Below, in pieces: positions 1-64,000 of a stretch of 64,000 nucleotides of DNA. The translations under genes were made by a program, and so were the position numbers. The notes beneath the pieces were generated by a model. It was not told the DNA's origin. It was given only the letters and a program-made list of their open reading frames with translations, and did not search any database. The DNA is taken from the NCBI GenBank assembly GCA_003554585.1, contig PWGV01000163.1, forward strand, positions 6,071-70,070, read 5' to 3'. This stretch comes from Halobacteroidaceae bacterium. GTDB lineage: Bacteria > Bacillota > Halanaerobiia > B1SED10-174. Within the stretch, counting starts at the first letter, position 1. Every line of letters starts with the position of its first letter.

Positions 1-34
1 TGCTGTAGCAATTAGCCCCTGGACCCCGCGAAAA

Positions 35-1684
35 ATGACGGATAGAGGTTTTACTTTTTTGTGGCCTGTCCTTGACCCTGACCGGCCGATACCCGTGCCC
101 TCTGATTTTGGGGATGGCCGGACAGCAGGTTTTTCTGGTTATTATCTTCATTTTTTTGCTGAAGAAAAGAAAGAATTCGTGTTTTCCCGCCTGCCCGATT
201 TTTTTCAGCCAGTTCCACTGGGAGGGGAAAACAATTTTTCCGTACCTCCCCGCGATGAAAACACTCTTTTTCCCGGGGTTCCCCTGGGGTTCAACGATGA
301 GGATATTGACTTAATTGCTGCAACGGGTTGGCCAACAGTTGGCCGCCCCAATGTGAACCAGAACAGGGGAGACTATGACCCGGAGGAATTACTCGGGGAT
401 TTACCACGCCTGGAAGGTCTCCTTTTTGATGGGGGTGAAACCTGGGGTTATCCCGAAAATTTGGAAGAAACCGCCCTTCTTCTTGAGGGAAAAGATATCT
501 ACCTTGGTTTTGTTGAGCCTTTTCTCGCCCAGCAAAAAGGGATGAGAAACCTGGGATTGCTCGAAGAAGACCGTGTTCTTCGTTTGCACAGTGTTCAGCA
601 GGGGGAAATGGACAGCCAGTCTCCAGAAAGAATAATTTCTCGTTATATCCGCAGTGTCCGGGAAAGGAACGTCCGCCTGCTTTATTTCCGGCCGGTTTTG
701 GCTGCGGACAGGGGAGACCTGCTTGCTCAAAATGAAGCTCTCCTAAATAATCTAAAGGAACGCCTGGAAGGGCTGGGGTATAGTTTTGGAGAAGGAGGAT
801 ACTTTCAGCCTATAGAAATCAGGGCCTGGATAGTTTTATTTATCTGGGCGGGACTGGTTGCAGCAGGTTTATTGGTTTTGGGCTTTTTTTACCAGTTTTC
901 CAGGAAAAATCAGCTTTTGCTATTTGTTCTGGGCTGGCTGGGGGGAGCCGGGATTTATTTGATTGGTTTTCGAACCCTTTTCCTGCAGGGAGCCCTTTTG
1001 GGGGGAGCCCTGGTATTACCCCTTTTACCCCTGATGGTAGTGCTGGAAAAAAGGAAGGGCCCTTTTTGGCTGGACTGGTTTTTAATTTCCCTGGGGACTG
1101 TCCTGGGATCATTTTTTATCGGAGCCCTTGGGGCGGATAGATCATTTATCCTTGGATTAGAGGTTTTTCGAGGGGTTAAGGTGGCACTCCTATTGCCCCT
1201 AATGATTTTAGCCTATTATCTTTATCGGGAAAGATTTGCGGGAAAGTGGAAAAAGATGCTTCCTTCTCTGCCGGTTTTTATCAGCCTTGGGCTTATGGCG
1301 GTAGCACTGTTCTTTTATATTAACCGCTCGGGAAATTTCCCCCTTATTCCCGTTCCTCAATGGGAAATTGCCCTGCGGGAGTTTCTGGAGCGGGTCCTGG
1401 TAATCAGGCCGCGCTTTAAGGAGTTTATGTGGGGTCATCCCTTCCTCCTGGCAGGATTGTACCTTTTCCGGCAGAGGAAGTGGCCCTGGATTGCAAGTTT
1501 TTCTATTCTCCTGGGGTGCATGGGTTTAATTACAATGATAAATTCATTTACCCATTTCCATACTCCGCTTTGGGTTAGCCTCTGGAGAAGTATCCTGGGT
1601 ATTCTGCTGGGTGCTGGGTTAGGCTTGCTCCTGGTTTTAATTATTCGCTGGTTAGAAGGAGTCCTGGGGAGGGAAAAAATATGA
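35..1684 (+). CDS. Polytopic membrane protein, DUF5693-like, cell-wall polymer associated; function unknown
   Basis: 549-aa ORF. A soluble N-terminal half is followed by about 9-10 hydrophobic helices. ATGA start/stop overlap with the downstream csaB-like gene. The family name is from memory, not from a search. Confidence 0.65.
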   Translation: MTDRGFTFLWPVLDPDRPIPVPSDFGDGRTAGFSGYYLHFFAEEKKEFVFSRLPDFFQPVPLGGENNFSVPPRDENTLFPGVPLGFNDEDIDLIAATGWPTVGRPNVNQNRGDYDPEELLGDLPRLEGLLFDGGETWGYPENLEETALLLEGKDIYLGFVEPFLAQQKGMRNLGLLEEDRVLRLHSVQQGEMDSQSPERIISRYIRSVRERNVRLLYFRPVLAADRGDLLAQNEALLNNLKERLEGLGYSFGEGGYFQPIEIRAWIVLFIWAGLVAAGLLVLGFFYQFSRKNQLLLFVLGWLGGAGIYLIGFRTLFLQGALLGGALVLPLLPLMVVLEKRKGPFWLDWFLISLGTVLGSFFIGALGADRSFILGLEVFRGVKVALLLPLMILAYYLYRERFAGKWKKMLPSLPVFISLGLMAVALFFYINRSGNFPLIPVPQWEIALREFLERVLVIRPRFKEFMWGHPFLLAGLYLFRQRKWPWIASFSILLGCMGLITMINSFTHFHTPLWVSLWRSILGILLGAGLGLLLVLIIRWLEGVLGREKI

Positions 1685-2781
1685 AGAAAATAGTTATCTC
1701 TGGATATTACGGTTTTAATAATCTGGGTGATGAGGCAATTCTTCATGCCTTTCTGGAAGAAGTAAAAAGCTGGAATGAAGATATAAGTGTTACAGTCCTT
1801 TCTGGCAATGAGAATTTTACTTCCCAGACCCACAGCGTTTTCAGTGCGCCTCGCTGGCCTCTTCCGGAGGTTAAGCAAACAATGGAAGATTGCGATTTCT
1901 TTATAACCGGCGGGGGAAGCCTCCTGCAGGATAAAACTGGAGTTAAATCCATCCCCTATTATCTTGGGCTGAATAAAATTGCCCGGAAGGAAGGGGCGAT
2001 GACAGCTCTTTTCTCTTGTGGGGTTGGCCCCATTAATCGCCCTTATTTAAGGTGGTTAAGCCGGCAGGAACTTGATAAATTTGATTTTTTATCTGTGCGG
2101 GACGAATTTTCTCGAGAACTGCTGGAAGAAATAGGTGTTAAAAAAGATATCGAGATAATTCCGGATCCAGTTTTTCTCCTCTCGCCTCCAGAAAATGATC
2201 GGGGAAAGGATTTCCTGGAAAGGGAAGGAATTTCCGGACGAGGCCCCAGAGTTTTAATAGCTCCCAGGACAAATCCGGGGGATAAAAATATTAAACCTGA
2301 ACCCTGGATTGAAGTTTGCCAGCGACTCCAGTATGAACTTGGCGCAGGAATAATTATCTGGCCCATGCACTTTGAGCAGGATTTTGAATTAAGCAAGGCT
2401 ATTAGCGAAAGGGTTTCCGGAGTTTCAGTTCTGGAAGGGAACTATTCCTTACCCCGCTTTTTGGAAATACTTAAAGCAACGGACCTGGTAATCGGTGTTC
2501 GCTTCCACGCTCTTTTAATGGGAGCTGTTGCTGGAAGCAACCTACTTGGAATTTCCTATGACCCCAAGGTTAAAACCCTCCTGGGGCAACTGGGACTTCC
2601 CTCGGATTTTGAATTGGGAGAATTCTCTCCTTCAGCAGTTGCCCTGAGGGCCGAGAGAATTTTAGATGGAGGTTGTGTTGAACAAAAGGAACTGGGAGGG
2701 AAAGTTGAAAACCTCCGGGAAAAGGCCCGCAGGGGCATGAACCTGCTCAGGGATTTTATTGGGGGGGAATTTTATGGGTGA
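1681..2781 (+). CDS. csaB: Polysaccharide pyruvyl transferase CsaB
   Basis: N-terminus MKKIVISGYYGFNNLGDEAIL and C-terminal VIGVRFHALLMG are typical of CsaB-type pyruvyl transferases. Translationally coupled to both neighbours. Confidence 0.85.
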   Translation: MKKIVISGYYGFNNLGDEAILHAFLEEVKSWNEDISVTVLSGNENFTSQTHSVFSAPRWPLPEVKQTMEDCDFFITGGGSLLQDKTGVKSIPYYLGLNKIARKEGAMTALFSCGVGPINRPYLRWLSRQELDKFDFLSVRDEFSRELLEEIGVKKDIEIIPDPVFLLSPPENDRGKDFLEREGISGRGPRVLIAPRTNPGDKNIKPEPWIEVCQRLQYELGAGIIIWPMHFEQDFELSKAISERVSGVSVLEGNYSLPRFLEILKATDLVIGVRFHALLMGAVAGSNLLGISYDPKVKTLLGQLGLPSDFELGEFSPSAVALRAERILDGGCVEQKELGGKVENLREKARRGMNLLRDFIGGEFYG

Positions 2782-3520
2782 GAAAGTTGATGTCCTAGGT
2801 GTCCCAGTTCACCCGGGAACCCTTTCCCAGGCCCGGGAAAGGGTTTTTTCTTTGCTCTCGGAAGAAAAACGGGGGAATGCAGTTTTTAGCATAAATCCGG
2901 AAATTGTAATGGCCGCGAAAAAAGACCGGTCTTTTGCAGAAATACTAAAAAAAGGTAGTTTGAACCTCCCGGATGGAATAGGTGTGGTCTGGGCTTCCCG
3001 CTTGCTCGGGAAACAAGTGCCGGAAAGGATTGCAGGTTACGATCTCGTGCGGGAAATCCTGCCCGAATGTGCCCGCCGCGGTTACAGGGTTTACCTGCTG
3101 GGGGGGAAACCAGGCGTGGCCCGGGAAGCAGGAAGGAAAATTGAAAGAGAATACCCTGGATTGAAGGTGGCTGGAACCAGCCATGGTTATTTTTCCGGGG
3201 AAGAAACTGAAAAAATTCGGGAAGAATTGAGACAAGCAGCACCTGATGTCCTTTTGGTTGGGCTGGGATTTCCCCGCCAGGAACGTTTTATCGCTGAAAA
3301 TGCGGAAGCCCTTGGAATTCCCGTTAGCCTTGCTGTGGGAGGAACCATTGATGGCCTGGCTGGAAGGACCAGAAGGGCACCAGTTTTTTTGCAGCGGATC
3401 GGGCTGGAATGGTTATACAGGATAATTAGAATGCGGCGCTGGGATAGATTTCTTTCCCTGTCCCGGTTTGTAGTACTGGTTCTTTTAGTTAAATTGAAGG
3501 GAGGGGCACGGAGTGAATAA
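2774..3520 (+). CDS. WecG/TagA/CpsF-family glycosyltransferase (ManNAc transferase-like)
   Basis: VDVLGVPV start, INPEIVM, LPDGIGVVWASRLLG and GLGFPRQERF are family hallmarks. ATG 2774 preferred over TTG 2759. Confidence 0.85.
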   Translation: MGEKVDVLGVPVHPGTLSQARERVFSLLSEEKRGNAVFSINPEIVMAAKKDRSFAEILKKGSLNLPDGIGVVWASRLLGKQVPERIAGYDLVREILPECARRGYRVYLLGGKPGVAREAGRKIEREYPGLKVAGTSHGYFSGEETEKIREELRQAAPDVLLVGLGFPRQERFIAENAEALGIPVSLAVGGTIDGLAGRTRRAPVFLQRIGLEWLYRIIRMRRWDRFLSLSRFVVLVLLVKLKGGARSE

Positions 3521-4367
3521 ATTTTGGGGAGTAATTTTTGACCTTTTTATGATAATTGTTGGTTGCCTGATTACTGCAGCAGGCCTCCTCATTTTCCTTA
3601 TCCCCAATAAAATTGCTGCAGGGGGAGCAAGCGGGCTTGCAACGATTATTTACCATATCTGGGGTTTTCCCGTGGGAGCAGTTATTTTATTGATCAATGT
3701 GCCCCTTTTTATCATAGGTTTATTTTTATGGGGCTGGCAGATGGGCTGGAGGACTCTTTTTGCTACCCTGTTTTTAAGTGTTTCCCTGGATGTAATGGCT
3801 CCGTACATGGAGCCTGTGACAAATGATCCCCTGCTCGCATCCCTTTATGGGGGTATTGTTTCTGGTTTAGGAATGGGTCTGGTATTCCGGGCCCGGGGAA
3901 CAACCGGGGGAACAGACCTCGCTGCGAGACTTTTTAACCACTTTTCGGGGATTTCGATTGGTCAGGGCCTTATCCTGGTTGATGGACTGATTGTTCTTGC
4001 TGCGGGAGTGGTTTTTAGTCCAGAACTGGCTCTTTATGCCGCAATTTCAATTTTTGCTCTGGGTAAATCAATTGACCTGGTTCAGGAGGGTATTGGTTTT
4101 GCCAAAGCGGCATTAATTGTCACCGACCAGAAAAGGGAGGTTCAGGAGCAAATAATCGAGCGCCTGGGTCGGGGGGTAACTGGTTTACGAGCCACCGGTG
4201 GTTATACCGGGCGGGAGAAGGATGTGCTGATCTGTGTTATTTCCCGGACGGAAATTTCCAAGCTGAAAAAAATTGTTAGCATGGTGGATCCCAGAGCTTT
4301 TGTTATTATTACAGCGGCAAACGAGGTTTTAGGGGAAGGATTTAAGGAGGACTGGAAGAATATCTAA
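3513..4367 (+). CDS. YitT-family membrane protein with C-terminal DUF2179 domain
   Basis: AAGGASGLATIIYH motif, 5-6 TM helices, and a soluble C-terminal domain (RGVTGLRATGGYTG). GTG start 6 nt after a GGGAGGGG RBS. Confidence 0.85.
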   Translation: MNKFWGVIFDLFMIIVGCLITAAGLLIFLIPNKIAAGGASGLATIIYHIWGFPVGAVILLINVPLFIIGLFLWGWQMGWRTLFATLFLSVSLDVMAPYMEPVTNDPLLASLYGGIVSGLGMGLVFRARGTTGGTDLAARLFNHFSGISIGQGLILVDGLIVLAAGVVFSPELALYAAISIFALGKSIDLVQEGIGFAKAALIVTDQKREVQEQIIERLGRGVTGLRATGGYTGREKDVLICVISRTEISKLKKIVSMVDPRAFVIITAANEVLGEGFKEDWKNI

Positions 4368-4391
4368 ACTCTTTTCTTAAGGAGAGTTTTT
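4366..4391 (+). terminator. Weak intrinsic terminator after the yitT-like gene
   Basis: AAACTCT (4366-4372) pairs with AGAGTTT (4383-4389), followed by a short T run. AT-rich stem. Confidence 0.4.
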
Positions 4392-4558
4392 AGTTGCTTC
4401 CCGGAGGTTGCCAAAACCCCAAGGGTTATAGTATGCTAGAGAATGTCTCTCCATTTTGGTTAGCAGTTGAATTTTCCTGTGGAGAATATTGTTAAGAGGA
4501 TTAGGAATTTGCTTATAGAATTAGAGTATTGAAACCCAAAAAGAGGTTGGTGATAGTA

Positions 4559-5869
4559 ATGCGTTCACGCTTAGTTTTGCTTGTACTTGCAATCGCTTTA
4601 CTGGGGAGTTTAATGTCCCCGCAGGAGGTTCAAGGCTCAGACAGGCGTATTTATATGCTGGAATACGCCTATCAATATATTCAGCATTATTATGTAGAAC
4701 AGGTAGAGGCGGAAAAACTGGCCGAAGGTGCCATTGAGGGAACACGAAAAGTCCTGGAAGAATACAGAGATGAGCTTGCAGAAAATGACTGGGAACAATT
4801 GATAGGGAAATTGGATGACAACCCTTCCTCTCGTTCACCTTTTCGAGGGGTAGAGAATCTTTATCGCCTGGTTCTTGATGAATACCGGGATGTCATTGAT
4901 CCCGACGAGGTGGTTGAAGGCGCCCTGGCCGGGATGATGGAGCAGATCGATCCATATTCCCATTATATGAACCCTGAAAGGTACGAAGAAATGCAGAGGG
5001 AAATGGAAGGGGAATACGGAGGAATAGGCGTCCTTATAACCCTCCGGGACGATAGAGCGACGGTTGTTGAAGCTTTTGATAATACTCCTGGGTACCAGGC
5101 AAACCTGCAGCCGGGAGATGTTATTATGGAAGTAGATGGAGAATCTACTGAAGGGATGCTCCTCAATGATGTTTCCAGCCGGATCCGGGGACCCAAGGGA
5201 ACCCAGGTCAATTTGACAATTTACCGGCCGGAGACAGAGGAAGAATTTGATGTAGATATTACCAGGGAAACAATAGAAATACCAAATGTTACCGGGGAAA
5301 TGAAGGAAAATAATATTGGCTATATTTCGATAATGCAGTTCATGGAAAATACCGGGGAAAAAGTTGCGGGGAAAATATATGATTTGAAGGAACAGGGGGC
5401 CGATAAATTTATCATTGACCTCCGGGGTAATCCGGGGGGCCTTTTAAAAGAAGCCGTTAATGTTGCCAGCCTGTTTATGCCCAGAGGATCTGTGGTCCAT
5501 GTTGCAGACCGCAGTGGGATCAGGGAAGTTCTGGAAACCAATCCCAACTACACACCTCTTGATCTGCCCCTGGTGGTCCTGGTTGACATGGGAAGCGCCA
5601 GCGGTTCTGAAATAGTGGCTGCTGGAATCCAGGAACAAGAAGTTGGAACCCTGATTGGAGAGAACACATTTGGAAAAGCAACTGTTCAGTCAATTCTTCC
5701 CCTGCCCGATGGTTCCGCCCTGCGATTAACCACTGCTCGTTATTATACCTCCAAACAGGTTTTTATCGAGGAAGATGGGGTTGAACCTGATATAATTGTT
5801 GAGAGAAGCGAGGACCTTGAGGAGGATAAACAACTGGAAGAAGCGATTGGGTTCCTTTCTGATAAATAA
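4559..5869 (+). CDS. Carboxy-terminal processing peptidase, S41 family (CtpA/CtpB-like)
   Basis: Signal/anchor MRSRLVLLVLAIALLG, a PDZ region (GGIGV...PGDVIMEVDG), IIDLRGNPGG, GSASGSEI (Ser nucleophile) and FGKATVQ (Lys). ATG 4559 preferred over TTG 4529. Confidence 0.85.
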   Translation: MRSRLVLLVLAIALLGSLMSPQEVQGSDRRIYMLEYAYQYIQHYYVEQVEAEKLAEGAIEGTRKVLEEYRDELAENDWEQLIGKLDDNPSSRSPFRGVENLYRLVLDEYRDVIDPDEVVEGALAGMMEQIDPYSHYMNPERYEEMQREMEGEYGGIGVLITLRDDRATVVEAFDNTPGYQANLQPGDVIMEVDGESTEGMLLNDVSSRIRGPKGTQVNLTIYRPETEEEFDVDITRETIEIPNVTGEMKENNIGYISIMQFMENTGEKVAGKIYDLKEQGADKFIIDLRGNPGGLLKEAVNVASLFMPRGSVVHVADRSGIREVLETNPNYTPLDLPLVVLVDMGSASGSEIVAAGIQEQEVGTLIGENTFGKATVQSILPLPDGSALRLTTARYYTSKQVFIEEDGVEPDIIVERSEDLEEDKQLEEAIGFLSDK

Positions 5870-5891
5870 ACGAGGGACAGGAGGTAGGCCG

Positions 5892-7064
5892 GTGCGAATT
5901 GGGTTTTTTAGCGAGAGTTATTACCCATATATAAGCGGGGTAGTCCGCTCCATTGACCTTTTTAGCAGGGAATTGCGGAGTCTGGGCCACGAGGTTTATA
6001 TCTTTGCCCCAGACTATTATGACAGCAAAGAAGAAAAATTTGTTTACCGCTTTCCCTCGGTGCCCACGCCCAATGCACCGGGTTTTCGCCTGCCCATTCC
6101 CTATATGCCTAAATTAACGGGAACAATCGAAAACCTGGACCTGGATATCATCCATACGCACTCACCCTTCCTGATGGGACGTTTAGCCTCCGCCCTGGCC
6201 AAGAAACTAGAGCTTCCTCTTGTTTTTACCTATCATACCAAGTATGAGCAGTATGTCCACTACGTTCCCTTCGCCCGCAAAACTGCTCGCAGGGTAACAA
6301 TAAAACTCACCCGGGATTTTTGCCAGCGATGTGATGCCGTAATCGCCCCAACGGAATACGTAAAAAAAATGCTTGAGCGCGAGGGTATTACTACACCTAT
6401 AGAAATAATTCCTACGGGTGTAGAACTGGATAAGTTCAGGGATGGAAGCACGAACTGGCTGCGCCGGAGGTACAGATTCCAGAAGGAAGATGAAATTCTT
6501 CTCTATGTGGGGCGGCTGGGAGAAGAAAAGAACCTCCCATTTCTCCTGGAAGTGGTCAGGGATTTGATGAAAAAAAATCCCCGGTTGTATCTCCTCCTGG
6601 TTGGTGGAGGGCCTGATGAAAAGCAATTCAGGCGGATGGTCAACGATTGGGACCTGGAACACAGGATTATTTTTACTGGAGTAGTTAGTCCCCGCAAGGT
6701 GGTCGACTATTACCTGGGGGCAGATGTTTTTGTTTTTCCATCTGTTACAGAAACCCAGGGACTCGTGATTCTTGAAGCCATGGCAGCAGGCCTGCCTGTT
6801 GTTGCGATGAATAGAGAGGGGCCTTCCACGGTAATTGACTCTGGTAAAGACGGGATCCTTGTTCAACCCAATAAAACGAGTTTTAAACAGGGTCTGCTCC
6901 AGATTTTAGAAAACCCTCAGTATCGGGATGAATTGAGAGCAAATGCCGGGGAAAAAGCCCGTTCCCTTTCCTCGGTGGAAATGGGACTCAGGCTGGAAAA
7001 ACTTTACCGGGGATTACTGGCATCTAAAGATGCTCAAAAGGAAACAAACAGGAGCCAGAGCTGA
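5892..7064 (+). CDS. GT4 (group 1) glycosyltransferase
   Basis: VRIGFFSESYYPYISGV N-terminus, and C-terminal FVFPSVTETQGLVILEAMAAGLPVV (EX7E-type motif). GTG 5892 lies behind a GGAGGTAGG RBS. The upstream part of the listed ORF overlaps ctp. Confidence 0.85.
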   Translation: MRIGFFSESYYPYISGVVRSIDLFSRELRSLGHEVYIFAPDYYDSKEEKFVYRFPSVPTPNAPGFRLPIPYMPKLTGTIENLDLDIIHTHSPFLMGRLASALAKKLELPLVFTYHTKYEQYVHYVPFARKTARRVTIKLTRDFCQRCDAVIAPTEYVKKMLEREGITTPIEIIPTGVELDKFRDGSTNWLRRRYRFQKEDEILLYVGRLGEEKNLPFLLEVVRDLMKKNPRLYLLLVGGGPDEKQFRRMVNDWDLEHRIIFTGVVSPRKVVDYYLGADVFVFPSVTETQGLVILEAMAAGLPVVAMNREGPSTVIDSGKDGILVQPNKTSFKQGLLQILENPQYRDELRANAGEKARSLSSVEMGLRLEKLYRGLLASKDAQKETNRSQS

Positions 7065-7081
7065 TACTGGCTCTTTTTTTT
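7052..7081 (+). terminator. Intrinsic terminator overlapping the GT4 stop codon
   Basis: GAGCCAG (7052-7058) pairs with CTGGCTC (7067-7073), followed by T8. Confidence 0.7.
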
Positions 7082-7093
7082 CTAAATTTTTGA

Positions 7094-7122
7094 TTGCAGG
7101 AAAAAACTTTTTGGGTTATAAT
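7094..7122 (+). promoter_or_regulatory. Sigma-A-type promoter of uvrBA
   Basis: TTGCAG (7094-7099), 17-nt spacer, TATAAT (7117-7122). Confidence 0.6.
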
Positions 7123-7127
7123 ACTAT

Positions 7128-7141
7128 AGAACGTATGTCCG
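7128..7141 (+). promoter_or_regulatory. Candidate LexA (Cheo-type SOS) box
   Basis: AGAACGTATGTCCG has one core mismatch to GAAC-N4-GTTC. It lies 6 nt downstream of the -10 and immediately upstream of uvrB. Confidence 0.5.
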
Positions 7142-7151
7142 TATTTTAGAG

Positions 7152-9164
7152 GTGAGAAGATTGGGAGTTTTTAATTTACGAACCGAAATGGCCCCCAGGG
7201 GAGATCAACCCAAGGCCATTGATGAGCTGGTTGAGGGTTTCCAGGCAGGGTCCCTTGGTCAGACCTTACTTGGAGTTACTGGATCGGGAAAAACCTTTAC
7301 AATGGCTCATACCATCGCCCGGCTGGAAAAGCCAGCCCTGGTTATTGCCCACAACAAAACACTTGCTGCCCAGCTTTGCAGCGAATTCCGGGAGTTTTTT
7401 CCCAATAACGCCGTAGAATTTTTCGTTTCCTATTACGACTACTATCAACCCGAAGCCTATATCCCCCAGTCCGATACCTATATCGAAAAAGATGCTACAA
7501 TAAATGAAGATATTGAAAGGCTTCGGCTGGCAGCGACTTCTTCGCTCCTGGAAAGAAGAGATGTGATCATTGTTGCTTCCGTTTCCTGTATCTATGGTCT
7601 CGGTTCGCCTACAGACTACCTGGACCTCAGGTGCGAACTGGCCCGAGGCATGGAAAAGGACCGGGAGGAAATATTGCGGCAATTAACAATTATGCAGTAT
7701 TCCCGCAATGATCTTGATTTGACTTTCGGTCGTTTCCGGGCCAGGGGAGATACCCTGGAAATTTTCCCCGCTTATGATAGCCGGGCTTTAAGGGTAGAAT
7801 TATTCGGGGATGAAATAGAAAGGATTGTCAGGGTGGATACCCTGACCGGGGAAGCTTTAGAAGAACTTGACCATATCACCATTTATCCTGCATCTCACTT
7901 TGTAACCCCCGAGGCGAAAATAAAAAGGGCCCTTAAAACCATTGAAGAAGAACTGGAAGAGCGCCTGGCTGAATTAAAAGAACAGGACAAGCTTTTGGAA
8001 GCCCAGCGCCTGGAACAGCGGACCCGGTATGACATGGAAATGCTGGAGCAGATGGGTTTTTGTACCGGGATTGAGAATTATTCCCGGCACCTTGCAGGCC
8101 GCTCCCCGGGCAGCAGACCGCACACCCTGTTGGATTACTTCCCAGAAAACGATTTTCTTGTTATAATAGATGAATCCCACATGACCATCCCCCAGATCGG
8201 TGGTATGCACGCGGGGGACCGGTCCCGCAAGGAAAAGCTGGTGGAGTACGGGTTCCGGCTGCCATCTGCTCTTGATAACCGTCCCCTGAATTTTCAGGAA
8301 TTTGCCCGGATCGTTCCCCAGGCCATGTATGTATCTGCGACTCCGGGGCCATATGAAGAAAAAAACAGCGCCCGAATTGTAGAGCAGATTATCAGGCCCA
8401 CCGGGCTGGTCGATCCCCAAGTATTGGTCCGGCCCGTGAACGGACAGGTCGAGGACCTCTATTTCGAAATTGAGGAGGTTACCGGCAGGGGAGAAAGGGT
8501 GCTGGTTACAACCCTGACCAAGAGGATGGCCGAAGATTTAACCGAGTACCTTGCTGACATGGGGATAAAAGTCCGGTACCTGCACTCTGAGATTGATACC
8601 CTGGAAAGACTGGAAATAATCCGGGATTTACGCCTTGGGGAATTTGATGTGCTGGTAGGAATTAATCTCCTGCGGGAGGGGCTTGATCTACCCGAGGTTT
8701 CCCTGGTTGCCATACTTGATGCCGACAAGGAAGGGTACCTCCGTTCGGAAAGGGCCTTAATTCAGACCATAGGCAGGGCGGCCCGGAATGTAAGAGGCCG
8801 TGTGGTCATGTATGCGGACCGGATAACCCCTTCTATGGAAGCTGCAATAGGGGAAACCGAGCGGCGCCAGCAAAAGCAAAAAGAATTTAATGAAAAACAC
8901 GGAATAGAACCCAAATCGATTATCAAGGCAGTTCGAGAGGTGATTCGCCCGGTCGATATGGTGGCTGATAAACTGCGAGAAGACAGGACCAGAGATACTG
9001 GTGAAAAGAAAGAAAGAAGCCCAAGGGAAATCAGGGCACTGATAATAGAGCTGGAAAAAGAGATGAAGGAAGCAGCGGACCGGCTGGAATTTGAGCTGGC
9101 TGCGCAGATTAGAGACGAAATTAAAGAACTGGAACAGGAGCTGACGGCACATGAAGTCGGGTAA
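7152..9164 (+). CDS. uvrB: Excinuclease ABC subunit B
   Basis: [25 protein letters not shown] and a C-terminal UVR domain ([15 protein letters not shown]). The start could be GTG 7152 or TTG 7161. Confidence 0.97.
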
Positions 9165-12000
9165 AGATAGAATTTTAATCAGAGGTGCAGCCGAGCACAA
9201 CCTGAAAAATGTAGACGTGGTAATTCCCCGCAATCAACTGGTGGTAATTACGGGGATAAGCGGTTCAGGGAAAACAACCCTGGCTTTTGATACCATTTAT
9301 GCCGAGGGACAGCGGCGTTATGTTGAATCTCTCTCTGCTTACGCCCGGCAGTTTCTGGGTCAGATGGAGAAGCCCAAGGTTGACTATATTGAAGGCCTTT
9401 CTCCCGCTATTTCCATTGACCAGAAGACAACTCACCGCAACCCCCGTTCAACAGTGGGAACAGTAACTGAAATCTATGATTACCTGCGCCTTCTTTATGC
9501 CCGAGTTGGTAAACCGCACTGTCCTGAATGCGGGGAACCCATTTCCTCCCAGTCCCTTGATGAAATGGTGGATAGGGTCCTGGATACGCCCCAGAAGACT
9601 AAAATCCAGATTATGGCACCTCTGGTGCGGGGCAGGAAGGGTGAGCATCAGCAGATTCTGGACCAGGCCCGCCGGGACGGTTTTGTCCGGGTTCGAGTTG
9701 ACGGAGAAGTTCTTTCTCTCGATGAGGATATCAAACTGGAGAAAAATATCAAGAATACCATTGAAGTAGTGGTTGACAGGATAATAATAAAAGAAGGAAT
9801 TCGGGAAAGGCTGGCTGATTCTTTGGAAACTTCCCTCCAGATTGGCAAGGGTATTGTTATCATTGACCGGCATGGACAGGAAGACCTTGTCCTGAGCGAA
9901 AAGTTTGCCTGTATTAAATGTGGAATAGATATTGAGGAATTGGCTCCCCGACTGTTTTCCTTCAACAGTCCCTTTGGAGCCTGCAGTTATTGTGATGGCC
10001 TGGGAGAAATGCACGAATTTTCCCCGGACCTTGTTCTGGACCTGGATCGTTCCCTGGTCCAGGGGGCCATCAGGCCCTGGCGCAATTCCTCAAGCCGTTA
10101 TTTTGAACAACTTCAGGAAGCCGCGGCCTCTGCCCTGGGGATTTCCATGAAAACACCTTTAAAGGATGTTCCCGAGGAAAAAGTGCAAAAACTCCTCCAT
10201 GGGGTCGATGAAAAAGTTTCTTTCCACTACACTAACCGCTGGGGGAGAACCCGCCAGCACAACACCTATTTCCGGGGAATTATTAATTACCTGCGCCGCA
10301 GGCTCGATGAAACAGGTTCCGATGGAGTAAAGGATTCTCTGGATCAGTTCATGGAAAGGAATCCCTGTCCGCGCTGCAAGGGGGACCGGTTGCGTCCGGA
10401 GGCTCTGGCTGTAACTGTGGGGGGAATATCCATTATGGATGTTACCCGGATGTCAGTGGATAAGTCTTTTGCCTTCTTCGATTCACTCCGGCTTAAAGCC
10501 CGGGATGAAATGGTCGCCAGAGAAATAATTAAGGAAATAAAAACCAGGCTATCTTTTTTGCTAAATGTGGGCCTGGAATACCTTAGTCTGAGTCGAAAAG
10601 CCGGTACCCTATCCGGCGGGGAAGCCCAGCGGATTCGGCTGGCCACCCAGATCGGTTCCCAGTTGGTGGGAGTATTATATATCCTGGACGAACCATCCAT
10701 TGGTCTCCATCAAAGGGATAATAACCGGCTGATCAATATGCTCAAGGAGTTGCGGGACCTGGGGAACACTGTACTAATTGTGGAGCACGATGAAGAAACC
10801 ATCCGCTCGGCCGACCATGTAATTGACATTGGTCCCGGCGCCGGGAGGCACGGGGGCGAGATTGTAGCTCAGGGAACGCCTGATCAGATAACTCGCAATC
10901 GCAAATCACTAACGGGAGATTATCTCGCGGGGCGGGCCCGGATCGAAGTGCCCAGTGAGAGGTACCTTCCCAACGGAAAGTTTCTGGAGGTAAAAGGAGC
11001 CCGCCAGCACAACCTGAAAAATATAGACGTGGACATTCCCCTGGGAACCTTTACCTGTATTACTGGGGTTTCGGGTTCGGGGAAATCGACTCTCGTAAAT
11101 GAAATCATCCACCGGTCCCTGATGCGCCACTTTTATAATTCCCTGGATAGGCCCGGAGATCACGACCGAATTGAAGGGCTGGAATACCTGGACAAGGTTG
11201 TTACAATTGACCAGTCTCCTATCGGGAGAACCCCCCGCTCCAACCCGGCAACCTATACCAAAGTTTTTGACCATATCCGGGAACTGTTTTCCCAGACTGC
11301 AGAAGCCCGGCGCAGGGGCTACAACAAGGGAAGGTTTAGCTTTAATGTAAAGGGAGGGCGCTGTGAGTCCTGCCGGGGGGACGGAATAATCAAGATAGAA
11401 ATGCACTTCCTGCCCGACGTTTACGTTCCCTGCGAGGTGTGTCGTGGAGCCCGCTACAACCGGGAAACCCTGGAGATCAAGTATAAAGGTAAAACTATTG
11501 CCCAGGTCCTGGATATGATTGTGGAAGAAGCCCTGGAGTTTTTCAGCAATATACCCCCGATAAAAAGGCGGCTGCAAACCATGTACGATGTAGGGCTCGG
11601 TTATATTCGGCTGGGTCAGCCTGCGACAACTCTTTCCGGGGGGGAAGCCCAGCGGGTAAAAATTTCCTCGGAACTTTGTAAAAAGAGTACAGGGCGAACC
11701 CTGTATATCCTGGACGAACCGACTACGGGTCTCCACTTTGCCGACATAAAAAACCTTCTCGCTGTCCTGGCCCGGCTGCGGGAGGGTGGTAATACAGTGG
11801 TGGTAATAGAGCACAACCTTGATGTGGTTAAAAGTGCCGACTACCTGATTGACCTCGGTCCTGAAGGCGGGGAAAAGGGAGGCTACGTTATTGCCAGAGG
11901 TACCCCGGAAGAAGTTTCCCGGGTAAAAGAATCCTATACCGGAAGATTTTTACGCCCCATCCTTAATCGGGGGCAATCGGGAGTTGAGGCTGCGAATTAA
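9151..12000 (+). CDS. uvrA: Excinuclease ABC subunit A
   Basis: [11 protein letters not shown], two ABC modules ([18 protein letters not shown]; two LSGGEAQR signatures) and zinc-finger cysteines. Overlaps the uvrB stop by 14 nt. Confidence 0.97.
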
Positions 12001-12003
12001 AAA

Positions 12004-12022
12004 GGACCGGGAGGTCCTTTTT
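12004..12022 (+). terminator. Intrinsic terminator after uvrA
   Basis: GGACC (12004-12008) pairs with GGTCC (12013-12017) around a GGGA loop, then T5. An A-run upstream makes it potentially bidirectional. Confidence 0.65.
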
Positions 12023-12134
12023 AATTTGTTCGGGCCTTTTACCCGGCAAAAACAGAGAACAATTTAGCCGGGGGAGAAGGAAAAAGAAAACCCGCAAAGA
12101 AGAAAAAGGAAGAACAAAAAAAGCAGGTGGAAAA

Positions 12135-13667
12135 ATGAAAATAACTGACAGGTTTTCGGAAAAAGAAAAAAAGCGTTTTAACAAGTGGTTTGCCCAAAAC
12201 CGCAAAGAGGCAATTAAGACCGGCTTTATTATTGGGTTCCATTTTTTCCTTGGTTTTCTCCTGGGCTGGTTTTTATTTTTCGGGCCCCTGGAAATTGATA
12301 ATTCCCTGGTCCAATTTCTCGGGGGCCTCCTGGTTGGAATAATAAACCTATCTTTAACCACCAGGCAAAAATTCCTTTCCATTATTGGCAGGAAAAAAGA
12401 AGCTGCTCGCCTGGAAAAAAACCTTCGCCAGGGGCGCAGGGGTATAATTGGAGTCCTGTTAATTTTAATTATTATTCAACTCTATCTCCTGGGAATTTTC
12501 CCGCCGATCAGAGGGACTTCAGAGGCAAATTTTAACCGCATGTTCAGAATTTTAAGTTCTAATTATGCTTATGAAGTAGATTGGGATGCCCTCGAAGAAA
12601 AATATCGTCCTCTTTTCGCCGGGAGCAGTTTTCCCGATGAGTTCTACCCGCTGGCTCGACAATTTTTGGGGGAACTCAAAGATCCGGGTGTAGGAGTTTT
12701 CAGCGATAATCTGCCTCCCGAAGATCGCTGGCTGGGTCTGGTGAGGAAGATTGATGACCAGGCCCTTGTTGTCTGGGTAAGGCCGGGAGCGAATTTCGAG
12801 GGGTTGGAACCGGGGGCCCGGATTATAAAAAGAGAAGGTATGGAAGTAGAGGAATTTATCCAAACCCTACCTGAAAAAGAACTCCGTGCCTCTTCGCCTC
12901 AACTCCGGGAATATAACAGTTATTCCAGGCTTTTGACCCTGGGACCGGAGGAAGAAATAGAAATCGTTTATGAAACTCCTGCAGGAGAGGAAATTACCCG
13001 GAATATTAAGTGGGACGATGAATATTACGGGGAAAATCAAACTTCTTACCTTGTTGTGGAAGAGCTGGCGGAAAATGCCGTCCTGATCGAAATCAACACG
13101 TTTTTCACCCAATTGGCACCGGATCAGCTGGCAGATTTTGATAATGCCCTCAATCAATATCTGGATAAAGATTACCTGGTTCTTGACCTGCGGGAAAACA
13201 GGGGAGGAAGTCTTTATCTTGCCGAGCTAATTGCGGGACGATTTTTTAACGAAGAGTTAGAGTACGGAGAAGAAAAATACCCTTCCCGCCTTCCTCACAA
13301 AGCCTGGAGGTCCACTTTTTACTATGATATCAACCCCCGAGAACCTGTTTTTACCGGGGAAGTAATTCTCCTCGTTGATAAGATTAATATGGGCAATGCG
13401 GAATTATTTATCGCCGCTTTTAAAGATAGTGAAAGAGCTACACTAGTTGGATTTCCCACGGCTGGATCTGCAGGGGAATCTCTTTCCATGAGAATTTCCG
13501 AGGGGCAGGTTAATTATTCCTTCGGTGATTTCTGGCGGAATGGCGAGGTCCAGCTATTTGGACAGGGAATTGCTCCCCACCATGAGGTGGATTGGCGGAG
13601 GGAACACCTTATTGAAGGGATCGATCCTTATCGGGAAGTTTTAAAAGAACTAATTGGCATGGAATAA
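12135..13667 (+). CDS. Membrane-anchored S41-family peptidase-like protein
   Basis: Three N-terminal TM segments, then LVLDLRENRGGSLYLAELIAGRFF and GFPTAGSAGESL, which are typical of the S41 / tail-specific protease fold. Confidence 0.75.
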   Translation: MKITDRFSEKEKKRFNKWFAQNRKEAIKTGFIIGFHFFLGFLLGWFLFFGPLEIDNSLVQFLGGLLVGIINLSLTTRQKFLSIIGRKKEAARLEKNLRQGRRGIIGVLLILIIIQLYLLGIFPPIRGTSEANFNRMFRILSSNYAYEVDWDALEEKYRPLFAGSSFPDEFYPLARQFLGELKDPGVGVFSDNLPPEDRWLGLVRKIDDQALVVWVRPGANFEGLEPGARIIKREGMEVEEFIQTLPEKELRASSPQLREYNSYSRLLTLGPEEEIEIVYETPAGEEITRNIKWDDEYYGENQTSYLVVEELAENAVLIEINTFFTQLAPDQLADFDNALNQYLDKDYLVLDLRENRGGSLYLAELIAGRFFNEELEYGEEKYPSRLPHKAWRSTFYYDINPREPVFTGEVILLVDKINMGNAELFIAAFKDSERATLVGFPTAGSAGESLSMRISEGQVNYSFGDFWRNGEVQLFGQGIAPHHEVDWRREHLIEGIDPYREVLKELIGME

Positions 13668-13683
13668 AAAAGAAAAATTTTGC

Positions 13684-13737
13684 TCTCCCCGGAGTCTTTA
13701 GATTGGGAACCCAATCCTCGCCTTCCGGGGAGTTTTT
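13684..13737 (+). terminator. Compound hairpin terminator
   Basis: The outer stem pairs CTCCCCGGA (13684-13692) with TCCGGGGAG (13724-13732). It encloses an inner perfect hairpin GATTGGG-aa-CCCAATC and is followed by T5. Confidence 0.55.
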
Positions 13738-13811
13738 ATTTTAACTTAACCTTACCTTCCTTTTTGCCGATAAGGGAAAAGGAAGAAAAATAATTGACTG
13801 GCCAGGAAAAG

Positions 13812-14346
13812 CCGGAGGTGGGGGAGTTTGATCGGTGGGAAAAAAGAAAGAACTTTAATCGAGCTGGCCAAGCAGAAAGGGAAGTGACAGGGTTAAACAG
13901 GGCAGCGGGATTGTAACAGAAGCGGGAGAAGCCGTCGGCAATATCCACGAGGGGGTTAATAACGTAACGGAAAAGATGGGAGAAATAACACAGAATATTC
14001 AAGCCAGAATAATCAGAGCCTCCGGGTTAAACAGGCCAGAGAAAAAATTAATTCCTTCAGGGATCACATCTCCTCCAGTACAGAAAAGCAGACCAGCAAT
14101 ACCGAGGAAGCGGTCGGGATGGTGGGAAAAATGGCAGATCTTGCCCGAAAAGTTGCCGCGGCCTCAGAAGAACAATCAGCTTCCAGTGATGAGGTAGTGA
14201 AAAAGGTAGAGAATGTCAGACGTGATGCCGAAGAAAAGGCCCGGGCGTGCGATGAGCTAGCGTCCTTCCGCAACGATTTGCAGGGCCTGTCCCGGGACCT
14301 GCTAACGGTATTAAAACAGTTTGCAATAGAAACTAAAAAAATCTAA
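13812..14346 (+). pseudogene. Remnant of a methyl-accepting chemotaxis protein (C-terminal signalling-domain fragment, frameshifted and 5'-truncated)
   Basis: The frame ending at 14346 reads ...AVGMVGKMADLARKVAAASEEQSASSDEVVKKVENV..., the MCP EEQSAS box. The adjacent frame reads TEAGEAVGNIHEGVNNVTEKMGEITQNIQ. Further upstream there is only degenerate similarity (GEFDRWEKRKNFNRAGQAEREVTG versus GFAVVAEEVRKLAE...) with stop codons. No TM, HAMP or QTNLLALNAAIEAARAGE core is present. Confidence 0.7.
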
Positions 14347-14360
14347 AAAATATTTTTTCT

Positions 14361-14384
14361 CCCTGCCCGGGCAGGGATTTTTTC
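14361..14384 (+). terminator. Intrinsic terminator
   Basis: Perfect palindrome CCCTGCCCGGGCAGGG (14361-14376) followed by a T-rich run. Confidence 0.75.
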
Positions 14385-14533
14385 TAATTGAAGGCTTTTT
14401 GGGTTAATAAAGGTTGGAAAATGAAGAAATTTAAATTGACAGAGAATTGAAAAAAGAGCAGGAAATATTTAATCTCTATTGAAGTCTGATATTAAATATT
14501 AACTATAACTTTAAATAGGGGGCCCAAAAAGAG

Positions 14534-15727
14534 ATGCAGGAGATAGTAAAGAAAATTAAAGAAAGGGTGAAAAGCTACGAACCGGAAATGGTGCAATTCT
14601 TGCGGGATATTGTCGCCATTCCCAGTGAGAGTTGCCAGGAAAAAGAAGTGGTCCAGAGGATAAAAGAGGAAATGGAGAAAGTGGGTTTTGATGAGGTTAC
14701 CATTGATCCGATGGGTAATATCCTGGGACGAATTGGTTCCGGACCCAGGGTAATTGCCTACGATGCTCACATTGATTGCGTGGGAGTAGGTAACCCGGAT
14801 GAATGGCAGTGGGATCCTTTTGCAGGAAAGATGGAAGATGGAATTGTTTATGGCCGGGGGGCCTGTGACCAGAAAAGCGGTATGGCCGCAATGGTTTATG
14901 CCGGGAAAACGATAAAAGATTTAAAACTACACGACGATTTTAGCCTTTATTTTGTGGGAACCGTGCAGGAAGAGGACTGTGACGGTTTGTGCTGGCAGTA
15001 TATTGTTAAAGAGGGCGGTCTACAGCCTGAATTTGTAGTTGTTACCGAACCAACTGACCTGAACATATACCGGGGTCAGCGGGGTAGGATGGAAATGAAA
15101 GTTATTACCGAAGGAGTTTCCTGTCACGGGAGTGCCCCCGAGCGGGGGATTAATTCGATCTACAAAATGGGACCCATAATCCAGGGGATCAAAGAACTTA
15201 ACCCCCGCTTACATGTAGATGAGTTTCTGGGAAAGGGAACTATCACCATGACCCATATTACCAACGAAACTCCCAGCCTGAATGCTGTTCCCAATCGAAC
15301 TGTTGCCTACCTGGACCGGCGCCTGACAGATGGCGAAGATAAAGAACTGGCAATTGGCCAGGTTAAAGAGGTAATTGAAAAAGCGGGAACTGAAGCCAGG
15401 GTGGAAATGCTTCACTACGAAACACCCAGCTATACCGGCCTGGTCTATCCAACAGAAAAGTATTATCCTACCTGGGTTGTTCCCCCCCAACACCCTGTAA
15501 TTGAAAGCTCGGTTAAAGCCTTCCAGGAATTATTCGAAAAAGAACCCAAGGTGGATAAGTGGAATTTCAGTACCAATGGTGTTGCGATAATGGGTCTTCT
15601 GGATATTCCTTGTATTGGTTTTGGCCCGGGTAATGAAATTTATGCCCATACTGTTAATGACCAGGTTCCCGTGGAGGATCTCTGGCAGGCTGCAGCCTTT
15701 TACGCACATTTACCCCATCAGGTTTAG
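14534..15727 (+). CDS. ygeY: YgeY-family M20 peptidase/amidohydrolase (selenium-metabolism-linked hydrolase family)
   Basis: M20 metal motifs (AYDAHIDCVG, GRGACDQKSG, VQEEDCDG) and a length of about 400 aa. Sits directly upstream of a ygeW-like gene, as in the E. coli ygeW-X-Y-hyuA locus. Confidence 0.85.
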   Translation: MQEIVKKIKERVKSYEPEMVQFLRDIVAIPSESCQEKEVVQRIKEEMEKVGFDEVTIDPMGNILGRIGSGPRVIAYDAHIDCVGVGNPDEWQWDPFAGKMEDGIVYGRGACDQKSGMAAMVYAGKTIKDLKLHDDFSLYFVGTVQEEDCDGLCWQYIVKEGGLQPEFVVVTEPTDLNIYRGQRGRMEMKVITEGVSCHGSAPERGINSIYKMGPIIQGIKELNPRLHVDEFLGKGTITMTHITNETPSLNAVPNRTVAYLDRRLTDGEDKELAIGQVKEVIEKAGTEARVEMLHYETPSYTGLVYPTEKYYPTWVVPPQHPVIESSVKAFQELFEKEPKVDKWNFSTNGVAIMGLLDIPCIGFGPGNEIYAHTVNDQVPVEDLWQAAAFYAHLPHQV

Positions 15728-15751
15728 GGGAAAAATAATGGAGGTGTTTTA

Positions 15752-16759
15752 ATGAATACCATTTTTAGAGGAAAAGATTTTATTACTACCCAGGAATGGT
15801 CCAAGGATCAACTGGAAACGGCATTTGAACTATCCAGGGAATTCAAAATGAAATTTGCCCAGAATGAGTATACTGACCATATCCTGCGAGCAAGAACTCT
15901 TTTCATGATGTTTTTTGAACAATCCACCAGAACCAGGAACTCGATCGAAGCGGGTATGACTCAGCTGGGGGGGCACGCCCACGACCTGACTCCCGATAAG
16001 CTTCAGATTTCCCACGGGGAGGTTGCCCGGGATACTGCCAAAGTGCTTTCCCGCTTTGGGCACGGAATTGCTATCCGTTACTGTGATTATGGGATCGGAA
16101 ACAAGTACTTAAGAACCCTGGCCGAAAACTCTGATATTCCTATTATTAACATGCAGGACGATTTTTACCACCCCCTGCAGGGGCTGGCTGATTTGATGAC
16201 CATCCGGGAAAAACTGGGTGATCCCCGGGGCGCGAAAATTACGATTTCCTGGGCTTATGCTACCAGCCACGCCAAGCCGCTTTCAGTGCCTCAAACCCAG
16301 GCCCTCCTGTTCACCCGCTACGGCATGGATGTTACCTTCGCCTATCCCAGGGAGTTTCCCCTGATGGGGCCCATTATGGAGCAGGCTAAAAAGAATGCAG
16401 AAGATAGTGGGGGCAAGCTCAGAATAACCCATGATATGGACGAAGGTTTTGCCGACGCACAGATTGTAATTCCCAAGAGCTGGGGCGGTTTCCTGGGAGT
16501 TGAGGATCCCTACAGTGAAGAAGGAAAAGCCCAGATGAAAGAAAACCTGGAGAAAAACCAGGCCTGGATATGTGATGAACGGAGAATGGATCTGGCCGAC
16601 AAAAACGCCTATTACATGCATGCCCTCCCTGCTGATAGGGGTAACGAGGTAACCGATCCGGTAATCGATGGACCCCAGTCAATTGTTTATGACGAGGCAG
16701 AAAACCGCCTGCACACAGCCAAGGCCATTATGGCTCTGACGATTGGAGGTAGACCATGA
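15752..16759 (+). CDS. ygeW: YgeW-type (knotted) carbamoyltransferase
   Basis: STRTRNS carbamoyl-phosphate motif. QISHGEVARDTAKV, WAYATSHAKPLSVPQ and YMHALPAD parallel E. coli YgeW QIAHGETVRETANM, WAYSPSYGKPLSVPQ and YMHCLPAD (E. coli sequence recalled from memory). Confidence 0.85.
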   Translation: MNTIFRGKDFITTQEWSKDQLETAFELSREFKMKFAQNEYTDHILRARTLFMMFFEQSTRTRNSIEAGMTQLGGHAHDLTPDKLQISHGEVARDTAKVLSRFGHGIAIRYCDYGIGNKYLRTLAENSDIPIINMQDDFYHPLQGLADLMTIREKLGDPRGAKITISWAYATSHAKPLSVPQTQALLFTRYGMDVTFAYPREFPLMGPIMEQAKKNAEDSGGKLRITHDMDEGFADAQIVIPKSWGGFLGVEDPYSEEGKAQMKENLEKNQAWICDERRMDLADKNAYYMHALPADRGNEVTDPVIDGPQSIVYDEAENRLHTAKAIMALTIGGRP

Positions 16760-18222
16760 GAATCGATTTAACTATTAATCCAGAAGGACGGAAAAATGCT
16801 ATTGAAAGGGCCCGGGAAAAACAGGTTTTAATTCCCACGCTGGCCCAGCAGAAAAATCCGGAATTGATTCCCGAAAAGATTAAGGAAAAGCTGCGCGAAG
16901 TTGGGCTCTGGGATGTTAACAGCCTTAACCTGTTTCGGATTACCTGGAAAAACGAGCCCATAGCCGAAGGAGGACTTTACGGCGGCGTCAATTACCTGGA
17001 AATTCCTCCCGAAATATCCGGTGTGCCCGCCCGAATAATTGGGCTGGTGGGGAAGTGGTTTCCAACCGGAACCCATAAGGTGGGCGCCACTTTTGGCTGC
17101 CTGGTCCCCCGCCTGATTACGGGGCAGTTTGATCCGACAAGGGAAAAAGCTGTCTGGCCCTCAACCGGAAATTACTGCCGAGGAGGAGCCTACAACTCCC
17201 AGCTTCTGGGCTGCGAATCCATTGCCATTCTTCCCGAAGGTATGAGCAGGGAAAGATTCGAATGGCTCTCCCGGATAGCCGGAGAGGTAATAGGGACTCC
17301 AGGAACGGAGAGCAATGTTAAGGAGATTTTTGATAAATGCTGGGAACTTCGCCAAACCCGGGATAATGTGGTTATCTTTAACCAGTTTGAAGAGCTGGGT
17401 AATCATCTCTGGCACTATGAAGTAACTGGAAATGCCATGGCCGAAGTCCTCCGGGGTGAGATGGGCCCGGAAGACCGCTTTGCGGGAACGGTTCTCACAA
17501 CCGGTTCAGCAGGAACCATGGGGGCAGGGGAGTTTCTCAAAGAAATCTACCCTGAGAGCCGCCTGGCGGTGGGAGAAGCACTGCAGTGCCCCACACTTCT
17601 CCAGAATGGTTATGGGGATCACCGCCTGGAAGGGATTGGGGACAAGCACGTTCCCTGGATCCATAATGCCCGCAATACCGACATGGTTTTAGGTATAGAT
17701 GACAACGATGTTATGGCCGCGGTTCGACTTTTCAATGAGGAGGAAGGCAAACGCTACCTGGAAAAACAGGGGGTTTCCCCGAAGATCATTGCAAAACTGG
17801 ACCTATTAGGAGTTTCCGGCGTGGCCAACCTGGCCGGGGCAATTAAAATGGCCAAGTATTATGAACTCGGAGGGCAGGATATAATTATGACCGTTTTCAC
17901 AGATTCCATGGAGCTTTACAGGTCTCGCCTTGAAGAAATGCAGGAAAAAGATGGTGAATTCGACGCCGAAGCTGCGGCTATTGCCTATCACCGGAACCTG
18001 CAGGGGTTGGGAACCGACTTTCTGGAAGAAATGACCTATATCGGAAAAAAGAGAATCCACCAGCTCAAATATTTTACCTGGATCGAACAACAGGGAAGAG
18101 AGCTGGATGAGCTGAATGCCCAGTGGTACGACTATGACAATTACTGGAACGAATTTCGCCAGCAGGCCGAAGAAATTGACCGGGCCATAAACGAATTTAA
18201 CAGGGAGACCGGTCTCCTGTAA
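16756..18222 (+). CDS. Fold-type II (Trp-synthase-beta-like) PLP-dependent enzyme, 488 aa; specific reaction unknown
   Basis: FPTGTHKVGATFG (candidate PLP lysine), STGNYCRGGAY and TTGSAGTMGAG loops. ATGA overlap with ygeW. Confidence 0.75.
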   Translation: MRIDLTINPEGRKNAIERAREKQVLIPTLAQQKNPELIPEKIKEKLREVGLWDVNSLNLFRITWKNEPIAEGGLYGGVNYLEIPPEISGVPARIIGLVGKWFPTGTHKVGATFGCLVPRLITGQFDPTREKAVWPSTGNYCRGGAYNSQLLGCESIAILPEGMSRERFEWLSRIAGEVIGTPGTESNVKEIFDKCWELRQTRDNVVIFNQFEELGNHLWHYEVTGNAMAEVLRGEMGPEDRFAGTVLTTGSAGTMGAGEFLKEIYPESRLAVGEALQCPTLLQNGYGDHRLEGIGDKHVPWIHNARNTDMVLGIDDNDVMAAVRLFNEEEGKRYLEKQGVSPKIIAKLDLLGVSGVANLAGAIKMAKYYELGGQDIIMTVFTDSMELYRSRLEEMQEKDGEFDAEAAAIAYHRNLQGLGTDFLEEMTYIGKKRIHQLKYFTWIEQQGRELDELNAQWYDYDNYWNEFRQQAEEIDRAINEFNRETGLL

Positions 18223-18235
18223 GGAAGGGGATAAT

Positions 18236-19486
18236 ATGCAATATGTCCAGGGTTTAAGCTGTACAAACTGCGGTAAAAGTTATTCACCCGAACCCGACCG
18301 TTACCTCTGTTCCGAATGCGGTGATAGGGGGCTTTTGGAAGTTGAGTACAATTATGATCTCATTCGCAGGAATTGGGGCAGGAAAAAGCTGGCTGATAAT
18401 CCGGAGCCCAGCCACTGGCGTTATTTACCCCTTTTGCCTGTAAATCCGGAGACCATCCGCCCACTTCTCAGGGTGGGCGGTACCCCCCTTTATCAGAACA
18501 GGGTCCTCGGGACCGAACTGGGCTTAACAGAAGTCTGGATAAAAGATGATGGACTTAACCCCACTGGTTCCTTAAAAGACAGGGCTTCTTCCCTGGCAGT
18601 GGTTAAAGCCCGGGAAGCAGGCAGGGAAATTGTGGCCTGTTCCTCCACGGGTAACGCTGCTTCCTCCCTGGCGGGAAACGCTGCTGCAAATGGGCTCCAG
18701 GCAGTAATATTTGTTCCCAAGAGAGCCCCTTCCGGCAAGGTTGCGCAGCTCATGATTTTTGGAGCGTTGGTTATTTCTGTCCAGGGCAGTTACAGTGAGG
18801 CTTACGACCTGTCCGCATCTTCGATCAAACGCTGGAACTGGTATAACCGCAATGCAGCCATAAATCCCTACCTGATGGAAGGAAAGAAAACGGCAGTCCT
18901 AGAACTTGCCGAACAGCTTGATTGGAAGCTGCCGGACTGGATTGTCCTAACCGTTGGGGATGGTTGTACAATTGCGGGAGCCGGAAAAGCTCTGCGTGAT
19001 CTCCAGGAACTCGGCTTTATTGAAAATAAGCCCCGCCTGCTCGGGGTTCAGGCTGCGGGCTGCGCCCCTATTACTAGGGCCTGGGAACAGAGCGAACCCC
19101 TGCAGGTCTGTGCTGAAGAATCCCTTGCCGACAGTATCGCGGTGGGTAACCCCCGCAACTGGAGAAAGGCGATCCGGGCCATCAAGGAAACTGATGGCGT
19201 GTTGGTTAACGTTCCCGACGAGGAAATCCTGGAGATGATGAGGCTTCTTGGACGTAAAAGTGGAATTTTTGGAGAACCCGCAGGTGTAGCGGGACTCGCG
19301 GGAATTAGGCGGGCTGTCCGGGAAGGACTTATCGGAAAAAGCCAAAAAGTTGCAGTAATTATAACCGGGAACGGTTTGAAGGACATTGACAGCGCCCGCA
19401 AAGCTGCAGGGGAGCCCTACAAACTGCCTCCTGATCTGGCCCGCATGGAAGAAGTAGTAAGTAAGGAGGGATTGAAAGAACAATGA
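18236..19486 (+). CDS. Threonine-synthase-like PLP enzyme with N-terminal zinc ribbon
   Basis: CTNCGK...CSECG ribbon, NPTGSLKDRASS (PLP lysine), SSTGNAASSLA and GDGCTIAG. May be the functional analogue of ygeX in this cluster. Confidence 0.75.
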   Translation: MQYVQGLSCTNCGKSYSPEPDRYLCSECGDRGLLEVEYNYDLIRRNWGRKKLADNPEPSHWRYLPLLPVNPETIRPLLRVGGTPLYQNRVLGTELGLTEVWIKDDGLNPTGSLKDRASSLAVVKAREAGREIVACSSTGNAASSLAGNAAANGLQAVIFVPKRAPSGKVAQLMIFGALVISVQGSYSEAYDLSASSIKRWNWYNRNAAINPYLMEGKKTAVLELAEQLDWKLPDWIVLTVGDGCTIAGAGKALRDLQELGFIENKPRLLGVQAAGCAPITRAWEQSEPLQVCAEESLADSIAVGNPRNWRKAIRAIKETDGVLVNVPDEEILEMMRLLGRKSGIFGEPAGVAGLAGIRRAVREGLIGKSQKVAVIITGNGLKDIDSARKAAGEPYKLPPDLARMEEVVSKEGLKEQ

Positions 19487-20031
19487 GAAATGGACACCTG
19501 GGGGAAAAGATCAGGGAAAAGAGACGGGAAAAAGGGATGAGCCTGCAGGATGTAAGCAAAAAGATTGGTAAAACCTCCAGCTTTTTATCCCAGGTTGAAC
19601 GAAACCTCGTGGAGCCTTCTATCACTTCCCTCAGGGAAATCGCCAGAGTCCTGGAAGTCCCAATTTTCTATTTCCTGATCGATACCCACGAATATGACCC
19701 CGTGGTCCGGCGGGAAAAGCGAAAAACCCTGCGTTTTCCAGAATACAAGTTAACTTTTGAGCTCCTTTCTCCCGACCTGAACCGCAAGATGGAAGTCCTG
19801 GAAGGTCGGATACCTCCTGGTTCTTTTACCTGTCCCGAACCTCTGGCTCATGATGGGGAAGAATGCACGCTGGTTATAAAGGGCAAGATGGAAATTCAGA
19901 TTGGGGAAAAGGTTTACAATCTTGAAGAGGGGGATAGTATTTATTATTACGCTTCTGTTCCGCACAAGATAACCAATGTTGGTGAAGACGAACTGGTTTT
20001 TGTTTCTTCAATAACTCCACCCCATTTCTAA
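19483..20031 (+). CDS. XRE-family HTH plus cupin-domain transcriptional regulator
   Basis: HTH segment LGEKIREKRREKGMSLQDVSKKIGKTSSFLSQVERN, and a C-terminal cupin (GDSIYYYASVPHKITNVG). Overlaps the upstream stop codon. Confidence 0.85.
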   Translation: MRNGHLGEKIREKRREKGMSLQDVSKKIGKTSSFLSQVERNLVEPSITSLREIARVLEVPIFYFLIDTHEYDPVVRREKRKTLRFPEYKLTFELLSPDLNRKMEVLEGRIPPGSFTCPEPLAHDGEECTLVIKGKMEIQIGEKVYNLEEGDSIYYYASVPHKITNVGEDELVFVSSITPPHF

Positions 20032-20039
20032 AGGAAGTG

Positions 20040-21407
20040 ATGACCGCAATGCTTTTTAAAAACGGCAAAATTGTGAGTGGAAGCAAAACCCAAAAAGGAG
20101 ATCTTCGGGTTGTGGGAGAAAAGATTGCCGAAGTCGGTAAAGAACTTGAGCCCCGTCCCGGTGAAGAAGTTTACAACCTGGAAGGCTGTTATCTTCTTCC
20201 AGGAATTATTGATAGCCACACCCATTTTTCGCTGGAAGCCCGGGGGGCGGTAAGCGATGATGATCCCCATGCAGGTGGGGTTTCAGCCCTATGGGGAGGA
20301 GTTACAACAGTAATTGACTACGCCGATTTCCTTCCGGAAAAGCCAATTGGAGAAGGCATTGAAAAAAGAAAAAGAGTCTTTTCCCAATGCCCGGTTGATT
20401 ACCACTTTCACCTGGTTTTAAATAAACATTTTACAACTGATCGTTTGCCCGAACTGGAAGAGCTTGTTTCCATGGGAATTACATCCCTTAAACTATTTAC
20501 AACCTATCCCGAAGTCGGCTATATGCTGAAGGAAAACCTTTGGCCCGATATCCTTAAAAAATGCAAGAAAATCGGGCTTTTGGTAACTGTTCATGCCGAG
20601 GATAATTCTATAGTCGAAGATAAAACTGAAAGCTATCGGAAGGCAGGGCTTTTAGATTTTAAGTATCATTCCCGGCACCGACCTGCAGAATCTGAAGTTG
20701 AGGCAGTCAAGTGGCTCAGGGGAATGGTGGAAAAAACCGGCTGCCCGATTTATATTGTTCACATTTCTACCAGCGGAGCCTGGGAAGTCCTGGCAGAGGC
20801 CAGGGATAGGGGTCTGCCCATGCTTGGTGAAACTACACCGCATTACCTTCTTCTCGATGAGAACCTCTTCAATTATCCCCGGGCTGCGAAGAATATGATG
20901 ACTCCACCTTTACGCCGGGGAGCGGATCAGGAATGTTTGTGGAAGGGACTTGCAGGAGGAAGTATTGATGTTGTTGCAACTGACCACTGTGCTTTTACCG
21001 AAGAACGCAAACTTACCGCTGAAAATGCACTGGAGGTTCTTCCGGGAATACCGGGGGTGGAAACTCTGCTCCCCTTAACCTATTCCTACGGAGTTGAGGG
21101 AAACCGTTTTTCCGTTCAAAGGATGGTCCAGGTTTTAAGTGAAAATCCCGCAAAAATATTCGGACTTTACCCCCATAAAGGTAGCCTGGAAATAGGTTCG
21201 GATGCCGACCTTGTAGTTTATGATCCCCGGCCCCAGTGGGTTTTAAAAGATGAGGACCTTCACTCTGAAGCTGGTTATTCACCTTTTTCTGGATTGGAGA
21301 TAAAAGGGAAGGTTAAGCTTACAATGCTCAGGGGTGAAGTAAAGGTTCGGGACGGAGTTTTTACTGGAAAAGCTTCTGGAGGTCGGTTGTTAAAAGGCCG
21401 GCGTTGA
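20040..21407 (+). CDS. hyuA: D-hydantoinase/dihydropyrimidinase-family cyclic amidohydrolase
   Basis: PGIIDSHTHF, the carboxylated-lysine context SLKLFTTYP, VHAED, YIVHIST and ATDHCAF. The start could be 20037, 20040 or 20049. Confidence 0.85.
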   Translation: MTAMLFKNGKIVSGSKTQKGDLRVVGEKIAEVGKELEPRPGEEVYNLEGCYLLPGIIDSHTHFSLEARGAVSDDDPHAGGVSALWGGVTTVIDYADFLPEKPIGEGIEKRKRVFSQCPVDYHFHLVLNKHFTTDRLPELEELVSMGITSLKLFTTYPEVGYMLKENLWPDILKKCKKIGLLVTVHAEDNSIVEDKTESYRKAGLLDFKYHSRHRPAESEVEAVKWLRGMVEKTGCPIYIVHISTSGAWEVLAEARDRGLPMLGETTPHYLLLDENLFNYPRAAKNMMTPPLRRGADQECLWKGLAGGSIDVVATDHCAFTEERKLTAENALEVLPGIPGVETLLPLTYSYGVEGNRFSVQRMVQVLSENPAKIFGLYPHKGSLEIGSDADLVVYDPRPQWVLKDEDLHSEAGYSPFSGLEIKGKVKLTMLRGEVKVRDGVFTGKASGGRLLKGRR

Positions 21408-21425
21408 AATCAAGGAGGGAAAGTT

Positions 21426-22790
21426 GTGGGTACACTCTTACTGGAAAATATAGATTACCTGGTTACAATGGATGAAAAGCGGAGAGAGCTAAAAGGTTAT
21501 AGCCTTTTAATTGAAGATGGTATCGTCACCAGGCTGGAAAAAGGGATTAAAGCTCAGCCCGGCTGGGAGGTTATAGATGCAGGGGATAAATGGGTTTTCC
21601 CGGGATTAATAAATACCCATCACCATTTCTATCAGGCCCTAACCCGTTGCCTGGGGGAAGTCCAGGGTGCAGAACTTTTCCCCTGGCTGAAAACTCTTTA
21701 CCCGCTCTGGGCCCGGCTTACTTCCCGGGGAGTTGTAGCCAGTACCAGGGTTGCCCTGGCAGAACTTTTAAAAAGCGGCTGTACTACTGCCAGCGACCAC
21801 CACTATGTTTTTCCCCAGGGGCAGGACACCCGCCTGATAGATCACCAGATTGAAACTGCCCGGGAAATGGGCGTCCGTTTCCATCCCTGCCGGGGGAGCA
21901 TGTCCCGCGGGGAAGACGAGGGAGGACTACCCCCCCGGGAAGTGGTGCAGAAGGAAAGCGAAATTCTCGATGATTCTCTCCGGCTGATAGAAAAATACCA
22001 CGACCCCAGCCCCTATTCGATGTGCCAGATTGTCCTAGCACCCTGTTCTCCTTTTTCAGTAACCCCTGAACTCCTCCGGGAGACTGTTGTGCTGGCCCGG
22101 CAATACGGGGTCAGGTGCCATACACACCTTGCTGAAACAAGGGATGAAGACGATTACTGCCAGAAGGAACTGGGCATGAGGCCCCTGGAATTCATGGAAA
22201 AGATGGGCTGGCTGGGACAGGACGTCTGGTATGCCCATGGTATCCATTTCTCAGATGATGAGCTGGAGGTCCTGGCCAGGACCAAAACCGGTGTTGCCCA
22301 CTGTCCGGTATCCAACCAGAAATTATCTTCCGGAGTCGCCCGGGTTCCTGAGATGCTCCAAAAAGGAATCCCTGTTGGCCTTGCTGTTGATGGGAGCGCT
22401 TCCAATGATGGATCCAACATGCTGGTTGAAATGAAAAGTGCTCTTCTCCTACACAAGCTTTACTGGGGCATAGATTCTATGAGCTCACGGCAGGTGTTAG
22501 AAATGGCAACTCGCGGCGGGGCGGAACTTCTGGGCCGACCGGACCTGGGAAGCCTTGCTCCGGGTCAGGCTGGAGATCTATTTATGGTTGATCGCAGGAG
22601 AGTCGGCTATGCCGGGGCGGAGACGGACCCGGTAACAGCTCTTCTTACCTGTGGGGATAGTTTTCAGGCTGACCTTACAGTTGTAGGGGGAAAGGTCCTG
22701 GTTCAACAGGGAAGATTAAAAGATTTTGACGAGGCAGAGTTAAACCGGGAAGCAGCCGAACAATCCCGGGCCATGCTTGAGAAAGGGTGA
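21426..22790 (+). CDS. COG0402-type amidohydrolase (8-oxoguanine / guanine / chlorohydrolase-like deaminase)
   Basis: FPGLINTHHHFYQALTR, HTHLAET and VDGSASND. GTG start 6 nt after an AAGGAGGG RBS. Confidence 0.8.
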   Translation: MGTLLLENIDYLVTMDEKRRELKGYSLLIEDGIVTRLEKGIKAQPGWEVIDAGDKWVFPGLINTHHHFYQALTRCLGEVQGAELFPWLKTLYPLWARLTSRGVVASTRVALAELLKSGCTTASDHHYVFPQGQDTRLIDHQIETAREMGVRFHPCRGSMSRGEDEGGLPPREVVQKESEILDDSLRLIEKYHDPSPYSMCQIVLAPCSPFSVTPELLRETVVLARQYGVRCHTHLAETRDEDDYCQKELGMRPLEFMEKMGWLGQDVWYAHGIHFSDDELEVLARTKTGVAHCPVSNQKLSSGVARVPEMLQKGIPVGLAVDGSASNDGSNMLVEMKSALLLHKLYWGIDSMSSRQVLEMATRGGAELLGRPDLGSLAPGQAGDLFMVDRRRVGYAGAETDPVTALLTCGDSFQADLTVVGGKVLVQQGRLKDFDEAELNREAAEQSRAMLEKG

Positions 22791-22794
22791 TATT

Positions 22795-24123
22795 ATGCTG
22801 ATAATTGGAAATGGAACGGTTATTACCCATGATCCCGATCACCCCCTGCTGGAGGATGGAGGAATTGCTGTCCGAGATGGGGTTATCCAGGAAATTGGTC
22901 CCACCCATGAGTTGAAACAGCGTTATCCCCAGGCTTCATTTATTGAGGCGAAAAATAAAGTTGTGATGCCGGGTATGATCAATTCCCACATGCATTTCTA
23001 TAGTTCCTTTGCCCTGGGAATGGACTTAAAAACAAGCCCTCCCCAGCATTTTACCCAGATCCTGGAGAAGCTCTGGTGGCGGTTGGACAAGGTTTTGCAG
23101 GAAGAAGATATTTACTACAGCGCTCTGGTTGCGGCTATTGAAGGAATAAAAAATGGAACGACTACCTTTTTGGACCATCACGCCGGGCCTGGAGCAATAA
23201 CCGGGTCTCTTGACCAGATTGCCAGGGCCTGCACGGAGCTGGGATTGAGAGCCAGCCTGGCCTTTGAAGTGTCGGACAGGAATGGAGAAGAAGTTACCCA
23301 AAAAGGAATCGAAGAAAATATTCGCTTTTTTGACCGCTGCCAGGCGGAAAAAAACCCATTGCTGGCTCCTTCCTTTGGGTTGCACGCTTCTTTTACTCTT
23401 TCCGATTCAACACTGGGAAAATGCCGGGAGGCAGCAGGTGATAGAAATATTGGTTTCCATATTCATACTGCCGAGGGGAAAGCGGACCGGGAAGCTTCAA
23501 TGGAAAAACATGGAGTGCCCGTGGTAAAAAGGCTTGATAAATGGGGAGTGTGGAATGATTTAAGCCTGGCCATCCATGGAGTGCATATTGACGAAGAGGA
23601 AATGGACATTCTCTGGGAAAGGGATTCTGCAGTAATTCACAACCCGGAATCGAATATGGGCAATGCTGTTGGCCGGGCCCCGGTTTTAAAAATGCTGGAA
23701 AAAGGGCTTTTGGTTGGGATGGGTACTGATGGCTACACTACAGACATGTTTGAAGGCATTAAGGTAGCCAACCTTCTTCACAAACATGGGGAGGGCAATC
23801 CTTCTGCGGCCTGGGGAGAAATCCAGGAAATAGCTTTTGCCAATAATATTGAGATTGTTGAACGCCAGTTCAAGCAGAAAATTGGTGTAATTGCACCTGG
23901 AAACAGGGCAGATATAATTATCCTTGATTACAAACCGCGAACTCCCCTTACCAGCGATAACTTTTACATGCATATCCTCATGGGAATGTCGGGTCGGATG
24001 GTGGAAACCGCCCTGGTTGATGGGAGGGTTCTCCTGGAGAATAGGGAACTTGTTGGTCTGGACGAGGAAAAAATATTCCGGAGAGCCCGGGAAAGGGCTC
24101 AACGGGTCTGGGAGGAAATCTAA
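22795..24123 (+). CDS. ssnA: SsnA-family putative aminohydrolase
   Basis: MLIIGNGTV..., QRYPQASF, VMPGMINSHMHFYS, LWWRLD and GTDGYTTDMFE parallel E. coli SsnA MLILKNVT..., QRYPDASF, VMPGIVCSHNHFYS, LWWRLD and GTDGIGSDMFE (E. coli sequence recalled from memory). Confidence 0.85.
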   Translation: MLIIGNGTVITHDPDHPLLEDGGIAVRDGVIQEIGPTHELKQRYPQASFIEAKNKVVMPGMINSHMHFYSSFALGMDLKTSPPQHFTQILEKLWWRLDKVLQEEDIYYSALVAAIEGIKNGTTTFLDHHAGPGAITGSLDQIARACTELGLRASLAFEVSDRNGEEVTQKGIEENIRFFDRCQAEKNPLLAPSFGLHASFTLSDSTLGKCREAAGDRNIGFHIHTAEGKADREASMEKHGVPVVKRLDKWGVWNDLSLAIHGVHIDEEEMDILWERDSAVIHNPESNMGNAVGRAPVLKMLEKGLLVGMGTDGYTTDMFEGIKVANLLHKHGEGNPSAAWGEIQEIAFANNIEIVERQFKQKIGVIAPGNRADIIILDYKPRTPLTSDNFYMHILMGMSGRMVETALVDGRVLLENRELVGLDEEKIFRRARERAQRVWEEI

Positions 24124-24173
24124 AAGGGAGAAGTGATTAATGGAGGAAAAAAAAGCTTGAAGAAAAGGCTATA

Positions 24174-25484
24174 GTGCTTTACAAGCTCGAGGATAGACCG
24201 CCTCTTGTGGAAACTATACTCCTGGGGCTGCAGCACATGCTGGCAATGTTTGTGGGAATAATAACTCCACCTCTTATCGTTGCAGGTGCGATTGGACTTG
24301 ATACTGAAACAACGTCATTTATCGTATCAATGGCTCTGATTGCATCGGGGATTGCTACCTGGCTGCAGATAAAAACCCTGGGCCCAATTGGGTCGGGGCT
24401 ATTGGGTGTTCACGGGACCAGCTTTACTTTCTTGCCACCGGCCATTTCTGCAGGTTTGGCAGGAGGCTTACCGCTTATTTTTGGGATGGCCCTTATTACT
24501 TCACCCGTGGAAATGGTCCTTTCTAAGTTTGTCGAACAGGCCCGCAGAATTTTTCCTCCGGTCGTTACGGGTCCTGTTGTAATGATGATTGGACTCAGCC
24601 TTATTGGTTCGGGGATGAATGATTTTCTGGGTGGAGTAGGTTCGGCTGATTTTGCCAGCCCCCGCAACATTATCCTGGCCCTTTTTGTTCTCTCGATAAT
24701 CATTTATTTCAACCGTTTTGGGCGAGGACTGGCCCGGATAGGTGCAGTTGCAGTGGGTATCATTGTTGGTTACCTGGTCAGCTGACCCCTGGGGCTGGTT
24801 AACTTTGGACCAGTGACTGAGGCGGGGTGGTTGACCCTTCCCAGGCCGGTTGGGTATGGCCTGAGTTTCAGCTGGACTGCCGTCATCCCCTGGATAGTAG
24901 CCTATTTTATAACCTCAATAGAAACCATAGGTGACCTGACTGCAACTGCAGAAGCCTCTGGGGAACCGGTTACCGGAAAGTTACATAGCAGGCGGCTCCG
25001 GGGAGGTGTCCTTGCCGATGGTGTTGGCTCGGCTATTGCGGCTATCTTTAACTCTATGCCCAACACTACTTTCTCCCAGAACATCGGAGTAATTCACCTG
25101 GCCCGGATCGGCAGCAGGGTTGTGGGACTGGCCTGTGGAACCATCCTCCTGGTCCTTGGTTTTTTACCCAAAATCGGGGCTTTGGTAAGGGTAATGCCGC
25201 GTCCGGTCCTGGGAGGGGCAACTGTTGCCATGTTCGGCCTTGTGACTACTTCCCGGATCAGGATTGTCGCCTGGGGAGCCCTAACCGAGAGAAACATATT
25301 TATTCTCTCAATTGGCCTGGCCCTGGGGATGGGAGTTCAGTACGTTCCAGAAGCAACAGGACAGCTTCCCGCTGTCGTGGCCAGTATTTTTGAGCAGCCC
25401 ATTGCTACAACTGCAATTGTTACCTGCCTGCTAAATCTAATTATTCCCAGAGAAGAAAAGGAGGCTGATGTTGATGCTAATTGA
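24174..25484 (+). pseudogene. NCS2/NAT xanthine-uracil-urate permease interrupted by one in-frame TGA (24783-24785)
   Basis: ORFs 24174-24785 and 24813-25484 share one reading frame, separated by a single TGA plus 9 sense codons. The N-half has LEDRPPL...LGLQHMLAMFVG and the C-half has the NAT signature-like FSQNIGVIHLARIG. Confidence 0.8.
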
Positions 25485-26349
25485 TCTGGGGTATCGCGCC
25501 CCGGATTCACTGAAGGAAGCCCTGCAAATTTTGGGGGAAGATTCTTCTTATTTAATCCTTGCCGGGGGAACTGATCTTTTAGTCGAGTATTTTGATGCCC
25601 GGGAAAAAATGGGAAAGGTTCTCGATATTTCCCGCATGGAGGAATTGAAAAAAATGGAGATTGGAGAGGAGAAGATATTCCTCGGGGCATTAACAACCCA
25701 TGAAGATATCTACCGCAACTCAGACCTGCAGAAAACGGTTCCCCTTCTTTGCAGGGCTGCAAAAAGTGTTGGGGCTCCACAGATCAGGAATCAGGGAACT
25801 TTGGGTGGAAATATGGCCAATGCTTCTCCCGCTGCTGACCTGGCTCCCCCGCTCATTGCCCTGGGAGCCCGGATAATGCTGTCAGGTCCGGATGGGGAAA
25901 GATCCTTTAACCTCGATGAGTTTTTTACCGGACCCGGGAAGACTAGGAAAAATTCTGATGAAATTATTACCGGTGTAGAATTTAGTATTCCCGGGGGTGA
26001 TTTCCGGGGCACCTTCTTGAAAGTTGGGCAGCGCAGGGCCCTGGCGATTGCCGTGGCCAGCCTCGCTATTGCCCTCAGTTGTAGGGATGGAAAGGTTGAA
26101 GAAGTCCGCCTCGCCGCTGGCTCGGTTGCTCCAGTTCCTCTCAGGGCTCGTGAAACAGAGAAGATTTTACAGGGCCAAAAATTGGACAACCTTCCCCTGG
26201 AAAATGCTGCAGGCCGGTTAGAAAAAGAAGCAAGCCCAATAGATGATATCCGGGGGACAGGAGACTACAGGGCCAGGGTCCTGGGCAACCTCCTCCGTAA
26301 AGGTTTGCAGGAAGTTCTCTCCCAAGAAGGGGTGAGTGAAAATGGCTAA
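25468..26349 (+). CDS. Xanthine-dehydrogenase-family FAD-binding subunit (CoxM/XdhB-type)
   Basis: ILAGGTDL, IRNQGTLGGNMANASPAAD, and a C-terminal CO-dehydrogenase flavoprotein domain (DIRGTGDYRA). Confidence 0.85.
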   Translation: MLMLIDLGYRAPDSLKEALQILGEDSSYLILAGGTDLLVEYFDAREKMGKVLDISRMEELKKMEIGEEKIFLGALTTHEDIYRNSDLQKTVPLLCRAAKSVGAPQIRNQGTLGGNMANASPAADLAPPLIALGARIMLSGPDGERSFNLDEFFTGPGKTRKNSDEIITGVEFSIPGGDFRGTFLKVGQRRALAIAVASLAIALSCRDGKVEEVRLAAGSVAPVPLRARETEKILQGQKLDNLPLENAAGRLEKEASPIDDIRGTGDYRARVLGNLLRKGLQEVLSQEGVSENG

Positions 26350-26824
26350 AGTAAAAGTGAATTTGAAAGTGAACGGGAAAGAACATTCCCTGGAAGTAGA
26401 AGCTGCGACCAGGTTGCTGGACCTTTTAAGGGATGAACTGGGGTTGATTGGCACCAAGGAAGGTTGTGGCAAGGGGGAATGCGGGACCTGCACGGTAATT
26501 ATGGATGGGAAAACTGTTAATTCCTGCTTGGTTCTTGCTCCCCAGGCAGAGGGCCGGGAAATCACAACCATTGAAGGCCTGGGTTCTCCTGAAGCTCTGC
26601 ATCCCCTGCAGGAAGCTTTTATTACAAAAGGAGCAGTACAATGTGGTTACTGCACTCCCGGAATTCTTTTGTCTGCCTATAATCTGCTGAACAAAAATCC
26701 TCACCCCCCCAGGGAGGAAATTAAGGAAGGAATTTCGGGAAATCTTTGCCGCTGCACGGGCTATGTTAAAATAGTAGAAGCAATTGAATTCTTCAGCGAA
26801 GGGAGGGATGAGCATGGTAAATAA
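26336..26824 (+). CDS. Xanthine-dehydrogenase-family [2Fe-2S] small subunit
   Basis: GCGKGECGTCTV, QCGYCTPG and NLCRCTGY cysteine clusters. Confidence 0.9.
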   Translation: MKMAKVKVNLKVNGKEHSLEVEAATRLLDLLRDELGLIGTKEGCGKGECGTCTVIMDGKTVNSCLVLAPQAEGREITTIEGLGSPEALHPLQEAFITKGAVQCGYCTPGILLSAYNLLNKNPHPPREEIKEGISGNLCRCTGYVKIVEAIEFFSEGRDEHGK

Positions 26825-29123
26825 ATTTGTTGGGCAGAGGGTTGACCGGGTTGATGCCCGGGATAAGGTATCGGGGAAAGCACTTTATTCTGCTGATTTT
26901 TACCTGGAAGACATGCTTTATTTGAAGGTCCTGCGTGCTCCTCATCCCCATGCCCGAATTAAATCCGTGGATGTAAGCAAAGCCCGCAAGATACCCGGAG
27001 TTGTAATGGCCATAACCGCCAGGGACATTCCCTGGGTAAAAAACTTCGGCATGATTTTCAAGGACCAGGAAGTTCTTGCCCGGGAGAAGACTCGGTACAT
27101 GGGAGATGCCCTGGCGATAGTTGCAGCGGAGACACCTACCATAGCCCGGCAGGCCCTGGATAGTATCGAAGTTGATTACGAGCCCCTGGAAGTTCTTTCG
27201 GATCCACTCCAGGCCATGGACAAGAAAGTTCCTTATATTCACGAGCCCAGGGAAGAAAACTGTGAACCTGGCCTGAACCCAGGGAACTTGCTCTGCTCCC
27301 ATCGGCTGGAAAGAGGGGATATCAAAAAAGGTTTTGCCGAGGCAGACAAAATAATTGAAAACGAAATTCGAACTCCCCATGTTGAACACGTTGCCCTGCA
27401 GCCCGAGGCAGGGGTCGCAAAATATGACAAGGAAATCGGGGTTTGCACCATGTGGGTGGCTACACAGTGGCTGCATGATATTCAGGCCGATGTAGCCCAG
27501 GCTCTTAACCTGAAGGCCGAACAGGTTCAGATCATTCAGCCCGCGATCGGAGGAGCTTTTGGAAAACGGGAAGATGTTTCCGTCCACATTATTATAGGTT
27601 TGATGGCCATTTTAACCGGGCGACCCGTCAAGATGGAAATGACCCGGGAAGAACTGATGATTACCCAGAATAAGCGGCACCCCATTATTTTCCGCTACAA
27701 GACCGGGGTGAAAAATGACGGTACCATTACCGCCTGGGAAGCAGAAGTTATTGGAGATACGGGTGCCTATGCTTCAACCGGGTCAGCTGTAGTTCACCAG
27801 GCTCTCTATATGTGCACGGGACCCTACAACGTCCCTCACCTGAGGGGAGTCTCCTATACGGTTTATACCAACAATACTTATGCTGGCGCAATGCGGGGTT
27901 TTGGGGCAACCCAGGCGGCCTTCGCCTATGAAACCCAGATGGATTGTATCGCTGCGGAGCTGGGTATGGATCCCCTGGAGTTCCGGCGGGAAAATGCCTA
28001 TGAACTGGGCTCGATAACTCCCAATGGACAGATCCTAACCACAAGTGTGGGGATCAAAGAAACCCTGGATAAAGCTGCAGAAATATTCGGATATGAGCCC
28101 GGACAGCGCAGTAAAGAGGTTAATGGCAAAATCCGCGGAGTGGGAGTTGCCTCTTCCATGTTTGGTTGTGGTTACGGGGAAGGTTTTCCGGATCATTCTA
28201 TAGTTGACCTGGAAGTAACCGATGAGGGTAAGATCCTGGTCCATTCTGCTGCCGCTGATGTAGGGCAGGGGATTTTAACCGTGATCTGCCAGATTGTGGC
28301 TGAAGTTCTGGATATTCCGATGGACCTTGTGGAAATGGCTCCAGGAGATACTCACTCAACCCGAAACGCGGGGTCCACCTCGGCAACCCGGCAGACAATA
28401 TTTTCTGGAAATGCGGCGAAACTGGCTGCAGAAGAGCTTTTAGGGAAGATTTACCATAGGGCTTCTCTGGAACTTTCCAAACATCACCCCCAGTTTTTGG
28501 TAAAGGACGGAGAAGTTGTGTTGCAGGGCACAGAAACCAGACTATCCCTGGCGGAACTTTCCAGAATTTCAAGAGAAAAAGGAGATCCTCTCCAGGCTGA
28601 GGGATGCTATTTCCCCAGGACCGATGTTCCTGAGGAAGCAACAGGGCAGGGCCGACTGGTTTATGTTGCCTACGCGTTCAACACCCACATTACTGAAGTC
28701 GAGATTGATAAATATACCGGAGAAACAAAAGTTTTACGGGTTGTTGCAGTCCCCGATGTGGGGAGGGTAATCAACCGGGTTGGTGTTGAAGGGCAGAGTG
28801 AGGGAGGAACAGTTATGGGCCTGGGTATGGCTCTGATGGAAAAACAGGTTATCGAAAATGGTATTACCAGGAACGCTGACCTTTCAACCTACCTGATTCC
28901 CACTTCCCTGGATATGCCGGAGATAATTACTGATATTGTGGAAAGCGGTGATGCAGCTGGACCCTATGGGGCAAAGGGAATTGGCGAACCCGCACTATTG
29001 CCAGCGGCGCCAGCGATAATTAACGCGATTTACAACGCTACGGGAGTAAGGTTTTACCAAACACCGGTTACTCCCGATGAAATTCTGCAGGCACTGCAGT
29101 CCCGAGAAAGCAAAAACCCCTAA
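26814..29123 (+). CDS. Xanthine-dehydrogenase-family molybdopterin-binding large subunit
   Basis: GGAFGKRED, GAMRGFG and GAKGIGEP motifs. ATG 26814 is 6 nt after a GGGAGGG RBS. Confidence 0.9.
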   Translation: MVNKFVGQRVDRVDARDKVSGKALYSADFYLEDMLYLKVLRAPHPHARIKSVDVSKARKIPGVVMAITARDIPWVKNFGMIFKDQEVLAREKTRYMGDALAIVAAETPTIARQALDSIEVDYEPLEVLSDPLQAMDKKVPYIHEPREENCEPGLNPGNLLCSHRLERGDIKKGFAEADKIIENEIRTPHVEHVALQPEAGVAKYDKEIGVCTMWVATQWLHDIQADVAQALNLKAEQVQIIQPAIGGAFGKREDVSVHIIIGLMAILTGRPVKMEMTREELMITQNKRHPIIFRYKTGVKNDGTITAWEAEVIGDTGAYASTGSAVVHQALYMCTGPYNVPHLRGVSYTVYTNNTYAGAMRGFGATQAAFAYETQMDCIAAELGMDPLEFRRENAYELGSITPNGQILTTSVGIKETLDKAAEIFGYEPGQRSKEVNGKIRGVGVASSMFGCGYGEGFPDHSIVDLEVTDEGKILVHSAAADVGQGILTVICQIVAEVLDIPMDLVEMAPGDTHSTRNAGSTSATRQTIFSGNAAKLAAEELLGKIYHRASLELSKHHPQFLVKDGEVVLQGTETRLSLAELSRISREKGDPLQAEGCYFPRTDVPEEATGQGRLVYVAYAFNTHITEVEIDKYTGETKVLRVVAVPDVGRVINRVGVEGQSEGGTVMGLGMALMEKQVIENGITRNADLSTYLIPTSLDMPEIITDIVESGDAAGPYGAKGIGEPALLPAAPAIINAIYNATGVRFYQTPVTPDEILQALQSRESKNP

Positions 29124-29128
29124 AGAAG

Positions 29129-31885
29129 GTGATTGGATTGCCCGGCGACAATATTTTCAAGGTTAATGGGTTTGAGCAAACAATCCCGCAGGGTGAAACC
29201 AGGACCCTTTTGCAATACCTGCGGGATGAATTGAAACTCCTGGGTACAAAAGATGGTTGCTCAGAGGGACACTGTGGGGCCTGCACTGTTATTGTAGATG
29301 GTAAAGCCCGACTTGCCTGCCGTCTGCAGATGACCGACCTGGGAGGGGCAAGCGTGGAAACAATTGAAAACCTTTCCCGGAATTCAGAACTCCACCCCCT
29401 GCAGATTGCGTTTGCTAAAACCGGTGCTATTCAATGTGGATTCTGCACCCCCGGGATGATCATGTCGGCAAAAGCCCTTCTGGACAGGCAACCTGATCCC
29501 ACAGAAGATGAAATTAAAAAGGCCCTGCAGGGCAATCTCTGCCGGTGTACTGGCTATATTAAGATTGTGGAAGCCGTCAGGTTCGGAGCCCGTTATCTCC
29601 GGGAAAAGAGAGAGGAAGAGGAAGAGGAAAAAGATATCATTTCCCGGGTCGGGGAAAATGTTATCAAAAACGACGCTGTGGCCAAAGCAAGAGGAGAACC
29701 CTTTTACGTCGATGATCTATACAGAGAAAACATGCTTTACGGGAAGCTACATCTCAGCTCGGAACCCCACGCCAGAGTGGTTCAGGTAAATTTCGAAGAA
29801 GCCCTGCAGGTTCGGGGAGTTGTTAAAGTCCTTACTGCAGAAGATATCCCAGGCAGGAATTCTTTTGGGTTAAAAATTACCCATCAGCCCGTCCTGGCCG
29901 GGGATAAAGTCCGCTATACGGGTGATCCGGTGGCGTTGGTTTTAGCCGAAAGCAAGGCCGCGGCAGAAGAAGGCGCTGCCCGGATAAAGGTTATGTATGA
30001 AAAACTCCCCGCTTATTACAGGCCCGAAGATTCCTTGCAGGAAAATGCGGAAAAAATCCACGCAGAAGGCAACATTCTTACCGAATTAAATATAAAAAAG
30101 GGTTCACCCCAAGAGGCCATGGAAAAAGCAGATATAGTCGTGGAAGGTCAATACAAAACACCTTTCGGTGAACACGCTTACCTGGAACCCGATGGAGGAC
30201 TCGCCGAATACAGCGATGGAAAAATAACTGTCTGGTGTCCGAACCAGGGAGCGCATCAGTTCCGGGAAATGATTGCTGCAAGCCTGAACCTTCCCCTGGA
30301 AAAAGTCCGGGTTATTACCACAAAAACTGGAGGTGCTTTCGGAGGCCGGGAAGAGCCTACTGTCCAGATTCACTGTGCCCTGGGAGCCATGCTTACCGGG
30401 AGACCCGTTAAAATTATTCTTTCCCGGGAAGAAACAATCAGGATGTCCACAAAGCGTCATGCAGCCAGGATGTTTTACCGGACTGGAGTTAGCAAAGAGG
30501 GAAAAATAATAGCAGGAGAGGTTAAAATATACAGTGATACCGGGGCCTATGCTTCCCTGGGAGAACCTGTTGCCCTGCGGCACACCGCTTTTGCCCTGGG
30601 TCCTTATGTGGTTCCCAATGTCCGGGTCCAGACCTTTTCCGTTTACACCAATAATACTCCGGGAGGGGCTTTTCGGGGTTTCGGCAGTCCCCAGGTGAAT
30701 TTCGGAGCTGAACTGCAGATGGACCGCCTGGCCCGGGAGTTAAAGATGGATCCCCTGGAATTCCGGCTGAAAAATGCCTTGCAGAAAGGCGAAGCGACAA
30801 TAACTGGCCATATTCTTGGGGGAGGAGTTGGCTTTAAAGAATGCCTGCTTAAATTAAAAGAAGCATTGGAAAAGGAAAAGCTTCCCGAACCCCAGATTGG
30901 AGGGAAGATTGGATTTGGAATTGCCGGGGGCTATAAAAATGTGGGGATGGGAGCAGGTTTACCCGAAAAAACGGGTTCCGGCCTGCAGCTCAATTCCGAT
31001 GGAACCTTTACCCTCTTTGTGGGCTGCGTGGATTCGGGCCAGGGTTCAGATACCGCCATGGCTCAGATTGTTTCGGGAGTTTTGAATTGTTTTTTCCGAG
31101 ATATCAAAGTTGTTTCCGCGGATTCCGCATTGACCCCGGATGTTGGAGTAACGACGGCCTCCCGGATGATATTTTTGAGCGGTAATTCTGTGGCGGGCTG
31201 CGCCCGTGAATTTAAAGAAAAATTGTCCGGGGTTGTCGCTGATAAAACCGGGATAAAAGCCGAGGACCTGGAGCTTAACGGGAGGGGTTTTATTAAAAAA
31301 TCAACTGGAGGGGAAGTTATGAGCCTGCAAGAACTGGGCAAACTGATCCCCAATAACCGCCACGATTATGATTACCAGCCCCCCGAAACTCACCCCCTTC
31401 CCCTTGAAGATATTCCTGCAGTACCCAGCGCCAGGGAAAAACACCACCTGCATTTTGCCTACTGTTTCGGAGCCCACGGGGTTGTTTTAGAGGTTAATGA
31501 AGAAAAGGGGAAAATAAAAGTTCACAAGGTTTTTGCCGCCCATGATGTGGGCCGACAGGTAAATCCCCAGGGGGTTGAAAGCCAAATCCAGGGTGGTGTT
31601 GCCATGGGACTGGGCTACGTTCTGGGAGAAAACTATTACCTGAAAGATGGTTTTCCGGTCCAGAATAACCTTGCCCGTTTAAAACTCCTGCGGGCCAGGG
31701 ATATGCCCCAGGTAATTTCTCTGGTTGTAGAAGACAACCACCCTGACGGTCCCTTTGGGGCCAAGGGGATGGCAGAACTGCCCGGAGCCCCGGTTGCTCC
31801 CGCAGTGGTTAACGCCATATTTAATATCACGGGAAGGTTGATTACCCGCCTACCCGTTTCTGGCAGTGATTTAAAAGGAAAGTAA
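29129..31885 (+). CDS. xdhD: XdhD-like fused [2Fe-2S] plus molybdopterin-binding hydroxylase (selenium-dependent Mo hydroxylase class)
   Basis: N-terminal GCSEGHCGACTV, QCGFCTPG and NLCRCTGY, then GGAFGGREEP, GAFRGFG and GAKGMAELP. At 918 aa it has the same architecture as E. coli XdhD. Confidence 0.8.
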   Translation: MIGLPGDNIFKVNGFEQTIPQGETRTLLQYLRDELKLLGTKDGCSEGHCGACTVIVDGKARLACRLQMTDLGGASVETIENLSRNSELHPLQIAFAKTGAIQCGFCTPGMIMSAKALLDRQPDPTEDEIKKALQGNLCRCTGYIKIVEAVRFGARYLREKREEEEEEKDIISRVGENVIKNDAVAKARGEPFYVDDLYRENMLYGKLHLSSEPHARVVQVNFEEALQVRGVVKVLTAEDIPGRNSFGLKITHQPVLAGDKVRYTGDPVALVLAESKAAAEEGAARIKVMYEKLPAYYRPEDSLQENAEKIHAEGNILTELNIKKGSPQEAMEKADIVVEGQYKTPFGEHAYLEPDGGLAEYSDGKITVWCPNQGAHQFREMIAASLNLPLEKVRVITTKTGGAFGGREEPTVQIHCALGAMLTGRPVKIILSREETIRMSTKRHAARMFYRTGVSKEGKIIAGEVKIYSDTGAYASLGEPVALRHTAFALGPYVVPNVRVQTFSVYTNNTPGGAFRGFGSPQVNFGAELQMDRLARELKMDPLEFRLKNALQKGEATITGHILGGGVGFKECLLKLKEALEKEKLPEPQIGGKIGFGIAGGYKNVGMGAGLPEKTGSGLQLNSDGTFTLFVGCVDSGQGSDTAMAQIVSGVLNCFFRDIKVVSADSALTPDVGVTTASRMIFLSGNSVAGCAREFKEKLSGVVADKTGIKAEDLELNGRGFIKKSTGGEVMSLQELGKLIPNNRHDYDYQPPETHPLPLEDIPAVPSAREKHHLHFAYCFGAHGVVLEVNEEKGKIKVHKVFAAHDVGRQVNPQGVESQIQGGVAMGLGYVLGENYYLKDGFPVQNNLARLKLLRARDMPQVISLVVEDNHPDGPFGAKGMAELPGAPVAPAVVNAIFNITGRLITRLPVSGSDLKGK

Positions 31886-31933
31886 AGTTGGAAGAAATTG
31901 GCCCCAAAATTTTACGAGATAGGAGGATTGCTG

Positions 31934-33178
31934 ATGGCTGAGGAAAAAAAACTTAGCAAAGAAGCCGCTCTATTGGAAGCTGCTAATTGTTTAAAGTGCT
32001 ATAAGCCTCCCTGCCAGGATGACTGTCCTGCTGGGATTGATATTCCCAGTTTTATCTACAAGATAAAAACCGGGGATATCAAGGGAGCGAAACGGGTTTT
32101 GTACGATAAAAATATATTCTCTGCAACCTGTGCTGCAGTATGTCCGGTGGAAGAGCTCTGCCAGGAAAACTGTAACAAGGGGCAGGTAAGCCGGGCTGTT
32201 TCAATAGGTCAACTGCAGGCTTATGCTGTTGAAAAAGGGGGAGAAATTGAATTTCCCCAGGAAGAAAAAACCAAAAACCCCCGGAAAGTTGCCGTAATAG
32301 GTGCCGGGCCTGCGGGGATGACTGGAGCTTACCGCCTGGGTCGGGCAGGTCACCAGGTGGATTTATTCGAAGCCCAAAAGCGGCCCGGAGGAACGCCCTT
32401 CTGGGGCATTCCTCCCTGGCGCCTTTCCCGGGAAACTCTGGAGCGGGAAATCGAAGAGATTGAAAAACAACTGCACAGCAGCAAATATAATACCCGGGTA
32501 GGGGAAGATATCCAGGTTGAGGATTTACTCAGAGAATATGATGCAGTTCTGGTTTCCTGTGGGCTGGGTGAGGGTTCTGTCCTCCGGATAAAAGGAGCTG
32601 AACTAAAGGGAACTGTAGATGCTGTAACTTTTCTCAAGGCCCATAATACAGGTGAAAATGGAATGCCGTCCCCCGAAGGCAAGGTTGTCCTCATAATCGG
32701 TGGAGGTAATACGGCAATGGATGCTGCAATGGCAGCAAAGGAAGCGGGGGCAGAAAGAAGTATTGTTGTTTACCGCCGATCCTGGGAAGAAATGCCTGCC
32801 TGGAAAGCAGAAATTCAAAAGGCGCAGAACCGCGGTGTTGAATTTATGCTGCAAACGGCTCCAGTGGAAATCCTGGGGGAGAAAATGCTTGAAGCCGTGA
32901 AACTTGTCCCTACTCGCCTTGTCCCCGAAGAAGGCCGCCGGCCGCGCCCGGTTCCCATTGAAGGAAAGGAGTTCGTTTTTCCCGCCGGGCTGGTTATAAC
33001 CGCCCTGGGGCAGCTTGATAACCCTCTGGTGGAAAAACTCGAGAGTAGAGAAAAGGTCTTTTTTGCAGGAGATGCTGCTGGAGGCGAGGCCACAGTGGTC
33101 CAGGCAGTAGCAGAAGGAAAAGAGGCCGCAGAAAAAATAATGGCCTATTTCCAGGAAGCTAAAGGAAGAGGGGTGTAA
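31934..33178 (+). CDS. preT: PreT / GltD-like NAD(P)H-flavin Fe-S oxidoreductase subunit
   Basis: N-terminal Cys clusters (CLKCYKPPCQDDCP; CAAVCPVEELCQENC) and two dinucleotide folds (VAVIGAGPAGM; VLIIGGGNTAMD). ATG 31934 is 7 nt after an AGGAGG RBS. Confidence 0.8.
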   Translation: MAEEKKLSKEAALLEAANCLKCYKPPCQDDCPAGIDIPSFIYKIKTGDIKGAKRVLYDKNIFSATCAAVCPVEELCQENCNKGQVSRAVSIGQLQAYAVEKGGEIEFPQEEKTKNPRKVAVIGAGPAGMTGAYRLGRAGHQVDLFEAQKRPGGTPFWGIPPWRLSRETLEREIEEIEKQLHSSKYNTRVGEDIQVEDLLREYDAVLVSCGLGEGSVLRIKGAELKGTVDAVTFLKAHNTGENGMPSPEGKVVLIIGGGNTAMDAAMAAKEAGAERSIVVYRRSWEEMPAWKAEIQKAQNRGVEFMLQTAPVEILGEKMLEAVKLVPTRLVPEEGRRPRPVPIEGKEFVFPAGLVITALGQLDNPLVEKLESREKVFFAGDAAGGEATVVQAVAEGKEAAEKIMAYFQEAKGRGV

Positions 33179-33181
33179 ACC

Positions 33182-34381
33182 ATGACCGACCTATCTCTGG
33201 AGTTTTGCGGAATAAAATATCCGAATCCTTTTGTTCTTGCTGCTGCTCCCACCACAGACAAGGAAGAAATGGTTGGCAGAGCTTTCGAGGCTGGATGGGG
33301 TGGGGCAATTTTAAAGACCACCTCGGTGGAAACTGAAGATGTTAGCCTGGTTTACCCGATGATGACCGGCCTTGATTATGATAATAAGAGGCTTGCCGCC
33401 CTGGAGAATATTGACCTGATCTCGCATCATCATATTGATGTGGTGGAAAAGAGAGTTCGGATCCTGAAAAAAGAATTTCCCGACCGGGTAGTTGCTGCCA
33501 GTATCATGGGGCAGGCCAAAGAACACTGGGAGGAGCTGGTGCAGAGGCTGGAAGCCGCAGGTGTTGACCTGATTGAATGCAGCTTTTCCTGTCCTCACGG
33601 CATGCCCGAAAAGGGAATGGGCAGTACCATAGGGCAGAATCCTGAGCTTGTGGAGAGAACTGCCCGGTGGGTAAAAGAAGCTGCGAAGAGAGTTCCCGTC
33701 GTAATAAAATTAACTCCGCAGATTGCTGATATTACAGTCGCTGCGGAAGCGGTAAAAAAGAGTGGGGCAGATGGAGTTTGCGCCATTAATACGGTTAAGG
33801 GAATACTTGGAGTGGATATTTATGATTTTGTCCCCCATCCCAAGGTTAGAGATAAATCAACTATTGGAGGGGTATCGGGACTTGCAATTAAACCTGTTGC
33901 TCTCCGCTGTGTTGCAGAAATAGCCCGAAGTGTGGATATTCCGGTAACTGCTTCCGGTGGTATTACAACCTGGCGGGATGCAGTAGAATTTTTGCTCCTC
34001 GGTGCCCGCAACCTCCAGGTCTGTACAGCAGCCATGCAGTATGGTTTTGACCTGGTTGGTGATTTGAAAGAAGGTCTGGCCAACTACATGGCAGAAATGA
34101 ATTTCTCCTCGGTGGAGCAGATAGTTGGAAAATCTTTACCCAAACTTGTGGACCACGGTGCCCTTTCCCGTGATATCAAGGTGGTTTCCCGGGTTGACGA
34201 GGATCGCTGCATCAAGTGCGGGCGCTGTTATGTTGCCTGTAATGATGGAGGGCATCAGGCTATAACCATTGGCGAGGACAGGGTACCACAGTTTGATGAA
34301 GAAGAGTGCGTTGGGTGTGCTTTCTGCACAACTATCTGCCCTGTATATTGTCTGGAAATGGAACGAGTTGAGGATAAGTAA
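33182..34381 (+). CDS. preA: PreA-like dihydropyrimidine/dihydroorotate-dehydrogenase-fold subunit with C-terminal 2x[4Fe-4S]
   Basis: FCGIKYPNPF, an SFSCPHG active-site region, and CIKCGRCYVAC plus CVGCAFCTTICP clusters. Confidence 0.85.
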   Translation: MTDLSLEFCGIKYPNPFVLAAAPTTDKEEMVGRAFEAGWGGAILKTTSVETEDVSLVYPMMTGLDYDNKRLAALENIDLISHHHIDVVEKRVRILKKEFPDRVVAASIMGQAKEHWEELVQRLEAAGVDLIECSFSCPHGMPEKGMGSTIGQNPELVERTARWVKEAAKRVPVVIKLTPQIADITVAAEAVKKSGADGVCAINTVKGILGVDIYDFVPHPKVRDKSTIGGVSGLAIKPVALRCVAEIARSVDIPVTASGGITTWRDAVEFLLLGARNLQVCTAAMQYGFDLVGDLKEGLANYMAEMNFSSVEQIVGKSLPKLVDHGALSRDIKVVSRVDEDRCIKCGRCYVACNDGGHQAITIGEDRVPQFDEEECVGCAFCTTICPVYCLEMERVEDK

Positions 34382-34409
34382 AAAAAGGCTACCGGGAGGG
34401 AGCTTTACT

Positions 34410-36116
34410 ATGAAGGATAAATTGCTGGCTCAGGCCAGGGGAGAAGAAAAAGCCGATATTGTTTTCAAAAACGGTCAGGTTGCTGATGTTTTCAACGGAG
34501 AACTACTCTCCGATAGGGTCGCCGTATCCGAAGGGGTGATCCTGGGAATTGGTGATTACAGGGGGAAAGAGGAAATTGACCTGGACGGGCATATCCTGGT
34601 TCCTGGTTTTTTCGACGGACACCTCCACGTGGAAAGTTCCCTGGTTAGTGTTGGCGAATTTGCCCGCCAGGTTATTCCCCTCGGTACTACCTCTATTTAT
34701 GCCGATCCCCATGAAATCGCCAACGTCGCGGGGAAAGACGGGATCAGGTACATGCTAACTGAGGGGAGAAAGTACCCCTGGAATTTCAACCTGATGCTTC
34801 CTTCCTGTGTTCCGGCCTCCCCCTTTGAAACTCCCGGAGCAGTCCTGGAGGTTGACGATCTCCTGGAGTTTTATGATGAAGAAAATGTTTACGGCCTGGG
34901 AGAGGTAATGAACTACCCCGGGGTGATAAATGGAGATAAGAAGCTCTGGGCCAAGTTAAAGGCTTTTTCCGGGCGTTTTAAAGACGGGCATGCTCCCGGG
35001 GTAACTGGAATGGAACTCAATGCCTACCTCCTTGGAGATATTAAGGCAGATCACGAAGTGATAAGCGCTGAAGAAGCCCGCCAGAAAGTAGCCGCCGGAA
35101 TGTTTGTAATGGCCAGAGAGGCTTCCGGGGCGCAAAATCTCCGGGAAATACTCCGGGCCCTGGATGGCAAAAACCAGGACAGATTTATCCTGGCCACTGA
35201 TGATCGTCACCCGGAGGATCTTTTGAACCAGGGGCATATCAACTACCTGCTTGAACTCGCAGTAAAGGAAAGACTTGATCCCCTGCTCGCACTTCGCCTG
35301 GTAACATTGAACCCGGCTATTGCCTTCGGGGAAAAAGACCTGGGAGCCATCGCACCCGGTTACCGGGCTGACCTGGTAGTTCTTGAAGACCTGGAAAAAT
35401 TCAGGGCCTTAGAAGTTTATAAAGAGGGGAAACTGGTCGGAAAAGAAGGAGAAGCGTTATTTTCTGTTGCTAAAACCTCTCAAGATTCCCGAATAAGGGG
35501 TTCTGTGAATATTGGTTCCCTTGAGCTCGAACACTTTAAACTCCCTTCAGGAAAAAGGTTTCGGGTTATCGAAATGGTCCCCGGCCAGATAACAACCCGG
35601 CATTTAATTAAAGAGCTAGAGGTGAAAGAGGGACAGATTGCGAATATAATAGAAAAGGGACTGGTAAAACTTGCAGTTGTGGAAAGACATCATGCTTCGG
35701 GGAACGTGGGATTGGGGCTTTTAGCCGGACTGGGTCTGGAAAAGGGCGCCCTCGCAGTTTCCGTTGCTCATGACTCCCACCACGTTATTGTCGCAGGTGC
35801 GGATGATCCATCCATGTTAAAAGCGGTAAACGAAATTGAAAATATGGGAGGTGGCGTGGTTCTGGTTGCGGATAACCAGGTGCAGGCTTCAGTCCCCCTC
35901 CCCATAGCAGGTCTGATGAGTGAAGAGCCTATTGGTATGGTTGCCAGGCAAATGACCATGTTAAATGAGAAGGCAGAAAAAATGGGTATAAAAATGGAAA
36001 ATCCCACAATGGCCCTGAGTTTTCTGGCTCTTCCGGTCATTCCCGAACTTAAACTGACTGATAAAGGGCTTTTTGATAGTCAGAAATTCCAACCGGTGTC
36101 CCTGGTTGTAGAATGA
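34410..36116 (+). CDS. ade: Adenine deaminase
   Basis: ADIVFKNGQV, LVPGFFDGHLHVESS, IYADPHEIANV and KADHE. ATG 34410 lies behind a GGGAGGGA RBS. The listed ORF extension 34269-34409 overlaps preA. Confidence 0.85.
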   Translation: MKDKLLAQARGEEKADIVFKNGQVADVFNGELLSDRVAVSEGVILGIGDYRGKEEIDLDGHILVPGFFDGHLHVESSLVSVGEFARQVIPLGTTSIYADPHEIANVAGKDGIRYMLTEGRKYPWNFNLMLPSCVPASPFETPGAVLEVDDLLEFYDEENVYGLGEVMNYPGVINGDKKLWAKLKAFSGRFKDGHAPGVTGMELNAYLLGDIKADHEVISAEEARQKVAAGMFVMAREASGAQNLREILRALDGKNQDRFILATDDRHPEDLLNQGHINYLLELAVKERLDPLLALRLVTLNPAIAFGEKDLGAIAPGYRADLVVLEDLEKFRALEVYKEGKLVGKEGEALFSVAKTSQDSRIRGSVNIGSLELEHFKLPSGKRFRVIEMVPGQITTRHLIKELEVKEGQIANIIEKGLVKLAVVERHHASGNVGLGLLAGLGLEKGALAVSVAHDSHHVIVAGADDPSMLKAVNEIENMGGGVVLVADNQVQASVPLPIAGLMSEEPIGMVARQMTMLNEKAEKMGIKMENPTMALSFLALPVIPELKLTDKGLFDSQKFQPVSLVVE

Positions 36117-36197
36117 GAGGAGGTGGTAGGAAGGTTATATGACAAAAAGTTTTCTCATTGCTTGAGGTAACATAATTGCAAAGGAGGTACTTAATTT

Positions 36198-37511
36198 ATG
36201 GATTTTATTGAACGCCAGTTTCAATTAAAGGCCAATAAAACCAACCTGAAAACAGAAATAATTGCTGGGATCACTACCTTTATGACAATGGCCTATATTA
36301 TCTTTGTTAACCCCAGTATCCTGGCTGACGCCGGCATGCCCTGGGAAGGCGTTTTCATGGCAACAATCGCCGGTATTATCCTGGGAACCGTGGCCATGGC
36401 CTTCCTGACCAACTATCCCTTTGCCCTTGCATCGGGGATGGGTTTGAACGCCTTTTTTGCTTACACAGTTGTTATCGGGATGGGTGTACCCTGGCAGGTG
36501 GCCCTGGGGATTATCTTCCTTGAAGGTATTTTGTTTATTATTTTAAGTATAACCCCGGTCCGCAAGATGATTGTAAACAGCATCCCCATGAGTTTAAAAG
36601 CTGCAATCAGCGCGGGGATCGGTCTCTTTATTGCTTTTATTGGTCTGCAAAATGCGGAAATAATTGTTGGTTATGAAGCAACCATGGTGACCATTGGCGA
36701 CCTGGCTTCAGGGCCTCCCCTTGTAGCAATCTTCGGAACCATTGTTATTGGAATACTTTATGCTCTCAAGGTTAAAGGTTCCCTTTTATGGGGGATCCTG
36801 GCTGCTACAGCCTTCGGCGCGCTGCCCGGGATTGGCGTAACCCCGCCTTTTGATGGTATTTTTGCGGCGCCTGATTTTGCAAGCTGGGGACAGGTTTTTG
36901 GAAAACTCGATGTGCGGGGAGCAATTGATATTGGTTTAATCGGTGTAATTATTGCTTTCCTCTTTGTCGACCTTTTTGATACTGCTGGAACCCTGGTCGG
37001 AGTCAGCACCCAGGCCGGATACCTGGACGAAGATGGAAACCTGCCCAAGGCCAATCGGGCCCTGCTCGCTGATGCTATTGGAACTACAGGTGGTGCGATT
37101 TTCGGAACATCCACGGTAACTACCTATATTGAATCTGCTGCGGGTGTTGCTGAAGGCGGAAGGACCGGATTAACCGGGCTGGTAACTGCGTTCCTTTTCC
37201 TTCTGTCAATTTTCTTCATGCCCATAGTTGGTATTGTTCCCGGTGCTGCTACGGCACCTGCTCTGGTAATAGTTGGTACTATGATGATGAGCAATATTCT
37301 CAAAATTGACTGGGATGACTTTACAGAGGTGTTACCCGCTTTTATCGTCATGATTACAATGCCCCTGGCCTATTCCATATCCCACGGGATTGCTCTTGGT
37401 TTTATTTTCTTCCCGATCATCAAGATTTTTACCGGCCGGAGCAAAGAGGTGCATCCCCTGGTTTATACCCTGGGAGCTCTCTTCATCCTTTACTTTATAT
37501 TTATCGAATAA
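36198..37511 (+). CDS. AzgA/PbuG-type NCS2 purine (adenine/guanine/hypoxanthine) permease
   Basis: FQLKANKTNLKTEIIAGITTFMTMAYIIFVNP N-terminus and YIESAAGV. About 12 TM helices. Confidence 0.85.
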   Translation: MDFIERQFQLKANKTNLKTEIIAGITTFMTMAYIIFVNPSILADAGMPWEGVFMATIAGIILGTVAMAFLTNYPFALASGMGLNAFFAYTVVIGMGVPWQVALGIIFLEGILFIILSITPVRKMIVNSIPMSLKAAISAGIGLFIAFIGLQNAEIIVGYEATMVTIGDLASGPPLVAIFGTIVIGILYALKVKGSLLWGILAATAFGALPGIGVTPPFDGIFAAPDFASWGQVFGKLDVRGAIDIGLIGVIIAFLFVDLFDTAGTLVGVSTQAGYLDEDGNLPKANRALLADAIGTTGGAIFGTSTVTTYIESAAGVAEGGRTGLTGLVTAFLFLLSIFFMPIVGIVPGAATAPALVIVGTMMMSNILKIDWDDFTEVLPAFIVMITMPLAYSISHGIALGFIFFPIIKIFTGRSKEVHPLVYTLGALFILYFIFIE

Positions 37512-37519
37512 CAAAAAAA

Positions 37520-37545
37520 GGAGGGGGCGACCCCTCCTTTTTTTT
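37520..37545 (+). terminator. Intrinsic terminator after the purine permease
   Basis: GGAGGGG (37520-37526) pairs with CCCCTCC (37531-37537), followed by T8. Flanked by an upstream A7, so potentially bidirectional. Confidence 0.8.
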
Positions 37546-37565
37546 CCCTGACGGGGGGTGGATAA

Positions 37566-38174
37566 ATGATCGCAGCCGTTCTCCTCGCTGCCGGTGAGGG
37601 ACGCCGGATGAAGAGGCTAAAACAAACCTTACCCTGGGAAAATGAACTTACCCTGGTCCAGGCCAGCCTGGAAAACATCCTGACCTGTAGGGAGATAGAA
37701 GGCCCCATCCGGGTGGTTATTGGAGCCAAAGCAGAGCAGGTTCGGGAAAATTTTAAAAAATATTCTGACCCCCGGCTGGAGATTCGGAGAAACCGGGAAT
37801 ACAAAAAAGGAATGATATCCTCGATAAAAACAGGACTTGCATCGCTACCCGGAGAGGTAAATGGGTTTTTCATAGCTCTTTCCGACCAGCCCCTGATTTC
37901 TTCCGGGACCTATACTGAATTGATAAGAATTTTCCGGGAGGGAGAACATAAAATTATTGTGCCTGTTTACCAGGAAAAAAGAGGGCATCCAGTTTTATTG
38001 TCCTCTGGTTTTCTGGCGGAAATTCTGGAAATGCCGGATAGTCCGGGGGGATTACGTCCCCTGTTAAAAAGGCACCAGGACCAGGTTTTATGGAAGAATG
38101 TAAAAGATCCAGGAGTTACTATCGACCTGGACTATCCCGAGGATTATTTCCATTACAGGAGGGAAGGGAAATGA
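37566..38174 (+). CDS. mocA: MobA-like NTP transferase, MocA-type molybdenum cofactor cytidylyltransferase
   Basis: AAVLLAAGEGRRM N-terminus, ALSDQP and a length of about 200 aa. Precedes yqeB/yqeC. Confidence 0.7.
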   Translation: MIAAVLLAAGEGRRMKRLKQTLPWENELTLVQASLENILTCREIEGPIRVVIGAKAEQVRENFKKYSDPRLEIRRNREYKKGMISSIKTGLASLPGEVNGFFIALSDQPLISSGTYTELIRIFREGEHKIIVPVYQEKRGHPVLLSSGFLAEILEMPDSPGGLRPLLKRHQDQVLWKNVKDPGVTIDLDYPEDYFHYRREGK

Positions 38175-38980
38175 GAAAGGGACCCGTAATCATTAAAGGC
38201 GCTGGAGAGATGGCCTCGGGAACTGCTCATAAGCTCTTTCGAGCTGGTCTGAAGGTGGTAATGACTGAAATTCCCCAGCCCCAGGCTGTTCGCCGGGGAG
38301 TTTCTTTTGCCCAGGCCGTTTTTACCGGGGAACATACAGTTGAAGACGTAACTGCCTGCTGCGTGCAAAAAATCTCGGAAATTATTGAGGTTTTAAATCA
38401 GGGATTTATCCCGGTTCTTCCCCGGCCTCTTACTGCTGAAGAACTGGAGGAATTAAATCCCAGGGCCCTGGTTGATGCTACCCTGGCTAAAGAACAAACT
38501 GATACCTACTGGGGAGAAGCTCCCGTTGTAATTGGGCTGGGGCCTGGATTTCGGGCTCCGGAAGATGTCCATGCGGTAATTGAAACTCAGAGAGGGCATC
38601 ACCTTGGCCGGATATATTTCCAGGGTATTGCTGCACCCAATACCGGAGAACCGGGTGAAATACTGGGTTATACCTGGGAACGGGTTTTAAGATCTCCCGC
38701 AAAAGGCGAATTTGTTGCTTTCCGGGAAATTGGTGATGAGGTTGAAGCAGGAGATGAAATAGGGGTAATTGATAAGCAGGATATGGTCTGTGCAGGGATT
38801 CCAGGAGTCATCCGGGGTTTAATCTATCCGGGTTTAACTGTTGGAAAAGGAACCAAGCTCGGAGATATTGATCCCCGGGGGATCCGGGAGTATTGTTTCA
38901 CAATTTCTGATAAAGCCAGGAACATTGCGGGAGGTGTTCTGGAGGCCTTGCTTTTCCTGGAGGGGAAAAAATATGTTTAA
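38171..38980 (+). CDS. yqeB: YqeB-family selenium-dependent molybdenum hydroxylase accessory protein
   Basis: VIIKGAGEMASGTAHKLFRAGLKVVMTEIPQPQAVRRGVSFAQAVF matches my recollection of the YqeB-family N-terminus. ATGA overlap with mocA. Confidence 0.7.
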   Translation: MRKGPVIIKGAGEMASGTAHKLFRAGLKVVMTEIPQPQAVRRGVSFAQAVFTGEHTVEDVTACCVQKISEIIEVLNQGFIPVLPRPLTAEELEELNPRALVDATLAKEQTDTYWGEAPVVIGLGPGFRAPEDVHAVIETQRGHHLGRIYFQGIAAPNTGEPGEILGYTWERVLRSPAKGEFVAFREIGDEVEAGDEIGVIDKQDMVCAGIPGVIRGLIYPGLTVGKGTKLGDIDPRGIREYCFTISDKARNIAGGVLEALLFLEGKKYV

Positions 38981-39719
38981 ACCCGGTATTGATCCAGTTA
39001 TTTCTCTGATTGGGGCGGGAGGGAAAACCTCAATTTTATATCATTTCGGGGATTGTTCTTCCCGCCTGGGAGAAAAGGTAGTGCTTACCACTACAACCAG
39101 GGTTTTTCCTGTTGAACGGCAGGATGTACCCCTGCTCCTGGAAGAAGACAGGGAGAAAAGAGCCGAAAGGGCAGGAGAACTTTTAAAAACTCATTCCCTG
39201 ATTCAGGTTGGGGCAGGAAGGGTAGGGAAAAAGGTAATTGGAGTTGAACGGGAAACAGTTCAGGACTTCCTGCAGAACGGGGCCGACCGGGTTATTGTTG
39301 AAGCCGATGGAGCCCGGGGTTTGCCTTTGAAATTTCCCGCGGAGCATGAACCCGTTTTACCTTTTCCACCGGGAAGGGTTTTCCTGGTCGTTGGAGCCTG
39401 GGCTCTGGGCCAGCCTTTTTCAGAGAAAATTTTTCACCGGCCGGAGCTTGCCCGGCGTTACCTTAGCTGGAAAGAAGGGCAGCTAATCGAAGGGGAACAC
39501 ATCGCTGATTTACTGCTCCACCCTAAATCATATTTACCGCGCCTGGAAGGGAAAAAAATATCAGTGATTTTAAATGGAGTTCGGGGTATGTGGCAGGAAA
39601 ATGAAGCCCAGAGGATAGGGGCAATTTTGTTCCGCAAAAGCAGGGTAGGAAATATTTACCTCACCAACCTTAAAGACCAACCATTCCTATGGAAATTGCT
39701 AAGAAGAAGGCAGGAATAG
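38973..39719 (+). CDS. yqeC: YqeC-family selenium-dependent hydroxylase accessory protein
   Basis: ISLIGAGGKTSILYHF P-loop-like N-terminus and VIVEADGARGLPLKFPAEHEPV. Overlaps the yqeB stop. Confidence 0.7.
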   Translation: MFKPGIDPVISLIGAGGKTSILYHFGDCSSRLGEKVVLTTTTRVFPVERQDVPLLLEEDREKRAERAGELLKTHSLIQVGAGRVGKKVIGVERETVQDFLQNGADRVIVEADGARGLPLKFPAEHEPVLPFPPGRVFLVVGAWALGQPFSEKIFHRPELARRYLSWKEGQLIEGEHIADLLLHPKSYLPRLEGKKISVILNGVRGMWQENEAQRIGAILFRKSRVGNIYLTNLKDQPFLWKLLRRRQE

Positions 39720-39783
39720 GAAAAATTTTGTCAAAATATAGTACTGGGAAATGGCAGAATATTTAAAATGAGGAGGGTTTTTC

Positions 39784-40518
39784 TTGAGAAAGTTAATGTA
39801 CCTGGTTTTGGTTTTGGCACTGGTGTTGGGGCTTGGTGGACAGGCTTTTGCCCAGACTTATGTTGTTGGTACCAGCGCGGACTTTCCACCCTTTGAGTAT
39901 ATTGAAGACGGGGAGTTTGTTGGGTTTGATATGGACCTGATGCGAGCTATTGCTGATGAAATGGACTTCGAGATTGAATTTCGCGATATTAGCTTCGACT
40001 CACTTATTCCCGGACTGCGAACCGGGACAATCGACATTGTCATCGCTGCAATGACAATTACCGAGGAAAGGAAGCAGGCTGTAAGCTTTTCCGACCCCTA
40101 TTATGTAGCGAATCAAAGTGTTATTGTAAAGGAAGGTTTGGATCGTGACCTGACGGTTTTATTCGGGGATAACCGGATCGGAGCCCAGACCGGGACAACC
40201 GGAGATCTCTGGGTAACCGAAAGACTTTATGATCAGGGTATTCTCACCGGGCAGGTTGTTCGTTACGAGACATTTGACCTGGCAATAGAAGACCTGGTGA
40301 ACGAGAATGTTGAGGCCCTGGTTCTTGACCGGCCGGTTGCGGAAAGATTCGTTGAGGATCGCCCCTTAATCCTGGTTGGGGAAATAATAACCCACGAGGA
40401 GTATGGAATTGCTGTTGACCGCGGCAACGAAGAACTATTACAGAAGCTAAATGAAGGTCTGCAGAGAGTAATTGATTCAGGGCGGATGGGCGAATTAATC
40501 GACAAGTATTTCCGGTAA
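39784..40518 (+). CDS. Polar amino-acid ABC transporter substrate-binding protein (family 3)
   Basis: Signal peptide ending GQAFA, then DFPPFEY, GFDMDL and MTITEERK. Confidence 0.85.
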   Translation: MRKLMYLVLVLALVLGLGGQAFAQTYVVGTSADFPPFEYIEDGEFVGFDMDLMRAIADEMDFEIEFRDISFDSLIPGLRTGTIDIVIAAMTITEERKQAVSFSDPYYVANQSVIVKEGLDRDLTVLFGDNRIGAQTGTTGDLWVTERLYDQGILTGQVVRYETFDLAIEDLVNENVEALVLDRPVAERFVEDRPLILVGEIITHEEYGIAVDRGNEELLQKLNEGLQRVIDSGRMGELIDKYFR

Positions 40519-40563
40519 AATTTAAATTAACCAGGTAGAAAAAACGAGAGGAAGGGATCTGCT

Positions 40564-41241
40564 ATCGAAAAGCTCCAGTTAGTCTGGGATGCACTCCCGG
40601 CTCTCTGGACGGGGACTAAGGTAACAATCCACCTGACGGTGTTAGGGTTGGGGTTGGGTCTGGCGGTTGCCATTCCGATTTCATTCCTCCAGATCTTTGC
40701 GCCCCAACCCTTCCGTTTATTGGCCTCGGCCTACGAGAGGGTGCTGCGGAGCATCCCCCTTTTAGTAACGCTATTTTTATTGTTTTATGGACTTCCTGCT
40801 TTTGGGATCCGGCTTGCTCCTTTTACCGCCGCTGCAATAGGGGTTGGGTTAAGGAGTTCTGCCTACCAGTCCCAGATTTTTCGGGGGGCAATTTTGTCTA
40901 TTTCGGAAAATCAGTTTCGGGCTGCCCTGTCCATGGGTATGAACCGAATTAGGGCTTTCCGGCATATAATCATGCCCCAGGCATTGCGCCTGGCTATTCC
41001 TCCCTGGACCAACGAACTGACCATAGTGCTCAAGGATACCTCGATGGCTTTTGCCCTGGGGGTTGTGGAGCTGGTCCGCCAGGGAAGGTATATAATAGTA
41101 GCAACGCGAGAACCTTTGCTGATTTACCTTACGATTGCCGCTATTTACCTTATTCTGACACTGCTAAGCAACAATACCCTGGGGCGCCTGGAGAAAAGAC
41201 TTCGCATTCCAGGTATTGGTGTAGAGGAGCGTGCCCGATGA
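40564..41241 (+). CDS. Amino-acid ABC transporter permease (His/Glu/Gln/Arg family), probable non-canonical ATC start
   Basis: EAA-type loop [32 protein letters not shown]. Conservation with the paralogue at 42002 extends about 18 codons upstream of the first canonical start (GTG 40639). The frame opens at 40531 with no ATG, GTG or TTG. An AGGAAGGGA RBS lies 6 nt before ATC 40564. Confidence 0.7.
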
Positions 41242-42005
41242 ATAAGGAAAAAGATACCGTATTGAGAATTGAAGATCTGCACAAGAGTTTTGGCGATAAC
41301 CATGTTTTGCGGGGAGTTTCCCTGGGAATACGCAGGGGCGAAACCAAAATTTTGATTGGCCCCAGTGGAACAGGCAAAAGCACCCTATTAACCTGTATTA
41401 ATATGCTTACCCCTCCCGATTCGGGTAAGATCTGGCTTTTAGATGATGAAATTACTGCGAGCAGGAGGGTTAACTTGCTCCGGCAAAAAATCGGTTTTGT
41501 TTTCCAGGATTTCAGTCTTTTTAATCACCTGACTGCTCTGGGAAATGTCAGGATTGGACTTACCAAGGTTAAGGGAATGGATAGGAAAAAGGCGAAAGAA
41601 AAGGCAATGCAGGAATTAGAACAGGTGGGTCTCGGTGATAAAGCTTTCTCCTATCCTGCCCAGCTCTCGGGAGGCCAGAAACAAAGGGTGGCAATTGCCC
41701 GGGCTCTGGCCATGGACCCGCAGCTCATTTTGTTCGATGAACCCACTTCCGCCCTTGACCCCGAATTGATCGGGGAAGTTTTGAGCGTAATGAAAAATCT
41801 TGCCAACCGGGGAATGACCATGCTGGTTGTCAGCCACGAAATGGGCTTTGCCAGGACCGTCGCGGATGAAGTTATTTTCATGGAAGGCGGGGTAATAGTT
41901 GAACAGGGTCCTCCCACCCAGCTTTTTAGCAATCCCAAGGTTGAGAGGACCGGGGAATTTCTCTCCCGCCTGAGCAGTCTTTTTGGGGAGGGGGAAGAAG
42001 AATGA
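41238..42005 (+). CDS. Amino-acid ABC transporter ATP-binding protein (GlnQ-like)
   Basis: [24 protein letters not shown] and [11 protein letters not shown]. Confidence 0.9.
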
Positions 42006-42670
42006 CCTTCTGGCAGGTTATCCAGCATTCCTGGGGGCCCCTGATGGATGGCCTACAGGTTACAATTCAGTTGACCCTTTTATCAATCGTTTTCGGTCTT
42101 GCCCTGGGTTTAATTCTGGCCCTGGGGAAGGTTTACGGCGTGAAACCAATCCGCTGGTTATGTACAGCCTTTATTGAAGTTATCCGGGGAACACCCCTAC
42201 TGGTCCAGATTTTTATCTTTTACTTTGGACTTCCCCCGTATGGAATTCGGCTTTCACCCCTGGAAGCTGCTGTATTAGCTTTTTCAGTTAATAGCGGCGC
42301 CTATCAGGCGGAATATCTGCGTGGGGCTATCCAATCGATCCCCAGCGGGCAGATGCAGGCAGCATTATCCATGGGAATGACCCGCTGGCAGGGGATTATT
42401 TCGATTATTATGCCCCAGGCCTTACGCCGGGTGATCCCCCCGTGGACCAACGAATTTATTTACCTTTTAAAATACACTTCGCTGGCCTATATTATTGGAA
42501 CCCAGGAAATAATGGCACAGGCCCGCTTTGTTGCCAGCAGGAACTATGAATATTTCCAGACCTACCTTTTTGCCGCTTTGATCTACCTGGTGGTTGTTCT
42601 GGTTTTTTCTGAACTGTTTAGCTGGCTGGAACGCCGGGTGCGGATTCCGGGTTTTGAACACCATAAATAA
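42002..42670 (+). CDS. Amino-acid ABC transporter permease (second subunit)
   Basis: [36 protein letters not shown] overlap with the ATPase gene. Confidence 0.85.
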
Positions 42671-42687
42671 AAGGATTCAGGAATTTC

Positions 42688-42716
42688 TTTACCCGGTTAA
42701 TGGGCAATGCTATAAT
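42688..42716 (+). promoter_or_regulatory. Promoter with extended -10 upstream of the ROK kinase gene
   Basis: TTTACC (42688-42693), 17-nt spacer, TGcTATAAT (42708-42716). Confidence 0.5.
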
Positions 42717-42744
42717 TAGCTGTAGAGGGGAGGTTTAACCAGTT

Positions 42745-43683
42745 ATGCAGGAAAAATATCTGGGGGTTGATATTGGAGGCACCAAGGTAATGCTGGCCCT
42801 GGTTACAGCCGATGGGTTAACCTTAAAAAGAGACCGAATTGAAACCATGGCTGAGGAAGGGCCCCGTCGGGTTGTGGAAAGGATTGTAGGGTCGATAAAA
42901 AAAATAACCGGCGAGGAGAAAATAACTGCGGTAGGTCTTGGTGTTCCGGGACCGATTGATTTTTCCCGCGGGGTTGTAGCCCTTGCCCCCAATCTGGGGT
43001 GGAAAAATGTAGCCATAGTAGAACTTTTTGCAGAGCATCTTGATTTACCTATTTTCCTGGAGAACGATGCCCTGGTCGCGGCCTGGGGGGAGAAAACTGT
43101 AGGAGCGGGGAAAGATTTTGACCATTTTATCTATATGACTATCAGCACCGGGATTGGCGGAGGGCTGATTTTGGAGGGGAAGCTCTACCGGGGAGCACAT
43201 GGAGCCGGGGGGGAAATCGGACACATGATTATTGATCCTACCGGTCCTACCTGTGGCTGCGGCAATCAGGGTTGCCTGGAAGCCATGGCCTCGGGCAAAG
43301 CACTGGCACGCATGGGGCGGGAAGCCCTGGAACAGGGCCAGTGGCCAGAAGGTCCCAGCCCCGAGGGTATAACCGGTTCCACCATTACCAACTGGGCCAA
43401 GGCGGGAGACCAGCCTTCAATTGAAATAATTGATCGGCAGGCCCGTTACCTGGGTCTGGGCCTGGCCAACCTGACCCATCTGTTTGATCCTCAGGCCTTC
43501 GTTCTTGGTGGAGGAGTAATGACTGCGGCAGATCTGCTGCTGCCCCGCATCCAGGCTGCAATGGAAGACTACCTGATGCCTGGTTATGGGGAACGTTTGC
43601 AGCTCCTGCCTGCAAAACTCGGTGATATAGGTGGGGCCCTCGGGGCGGCAATGGTGGCCAGGGATTTTGGGCCGAAAAAGTAA
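42745..43683 (+). CDS. ROK-family glucokinase
   Basis: LGVDIGGTKV, GGGLILEGKLYRGAHGAGGEIGH and the CGCGNQGCLE zinc motif. Confidence 0.85.
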   Translation: MQEKYLGVDIGGTKVMLALVTADGLTLKRDRIETMAEEGPRRVVERIVGSIKKITGEEKITAVGLGVPGPIDFSRGVVALAPNLGWKNVAIVELFAEHLDLPIFLENDALVAAWGEKTVGAGKDFDHFIYMTISTGIGGGLILEGKLYRGAHGAGGEIGHMIIDPTGPTCGCGNQGCLEAMASGKALARMGREALEQGQWPEGPSPEGITGSTITNWAKAGDQPSIEIIDRQARYLGLGLANLTHLFDPQAFVLGGGVMTAADLLLPRIQAAMEDYLMPGYGERLQLLPAKLGDIGGALGAAMVARDFGPKK

Positions 43684-43701
43684 AAAGCCCCTGGGGGCTT
43701 T
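43684..43701. terminator. Short GC hairpin between convergent genes (possible bidirectional terminator)
   Basis: AAAGCCCC-tg-GGGGCTTT. Overlaps the stop codon of the minus-strand methyltransferase. Confidence 0.4.
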
Positions 43702-44398
43702 AAGCAAGGTCTATGCGAATCAGGGCGCTCCGGCGGGGGTTGGGGAGATACAGCCCTTCCCCGTCGGGGCGGGCGATTTGCCTGGCATGATTGCGGGCCA
43801 TCTGGGGGGAAATACGAAGCTGCTGTGATAAAAATGAAGTGGCTTCTTCCATGTCCTTAACTGGCTGTCCGAAATCAAAAGAGATCAATTCCAGGTGGTA
43901 ATTTAAATCCAGATTTTTCAGGGCTGCTTCTGTTTCCTCGTAAGGCAGGGGAGAAGTAGCCCTTTCCAAACCACTGCCAAAATCTTTTGGGCCCGCCGGG
44001 GCGATTAAGAAAACTTTTCGGCGGGTGTGCTCACAGATTTTTTTTAAACTCTCTTTCCTGCCCATGACCTGAGAACCGGAAAAAGCGGAAATAGTTACAT
44101 CGGCAATAATCCCTTCCGGAAATTCGCCGGGCCAGGAACCGGAGAGGATTTCGATTTTTTCGCAATTCCCGGTTACCTTTTCCAGGTATTTTCGGGGCAG
44201 CGGAGCAGGTTCCAGGTTATAGACCTTTTTTACGTGGCCAAATAGTTCCCGGGAAAAAAGCCCGGGACCTGAACCAATGTCTAAAAGGACATCGTCGGGT
44301 TGCAGGAAGGGTTTAATTTTCTCGATAAAAACACTGGGATAATCCGACTGCTCTCCTGCCTGCAAATACCAGCGCAGGCGATCAATATTCCATCTCAT
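43700..44398 (-). CDS. Class I SAM-dependent methyltransferase
   Basis: Motif I VLLDIGSGPGLF. 4-nt overlap with the upstream NTPase gene. Confidence 0.75.
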   Translation of the reverse strand: MRWNIDRLRWYLQAGEQSDYPSVFIEKIKPFLQPDDVLLDIGSGPGLFSRELFGHVKKVYNLEPAPLPRKYLEKVTGNCEKIEILSGSWPGEFPEGIIADVTISAFSGSQVMGRKESLKKICEHTRRKVFLIAPAGPKDFGSGLERATSPLPYEETEAALKNLDLNYHLELISFDFGQPVKDMEEATSFLSQQLRISPQMARNHARQIARPDGEGLYLPNPRRSALIRIDLA

Positions 44399-44940
44399 CG
44401 GGCCAAAAGCCCCCTTTCACGAAGAAAATTTCCGAGCAGGGATGCGGTTCTCCGCTCCTCGATCCTGTGGATTTCCACTCCAGGGGTAGCCCTGACCCGG
44501 TCCAAAAATGGACTGGACTTTTCCTTGATTACTCCAAGAACCGGCTGGGTTGAACGGAGCCTGGCCAGGACCGCCTGCTGAAACAGAAGGGCTTCTTCCT
44601 CGAAAATTCCCAGCTCGTCCATTATTAACAGGGAACAATTAACCGCCTGCTGGAGGGCCCGGGTGCCTTTCTGATTAAAAGTGCTTAAGACAGGGATCCA
44701 GCGGGAGCAGTTTTTTTTCTGATAGATTACCAGGTCCCGGATGGATCCCTGGAAGGATTTAGTTAGGCAGTATGGTTCCTCCCTGAGGTCAGCCAGCCTA
44801 AAAGCTACTGTTTTCCCGGAAAGAAGCATGCGCTGGACGACAAAACCTCCAACAGGACCCTTAATTTCTGGAATGAAGTCAACTATTAAAGAAGATTTTC
44901 CCCGACGAGGGGGGCCGGTGAGGAAAAAGTTATTGGGCAT
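44395..44940 (-). CDS. THEP1/NTPase_1-like P-loop nucleoside triphosphatase
   Basis: FFLTGPPRRGKSSLI (Walker A), GGFVVQR and LLIMDELGIFE (Walker B). ATG 44940 lies behind a GGAGGA RBS. The longer listed ORF extension is unsupported. Confidence 0.75.
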   Translation of the reverse strand: MPNNFFLTGPPRRGKSSLIVDFIPEIKGPVGGFVVQRMLLSGKTVAFRLADLREEPYCLTKSFQGSIRDLVIYQKKNCSRWIPVLSTFNQKGTRALQQAVNCSLLIMDELGIFEEEALLFQQAVLARLRSTQPVLGVIKEKSSPFLDRVRATPGVEIHRIEERRTASLLGNFLRERGLLAR

Positions 44941-45024
44941 TTGTTCCTCCTGTAAGGTACTAAATTTAAAGCCATTATTGCATACGGGGGATGGAAAGTC
45001 AATATTTATAAGGAGGGGAAGGTA

Positions 45025-46026
45025 ATGAGCGGGATTTACCATAATCTTAAAAAAATGATTGAAGCCGGGAAAGCCGGATTATTTTTTATCGATCTTGACC
45101 AGGAGCCAGGACGGCTGGGCCTTTATGATTCTGGCGGAGACTTTCTCGCTGGAGCTGACTTTGTCCCCAGGGATATAAGGAAAGATGTTATAGATTCCAG
45201 CAAACCTGGCATTCGAAAAAGCTCGGGAGGCAGGATTTATGGAGAGCTAGTGGCCCCGGTCCCCGTCCTTGTAATCCTGGGAGGGGGACATATAGCTAAA
45301 CCCCTTGCAGAAATGGGAAAACAAATTGGGATGAAAACCTGGGTAGTCGACGACCGGAAAGAATTTGCCTCCCCGGAGCGCTTCCCCGGTGTAAATAAAT
45401 TAATTGCCGGAGAATACAGGGAGTTTTTCCGGAAATTCCAGCCGGGCCTGGAACACTTTCTGGTAATAGTGACCCGCGGTCACAGGCACGACCTGAGTTG
45501 TGCCCTTGAGGCTTTGCAAACCAGGGCCTCCTATATCGGGATGATAGGTAGTAAGCGTAAGGTTAAAGAAGTATTTCAAAAATTAAAAGAAGAAGGTTTT
45601 ACAGAAGAAGATATTAGAAGGATTTATGCTCCTATTGGTCTTGATATTGGTGCAGAAAGCCCCGGGGAAATAGCTGTTAGTATTGTCGCTGAGATTATTA
45701 AAGTAAAAAAGGGTAAAGGGGAGCCAGGTAACTGGCAGGAAATCCTTCCTGCCCTGCAGAAGGGCAGCATGCTGGCGACAATAGTCTCTGCCAGCGGATC
45801 TACTCCTCGGGGAGCGGGCGCCCGCCTTCTTTTGCAGCCTGATGGTTCTACAGTAGGAACTGTAGGCGGAGGGCTGGGTGAAGGAAAGGTAATTCAAAAA
45901 GCCCGAGAAATCCAGGGCTCGGGAAGCAAAGTTTTGCTGGATTTTGAACTGGATCAGGATATCGCGGAAGAAGAAGGTATGATTTGTGGAGGTTCTTTTT
46001 CCGTTTTTATTCAACCTGTTGAATAG
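45025..46026 (+). CDS. xdhC: XdhC/CoxI-family molybdenum hydroxylase maturation factor with atypical domain order
   Basis: Rossmann segment VLVILGGGHIAKPLAEMGKQIGMKTWVVDDR...VIVTRGHRHD...IGMIGSKRK. A canonical XdhC_CoxI-type segment sits at the C-terminus (ATIVSASGSTPRGAGARLLL...GTVGGG...GMICGGSFSVFIQP). Confidence 0.8.
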   Translation: MSGIYHNLKKMIEAGKAGLFFIDLDQEPGRLGLYDSGGDFLAGADFVPRDIRKDVIDSSKPGIRKSSGGRIYGELVAPVPVLVILGGGHIAKPLAEMGKQIGMKTWVVDDRKEFASPERFPGVNKLIAGEYREFFRKFQPGLEHFLVIVTRGHRHDLSCALEALQTRASYIGMIGSKRKVKEVFQKLKEEGFTEEDIRRIYAPIGLDIGAESPGEIAVSIVAEIIKVKKGKGEPGNWQEILPALQKGSMLATIVSASGSTPRGAGARLLLQPDGSTVGTVGGGLGEGKVIQKAREIQGSGSKVLLDFELDQDIAEEEGMICGGSFSVFIQPVE

Positions 46027-46040
46027 GGAAGTAAATTGAG

Positions 46041-47867
46041 GTGAAGGTTTTGTTAAAAGAAAAACTCAGTCGATTAACTGCCCAGAGCGGTGTATATATT
46101 TTAAAAGATCAACTCGGGGAAGTTTTGTACGTGGGCAAGGCAAAATCCCTGCGCAGCAGGGTGCGTTCTTATTTTCAAAAGGGTGTTGCTTCTCCCAAGA
46201 CCAGGATGCTCCAGGAAAGAATCGGAGATTTTGAGGTTTATATCACCTCCAATGAAGTCGAGGCCATGATTCTGGAAAGCAACCTGATTAAAAAACATCA
46301 GCCTCCTTTTAATATCCGGTTGAAGGATGATAAAACCTATCCCTATTTAAAGGTTACCCTGCAGGAAGATTTTCCCCGGATTATTAAAACCAGGCAGTTT
46401 CGCCGGGACGGGGCCCGCTACTTTGGTCCTTACACCAGCGTTGAAGCTGTAAACCGCACCCTGAAGTGGCTGCTCCGGCTTTTTCCCCTGCGGACCTGCA
46501 AGAGAAAAATTACCGCAGGCGAGAAGTGGGAGCGGGCCTGTTTAAATTACCATATAAAAAAATGCCTGGGCCCCTGTATTGGTGCAGTTGACCCCCAGGA
46601 ATACCAGCAATGGGTGGAGAAAGTTATTCTATTTCTCGAGGGCAAACAGGAAGAACTCTTAAAGCAGGTGGAAAAAAATATGCAAAAAGCCGCCCTCAAC
46701 CAGGAATATGAACAGGCGGCCGAGTACAGGGATGCTCTCCAGGCCATGGAAAAAGTCCGTGAACGCCAGGAAGTAGTCTGGACTGGGGACGAAGAAAAGG
46801 ATATCCTGGGTCTGGCCCGAGAAGGTGACCGGTCCTGTATCCAGGTTTTTCAAATCCGTCATGGCAGACTTTTAGGGCGGGAACACTTTTTCCTGGAAGG
46901 AACTGGTGAGAGGACCTTGGGTGAGATTGTAACTGCCTTCGTGCAGCAGTATTACCTTGGCTCAAGGGGAGCCCCGCGGGAAATAATACTGCCGGAGGCT
47001 CCTGAGGAAAGGGAACTGATCGGGGCCTGGCTGAGTAAAGAAGCAGGTCACCGGGTAGTTCTAACGGTTCCCCAGAAAGGGAAAAAATTCAGGTTATTGA
47101 AGCTGGCCCGGGAGAATGCAGAATACCAGCTGGAACAGGAAAATCTCCTGGAGGAAGAAAAGAGAAAGAAAGAAGAAAAAGATTTAAAACAGTTGAAAAA
47201 GGCTCTCGGGCTGGAAACATTCCCAGAGGTTATCGAAGGTTTTGATATTTCTAATATTGGTGGGGAAGAGGCAGTTGGTTCAATGGTTGTTTTTGTCCAT
47301 GGACGGCCTGCAGGAGAAAGGTACCGCCGTTATAAGATCCGGACCGTTGAGGGCAGTAATGATGTGGCCATGATGGGGGAAGTGCTTGAAAGGCGCCTGG
47401 AACGGTTAAAAAATGAGGGTGGGACCCCTCCTGACCTGATATTAATCGACGGAGGAAAAGGACAGGTAAATCGGGTCCAGTCTGTCCTGGAAAAATTTAG
47501 TTTGGCGGATATTCCTTTAATTGGGCTGGCGAAAAAGGAAGAAGAAATTGTTTTTCCCGGCCAGCAAAAAGAACTGCGTCTGGATCTGGGGGATCGCGGT
47601 TTACAGCTTCTGCAAAAAGTCCGGGATGAGGCTCATCGATTTGCCCTGGGTTATCACCGCCGCTTACGGCTGCGGAGCATGACTCACAGCCTCCTGGAGG
47701 ATATTTCTGGCATAGGACCCAAGAAGAGAAAGGTCCTGCTTGATCATTTCGGTTCAATGGCCGCTCTCCGGCAGGCAGATTTAAATGAATTGAGCAAGGT
47801 TCCGGGGATAAATAAAAAAACTGCGGAAATAATTAGGGATTGGTTCCAGGAAAATCTACAAAGTTAA
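46041..47867 (+). CDS. uvrC: Excinuclease ABC subunit C
   Basis: GIY-YIG N-terminus (SGVYILKD...VLYVGKAKSLRSRV), a UVR domain (EYEQAAEYRDALQAM), an endonuclease V domain and a C-terminal HhH pair. Confidence 0.95.
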   Translation: MKVLLKEKLSRLTAQSGVYILKDQLGEVLYVGKAKSLRSRVRSYFQKGVASPKTRMLQERIGDFEVYITSNEVEAMILESNLIKKHQPPFNIRLKDDKTYPYLKVTLQEDFPRIIKTRQFRRDGARYFGPYTSVEAVNRTLKWLLRLFPLRTCKRKITAGEKWERACLNYHIKKCLGPCIGAVDPQEYQQWVEKVILFLEGKQEELLKQVEKNMQKAALNQEYEQAAEYRDALQAMEKVRERQEVVWTGDEEKDILGLAREGDRSCIQVFQIRHGRLLGREHFFLEGTGERTLGEIVTAFVQQYYLGSRGAPREIILPEAPEERELIGAWLSKEAGHRVVLTVPQKGKKFRLLKLARENAEYQLEQENLLEEEKRKKEEKDLKQLKKALGLETFPEVIEGFDISNIGGEEAVGSMVVFVHGRPAGERYRRYKIRTVEGSNDVAMMGEVLERRLERLKNEGGTPPDLILIDGGKGQVNRVQSVLEKFSLADIPLIGLAKKEEEIVFPGQQKELRLDLGDRGLQLLQKVRDEAHRFALGYHRRLRLRSMTHSLLEDISGIGPKKRKVLLDHFGSMAALRQADLNELSKVPGINKKTAEIIRDWFQENLQS

Positions 47868-47926
47868 TAAAATTATAAAATAAATGCAAGAGTTTAATAT
47901 TAATATTAAAAACTTTAAAAAAAGTC

Positions 47927-47955
47927 TTGACAGGGTCCTTAAGGGACCCTATAAT
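47927..47955 (+). promoter_or_regulatory. Consensus sigma-A promoter with an inverted repeat inside the spacer
   Basis: TTGACA (47927-47932), 17-nt spacer, TATAAT (47950-47955). The spacer reads GGGTCC-ttaag-GGACCC, a perfect 6-bp inverted repeat. Confidence 0.75.
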
Positions 47956-48014
47956 TATATTAAGAAAATTAAAATTTTCCTTAAAATAATTAATGGTGAG
48001 AGGAGGGAACGAAA

Positions 48015-48392
48015 ATGGCCAATCCGATAGTTGGAAAATGTCCGGTTTGTAATGAAGGAATGAATGTCACCAGGCTGGAGTGTCCCTACTGCCAGACTAA
48101 AGTGGAAGGAAAATTCGAGATATGCCGTTTCTGCCGGCTGGGAAAAGACCAGCTTCGTTTCGTGGAAGTATTTATAAAATCAAGAGGGAATATTAAAGAG
48201 GTAGAGAGGGAACTGGGAATATCCTATCCCACCGTCCGCTCAAAGCTGGATAATGTGATCAAAGCAATGGGATATGACGTCCAGACCGCTCCCGAGGATG
48301 AAACCGGTGCCAAGCGCCGTGATATACTGGAAATGCTGAACAAAGGGGAAATTACTTCAAAAGAAGCCGTAAAAATGCTTAAAGACCTTTAA
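48015..48392 (+). CDS. DUF2089-family zinc-ribbon/HTH protein with C-terminal SHOCT-like tail
   Basis: CPVCNEGM...CPYCQ ribbon, LRFVEVFIKSRGNIKEVERELGISYPTVRSKL HTH, and tail DILEMLNKGEITSKEAVKMLKDL. Confidence 0.8.
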   Translation: MANPIVGKCPVCNEGMNVTRLECPYCQTKVEGKFEICRFCRLGKDQLRFVEVFIKSRGNIKEVERELGISYPTVRSKLDNVIKAMGYDVQTAPEDETGAKRRDILEMLNKGEITSKEAVKMLKDL

Positions 48393-48415
48393 AATAATTA
48401 CTGGAGGTGTTTTTG

Positions 48416-48775
48416 ATGAGTGAAGAAAGAAAAAGGATTCTGGAGATGCTGGCCGAGGGAAAAGTCAGCCCCGAAGAAGCCGACGACCTTTTAAATACCC
48501 TGGAGAAAAGCGAATCCAAGGCGGTTCCGGAGAGAGCCCGGCGTCTTTTAAAGGTTAGAATCAGGGAGGCTGGAACCGAAAAAGTTAATATCACTTTGCC
48601 TCTTTCCCTGGCAAGGGTTGCCCTCAAATTTGTTCCGGCTGAGGCAAAAAAAGAGCTGGAAGAACAGGGAGTTGACATTGAGGACCTTTTGAGTTCGGTC
48701 AGCAACGAGCTTCAGGAAGGAAAACTGGTTGACATTAAAGATGGAGACGATAGCGTAGAAATTTATATTGAATAA
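48416..48775 (+). CDS. SHOCT-like domain protein, 119 aa
   Basis: MSEERKRILEMLAEGKVSPEEADDLLNTLE. ATG 48416 is 8 nt after a GGAGG RBS. Confidence 0.65.
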   Translation: MSEERKRILEMLAEGKVSPEEADDLLNTLEKSESKAVPERARRLLKVRIREAGTEKVNITLPLSLARVALKFVPAEAKKELEEQGVDIEDLLSSVSNELQEGKLVDIKDGDDSVEIYIE

Positions 48776-48788
48776 GAGGGGTGCTCTT

Positions 48789-49118
48789 ATGGCTGGTATT
48801 CCCTGGAGATATAATTCATTTTGCCTCATTAGTTTTAAGAAGGGAAGGCGAAGGTTTTCCATCCCCATCCCTCTTTCTCTTGCCCAGGATTTTGTTGAAG
48901 CTATCTGCTGGGTTTTATACTGGGTAATCAGGCTATCTTCGAACACAAAAATCCAGGCTAAAATTAACAGGAAATTACCCTTCAAGCTAAAATCCCGGGA
49001 AATACTGAGAATTTTAAAGTTGCCCCACTGGTTTTTTACCGAATTAAGATTTTGCGGTTCTCTGGTTCTGGTCAGGGTCAAGGACGAGGATTTTTTTATG
49101 GAAATTCGTCTTATTTAG
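48789..49118 (+). CDS. Hypothetical small protein, partial paralogue of the preceding gene's C-terminal half
   Basis: RRRFSIPIPLSLAQDFV...VLVRVKDEDFFMEIRLI parallels RRLLKVRI...NITLPLSLARVAL...LVDIKDGDDSVEIYIE. An AAGAGGGG RBS precedes the start. Confidence 0.45.
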   Translation: MAGIPWRYNSFCLISFKKGRRRFSIPIPLSLAQDFVEAICWVLYWVIRLSSNTKIQAKINRKLPFKLKSREILRILKLPHWFFTELRFCGSLVLVRVKDEDFFMEIRLI

Positions 49119-49129
49119 GGGGGAGAAAA

Positions 49130-50260
49130 ATGAGTTCCAAGCAGGATGAAAAATTGATGATTTTAAAAATGCTGGACGAGGGAAAGATTACCCTCGAAGA
49201 GGCCAATGAGTTACTGGAGGCTCTTTATGCAAGGAGCGAGGATTTATCTGAAGAGGAAGACTTCTCCAGGGACTTTAAAAAGGGTCTGCAGGGATTAAAA
49301 GATGGAATGGAAAAAGGTATTTCTGAAGCTAGGGACGGGCTGCAAAAAGGAAGAACCGAAATTGAAAATGAAACAGAAGGCCTGGGAACATTTCTTAAAA
49401 GTATTTTTGGTTCTTTTTCGACCGGTATTGTTGGCAGTGGATATGGCTTTACAGACAGGGAAACAGGTTCTTTCACCGCGGAAAATGTCGAGATTGCCCT
49501 GGATACACGAAATGGAAATATTGAAATTACTGAAGCTACGGGAGATCAATTTGAACTGGAAATAAATTCCCGGGTTCGAGCAGAAAATGAAGAAAAAGCG
49601 AAAAACAAAAAAACCCGGGGGATGGAAATCCAGAAAGAAGGCAACCGCCTCTATTTCCGGGTGACAGAGAGGGAAATTGTTGCCAATGTCCGGCTCAGCC
49701 TGCCCAAAAAACACCTGTACAATCTACATCTGGATACCAGCAATGGCCGCGTCGAGGTCTCCGGTCTTCAGGCTGACAAGATTGAAGCTGATACTTCCAA
49801 CGGCAGAATTGTTTTCCGGGATATGTCCGGGAAGATTTTCCGGGCTGATACCTCCAATGGCCGGGTCGAGATGAAAAATGTTAAAGGTGGCGAATTTATT
49901 GCAGACACTTCTAATGGAAGCATCTATATCCAGGGAGAGGGCCAGCTTTTCAATGGAGATACCTCCAATGGCAGCATTACTATTGAACCCAAATTTAAAG
50001 CTGATGGGGAAATTAAAGCTGATACTTCTAACGGGCGAATCAAGCTACACCTGCCCCGGGAAGAAGATATTGGCTACAGCCTGGAGGCAAGTACCTCCAT
50101 GGGAAGCTTAAATATTGAACTTCCGGAAATAGAGTACAGCGAAAAACAGGAAAGCTATTCCAGGAAGAAAGCAGTCGGGAAAACCCGCGGTTATCAGGAG
50201 AAACCGATTAAAGTTGAGATTGAAGCAAGCACTTCCATGGGGAGCCTTTACCTGGGCTGA
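49130..50260 (+). CDS. LiaX/YvlB-like protein: N-terminal SHOCT-like helix plus DUF4097 beta-repeat domain
   Basis: KLMILKMLDEGKITLEEANELLEAL, followed by at least 7 repeats of (A/G)DTSNG(R/S)I. Confidence 0.8.
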   Translation: MSSKQDEKLMILKMLDEGKITLEEANELLEALYARSEDLSEEEDFSRDFKKGLQGLKDGMEKGISEARDGLQKGRTEIENETEGLGTFLKSIFGSFSTGIVGSGYGFTDRETGSFTAENVEIALDTRNGNIEITEATGDQFELEINSRVRAENEEKAKNKKTRGMEIQKEGNRLYFRVTEREIVANVRLSLPKKHLYNLHLDTSNGRVEVSGLQADKIEADTSNGRIVFRDMSGKIFRADTSNGRVEMKNVKGGEFIADTSNGSIYIQGEGQLFNGDTSNGSITIEPKFKADGEIKADTSNGRIKLHLPREEDIGYSLEASTSMGSLNIELPEIEYSEKQESYSRKKAVGKTRGYQEKPIKVEIEASTSMGSLYLG

Positions 50261-50281
50261 TTTTAAAAAAGGAGAGAAAAA

Positions 50282-51175
50282 ATGAAAAGAAAAATTTTGC
50301 CTCTTATTTTTTTTGTTTTAGTGCTTGCTGTCTCCTTGACAGGTTGCTATGACAATGGCTATGTTTTAAGGCAAGACATAAGCGGGGAACTTGTTCCAAC
50401 CCGGGCCCAATGGGCGGAGCTGGACTTTTTCAGCCGCAATGGTTCGGTTACCATCAAACCTGTCGCGGGAGCAGAGTTTAAGGTGGAAATGGAAATGCGG
50501 GTTCGGACTGTAACCCGATCCGAAGCAAAAAAAGCAGTAGAGGAAAATGTAATTATTGAAAATCAGATGGGTTTTTTAAGAATTGGTGTTGATGATTCCA
50601 GGATAAGTGCTCGAATAGTTGCGGAAGTTCCCAGGGATCTTTATTATGATTTAACTGTAAGAACTTCCAACGGGAGCATTACAGTTGAAGAATTGGAACT
50701 GGGAGAGGTCCGACTGCGGTCTTCTAATGGGAGTTTAAATCTGACCAATATTAATTTTGATTATTTAGACGGGATTACTTCTAATGGTTCGGTTCGAACC
50801 GCTGGCATTTTTGGGGACAGACTTCAATTGGAGACTTCGAATGGAAGTGTAAATCTGGAAGGAGCCGCAAGAGAATTTGAGATACGGACTTCAAATTCTC
50901 GCATGGTTTTGGAACCGGAGTTTTTATCTGACCGGCCGGAAATGCTGGCTCGAACTTCCAACGGAAATATTACCCTGACTTTGCCTCTGGAGAGAAATAC
51001 AGGATTTGAAATCCAGGGTCAAACCTCAAATGGAACTTTCAATTACAATGATTTATCCCAGGTGGTCCCGCTTCGGGATGGTTTAATTCAGACTCAGGAT
51101 TTCTCAAATATGCGTGTGCAGGTTAAAATTGACCTCAGCACTTCCAACGGAAATATTGAGGTTAAGGAGAGATAA
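50282..51175 (+). CDS. Lipoprotein with DUF4097 beta-repeat domain
   Basis: Lipobox LAVSLTGC, and repeated (R/T)(T/S)SNGS(I/V/L) units. Confidence 0.8.
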   Translation: MKRKILPLIFFVLVLAVSLTGCYDNGYVLRQDISGELVPTRAQWAELDFFSRNGSVTIKPVAGAEFKVEMEMRVRTVTRSEAKKAVEENVIIENQMGFLRIGVDDSRISARIVAEVPRDLYYDLTVRTSNGSITVEELELGEVRLRSSNGSLNLTNINFDYLDGITSNGSVRTAGIFGDRLQLETSNGSVNLEGAAREFEIRTSNSRMVLEPEFLSDRPEMLARTSNGNITLTLPLERNTGFEIQGQTSNGTFNYNDLSQVVPLRDGLIQTQDFSNMRVQVKIDLSTSNGNIEVKER

Positions 51176-51193
51176 TAAGAAAGGAGGTTTCCA

Positions 51194-51565
51194 ATGTTCT
51201 GGGATCGTAAGAGCTTTCTTTTCCGCTGGATTCTTAACGCGGTCTTATTATATATTGTCGCCGGTCTTTTGGGAGGGCTTTCCATTACCGGTTTCTGGGC
51301 TGTGGTTGCTGCAGGGCTTGTTCTGGGACTGGCAAATGCAATAATAAGGCCGGTCCTGATTATCGTTTCTTTACCGCTAAATCTTTTAACTCTTGGTTTA
51401 TTTACCTTTGTGGTTAATGCCCTGATGATCATGCTTACCGGGCGAATAGTCGGAGGTTTCTACGTTGCAGGTTTCTGGCCTGCAGTCTGGGCAGCAGTAT
51501 TAATGGCGATTTTCGGTGGGATAATCAGCGGCCTGGTCTATGATCGAAAAGAGTACAGAAGGTAG
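51194..51565 (+). CDS. DUF360 / phage-holin-family-IV-like membrane protein (YvlD/LiaZ-like)
   Basis: Four TM segments and the motif GLANAIIRPVLIIVSLPLNLLTLGLFTFVVNALMIMLT. Confidence 0.8.
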   Translation: MFWDRKSFLFRWILNAVLLYIVAGLLGGLSITGFWAVVAAGLVLGLANAIIRPVLIIVSLPLNLLTLGLFTFVVNALMIMLTGRIVGGFYVAGFWPAVWAAVLMAIFGGIISGLVYDRKEYRR

Positions 51566-51637
51566 TGTAATCTAGATTACGGTAATTTGCCTTTATTTAT
51601 ATTATTTTAGGGGGAGAATAAATAGGGAGGTGAGGAC

Positions 51638-51808
51638 TTGACCCACGTAATTTCTGATGAATGCATTCTTTGCGGTGCCTGTGTTGACGAATGTCCAGTT
51701 GATGCGATCAGTGAAGGAGAGGAAAAGTACCATATCGATCCTGAAACCTGTATTGATTGCGAGGCCTGTGTGGACGCCTGTCCTGTAGAGGCGATCAGCG
51801 CCGAATAG
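51638..51808 (+). CDS. 2x[4Fe-4S] clostridial-type ferredoxin (56 aa, absent from the supplied ORF track)
   Basis: My own translation gives LTHVISDECILCGACVDECPVDAISEGEEKYHIDPETCIDCEACVDACPVEAISAE, which carries two CxxCxxCxxxCP motifs. TTG start after a GGGAGGTGAGG RBS, with a strong terminator following. The listed antisense ORF 51602-51877 is a shadow. Confidence 0.8.
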   Translation: MTHVISDECILCGACVDECPVDAISEGEEKYHIDPETCIDCEACVDACPVEAISAE

Positions 51809-51817
51809 GTCTATTAA

Positions 51818-51848
51818 ATACATCCCCACTGGGGGATGTATTTTTTTT
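51818..51848 (+). terminator. Intrinsic terminator after the ferredoxin gene
   Basis: ATACATCCCC-actg-GGGGATGTAT followed by T8. Confidence 0.8.
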
Positions 51849-51927
51849 CGCATATTTAAGGGAGGAGCGATTTGCACTACATATGGTTGGCAAATCCTGG
51901 TTATAGAATTTTTCCATCCTTTTGCCC

Positions 51928-51956
51928 TTGAAAAATTACCTCTCCTGTGTTATATT
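51928..51956 (+). promoter_or_regulatory. Promoter with extended -10 upstream of the methyltransferase gene
   Basis: TTGAAA (51928-51933), 17-nt spacer, TGtTATATT (51948-51956). Confidence 0.5.
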
Positions 51957-51988
51957 TTATTCTTGTGGAAACAAGGAGGGAAAACAAA

Positions 51989-52651
51989 ATGGAAATTTCC
52001 AACTGGGATATTTTCTGGGCCGGAAGCGAGGAAAAAGATTACTGGAAAGAGCCGGATCCATTTGTCCTGGAATTAATTGATAGCTACCCCCAGGAAAAAT
52101 TTCCCCGGGTTTTGGACCTGGGCTGTGGAATGGGTCGACATGCCCTGGCTTTTGCCCGGCATGGTTACGAGGTAACAGCAGCTGATTCTTCCCGGCAAGC
52201 CCTTGATCATGTTGAAGAAAGGGCGAAAAAAAGAGAGCTTAAAGTGACCAATGTTTTGGGAGATTACAGAAGCCCCCTTTTTGCCGAGGGAAGTTATGAT
52301 ATTGTTATATGCTACAATGTACTATACCACTGCCTCAGGGAAGAGATGGTCCGGGCGATTAATCTCTGCCAGAAGTACCTTAAGCCAGGGGGGGTTTTGT
52401 TTTTTACCTGCCCCACCAGGGATGATGGTAAATATGGAGATGGTGAAAAGATAGCTCCCCATACTTTTCTGAGCGAGAACTCCACCCATCCCGGGGCCCT
52501 GCATTATTTCTCGAATTCGGAAGATATAGACTGTTTTTGCACGGGCTTTGAGGTTTTGAGTAAGAAGAAAAGGGAATATTACTGGAAGCAGGACGGAGTA
52601 GTAAATTTCAGCTCTTACTGGCAGTTGACAGCCCAAAAAATTGAAGCTTAA
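51989..52651 (+). CDS. Class I SAM-dependent methyltransferase
   Basis: VLDLGCGMGRHALAFARHGYEVTAADSS. ATG 51989 lies behind an AAGGAGGG RBS. Confidence 0.8.
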   Translation: MEISNWDIFWAGSEEKDYWKEPDPFVLELIDSYPQEKFPRVLDLGCGMGRHALAFARHGYEVTAADSSRQALDHVEERAKKRELKVTNVLGDYRSPLFAEGSYDIVICYNVLYHCLREEMVRAINLCQKYLKPGGVLFFTCPTRDDGKYGDGEKIAPHTFLSENSTHPGALHYFSNSEDIDCFCTGFEVLSKKKREYYWKQDGVVNFSSYWQLTAQKIEA

Positions 52652-52654
52652 ATA

Positions 52655-52686
52655 AATAAGGCCAATCCTTAAGGATTGGCCTTATT
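52655..52686. terminator. Bidirectional intrinsic terminator between convergent genes
   Basis: Perfect 14-bp stem AATAAGGCCAATCC-ttaa-GGATTGGCCTTATT, with T-rich and A-rich flanks. Confidence 0.85.
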
Positions 52687-52692
52687 TTCCAA

Positions 52693-53847
52693 TTATTTGT
52701 TTTGTTCTTTTAGTTGTTGCGCAAATGAAACTGCGAGGTTAGTATTAAATTTAAATTCAGAAAAAGCTCTATCCAGGGCCGTAAGGGTCCTGAAAATTCT
52801 CCCTGAATCGGAATTGTAACCCATATGGCCCAAACGCCAGATTAAACCATCCAGAGGGCCCAGGCTGCCTCCGATTTGAACCCGGTACTGTTCCCAGAGG
52901 TGTTGCCGGAAGGAGTTATCTGAGATTCCGCCTGGGATAAAAAAGGCGCTTACGGTGCTGGCGAAATTGCTCAGCGGATAGAGCTCCAAGCCGTTAGTTA
53001 ATAGACTCCCCCGGACTGCTGCTGCAAGCTGTTCGTGGTTTTCAAGGACCCAGGGCCAGTTTTCAAGGGCAATTTCACAGGCCACACCAAGGGCCGCGAT
53101 ATCTGGGGCTGGCTGGGTGTAGGGGAAAGTTCCCTTTTTAAGCCAGGTATCCTGCCACACTTTTAAATTTAAGTAGAACCCCCGAAAGGGTTCTTTTCTT
53201 TTTTCGATTTTTTCCCAGGCTCGCGGGCTCAGGGAGAGAAAGGATAATCCTGGAGGAGCAGAGAGGGCTTTCTGGCTGCCTCCCAAAATTACGTCCATCT
53301 TGTTTTGATCAGCATTAACCCGGTCTCCACCAATTGAAGCAACTGCATCAACAATGGAAATTATTCCTTTTTCGGAAAGATAAGGGCAGATCTCTTCCAG
53401 TGGATTGAGAATCCCCGTTGGGGTTTCACAGTGAACCATTGTTGCCAGATTAATCCCGGGGTTTTGTCCTAAGATTTCATCGAGGTCATCCACAGTTATG
53501 GGTTTTCTCCAATCTTTTTCCACGAGGATTGGTTTTCCCCCATAACTTTGCACAAAATCTGCTAATCCTTTTCCGAAAAGACCGTTGGCCAGGCAGAGAA
53601 CCTTTTCGCCAGGTTCAACCAGGCTGGCAATGGAAGCTTCAAGTCCCAGCATTCCCTCGCCGGCCAGGATAAGGACGGGGTTTTGGGTGCCCATAATCCT
53701 TCCCAATTTCGCAGCTGTTTCGCTGTATATTTCTGTAAACCTGGAGTCAAAATCAGGGTTCAACCGGCAACCGGCCATCGCCTCCTGGACCCGGGGATCT
53801 GTTGCAGTGGGTCCAGGGGTAAAAATTAAATCTTCCTGGTAATGCAT
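52693..53847 (-). CDS. Class V aminotransferase (AGXT / serine-pyruvate / PucG-like family)
   Basis: LIFTPGPT N-terminus and the PLP lysine context GGSQKALSAPPGLS. ATG 53847 lies behind an AAAGGAGGA RBS, 13 nt after the mobB-like stop. Confidence 0.85.
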   Translation of the reverse strand: MHYQEDLIFTPGPTATDPRVQEAMAGCRLNPDFDSRFTEIYSETAAKLGRIMGTQNPVLILAGEGMLGLEASIASLVEPGEKVLCLANGLFGKGLADFVQSYGGKPILVEKDWRKPITVDDLDEILGQNPGINLATMVHCETPTGILNPLEEICPYLSEKGIISIVDAVASIGGDRVNADQNKMDVILGGSQKALSAPPGLSFLSLSPRAWEKIEKRKEPFRGFYLNLKVWQDTWLKKGTFPYTQPAPDIAALGVACEIALENWPWVLENHEQLAAAVRGSLLTNGLELYPLSNFASTVSAFFIPGGISDNSFRQHLWEQYRVQIGGSLGPLDGLIWRLGHMGYNSDSGRIFRTLTALDRAFSEFKFNTNLAVSFAQQLKEQNK

Positions 53848-53860
53848 GGTATTTCCTCCT

Positions 53861-54622
53861 TTAGGAATCGGGGGATATTTCAATTTTTATTTCCTGGTGG
53901 GGTTTATAACCCTCCAGGGTTTGCAGATAACCTTTAATAATTCCGGCCAGGGCTTCCTGGACAAATGGAACCATGGGAAGTTCCTTTCCGCCAATACTTA
54001 CTTTCACCCGGCCATCCTGGATTACACACTCGCTGGCCTGGCCCTTATCCCTCAGGATATCCGCGAGGAGTTCACGGCAGGACCTGCCGCAGGCCTCACA
54101 GCACTCGGGAGGGAAGTCAGGAAGTAGAGGAGGTGTTTTTTCCAGGATCAGGGCGGCCAGTTCCCGAAACTTTTTCCGGGCATCGAAAAGCGGAGGGTAA
54201 TCGAAAGGGAGCTTGTTTTCACCCTGGGAAGATATCAGGCCTGAAATTGCAACAGTTCGGGGGTTTTTTAATTCTTCCACATCACCGGTGTTTCTGGCGC
54301 AGAGGATCTGGGGAACATTTAGTTCCCGGTCCCCCTCGATAATTACAATGTCGTGGTGATAAAAAGATAGGATTTCCTGCAGGGGTAGCTGGTAGGGGAA
54401 AATAATATTGGTCTCAAAAAGCCCCCGGCCGGTAACAAGTTCGGCCCCGGCTTCCCTATGACGGTGAGTATTTGACCCGGGTGTCTCCATGGAGAATTTC
54501 TCATAATGAATGTCCTTAATGGAACCCACGCTTAAATTGCGGTGTTTGAATTCCCGGATTAAATTTTCCACCGTTGTTGTTTTTCCAGAACCGCTTATTC
54601 CTATTACTGAAATAACTTTCAT
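53861..54622 (-). CDS. MobB-like P-loop NTPase with Cys-rich C-terminal extension
   Basis: [22 protein letters not shown] (MobB-type Walker A) and DIVIIEGD. There is an extra ~90-aa C-terminus containing PPECCEACGRSC. TAATG overlap with ecfT. Confidence 0.65.
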   Translation of the reverse strand: MKVISVIGISGSGKTTTVENLIREFKHRNLSVGSIKDIHYEKFSMETPGSNTHRHREAGAELVTGRGLFETNIIFPYQLPLQEILSFYHHDIVIIEGDRELNVPQILCARNTGDVEELKNPRTVAISGLISSQGENKLPFDYPPLFDARKKFRELAALILEKTPPLLPDFPPECCEACGRSCRELLADILRDKGQASECVIQDGRVKVSIGGKELPMVPFVQEALAGIIKGYLQTLEGYKPHQEIKIEISPDS

Positions 54623-55362
54623 TAAATCAACCCTTTCAGGTGAAGTGTAACCATGATTAAGCCTCCGGTAAGGCTGAGGATAATTGTGGTGTAATCTCCT
54701 TTCTTGAGCTTAAGAGAATGGAGAAAAGTCCTCCGGGGATAGGACCGGAAGGCCCGGGCTTCCATGGCCAGGGCAATTTGTTTGGAACGGAGAATGGCCA
54801 TGGTTACAAGGGGTAAAAAAAGGCTTTTATAAATCTTCAACTGCTGGGACCAGGGCATTCTTTTGAGGTCAACTCCTCTCAGCTGGAGGGCGGTAAAGAC
54901 ATCATTTGCTTCTTCCCGCAAAAGGGGCAGAAACCTGATGCCCAGGGATACCATGTAGGCAAGTTCATAGGGTAAAGACCAGGCTACAAGGCCCTGGACA
55001 AAACGGCCGGGAGGTGAACTTGCCAGAATTAACCCACAGCAGAGGATAATGAAAAGCCGGAGAACAAGACTTGTTCCCTGGAGAATCCCCTCCAGGGTTA
55101 CAAGGGAGTACTCGCCTACTGTAATTAAGGTGGTGGTCCCGGGGTAGAAAACTGCCTGGATCAAGACAAGCCCCCCCAGGATTATCACCAAACGGCGCAT
55201 TCTCCTGGCAATTTTCAGCGGGTTGCAGTTAAATAAGGGGAGGAGAACCAGGGCCAGGAAAAGGATTGGAACCAGGTAAATGGGGTGGTTAAAAATAACG
55301 GCAAGGGTCGCCAGAACTCCACTTAAAACAAATTTACTTCGGGGGTCTAGTTCTTTCAGCAT
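54622..55362 (-). CDS. ecfT: ECF transporter transmembrane T component (CbiQ/EcfT family)
   Basis: Multi-TM protein carrying the two Ala-Arg-Gly-type coupling helices (ALQLRGVDL and LAMEARAFRS). Confidence 0.85.
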   Translation of the reverse strand: MLKELDPRSKFVLSGVLATLAVIFNHPIYLVPILFLALVLLPLFNCNPLKIARRMRRLVIILGGLVLIQAVFYPGTTTLITVGEYSLVTLEGILQGTSLVLRLFIILCCGLILASSPPGRFVQGLVAWSLPYELAYMVSLGIRFLPLLREEANDVFTALQLRGVDLKRMPWSQQLKIYKSLFLPLVTMAILRSKQIALAMEARAFRSYPRRTFLHSLKLKKGDYTTIILSLTGGLIMVTLHLKGLI

Positions 55363-56033
55363 TGGACCACCCCTTCCATGAGCTGGCCTTTTTTTAATTC
55401 TCGGACGCAGCTGGCCAGTTTTCCGGCAAACTGGTGGTCGTGGCTGATAAGAAGTATTCCCCGGTTTTTTTGTAGCAGTTTATGGAGGTAAAAATAGAGT
55501 TCTTCTTTGCGCCGGGGATCCAGGCCTGTTGTTGGTTCATCGAGGATGAAAAAGGGTGGGTCTAAAGCCATAATTGCTGCTAAAGCAAGGCGCTGTCTTT
55601 CCCCCTGGCTCAGGGTGAAGGGGAATTTTTCCCGCAGGCGGTCAAGGTCAAAAAATTTAAGAAGTTCGGTTACTTTTTCCCGGTTTTCCTCGGAATTTTT
55701 ATTTCGAAACTGAAGGGCAAATCCCACTTCTTCTTCAACACTGGAACAGAATAACTGGCGGTTGGGGTTTTGAAACAAATAACCCACACGCTCCCCGATT
55801 TTTGCCAGGGACAGACTTTCGAGTTTTTGCCCGTCAACGGAAATCTGTCCCTTTTCGGGCTTGATAATCCCAATCAGGATTTTGCTCAGGGTTGTTTTTC
55901 CCGACCCGTTGGCTCCCAGGAGAGCAAGGCATTCTCCGCTGTGCAGTTCAAGGTTAATATTTTCCAGCAGAAAAGGCTGATCTTTTTGATACCGGAAATA
56001 AAGGTTTTTAGCGATTAAAGCCATTGCATTCAA
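55356..56033 (-). CDS. ECF/ABC transporter ATP-binding protein (A' component)
   Basis: GANGSGKTT, LSQGERQRLALA and [10 protein letters not shown]. Confidence 0.9.
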   Translation of the reverse strand: MNAMALIAKNLYFRYQKDQPFLLENINLELHSGECLALLGANGSGKTTLSKILIGIIKPEKGQISVDGQKLESLSLAKIGERVGYLFQNPNRQLFCSSVEEEVGFALQFRNKNSEENREKVTELLKFFDLDRLREKFPFTLSQGERQRLALAAIMALDPPFFILDEPTTGLDPRRKEELYFYLHKLLQKNRGILLISHDHQFAGKLASCVRELKKGQLMEGVVQC

Positions 56034-56707
56034 CTCCAGCGGGCCTGGCCGTTTTCTAGGTGTAACAAACGGTCGGAGGCTGCGAGATTTTCCAGTTGAT
56101 GGTCAACCAGGATTAAACTTTTTCCTGCTTTTTTAAGGGGGAAGATGATTTCCTGGACCCTTCGCCGTCCTTCTTGATCCAACTGGGACAGGGCTTCATC
56201 CAGAATCAGGGTATGGGGTCTCAAAGCAAGAATTGACCCCAGGGCCAGGAGCTGCTTTTCACCCCCGGAAAGCTGGGCAGGATTGGTATAACGGTACTGG
56301 GTCATTCCTGTTAGTTCAAGAACTTCTTTTATTCTTGTTTCAATTTCTTCCGGAGGCAGGCACAGATTTTCAGGACCAAAGGCAATTTCTTCTTCCACTG
56401 TCGTGCAGAACAACTGGGTTTCCGGATCCTGGAAAACCATCCCTATCTTCTGGGACAGCCGGGGAAGAGGAATAGAAGAGAGGGGCTGTTCATCTACCAG
56501 GATTTTCCCCATGATATTTCCGGGAAGGTGCCGGGGAATAATCCCGCTTAAACAGTAGCACAGTGTACTCTTGCCGCAACCGCTGGGACCTGTAATTCCA
56601 ATTACTTCTCCCGGGTTTAGTTTAAAGTTTAGGTCTGTCCAGAGGGGATAATTATCATCCGGGAAGGAAAAGGTAAAATTTTTAACGACAAGCCTGGTTC
56701 CGTTCAT
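56030..56707 (-). CDS. ECF/ABC transporter ATP-binding protein (A component)
   Basis: GPSGCGKST, LSGGEKQLLALG and ILDEALSQLD. 4-nt overlaps with both flanking genes. Confidence 0.9.
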   Translation of the reverse strand: MNGTRLVVKNFTFSFPDDNYPLWTDLNFKLNPGEVIGITGPSGCGKSTLCYCLSGIIPRHLPGNIMGKILVDEQPLSSIPLPRLSQKIGMVFQDPETQLFCTTVEEEIAFGPENLCLPPEEIETRIKEVLELTGMTQYRYTNPAQLSGGEKQLLALGSILALRPHTLILDEALSQLDQEGRRRVQEIIFPLKKAGKSLILVDHQLENLAASDRLLHLENGQARWS

Positions 56708-57228
56708 TCTACCGTCACCCGGGTCAGATACTTACACCAGCGCATGGCAAACTCATCCTGGAGGACAACTGTCATGAAGGGACCATCCCCGCCTTCTTCC
56801 CTCGTTTCAAGCCATTCCCCTTCCCGGGCGTAGACCAGGTAAATATTATTTTCTTCCAGGACTTCCTCGGAACTGTAGGCGATGGTATAACCATCTGCAG
56901 CCCGGGCAATTACCCGGTCAGCTTCTCCGAGGGTTTCGGGGAAGACATGGTTTAGGAATTCATTAAGAGGAACTCCGGTGAAAAAGATCTCGGTATCCTC
57001 TGCTGTGCTGCTGCGCCTGATGGTCCTGATGTTTGTTGCTTTTAAATCGAGGATTTCATCAAGGGTAATATCAACTGCTTCACCGGCAAAACTTATCCGC
57101 AAAATTCTTTCCCTTAATAACTCTCTTTCTTCCTCTACACCGCCGATATTGGCAATGGCCAGAGAAATAATAATGATTGCAAACAGGCCCATAATCCAGT
57201 AAATTTGCTTTGGTTTCAATTCTTTCAT
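56704..57228 (-). CDS. N-terminally membrane-anchored protein with one SUOX-fold (oxidoreductase molybdopterin-binding-like) domain
   Basis: Single TM helix IYWIMGLFAIIIISLAIANIGG. Then FTGVPLNEFLNHV...ARAADGYTIAY...GPFMTVVLQDEFAMRWCKYLTRVTV, which follows the G-x-L...DGY...P-x-R-L-V-V-P...VK-x-L-x-I pattern of PF00174-type domains. Confidence 0.55.
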   Translation of the reverse strand: MKELKPKQIYWIMGLFAIIIISLAIANIGGVEEERELLRERILRISFAGEAVDITLDEILDLKATNIRTIRRSSTAEDTEIFFTGVPLNEFLNHVFPETLGEADRVIARAADGYTIAYSSEEVLEENNIYLVYAREGEWLETREEGGDGPFMTVVLQDEFAMRWCKYLTRVTVE

Positions 57229-57231
57229 TTG

Positions 57232-59103
57232 CTAATTACCTCCTTGCAGGTGAAAAAAGGGGACAATTAGGTCCTGGTAATAAAAACGGCCGTGGTTGCC
57301 CCCTTCAGGGGTTTTTCTCATTCCATGATCCGGCATAATTAAAATATCTCCCGGCCAGAAAGAGGAAATTTCCTGGAGATATCCGTCCAAAACAGAGAGA
57401 GTCTCCATGGTCCTTTGGTCGAAAGGTCCGTATTCGTGGCCGGCAATATCCAGGGATTTGAAGTGGACAAACAAAAGGTCGTAATCTTTCTTAACCATAT
57501 CCCGGGCAGTGATGATTATTTCTTCGTCACCGCGGGGGTGGAGAACTGGAGCAATCTCCGAATAAAGGGGATTTATTGCTCCCTGCAGGCTAGCGACCTT
57601 TAAACCCTGTTCTGCGGAGAGATCAAGGATGTTTTGAACCAGGGGTTCCCGGTCTCTCCGCTGGTGAATTCCGGTCCCGGGAGGAAGTTCCCCGGTTAAA
57701 AGGGAAGCAGTATTTACATTGGTAATCGGGGGGTAGGCTACCCGGGCCATTTTTGTTTCCTCCCGGGAGCCGAGGAAGGGAATTAATTCGTTTTCCCGGG
57801 CGTACAGGAACTGGTCAAAACCAAATCCATCAACCAGGATTAATAGAATTCTTCGGTTATCAGCCATAAGGGTATTCATTTTGGGTACAATGTCAGCGAT
57901 AGAAATATCCGGAGGCTCAAACATTACACCCGCCAGGCTACCCAGAATTTCCTGTCCTTCTTTATCAACCAGGGTAAAGGAATTATTCTCAAAGGCAATA
58001 TGCTGTCCCTCGGGCTCGTAGAGCGCTTCCTCTCCTTTCAGGTTTACGGCGAGGAAAGGGCCGGTATATTCTGCAAAATATTCCTCGAGTTTAATTAAAG
58101 GCTCTGCCTGGTTTTGAGCCAGGAATTCTCCTGGAGTCATGTTTAATAGATTTTTCCTGGGAGTAACGATGCCCAGGGGAGCAGTATCTCCCAGGACAAT
58201 AATCTCCCCAATTCCCTGCAGAATATTTTCTTTCCCGGCCCCACCCAGGTTCCAGGTTCTGCTTTCCTCCTGGATTTCCAGGAAAATTTCATCCAAAGCA
58301 GTGGAGGAAAAATCTATGTTCTCGCCATTTTCTCCCCGCAGGTATACCTTCTGCAGACCAAGTGGTTCGGCTTTTTCCAGAACTTCCTCCAGGGAAATTC
58401 GCTCCTCTGAATAAGAGGAGATGGTGTAGGGGTTATCTACATCGCCTTTAATTTCAAGCGGGGAAACTGCATTTTTATCACTGCCTGTATCCGAACACCC
58501 GGTTAAAAATAGGGAGAAAATTAGCAGGGCGAAGAGCCCCGGTTTCAAAACGTTTTTGAAGAGGGGAGTTTTTTCCAACTGGCGCAGTAATTGAAAACAG
58601 ATAATTCCCCCGCCTCCCCCGGAAAAGGCTCCCAGGAAAAGAGACAGGAGGAGAGGTATAAGGGGCAGGCGGAAAAAAACCACATTAACCAGGAATGTTC
58701 CGCTCAGGTTAGCAAGGGTTCCGGCCATAAAGCAGTGAAAAATTGTGGCTTTCCGGGGTTGCCCAAAAAGAAAAAGCCCAAAATCTACCATTAAGCCGGG
58801 GAGAATATAGGTCATAAGGCTTAAAACCCCGTGGGAACCCACAACTCCCAATGCCATTACAAGGATGGCCTGGATTAAACAGGTTATTGTTGCAGCTCCA
58901 TTTTTATTGACCAGAAACCGGGCCATGACAATCCACATCATATAAAGGCCACCGGCCAGGGCTCCTCCGGGAATAAAAAGTGGAGCAGTGATCATATGCA
59001 CAAGGGGAGTGATTATGGGTTTTGTTGCTATACCCAAAACAGCCATCATGGCCATCAGGGTCAGGTCGAACATGGAAAACCGCAAAAGGTACCGGTGCAG
59101 CAT
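57232..59103 (-). CDS. Fusion protein: ECF S-component-like 6-TM domain, internal lipobox-like TM, linker domain, and C-terminal alkaline-phosphatase-superfamily nucleotide pyrophosphatase/phosphodiesterase domain
   Basis: Residues 1-185 are hydrophobic (LMAMMAVLGIATKPIITP...). Then LFALLIFSLFLTGCSDTG. The C-terminus has ILLILVDGFGFD, YPPITNVNTASLLTGELPPGTGIH, FVHFKSLDIAGHEYGP, IMPDHGM and GNHG, which are NPP/PF01663-type metal and nucleophile motifs. Confidence 0.7.
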   Translation of the reverse strand: MLHRYLLRFSMFDLTLMAMMAVLGIATKPIITPLVHMITAPLFIPGGALAGGLYMMWIVMARFLVNKNGAATITCLIQAILVMALGVVGSHGVLSLMTYILPGLMVDFGLFLFGQPRKATIFHCFMAGTLANLSGTFLVNVVFFRLPLIPLLLSLFLGAFSGGGGGIICFQLLRQLEKTPLFKNVLKPGLFALLIFSLFLTGCSDTGSDKNAVSPLEIKGDVDNPYTISSYSEERISLEEVLEKAEPLGLQKVYLRGENGENIDFSSTALDEIFLEIQEESRTWNLGGAGKENILQGIGEIIVLGDTAPLGIVTPRKNLLNMTPGEFLAQNQAEPLIKLEEYFAEYTGPFLAVNLKGEEALYEPEGQHIAFENNSFTLVDKEGQEILGSLAGVMFEPPDISIADIVPKMNTLMADNRRILLILVDGFGFDQFLYARENELIPFLGSREETKMARVAYPPITNVNTASLLTGELPPGTGIHQRRDREPLVQNILDLSAEQGLKVASLQGAINPLYSEIAPVLHPRGDEEIIITARDMVKKDYDLLFVHFKSLDIAGHEYGPFDQRTMETLSVLDGYLQEISSFWPGDILIMPDHGMRKTPEGGNHGRFYYQDLIVPFFHLQGGN

Positions 59104-59106
59104 TAT

Positions 59107-60159
59107 TTATACCTCCCCATCAAGAGCCTTGATCAATAGAATTCCTCGGATGTGGAAGTTGCGAGGGAGGTGGGAAAAATGGACTCGAAAACTCCCGTCA
59201 TCAAGCTGTTTTATTATTCCCTGCTGGATGTCCTCTAAAGAAATTTCAACTGAATAACCATCAACAGCCTCAATTTTAAGGCCATTGCTCCAATCCAGGC
59301 CGGCTTTTTCAACAAACTTATCCAGGGCGATTCCTTCTTCCCCATTGATTTCTGCTGGGGGAAGATCCTTAATCCAGTTGGACCAGAAAACAATTTTTTC
59401 TCTACCCAGTTGTATTGAACTCAAACCCTTTACCTGGCGGCCCGCGTGCAGTTTCTCTCCGGAAAAAGTTGGGACTCCATTATCCAGGGGGTCTATATAA
59501 GTGTCGGGGATGTCTGACAAACGTTCGGTTTTTGTGTGGCCGTCTGCCGCAGAAAAGAAGATGAAATCACCAATTGGGTTGAGTTCTTCAACGATAGAAG
59601 AGATCAAAACCCGGGAATCAATAACTCCCATTTTTTCGGCCAGGGAAGAGAAAAGGTAAACAGCATCCACCTCTATTTCAAACAGGCCTCCTTCCAGTTC
59701 CGCACGGACGCAATTGCGAACCCAGTACATCATTTCTTCTCCGGGGATTACAACCCGGAGCGGGTATTCATTTTCAGGAAGTTTTTGCCCATCATCCCGG
59801 AAAATGGCCAGGAGGATATTCCGGTTTCGGAATATTTCGGGGGGAATCTGGACAACGTAGCCGTCCTCAGCAATGAAACGGAGCCCTTCCAGGCCTTCCT
59901 GGGAGTAACCTTTATTTTCGAGGATGGTCTGCAAAAGAACTCCCTGGTAGGTCCGCTGCTGTTCTTCGACCACGATAGTTACTTCTTTTTGCTCCAGGCT
60001 TTTGAGAAAAACAGGAGTTAAACTGAGCTTTTCTCCGTCGGGGAGAATTATTTCGAAAACCCATTCCACCCTGCCGCATGGTCCTGCTGCAGCCTGGGGT
60101 AATAGGGTTGTTGTTAGAAGTAGAAAAGCTAACATAATAAAAAGCGCAAGTTTTTTCAT
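59107..60159 (-). CDS. Secreted protein with two to three tandem SUOX-fold (molybdopterin-binding-like) domains
   Basis: Sec-type signal MKKLALFIMLAFLLLTTTLLPQAAAG with no twin arginine. Repeats: YQGVLLQTILENKGY...FIAEDGYVVQI...PLRVVIPGEEMMYWVRNCVRAEL; SAADGH; and GIALDKFVEKAGL...IEAVDGYSVEI. Confidence 0.6.
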   Translation of the reverse strand: MKKLALFIMLAFLLLTTTLLPQAAAGPCGRVEWVFEIILPDGEKLSLTPVFLKSLEQKEVTIVVEEQQRTYQGVLLQTILENKGYSQEGLEGLRFIAEDGYVVQIPPEIFRNRNILLAIFRDDGQKLPENEYPLRVVIPGEEMMYWVRNCVRAELEGGLFEIEVDAVYLFSSLAEKMGVIDSRVLISSIVEELNPIGDFIFFSAADGHTKTERLSDIPDTYIDPLDNGVPTFSGEKLHAGRQVKGLSSIQLGREKIVFWSNWIKDLPPAEINGEEGIALDKFVEKAGLDWSNGLKIEAVDGYSVEISLEDIQQGIIKQLDDGSFRVHFSHLPRNFHIRGILLIKALDGEV

Positions 60160-60233
60160 TAAAATTTTCCTCCTTGGATTATTTACTTTAGATTGTGGAT
60201 GATTTAAAATAGATTAATTTGTTCCCTGGAAGT

Positions 60234-60263
60234 GAAAATAAAAAAACCTCCGGAAAGGGAGGT
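60234..60263 (-). terminator. Intrinsic terminator acting as the riboswitch expression platform
   Basis: The minus strand reads ACCTCC-ctttcc-GGAGGT followed by TTTTTTTATTTT. Lies about 75 nt upstream of the first operon gene. Confidence 0.7.
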
Positions 60264-60283
60264 CAGGTACAGACTAAGGTACC

Positions 60284-60377
60284 ACTCCTTTCCACACTGG
60301 GAGGCACAGCCGTTTCCAGCAGTGCCCTATCGGCTTGAGGCCAGCCCAACAAGGGGTAAGGCGTTCAAGCTCGGAGT
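60284..60377 (-). promoter_or_regulatory. Moco (or Tuco) riboswitch-like aptamer (cis-regulatory RNA)
   Basis: Minus strand: ACUCCGAGC...GCC-uua-CCC-cuuguu-GGG-cu-GGCCUC...GGCAC-u-GCUG-GAAA-CGGC-u-GUGCCUCCC-agugu-GGAAAGGAGU. P1 pairs ACUCC with GGAGU. The CCGAGC, GCCUC, GCCUCCC and GGAAAGGAG blocks match my recollection of the Moco RNA motif. Not verified with a covariance model. Confidence 0.6.
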
Positions 60378-60487
60378 CAATTTTCTGTTCCTTTTCTTAA
60401 TTCGTGAATACCCTGGAAACCCCTTTATTTTTTGCAGGAATTTTTATAATAAGAGGAGAAATTGTTCAAAAATGTACAAGACGAGGG

Positions 60488-62236
60488 GTGGTTTTCCTGG
60501 GAAGAAAAATTATTTTTTATTTTTTCGTTATCTTTCTTTTTCTTTATTGCCCCACTGTGGATGCTTTTGATATCCCAGAAGTAAAAATTGAAGATGGAGT
60601 TTTACGGGCTGGCTCGGGGTGGAGAATTGATCTTGAAGGACTGCGGATAGGATTTTTAAGTGGGAGCCCGGAGGAGATTGGAATCCAGCATGGCCTTTTA
60701 ATGACCGAAAACCCGGAAGAACTCAGGCAAAAAATGCTGGATAAGCTACCTTTTGCTCATCCAGAGACCCTTGGAGAGAGGTTCGCGGGGTTTTTTCTCA
60801 ATACCTATGCCCGTTTTCAGTTTTACCCTGCTTTTTTAAGGCATACACCAGAAGAATATATTCGGGAAATGCGGGGCTTTGTCCTGGGGGCCTCCCGGGG
60901 GGAAGAAGACGACATTTACGATGTTATGATGGGTAATGCTGCTCAAGATCTTGAAATCGCTGCCTGTTCAGCATTCGCTGCCTGGGGGAATGCAACCGAA
61001 GACGGGGAAATTTACGTGGGCAGGAACCTTGACCACGGGGGAATGCTGGATCTGGCCAGCTACCAGTACCTGGCAATTTATGACCCCGAAAGGGGATACC
61101 GTTTTGCCGTCCATAATTACCCGGCTTTTGTGGGGACAATGAGCGGAATGAATGAAAAAGGGCTGGTTATTAGCTCAAATTATTCAATGGCCCGCAGGGA
61201 GGAAACGACAATTAATGGACTCCCCTACATGTTTATGTTACGCAATGTTCTCCAGAACGCAGCTACTATCGATGAAGCCCTGGAAATAATCAAAAATACC
61301 CCTCGAACAATTGGGCTGACCCTGCTCCTGGCTGACGGGAAAACGCCAGAAGCTGTTGTAGTGGAAATAACTGCTGATAGGATGCAGGTAAGAACTGGAG
61401 AGGATTATATCTTCGCTGCCAACCGCTATTTACATCCCGAGATGAAAGACTATCAGGCCGGGGGCTGGCTGGCTTCAGCCCTGCGGGAGAAGCGCTTTCA
61501 GGAGTTGATTACCGATGAATTCTGGGGTCAGATTGATGTCTCCGTCACCCGTGATATCATGCGGGATCGATTGCCTCCTGAAGGTTTTAAACAGGAAAAC
61601 TTCGGGCAGGGTATCAACCATGAAGTGAATATGGCTTCCATGGCCATGGTTCCCTCCCGGGGGGAATTCTGGGTGGGAGCAGTAGATGATTCTGAAATTC
61701 CTTTTGCGGCTGATGCCCACTTTGTTGGGATTGATGTCCGGAAAATCTGGGAAACCGGGGAACCACCCCGGGAACCGATTGGTATTCTGGAGGCAACACC
61801 CCGGGAGGGGTACGAGGGTTACTGGTTTAAGGCTCGGGAAGCCAACCTTCTTTTAGGCCAGGGAAAAAGAGAAAAAGCCCTTGAACTCCTGGAAGAAGTT
61901 TTATCTGTTTACCCCCGGGCAGAAATGCCCCTGCTTCTGGCCGGGAGAGCCCTGATTAGAGAAGGGGAAATAGATAAAGGGATTGAATACCTGGAGCGTT
62001 TTGCAACCCTTGAGTATAACAGCGAACCGTTCCATCAAATGGAAGGTTATTTCTGGCTGGCTGTGGTTTACGATCAGGTTGGAGAGAGGGAAAAGGCAGT
62101 TGAGTATTACCGAAAAAGCTTGCAGGTCCAGATTGAAGATATGCCCCCGGCCGAAGGCGGTTACCGTTATTTCGCCGAAAAGGGAATTGAAACTCCGCTA
62201 AAGTTAACTCCCGAGGGGAGGGTATATATTCCGTGA
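60488..62236 (+). CDS. Exported C45-family (acyl-CoA:6-APA acyltransferase-like / Ntn) hydrolase with C-terminal TPR repeats
   Basis: Signal-like N-terminus VVFLGRKIIFYFFVIFLFLYCPTVDA from GTG 60488. ACSAFAAWGNATEDGEIYVGRNLD is the Ntn Cys context. TPR-like C-terminus (ALELLEEVLSVYP..., AVEYYRKSLQ). The start is uncertain. Confidence 0.7.
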   Translation: MVFLGRKIIFYFFVIFLFLYCPTVDAFDIPEVKIEDGVLRAGSGWRIDLEGLRIGFLSGSPEEIGIQHGLLMTENPEELRQKMLDKLPFAHPETLGERFAGFFLNTYARFQFYPAFLRHTPEEYIREMRGFVLGASRGEEDDIYDVMMGNAAQDLEIAACSAFAAWGNATEDGEIYVGRNLDHGGMLDLASYQYLAIYDPERGYRFAVHNYPAFVGTMSGMNEKGLVISSNYSMARREETTINGLPYMFMLRNVLQNAATIDEALEIIKNTPRTIGLTLLLADGKTPEAVVVEITADRMQVRTGEDYIFAANRYLHPEMKDYQAGGWLASALREKRFQELITDEFWGQIDVSVTRDIMRDRLPPEGFKQENFGQGINHEVNMASMAMVPSRGEFWVGAVDDSEIPFAADAHFVGIDVRKIWETGEPPREPIGILEATPREGYEGYWFKAREANLLLGQGKREKALELLEEVLSVYPRAEMPLLLAGRALIREGEIDKGIEYLERFATLEYNSEPFHQMEGYFWLAVVYDQVGEREKAVEYYRKSLQVQIEDMPPAEGGYRYFAEKGIETPLKLTPEGRVYIP

Positions 62237-63369
62237 AAAGTTTAACCCTGGCAATTTTAATTTTTAGCCTTTTATCTGTTTCCTCGATCCAGGTAGAAGC
62301 TTCAGACAATTGTAAAATAGAAGAAATTATTGTGCTGGGCCTGACCAGGACGGAAGAAAGCGTTGTGCTTTCTCAGCTTCCTTTTTCGGAAGGAGATGTC
62401 TGGAAAGAAGAGTACCGGAGATGGACCCTGCGCAGATTACAGCTTCTGGATTTCTTTGCCTATGATCCGCTGCGGGTTATTGTTGAGCCCATAGAGGATG
62501 AAAAATGCCGGGTCATTGTTCGAGCTACAGACCCGACAGTATTATACAAAGAGCCCATGAAATTTTTGCTAACAAATGCAGTGAATCTACTTTTCCGGCA
62601 ATTTGAACTTTCCCTTTTTAATCCCGGGGGAATTGGAAGCAGTTTTAAGTTTTATGGCAGCTGGGGTAACTACAGGAACCTGGGGATGACAGTTTCCAGT
62701 CCCATTGGGGCGGGAATTGGTTCTGCCGGTGGACAAATTTATTCAAACTCAACAGGATTCTATAAGGAAAGTGGACTGGTATTTAAGGGCGACTACAGCA
62801 ACTGGGTTGATCCTTCAATTCGTTTAACGGGTGGAATTGATTACCGGACTGGGGAGCTCAACGAACAAAAACAGATAATTATGTTACCCCGGGGAGAATT
62901 ATATTATGATAATGAGTTTAAAGGAGAGATAAAGACTTCGGCAGGCTTTTTTTTCACCGGGGAAAAACCTTTTATCCGGCTTCAGGGGCAGGCTATGGGA
63001 GAACTGGGGTCATTTGTTGGATTAATCCGGGGCGGTTTCATTGCAGGGGCAAACCCACCCTTAAATTATCACTACCGCCTGGGAGGGTTTGGACTAATTC
63101 CCCTGCGGGGTCAACCAGTTGAACTGGCCCGGAATTTTTTATTGGGAACTGTAGAATACCATTTTCAAACCCCTCAGTTTATCCCCATCCTTTTTGCTGA
63201 CGGGGGCTGGTATAGCCCCGGGGGAGAAGGAGGAAATATTAATATCGGGGCAGGACTGGCAATGGAAATTCCCCTCGGGGTAATCAGGGCTGATTTTGCC
63301 TGGCATCCCTTCCGGGGGACTACTGGCTTTAATATTGGTTTTGGCCACAGCTACCGCCCTCCATTTTAA
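62233..63369 (+). CDS. Omp85/BamA-superfamily outer-membrane beta-barrel with a single POTRA domain
   Basis: Signal peptide ending VEASD, a POTRA-like segment IEEIIVLGLTRTEESVVLSQLPFSEGDVW, alternating beta-strand pattern, and the terminal aromatic signature GFGHSYRPPF. GTGA overlap with the upstream gene. Confidence 0.75.
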   Translation: MKSLTLAILIFSLLSVSSIQVEASDNCKIEEIIVLGLTRTEESVVLSQLPFSEGDVWKEEYRRWTLRRLQLLDFFAYDPLRVIVEPIEDEKCRVIVRATDPTVLYKEPMKFLLTNAVNLLFRQFELSLFNPGGIGSSFKFYGSWGNYRNLGMTVSSPIGAGIGSAGGQIYSNSTGFYKESGLVFKGDYSNWVDPSIRLTGGIDYRTGELNEQKQIIMLPRGELYYDNEFKGEIKTSAGFFFTGEKPFIRLQGQAMGELGSFVGLIRGGFIAGANPPLNYHYRLGGFGLIPLRGQPVELARNFLLGTVEYHFQTPQFIPILFADGGWYSPGGEGGNINIGAGLAMEIPLGVIRADFAWHPFRGTTGFNIGFGHSYRPPF

Positions 63370-63419
63370 CCAGGGGAATTGAGAGAAGAAAAGGGCTCTT
63401 TAGGGGGCCTTTTTTTTAT

Positions 63420-63448
63420 TTGCATAAATCGTAGGTATGTGTTAGTAT
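63420..63448 (+). promoter_or_regulatory. Promoter of csoR-copZ
   Basis: TTGCAT (63420-63425), 17-nt spacer, TGtTAGTAT (63440-63448). Confidence 0.55.
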
Positions 63449-63458
63449 ATAAATAGCC

Positions 63459-63475
63459 ATACCCCGTAGGGGTAT
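63459..63475 (+). promoter_or_regulatory. CsoR operator
   Basis: Perfect palindrome ATACCCC-gta-GGGGTAT between the -10 and the RBS. This is the classic GC-tract CsoR box architecture. Confidence 0.75.
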
Positions 63476-63489
63476 ATGGAGGTGGTTTC

Positions 63490-63774
63490 ATGAAGTATCG
63501 GGAGAGACCTGATCAGTTTAAAAAGAAATTAATGGACAGGATGGAAAGAATTAATGGGCAGACCCGTGGAATTTTGAAAATGATTGAAGAAGACCGCTAT
63601 TGTATTGATATTCTTATTCAAATAGGCGCTGTAAAAGGTGCGCTTAACCAGGTTGCCCTGCAGCTTTTCGAGGACCACAGCCAGCACTGTCTGGCGGACT
63701 CCATGGTAAGCGGGGGTAAAAAACAGGAAGAAGCAGTAGAAGAGCTGCTTACAGCACTGAAAAGAATGCTTTAA
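63490..63774 (+). CDS. csoR: CsoR-family copper-sensing transcriptional repressor
   Basis: RINGQTRGILKMIEEDRYCIDILIQIGAVKGAL...HSQHC, which carries the C-H-C ligand pattern. Confidence 0.9.
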   Translation: MKYRERPDQFKKKLMDRMERINGQTRGILKMIEEDRYCIDILIQIGAVKGALNQVALQLFEDHSQHCLADSMVSGGKKQEEAVEELLTALKRML

Positions 63775-63787
63775 GGAGGTGGAAGAA

Positions 63788-64000
63788 ATGAGGAAAATTA
63801 TCCATATAGAAGGTATGAGCTGCGGTGGTTGTGTTGCCCGGGTAAAAAAAGCCCTGGAGGGCATTCCGGGAATAGAATCGGTTAATGTAGAACTGGAAGC
63901 CAAACGGGCAGAGGTTACCGGTCCGGAAGAGGTTCTGCAGGAAGAACAACTCCGGGAAGCAATAAGCAAACTGGGTTATACGGTTAAGGGAGTTGATTGA
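63788..64000 (+). CDS. copZ: HMA-domain copper chaperone CopZ
   Basis: IEGMSCGGCVARVKKAL motif. The stop TGA ends exactly at the window edge. Confidence 0.85.
   Translation: MRKIIHIEGMSCGGCVARVKKALEGIPGIESVNVELEAKRAEVTGPEEVLQEEQLREAISKLGYTVKGVD

Follow-up and report, generated by a model that had tools for sequence, protein, structure and literature searches.

A P3-less Moco/Tuco riboswitch leader, predicted to act as an OFF switch, precedes a conserved ECF transporter operon that is a candidate for pyranopterin cofactor uptake in anaerobes

The closest described relatives of the leader studied here are the P3-lacking members of the Moco/Tuco riboswitch class (Rfam RF01055), in which helices P1, P2, P4 and P5, a GAAA loop on P4 and the junction sequences CCGAG, CCUCCC and GGAAAGG form the aptamer; some members of the class are followed by an intrinsic terminator, and they lie 5' of cofactor-related genes, the listed classes being molybdate/tungstate transporters, MPT/Moco biosynthesis and cofactor-using enzymes (PMC2408646). 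Two P3-less RNAs of Syntrophomonas wolfei, 5' of "putative sulphite oxidase" genes, were left unexplained at that time (PMC2408646). In Eubacterium limosum, operons with a P3-less RNA and a terminator are upregulated under tungsten limitation; the fetABC1 and focA leaders have this arrangement of P3-less aptamer then terminator, and the rise in expression of these genes is OFF-switch behaviour (PMC11725836).

Three protein systems are also relevant. PruR (7KOS, 7KOU, 7KOM, 7RKB) is a small secreted SUOX-fold domain without a Mo-ligating cysteine; it is proteobacterial, and its signalling partner is a DcpA-type c-di-GMP enzyme (PMC11194511). Group I ECF vitamin transporters (thiamine, cobalamin, queuosine-related) have the S-component beside its own EcfA/A'/T genes, with the whole set under an OFF riboswitch that senses the end-product cofactor, and ECF importers normally work without extracytoplasmic binding proteins. 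In the EetB/FmnA system of Listeria, an ECF module serves extracytoplasmic cofactor-dependent proteins, and FMN_bind proteins are frequent neighbours (PMC9973259). How pterins cross bacterial membranes is stated as unknown in a 2026 review (PMC13259868).

The window, a 64,000-nucleotide stretch of a contig from a Halobacteroidaceae bacterium, carries an RF01055 match on its minus strand at 60269-60388 (Rfam cmscan; 62.1 bits against a gathering score of 36, E 1.7e-12). The match spans model positions 1-135 and is thus full-length. The initial annotation, made from the letters of the sequence, had proposed a Moco-type riboswitch here and named the RF01055 covariance model as a check; the score lies well above the gathering threshold, and Rfam itself also confirms RF01055 5' of the operon in 12 related leaders (L001, L012, L017, L018, L021, L024, L038, L040, L046, L056, L073 and L083). 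P1 is formed by ACUCC (60377-60373) and GGAGU (60288-60284), as had been proposed. It encloses three helices rather than the two hairpins first described: a long P2 hairpin with an internal loop (60370-60333), P4 (60327-60302) and a 2-bp P5 mini-helix, CC...GG (60301-60292). P4 is the hairpin GGCAC-U-GCUG-GAAA-CGGC-U-GUGCC that had been read by eye, with its GAAA tetraloop at 60316-60313, its U/U mismatch and one U.G pair. The 94 nt that had been given as the distance between the P1 strands is the span 60377-60284 including both strands, and the enclosed part is 84 nt; the suggestion of the P3-less subclass, drawn from the shortness, holds. Model positions 59-73, which form the P3 hairpin, are deleted in the window aptamer's alignment, and its P2-to-P4 linker is 5 nt.

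The minimum-energy fold of the window leader reproduces P1, P2, P4, P5 and the terminator (z = -3.0 against shuffles). The architecture and the absence of P3 agree with the P3-lacking class, and the CCGAG after P1, CCUCCC and GGAAAGG are all present (PMC2408646). The window copy differs from the class in the tetraloop-receptor region of P2, which is a non-canonical CCUUAC/GCUGG where the canonical form is CCUAAG/UAUGG. A consensus scan passed no sigma-70-like promoter on the minus strand. By eye there is a weak promoter candidate, TTGAAC (60469-60464) and TATAAA (60448-60443) with a 15-nt spacer.

Related aptamers number about 56, spread over 53 loci in several phyla; every one lacks P3 and lies 5' of its genes on the same strand. 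Our own covariance model R1, with which the window aptamer scores 93.6 bits, gave 57 matches: the window aptamer, 55 credible relatives and one weak match (L083:1582-1686, 28 bits), which was dropped as a relative because Rfam does not confirm it. Across the 57 aptamers the paired cells make up 90.8%, a share that drops to about 46% once the partners are slid by one column; fitting the alignment to our own model inflates these pairing counts, and the slid-partner control indicates that such fitting is not the whole of the effect. Both sides change in 20 of 26 pairs, and there are 321 compensatory cells against 110 in shuffles, the observed values being reached by 0 of 500 shuffles; the covariation in homologous leaders for which the initial annotation had called is thus present. 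All 7 pairs of lower P2 change on both sides, as do 8 of the 11 in P4 (96% of cells paired); P1 pairs covary, P5 has 99% of its cells paired, and upper P2 was left out of the pair counts. With MAFFT, 39 leaders aligned out of register in upper P2 and in the GGAAAGG block at the 3' side, and the covariance-model alignment was therefore used instead. GGAAAGG is near-invariant and CCGAG and CCUCCC are invariant or near-invariant among the related aptamers; the P4 loop is GAAA in 53 of 57 and GUAA in the other four, the receptor UAUGG occurs in only 29 of 57, and the P2-to-P4 linker is 4-7 nt in every one.

The aptamer is followed by an intrinsic terminator (60264-60240, minus strand), consisting of a stem-loop at 60264-60245 and a T-run to 60240. 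A terminator scan found the hairpin independently, as a 7-pair stem (four of the pairs G-C) with a 6-nt loop and then TTTTTATTTT. Its arms are ACCUCC (60263-60258) and GGAGGU (60251-60246), with the T-run at 60246-60240, matching the ACCUCC/GGAGGU-U7 terminator of the earlier reading if its seven T's include the paired one. The segment GGAAAGGAG (60293-60285), which joins the conserved J5/1 core to the P1 3' strand, would form the 5' strand of an antiterminator. Its partner CUCCCUUUCC (60261-60252) is at once the antiterminator 3' strand and the 5' arm plus loop of the terminator; the two pair through nine pairs with one bulged C, at the place and with the single bulge already noted by eye.

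In silico the terminator hairpin has an energy of -9.8 kcal/mol and the GGAAAGGAG:CUCCCUUUCC duplex -10.3 kcal/mol. When the transcript stops at 60252, before the terminator's 3' arm is made, the fold of lowest energy is the antiterminator (-49.2 kcal/mol, against -45.6 with P1 enforced); for the full-length leader the minimum is aptamer plus terminator, and forcing the antiterminator costs only 3 kcal/mol. Related leaders, in most of which a terminator follows the aptamer, are enriched in this complementarity. In a non-redundant set of 49 such leaders, the longest Watson-Crick match of the aptamer 3' core to the 5' half of the terminator has a mean length of 6.0 nt, where shuffles of matched composition give 3.9, and it reaches 6 nt or more in 30 of them. 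Complements of GGAAAGG are over-represented in these 5' halves, and 21 of the 49 contain TTTCC. The terminator/antiterminator OFF logic first put forward for this leader is upheld by these computations.

We conclude that positions 60388-60240 (minus strand) are very probably the leader of an eight-gene operon, made of a P3-less Moco/Tuco aptamer and an intrinsic terminator and predicted to work as a transcriptional OFF switch. During transcription GGAAAGGAG would have two possible partners, P1 with the ligand-binding junction on the one hand and CUCCCUUUCC on the other. With ligand absent, the GGAAAGGAG:CUCCCUUUCC antiterminator would win, the terminator would be blocked and the operon would be transcribed; with a metal-pterin cofactor bound, the aptamer would keep its 3' core, and the terminator hairpin and U-tract would stop transcription about 80 nt before the first gene. 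We infer this response to ligand from the folding, and it implies that the operon would be expressed when the cell is short of cofactor. As a riboswitch the window RNA is a further member of the known Moco/Tuco family and adds little in itself; it does give a clean, textbook-style transcriptional OFF platform in a class whose expression platforms have rarely been dissected, with an antiterminator logic that about 56 relatives share. It resembles the E. limosum leaders in its P3-less aptamer and terminator, but has different downstream genes (PMC11725836).

A ribosome-binding site, AAGGAGG (60169-60175), lies 9 nt before the ATG at 60159 that opens gene 1, and all eight genes are on the minus strand. 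The initial annotation had spoken of a transporter operon downstream; the genes are those of an ECF-type transporter with accessory proteins. Gene 1 (59107-60159) encodes a secreted 350-aa protein with two PruR-like (SUOX-fold) domains (Oxidored_molyb, 29.6 bits). Gene 2 (57232-59103) encodes an ECF S-component (Pfam ABC_cobalt, PF09819, 47.2 bits) fused to an extracytoplasmic NPP-type phosphodiesterase/nucleotide pyrophosphatase (Phosphodiest, PF01663, 43.7 bits), and gene 3 (56704-57228) a membrane-anchored 174-aa protein with a PruR-like pterin-binding fold. Genes 4 to 6 (54622-56707) encode EcfA (56030-56707, ABC_tran), EcfA' (55356-56033, ABC_tran) and EcfT (54622-55362, CbiQ 94.6 bits); the best NCBIfam matches of the three are ECF ATPase and T families, below the equivalog cutoffs. 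From its gene content the operon is of the dedicated (group I) ECF type, with the S-component gene beside EcfA, EcfA' and EcfT. Gene 7 (53861-54622) encodes MobB with a Cys-rich C-terminal extension (TIGR00176 85.6 bits against a cutoff of 76.2; PF03205 80.2 bits), matched by MobB structures such as 4nkr at E 4e-11. Gene 8 (52693-53883), which overlaps the end of mobB, encodes a class V aminotransferase (Pfam/NCBIfam) found in the operon only in the window's own clade (the window, L001/L011 and L014).

The AlphaFold model of the whole gene 2 fusion is poor (pLDDT 62) and serves for helix counting, its fold matches giving agreement with the sequence profile only. In it the S-domain has six helices, the two halves of the protein are joined via a seventh, and the fold matches of the phosphodiesterase are all NPP/ENPP. 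The DG, PxxT, DxxxH and DHG motif blocks of this domain align with Xanthomonas NPP 2GSN (E 5e-9). Residues D425, T461, D552, D592-H593 and H604, which we take to be the Thr nucleophile and two-metal-site ligands of an NPP enzyme, are invariant in eight homologues; the 2GSN alignment covers all of them except H604. A YkoE-like (thiamine-precursor) S-component had been expected and is not claimed, since no PDB chain matched the S-component by sequence.

The PruR-like surface proteins (the Omo family) are the signature components of the operon. The AlphaFold model of gene 3 has pLDDT 91.3, and its top six PDB fold matches are all PruR structures (E 1.5e-8 to 2e-6; TM 0.69-0.75, normalised to target length); the gene 3 profile matches 7KOM at E 9e-5. 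In gene 1 the family profile matches residues 47-155 and, weakly, 275-312. Signal peptides in the family are of the Sec or lipoprotein type and not Tat; that of gene 1 is Sec-type without a twin-arginine motif, and the N-terminus of gene 3 carries a membrane anchor/signal peptide. Alignments of 29 and 70 sequences show no conserved Cys upstream of the GV(P)L motif, where the Mo-ligand position was inferred from alignment with SorA; the only frequent Cys is in a C-terminal RWCK motif. Taking Asn102, Tyr104 and Trp160 of Agrobacterium tumefaciens PruR as the pterin-contact residues, we find in HMM alignments that the PruR N-D-Y contacts fall on D112-G113-Y114 of the Omo family, which are invariant or near-invariant. 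An invariant W164 stands at a C-terminal distance similar to that of Trp160, outside the HMM alignment coverage.

The Omo proteins resemble PruR in fold and in the lack of a Mo-ligating cysteine, and they probably share its ligand class (PMC11194511). They differ in that they occur in Bacillota and other anaerobes, are membrane- or lipid-anchored, come in 2-4 copies per operon and have only 17-22% sequence identity to PruR. Their genes are neighbours of those for an ECF transporter, an NPP enzyme and MobB, all behind a cofactor riboswitch, and the operon has no GGDEF or EAL gene; without a DcpA-type partner they share the PruR fold but are not members of the PruR-DcpA signalling system.

A word-indexed protein search with the 623-aa fusion had returned 8 clusters, which made the system seem rare. 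That view was abandoned, as a pattern-based scan of species-representative genomes gave 338 relatives of the S-component/phosphodiesterase protein. Among the loci retrieved, 66 were confirmed to hold the complete operon. Its conserved content is PruR-fold surface proteins, the ECF S-component, the extracellular NPP-type nucleotide pyrophosphatase, EcfA/A'/T and MobB, the last standing at the operon end in 46 of the 66. The riboswitch is present in 46 of the 66 phosphodiesterase-type loci. Of the remaining 20, 13 end upstream at a contig end, 6 belong to a high-GC clade and one (L059) is a true exception, a full operon without the riboswitch; in operons with upstream sequence, the high-GC clade excluded, the count is therefore 46 of 47. 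In the high-GC clade a ModE-like regulator adjoins the cluster in L003 and L006. No riboswitch was found at the Rfam threshold in the S-only loci (Syntrophomonas, Pelotomaculum, Desulfosporosinus, Formimonas) or in a Thermoleophilia-like group. Among accessory genes FMN_bind is the most frequent (23 of 64 extra ORFs), although the window operon lacks it; other variants carry Fer4_5+FMN_bind, one carries ApbE, and some have FecCD/Peripla_BP_2 importers (L028, L039 and L042), DUF364/DUF4213 "heavy-metal chelation" proteins or one PBP_like_2.

Database labels for the operon are only "molybdopterin-dependent oxidoreductase" and "cobalt ECF transporter". In the literature on Moco, tungsten or pterin with ECF transporters we found no published description of this operon, and the operon lies outside the listed regulon classes of RF01055 (PMC2408646). 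The "sulphite oxidase" exceptions of S. wolfei may be the same kind of operon.

We tentatively propose that the operon serves uptake or salvage of a pyranopterin cofactor, or a precursor of one, when the internal cofactor is low. The PruR-like surface proteins would capture an external molybdopterin-type cofactor or precursor, the NPP-type ecto-pyrophosphatase would trim dinucleotide forms, the dedicated ECF module would import the trimmed product and MobB would receive it inside the cell. The operon shares with group I vitamin transporters the S-component beside its own EcfA/A'/T genes and the OFF riboswitch for an end-product cofactor, but adds several surface binders and an ecto-phosphodiesterase, in the window's clade fused to the S-component. 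The FMN_bind and Fer4_5 redox proteins of many variants are not needed by so simple an uptake model. The regulatory logic points to acquisition as the direction of transport.

We know of no demonstration of in vitro ligand binding to any Moco/Tuco RNA, nor of direct binding of tungsten cofactor to P3-less RNAs. Cultured carriers of the operon include Clostridium aceticum, C. formicaceticum and Alkalibaculum bacchi; several of the cultured hosts, such as the two Clostridium species, are presumably tungsten users. All 57 aptamers 5' of the operon are P3-less, a uniformity that suggests a specific ligand class. For P3-less RNAs tungsten cofactor has been proposed, and it is the putative ligand here: tungsten-related genes occur in 17 of 19 organisms with such RNAs (Regulski et al. 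2008, PMC2408646), and the P3-less RNAs of E. limosum respond to tungsten limitation (PMC11725836). A possible, though somewhat doubtful, alternative is that the same RNA with the same OFF logic senses molybdenum cofactor, or molybdopterin-type cofactors generally, with the absence of P3 not setting metal specificity. The window itself encodes two molybdoenzymes of the xanthine dehydrogenase family, together with maturation genes of the MocA-like, YqeC and XdhC types, and no tungstate transporter or AOR-type gene was found in its 64 kb, so that the tungsten reading rests only on the published P3 correlation. That correlation has exceptions, and an E. coli RNA with P3 deleted kept its specificity (PMC2408646).

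For the function of the operon, one objection to pterin uptake is that the system scavenges metal (tungstate or molybdate, complexed or as thio forms) and that the riboswitch senses a lack of metal indirectly, by way of a fall in cofactor. Tungstate and molybdate mimic phosphate and bind in active sites of the alkaline-phosphatase superfamily. Variants with FecCD/Peripla_BP_2, DUF364/DUF4213 or PBP_like_2 proteins would also suit this explanation, as would the ModE-like regulator beside the cluster in the high-GC clade. Tungstate transporters are commonly under P3-less riboswitches (PMC2408646), and the FecCD/Peripla_BP_2-type importers of three variants recall the fetABC genes of E. limosum (PMC11725836). 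We nevertheless consider metal scavenging unlikely. The fold of the signature components is one that binds pterins, and the position of the pterin-stacking Tyr is conserved in them; MobB acts after metal insertion. The S-component family PF09819 is, we assume, of the small-organic-substrate type and not of the CbiM/NikM metal type, and all tungstate and molybdate importers known to us are binding-protein-dependent ABC systems.

Less likely still is that the operon is no importer at all, but exports or traffics cofactor to Sec-exported SUOX-fold surface oxidoreductases fed by FMN_bind and Fer4_5 carriers. ECF-type cofactor export has a precedent in EetB/FmnA, which export FAD for extracellular flavoproteins (PMC9973259), and the frequency of FMN_bind among the accessory ORFs, with Fer4_5+FMN_bind and one ApbE too, recalls that system. 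Since the Omo proteins cross the membrane unfolded, a cofactor could join them only after export, and the operon has a conserved gene for MobB, which handles cofactor in the cytoplasm. However, under an OFF switch the operon would peak when cofactor is scarce, the opposite of what a system that uses up and exports cofactor would need. No Mo-ligating Cys is conserved in the Omo family, whose nearest structural matches are the non-enzymatic PruR binders; the EetB S-component belongs to PF07456, not PF09819 (PMC9973259); and the FMN_bind gene is absent from the window operon.

That the window match is a chance resemblance, or a decayed relic without regulatory role, is hardly credible: the non-canonical tetraloop receptor and the want of a minus-strand promoter passing the consensus scan would fit it, but E is 1.7e-12 across the full-length model, an 83%-identical orthologue retains the aptamer (with compensatory P4 changes) and the terminator, and the position 5' of the same operon is conserved in dozens of genomes.

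The more interesting part of this locus is the widespread, undescribed transporter operon, which looks built for pterin cofactor outside the cell. In nearly every informative locus (46 of 47) one conserved operon is headed by a metal-pterin riboswitch, and the parts of this operon can be re-read as surface proteins that bind pterin, a nucleotide pyrophosphatase, an ECF module and MobB. To our knowledge no bacterial route of Moco uptake is known. The operon, present in cultured acetogens and alkaliphiles, is a concrete candidate for pterin/Moco uptake that can be put to the test, and it gives a way in to the true ligand of P3-less RNAs; the "sulphite oxidase" cases that stood out in the first description of the riboswitch may also be accounted for by it. 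If the uptake proposal is true, the operon would encode the first transporter in bacteria for the molybdenum/tungsten cofactor or for any pterin, and would imply cross-feeding of a very labile cofactor in anoxic communities: a previously undescribed, widespread anaerobe system for handling pyranopterin cofactor outside the cell, marked by a P3-less riboswitch.

When the whole window was scanned with Rfam, the sole above-threshold match was to RF01055, the Moco/Tuco (molybdenum/tungsten cofactor) riboswitch (60388-60269, minus strand); the full model was covered with 62.1 bits (E 1.7e-12) against a gathering score of 36 bits, as the initial annotation had anticipated in calling this leader Moco-type. 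The RNA is a further member of a known family, annotatable by any Rfam scan. Its P1 strands, ACUCC (60377-60373) and GGAGU (60288-60284), are present as claimed, and so is the P4 hairpin (within 60327-60302), with its GAAA loop and U/U mismatch. P1 does enclose hairpins, but these are three helices and not two: P2 (60370-60333), P4 and the two-pair P5. The reported length of 94 nt is correct as a span that counts both P1 strands, not as the distance between them. Despite the GAAA loop, P2 carries CCUUAC/GCUGG and not the canonical 11-nt receptor CCUAAG/UAUGG, a variant common to the closest relatives, including those at L001 (the contig of the 83% orthologue) and L014.

The elements of the proposed switch all lie where they had been placed on the minus strand: GGAAAGGAG, the aptamer 3' core with the P1 3' strand (60293-60285), CUCCCUUUCC, the 5' arm and loop of the terminator (60261-60252), and the terminator hairpin ACCUCC/GGAGGU with a T-run ending at 60240, which a consensus scan recovered independently. 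The minimum-energy fold of the leader is aptamer plus terminator (z = -3.0 against dinucleotide shuffles), and imposing the pairing of GGAAAGGAG with CUCC(C)UUUCC costs only 3 kcal/mol (-59.7 vs -62.7 kcal/mol for the full-length minimum). In a transcript cut at 60252, with the terminator 5' arm and loop present and the 3' arm absent, the antiterminator is the minimum-energy structure (-49.2 vs -45.6 kcal/mol with P1 enforced); adding the 3' arm switches the minimum to aptamer plus terminator (-55.6). In these computed folds the layout is as expected for a kinetically controlled OFF switch: without ligand the aptamer 3' core would be taken by the antiterminator, whereas a ligand-bound aptamer would retain it and let the terminator form.

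Scanning a single genome for each species by pattern, we found 338 relatives of the S-component/phosphodiesterase protein encoded downstream. These occur in Bacillota (Maledivibacter, Wukongibacter, [Clostridium] ultunense, Anaerosalibacter, Paramaledivibacter, Halanaerobiales, Syntrophomonadaceae and others) and also in Actinomycetota, Dehalococcoidia, Sumerlaeota and Thermotogaceae; the nearest, at 83% identity, is from a Bacillota MAG from soda-lake sediment. Of 90 loci, 38 yielded aptamer cores to a strict motif search, and every core lies on the gene strand. A covariance model of ten such cores, with the structure copied from the Rfam consensus, gave 57 matches, all upstream on the gene strand (one weak match was later rejected), and Rfam confirmed 12 related loci at 58-82 bits. 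The homologous leaders do covary, with changes on both sides at 20 of 26 pairs and 321 compensatory cells vs 110 in shuffles. Standard pairs fill 90.8% of pair cells vs 71% in shuffles in this alignment, which was fitted to the covariance model and is thus biased toward pairing; sliding partners by one column lowers the value to about 46%, so the signal is position-specific. The suggested P3-less subclass also stands: the window's RF01055 alignment lacks the 15 model positions of P3, and linkers between P2 and P4 measure 4-7 nt in 57 of 57 aptamers, so none has a P3. Two loci have tandem P3-less aptamers, most copies with their own terminator (L028, 3446-3550 and 3610-3711; L044, 6962-7066 and 7132-7233), which recalls the reported Syntrophomonas wolfei triplet. 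Their operons are longer and also include a FecCD/Peripla_BP_2 ABC importer and a RIO-like kinase.

A hairpin and T-run follow most related aptamers. Across 49 non-redundant leaders, Watson-Crick complementarity between the aptamer 3' core and the terminator 5' half extends at its longest over a mean of 6.0 nt, vs 3.9 nt in composition-matched shuffles; it reaches at least 6 nt in 30 of them, and UUUCC is found in 21. Because this complementarity is enriched across the leaders, the terminator/antiterminator logic is a family trait and not an accident of the window sequence. Two operons of Eubacterium limosum with P3-less aptamers and terminators go up when tungsten is limited (PMC11725836), in agreement with the direction of OFF logic.

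The transporter operon expected downstream is indeed there (60159 to 52693, minus). It encodes a secreted protein of 350 aa that weakly matches Oxidored_molyb; a 623-aa fusion (57232-59103) in which a seventh hydrophobic helix connects a PF09819 S-component to a type I phosphodiesterase/nucleotide pyrophosphatase (NPP) domain; a membrane-anchored, Oxidored_molyb-like 174-aa protein; EcfA, EcfA' and EcfT; a MobB with a Cys-rich tail that passes the curated cutoff; and a class V aminotransferase. Judged against all loci, the order is near-universal: the ~350-aa Oxidored_molyb-like (Omo) protein, often a second Omo of ~160 aa, S-component, phosphodiesterase, the ~174-aa Omo, EcfA, EcfA', EcfT and MobB. 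With 8 clusters in a first protein search, the S-component/phosphodiesterase fusion had looked rare, an impression that the 338 relatives overturned; the two are separate genes in most genomes, making the window's fusion the minority form. An invariant lipobox-like L-x-G-C lies at residue 203 of the fusion, straight after the seventh helix; the protein may be processed into two, or may simply reflect a recent gene fusion.

The riboswitch was found in 46 of 66 phosphodiesterase-bearing loci. In 13 others the contig ends upstream, and six from a high-GC Thermoleophilia-like group have no riboswitch. The one real exception is the Sumerlaeota locus L059 (operon 5000-10100), which has the full operon and no aptamer in the 8.8 kb searched upstream, even with filters off; three other Sumerlaeota loci do have one. 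No riboswitch was found at loci with S-component and EcfAA'T only. At two loci of this high-GC group, L003 (15309-15788, minus) and L006 (7301-7879, minus), a short HTH protein beside the cluster has as its best match the ModE molybdate-repressor domain (64-66 bits, under the family cutoff); the transporter cluster there also adjoins an NTPase_1 gene, and the window has an NTPase_1 gene at 44395-45042.

By profile, the best relatives of the small Omo family among solved structures are PruR proteins and sulfite dehydrogenase. The six best PDB matches to its AlphaFold model (pLDDT 91) are PruR pterin-binding proteins; SoxC, YedY and sulfite oxidase rank below them. The SUOX fold of PruR, a small secreted protein, has no molybdenum-ligating cysteine; pterin is held between Tyr104 and Trp160, with Asn102 also touching the ligand (PMC11194511). 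In HMM alignments the invariant or near-invariant D112-G113-Y114 of the small Omo family aligns with the PruR N-D-Y, and where SUOX enzymes bind the metal the family conserves no Cys. The 350-aa protein comprises two PruR-like domains. Omo signal peptides are of Sec or lipoprotein type, none twin-arginine, so these proteins would be exported unfolded, without a pre-loaded cofactor; where the phosphodiesterase is a separate gene, the ~350-aa forms have lipoprotein signal peptides at the N-terminus (loci L012-L090). Five positions or motifs are conserved in the phosphodiesterase domain (D425, T461, D552, D592-H593 and H604), and the blocks with the first four align to Xanthomonas NPP. We take all five to be the nucleophile and metal ligands of an NPP.

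The riboswitch part of this reading is well supported; the role of the operon we infer. Four independent ties lead to a metal-pterin cofactor: the riboswitch, MobB, the pterin-binding fold and, in a riboswitch-less clade, the ModE-like regulator. OFF logic implies genes wanted at low cofactor, which fits acquisition. We tentatively propose that the operon captures, trims and imports an external pyranopterin. PruR-like surface proteins would capture the cofactor, MPT, a dinucleotide form or cPMP; the NPP-type enzyme would remove nucleotide or phosphate groups; and the ECF module would bring in the product, to be handled intracellularly by MobB. Nucleotide pyrophosphatase is the classical reagent for freeing GMP from the dinucleotide cofactor, and an oxygen-labile cofactor could persist extracellularly because the hosts are anaerobes. 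That the operon instead scavenges metal seems unlikely.

Some larger operon variants suggest a cell-surface redox step that uptake does not explain. FMN_bind proteins are extracytoplasmic flavoproteins, usually flavinylated by ApbE, and they account for 23 of 64 extra ORFs. FMN_bind is the commonest extra gene in riboswitch-controlled operons and often the first (L012, 7755-8321; L028, 8400-8900; L040, 8297-9472; about 20 other loci). Other accessories are Fer4_5+FMN_bind, one ApbE, more PruR-like proteins (some S-layer-anchored), FecCD/Peripla_BP_2 importers and DUF364/DUF4213; the last ('putative heavy-metal chelation') recurs beside or inside the operon (L009, 3955-4806; L039, L042, L060). 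If the system worked like the EetB/FmnA flavin exporter (PMC9973259) and supplied cofactor to redox proteins on the cell surface, the FMN_bind partners would be accounted for; such export conflicts with OFF logic, and we consider it improbable.

The P3-less class was proposed from gene-context correlation to sense the tungsten cofactor (PMC2408646), and we lean slightly toward tungsten as the metal of the ligand, although no tungsten marker was found in the 64-kb window. The plus strand carries a purine-catabolism cluster (14534-47867) with two xanthine-dehydrogenase-family molybdoenzymes (26784-29123, 29129-31885), FAD and 2Fe-2S subunits, several amidohydrolases, adenine deaminase and dihydropyrimidine-dehydrogenase-like genes. 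Its molybdoenzyme maturation genes encode a MobA-like (MocA-type) transferase (37566-38174), XdhC (45025-46026) and YqeC (38841-39719), a marker of selenium-dependent molybdenum hydroxylases. A xanthine/uracil permease is split into adjacent plus-strand ORFs (24174-24785 and 24813-25484; Pfam positions 2-198 and 211-388), which is a frameshift, pseudogene or assembly error.

Divergent from the riboswitch, on the plus strand, are genes for a C45-family acyltransferase/hydrolase with TPR repeats (60404-62236) and a secreted protein of 378 aa that matches no family (62233-63369), both syntenic in the 83% orthologue. To judge by the orthologue's length, the listed GTG start (60404) probably lies about 28 codons too far upstream. 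Next (63490-64000, plus) come genes for a CsoR-like metal-sensing repressor and a CopZ-like, heavy-metal-associated protein, the beginning of a copper-export locus that carries on in contig L001 with a P-type ATPase.

We found no description of the operon in the literature on Moco, tungsten or pterin with ECF transporters, and the 2013 RegPrecise survey has no Moco-uptake category; a 2026 review calls pterin transport across membranes unknown (PMC13259868). S. wolfei has two P3-less RNAs ahead of 'putative sulphite oxidase' genes; these RNAs, noted in 2008 as unexplained exceptions (PMC2408646), may belong to the same system. The observation in the initial annotation is confirmed and its interpretation supported. 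More notable than the RNA alone is what it points to: a candidate system for pterin-cofactor transport that is coherent, widely distributed and testable.
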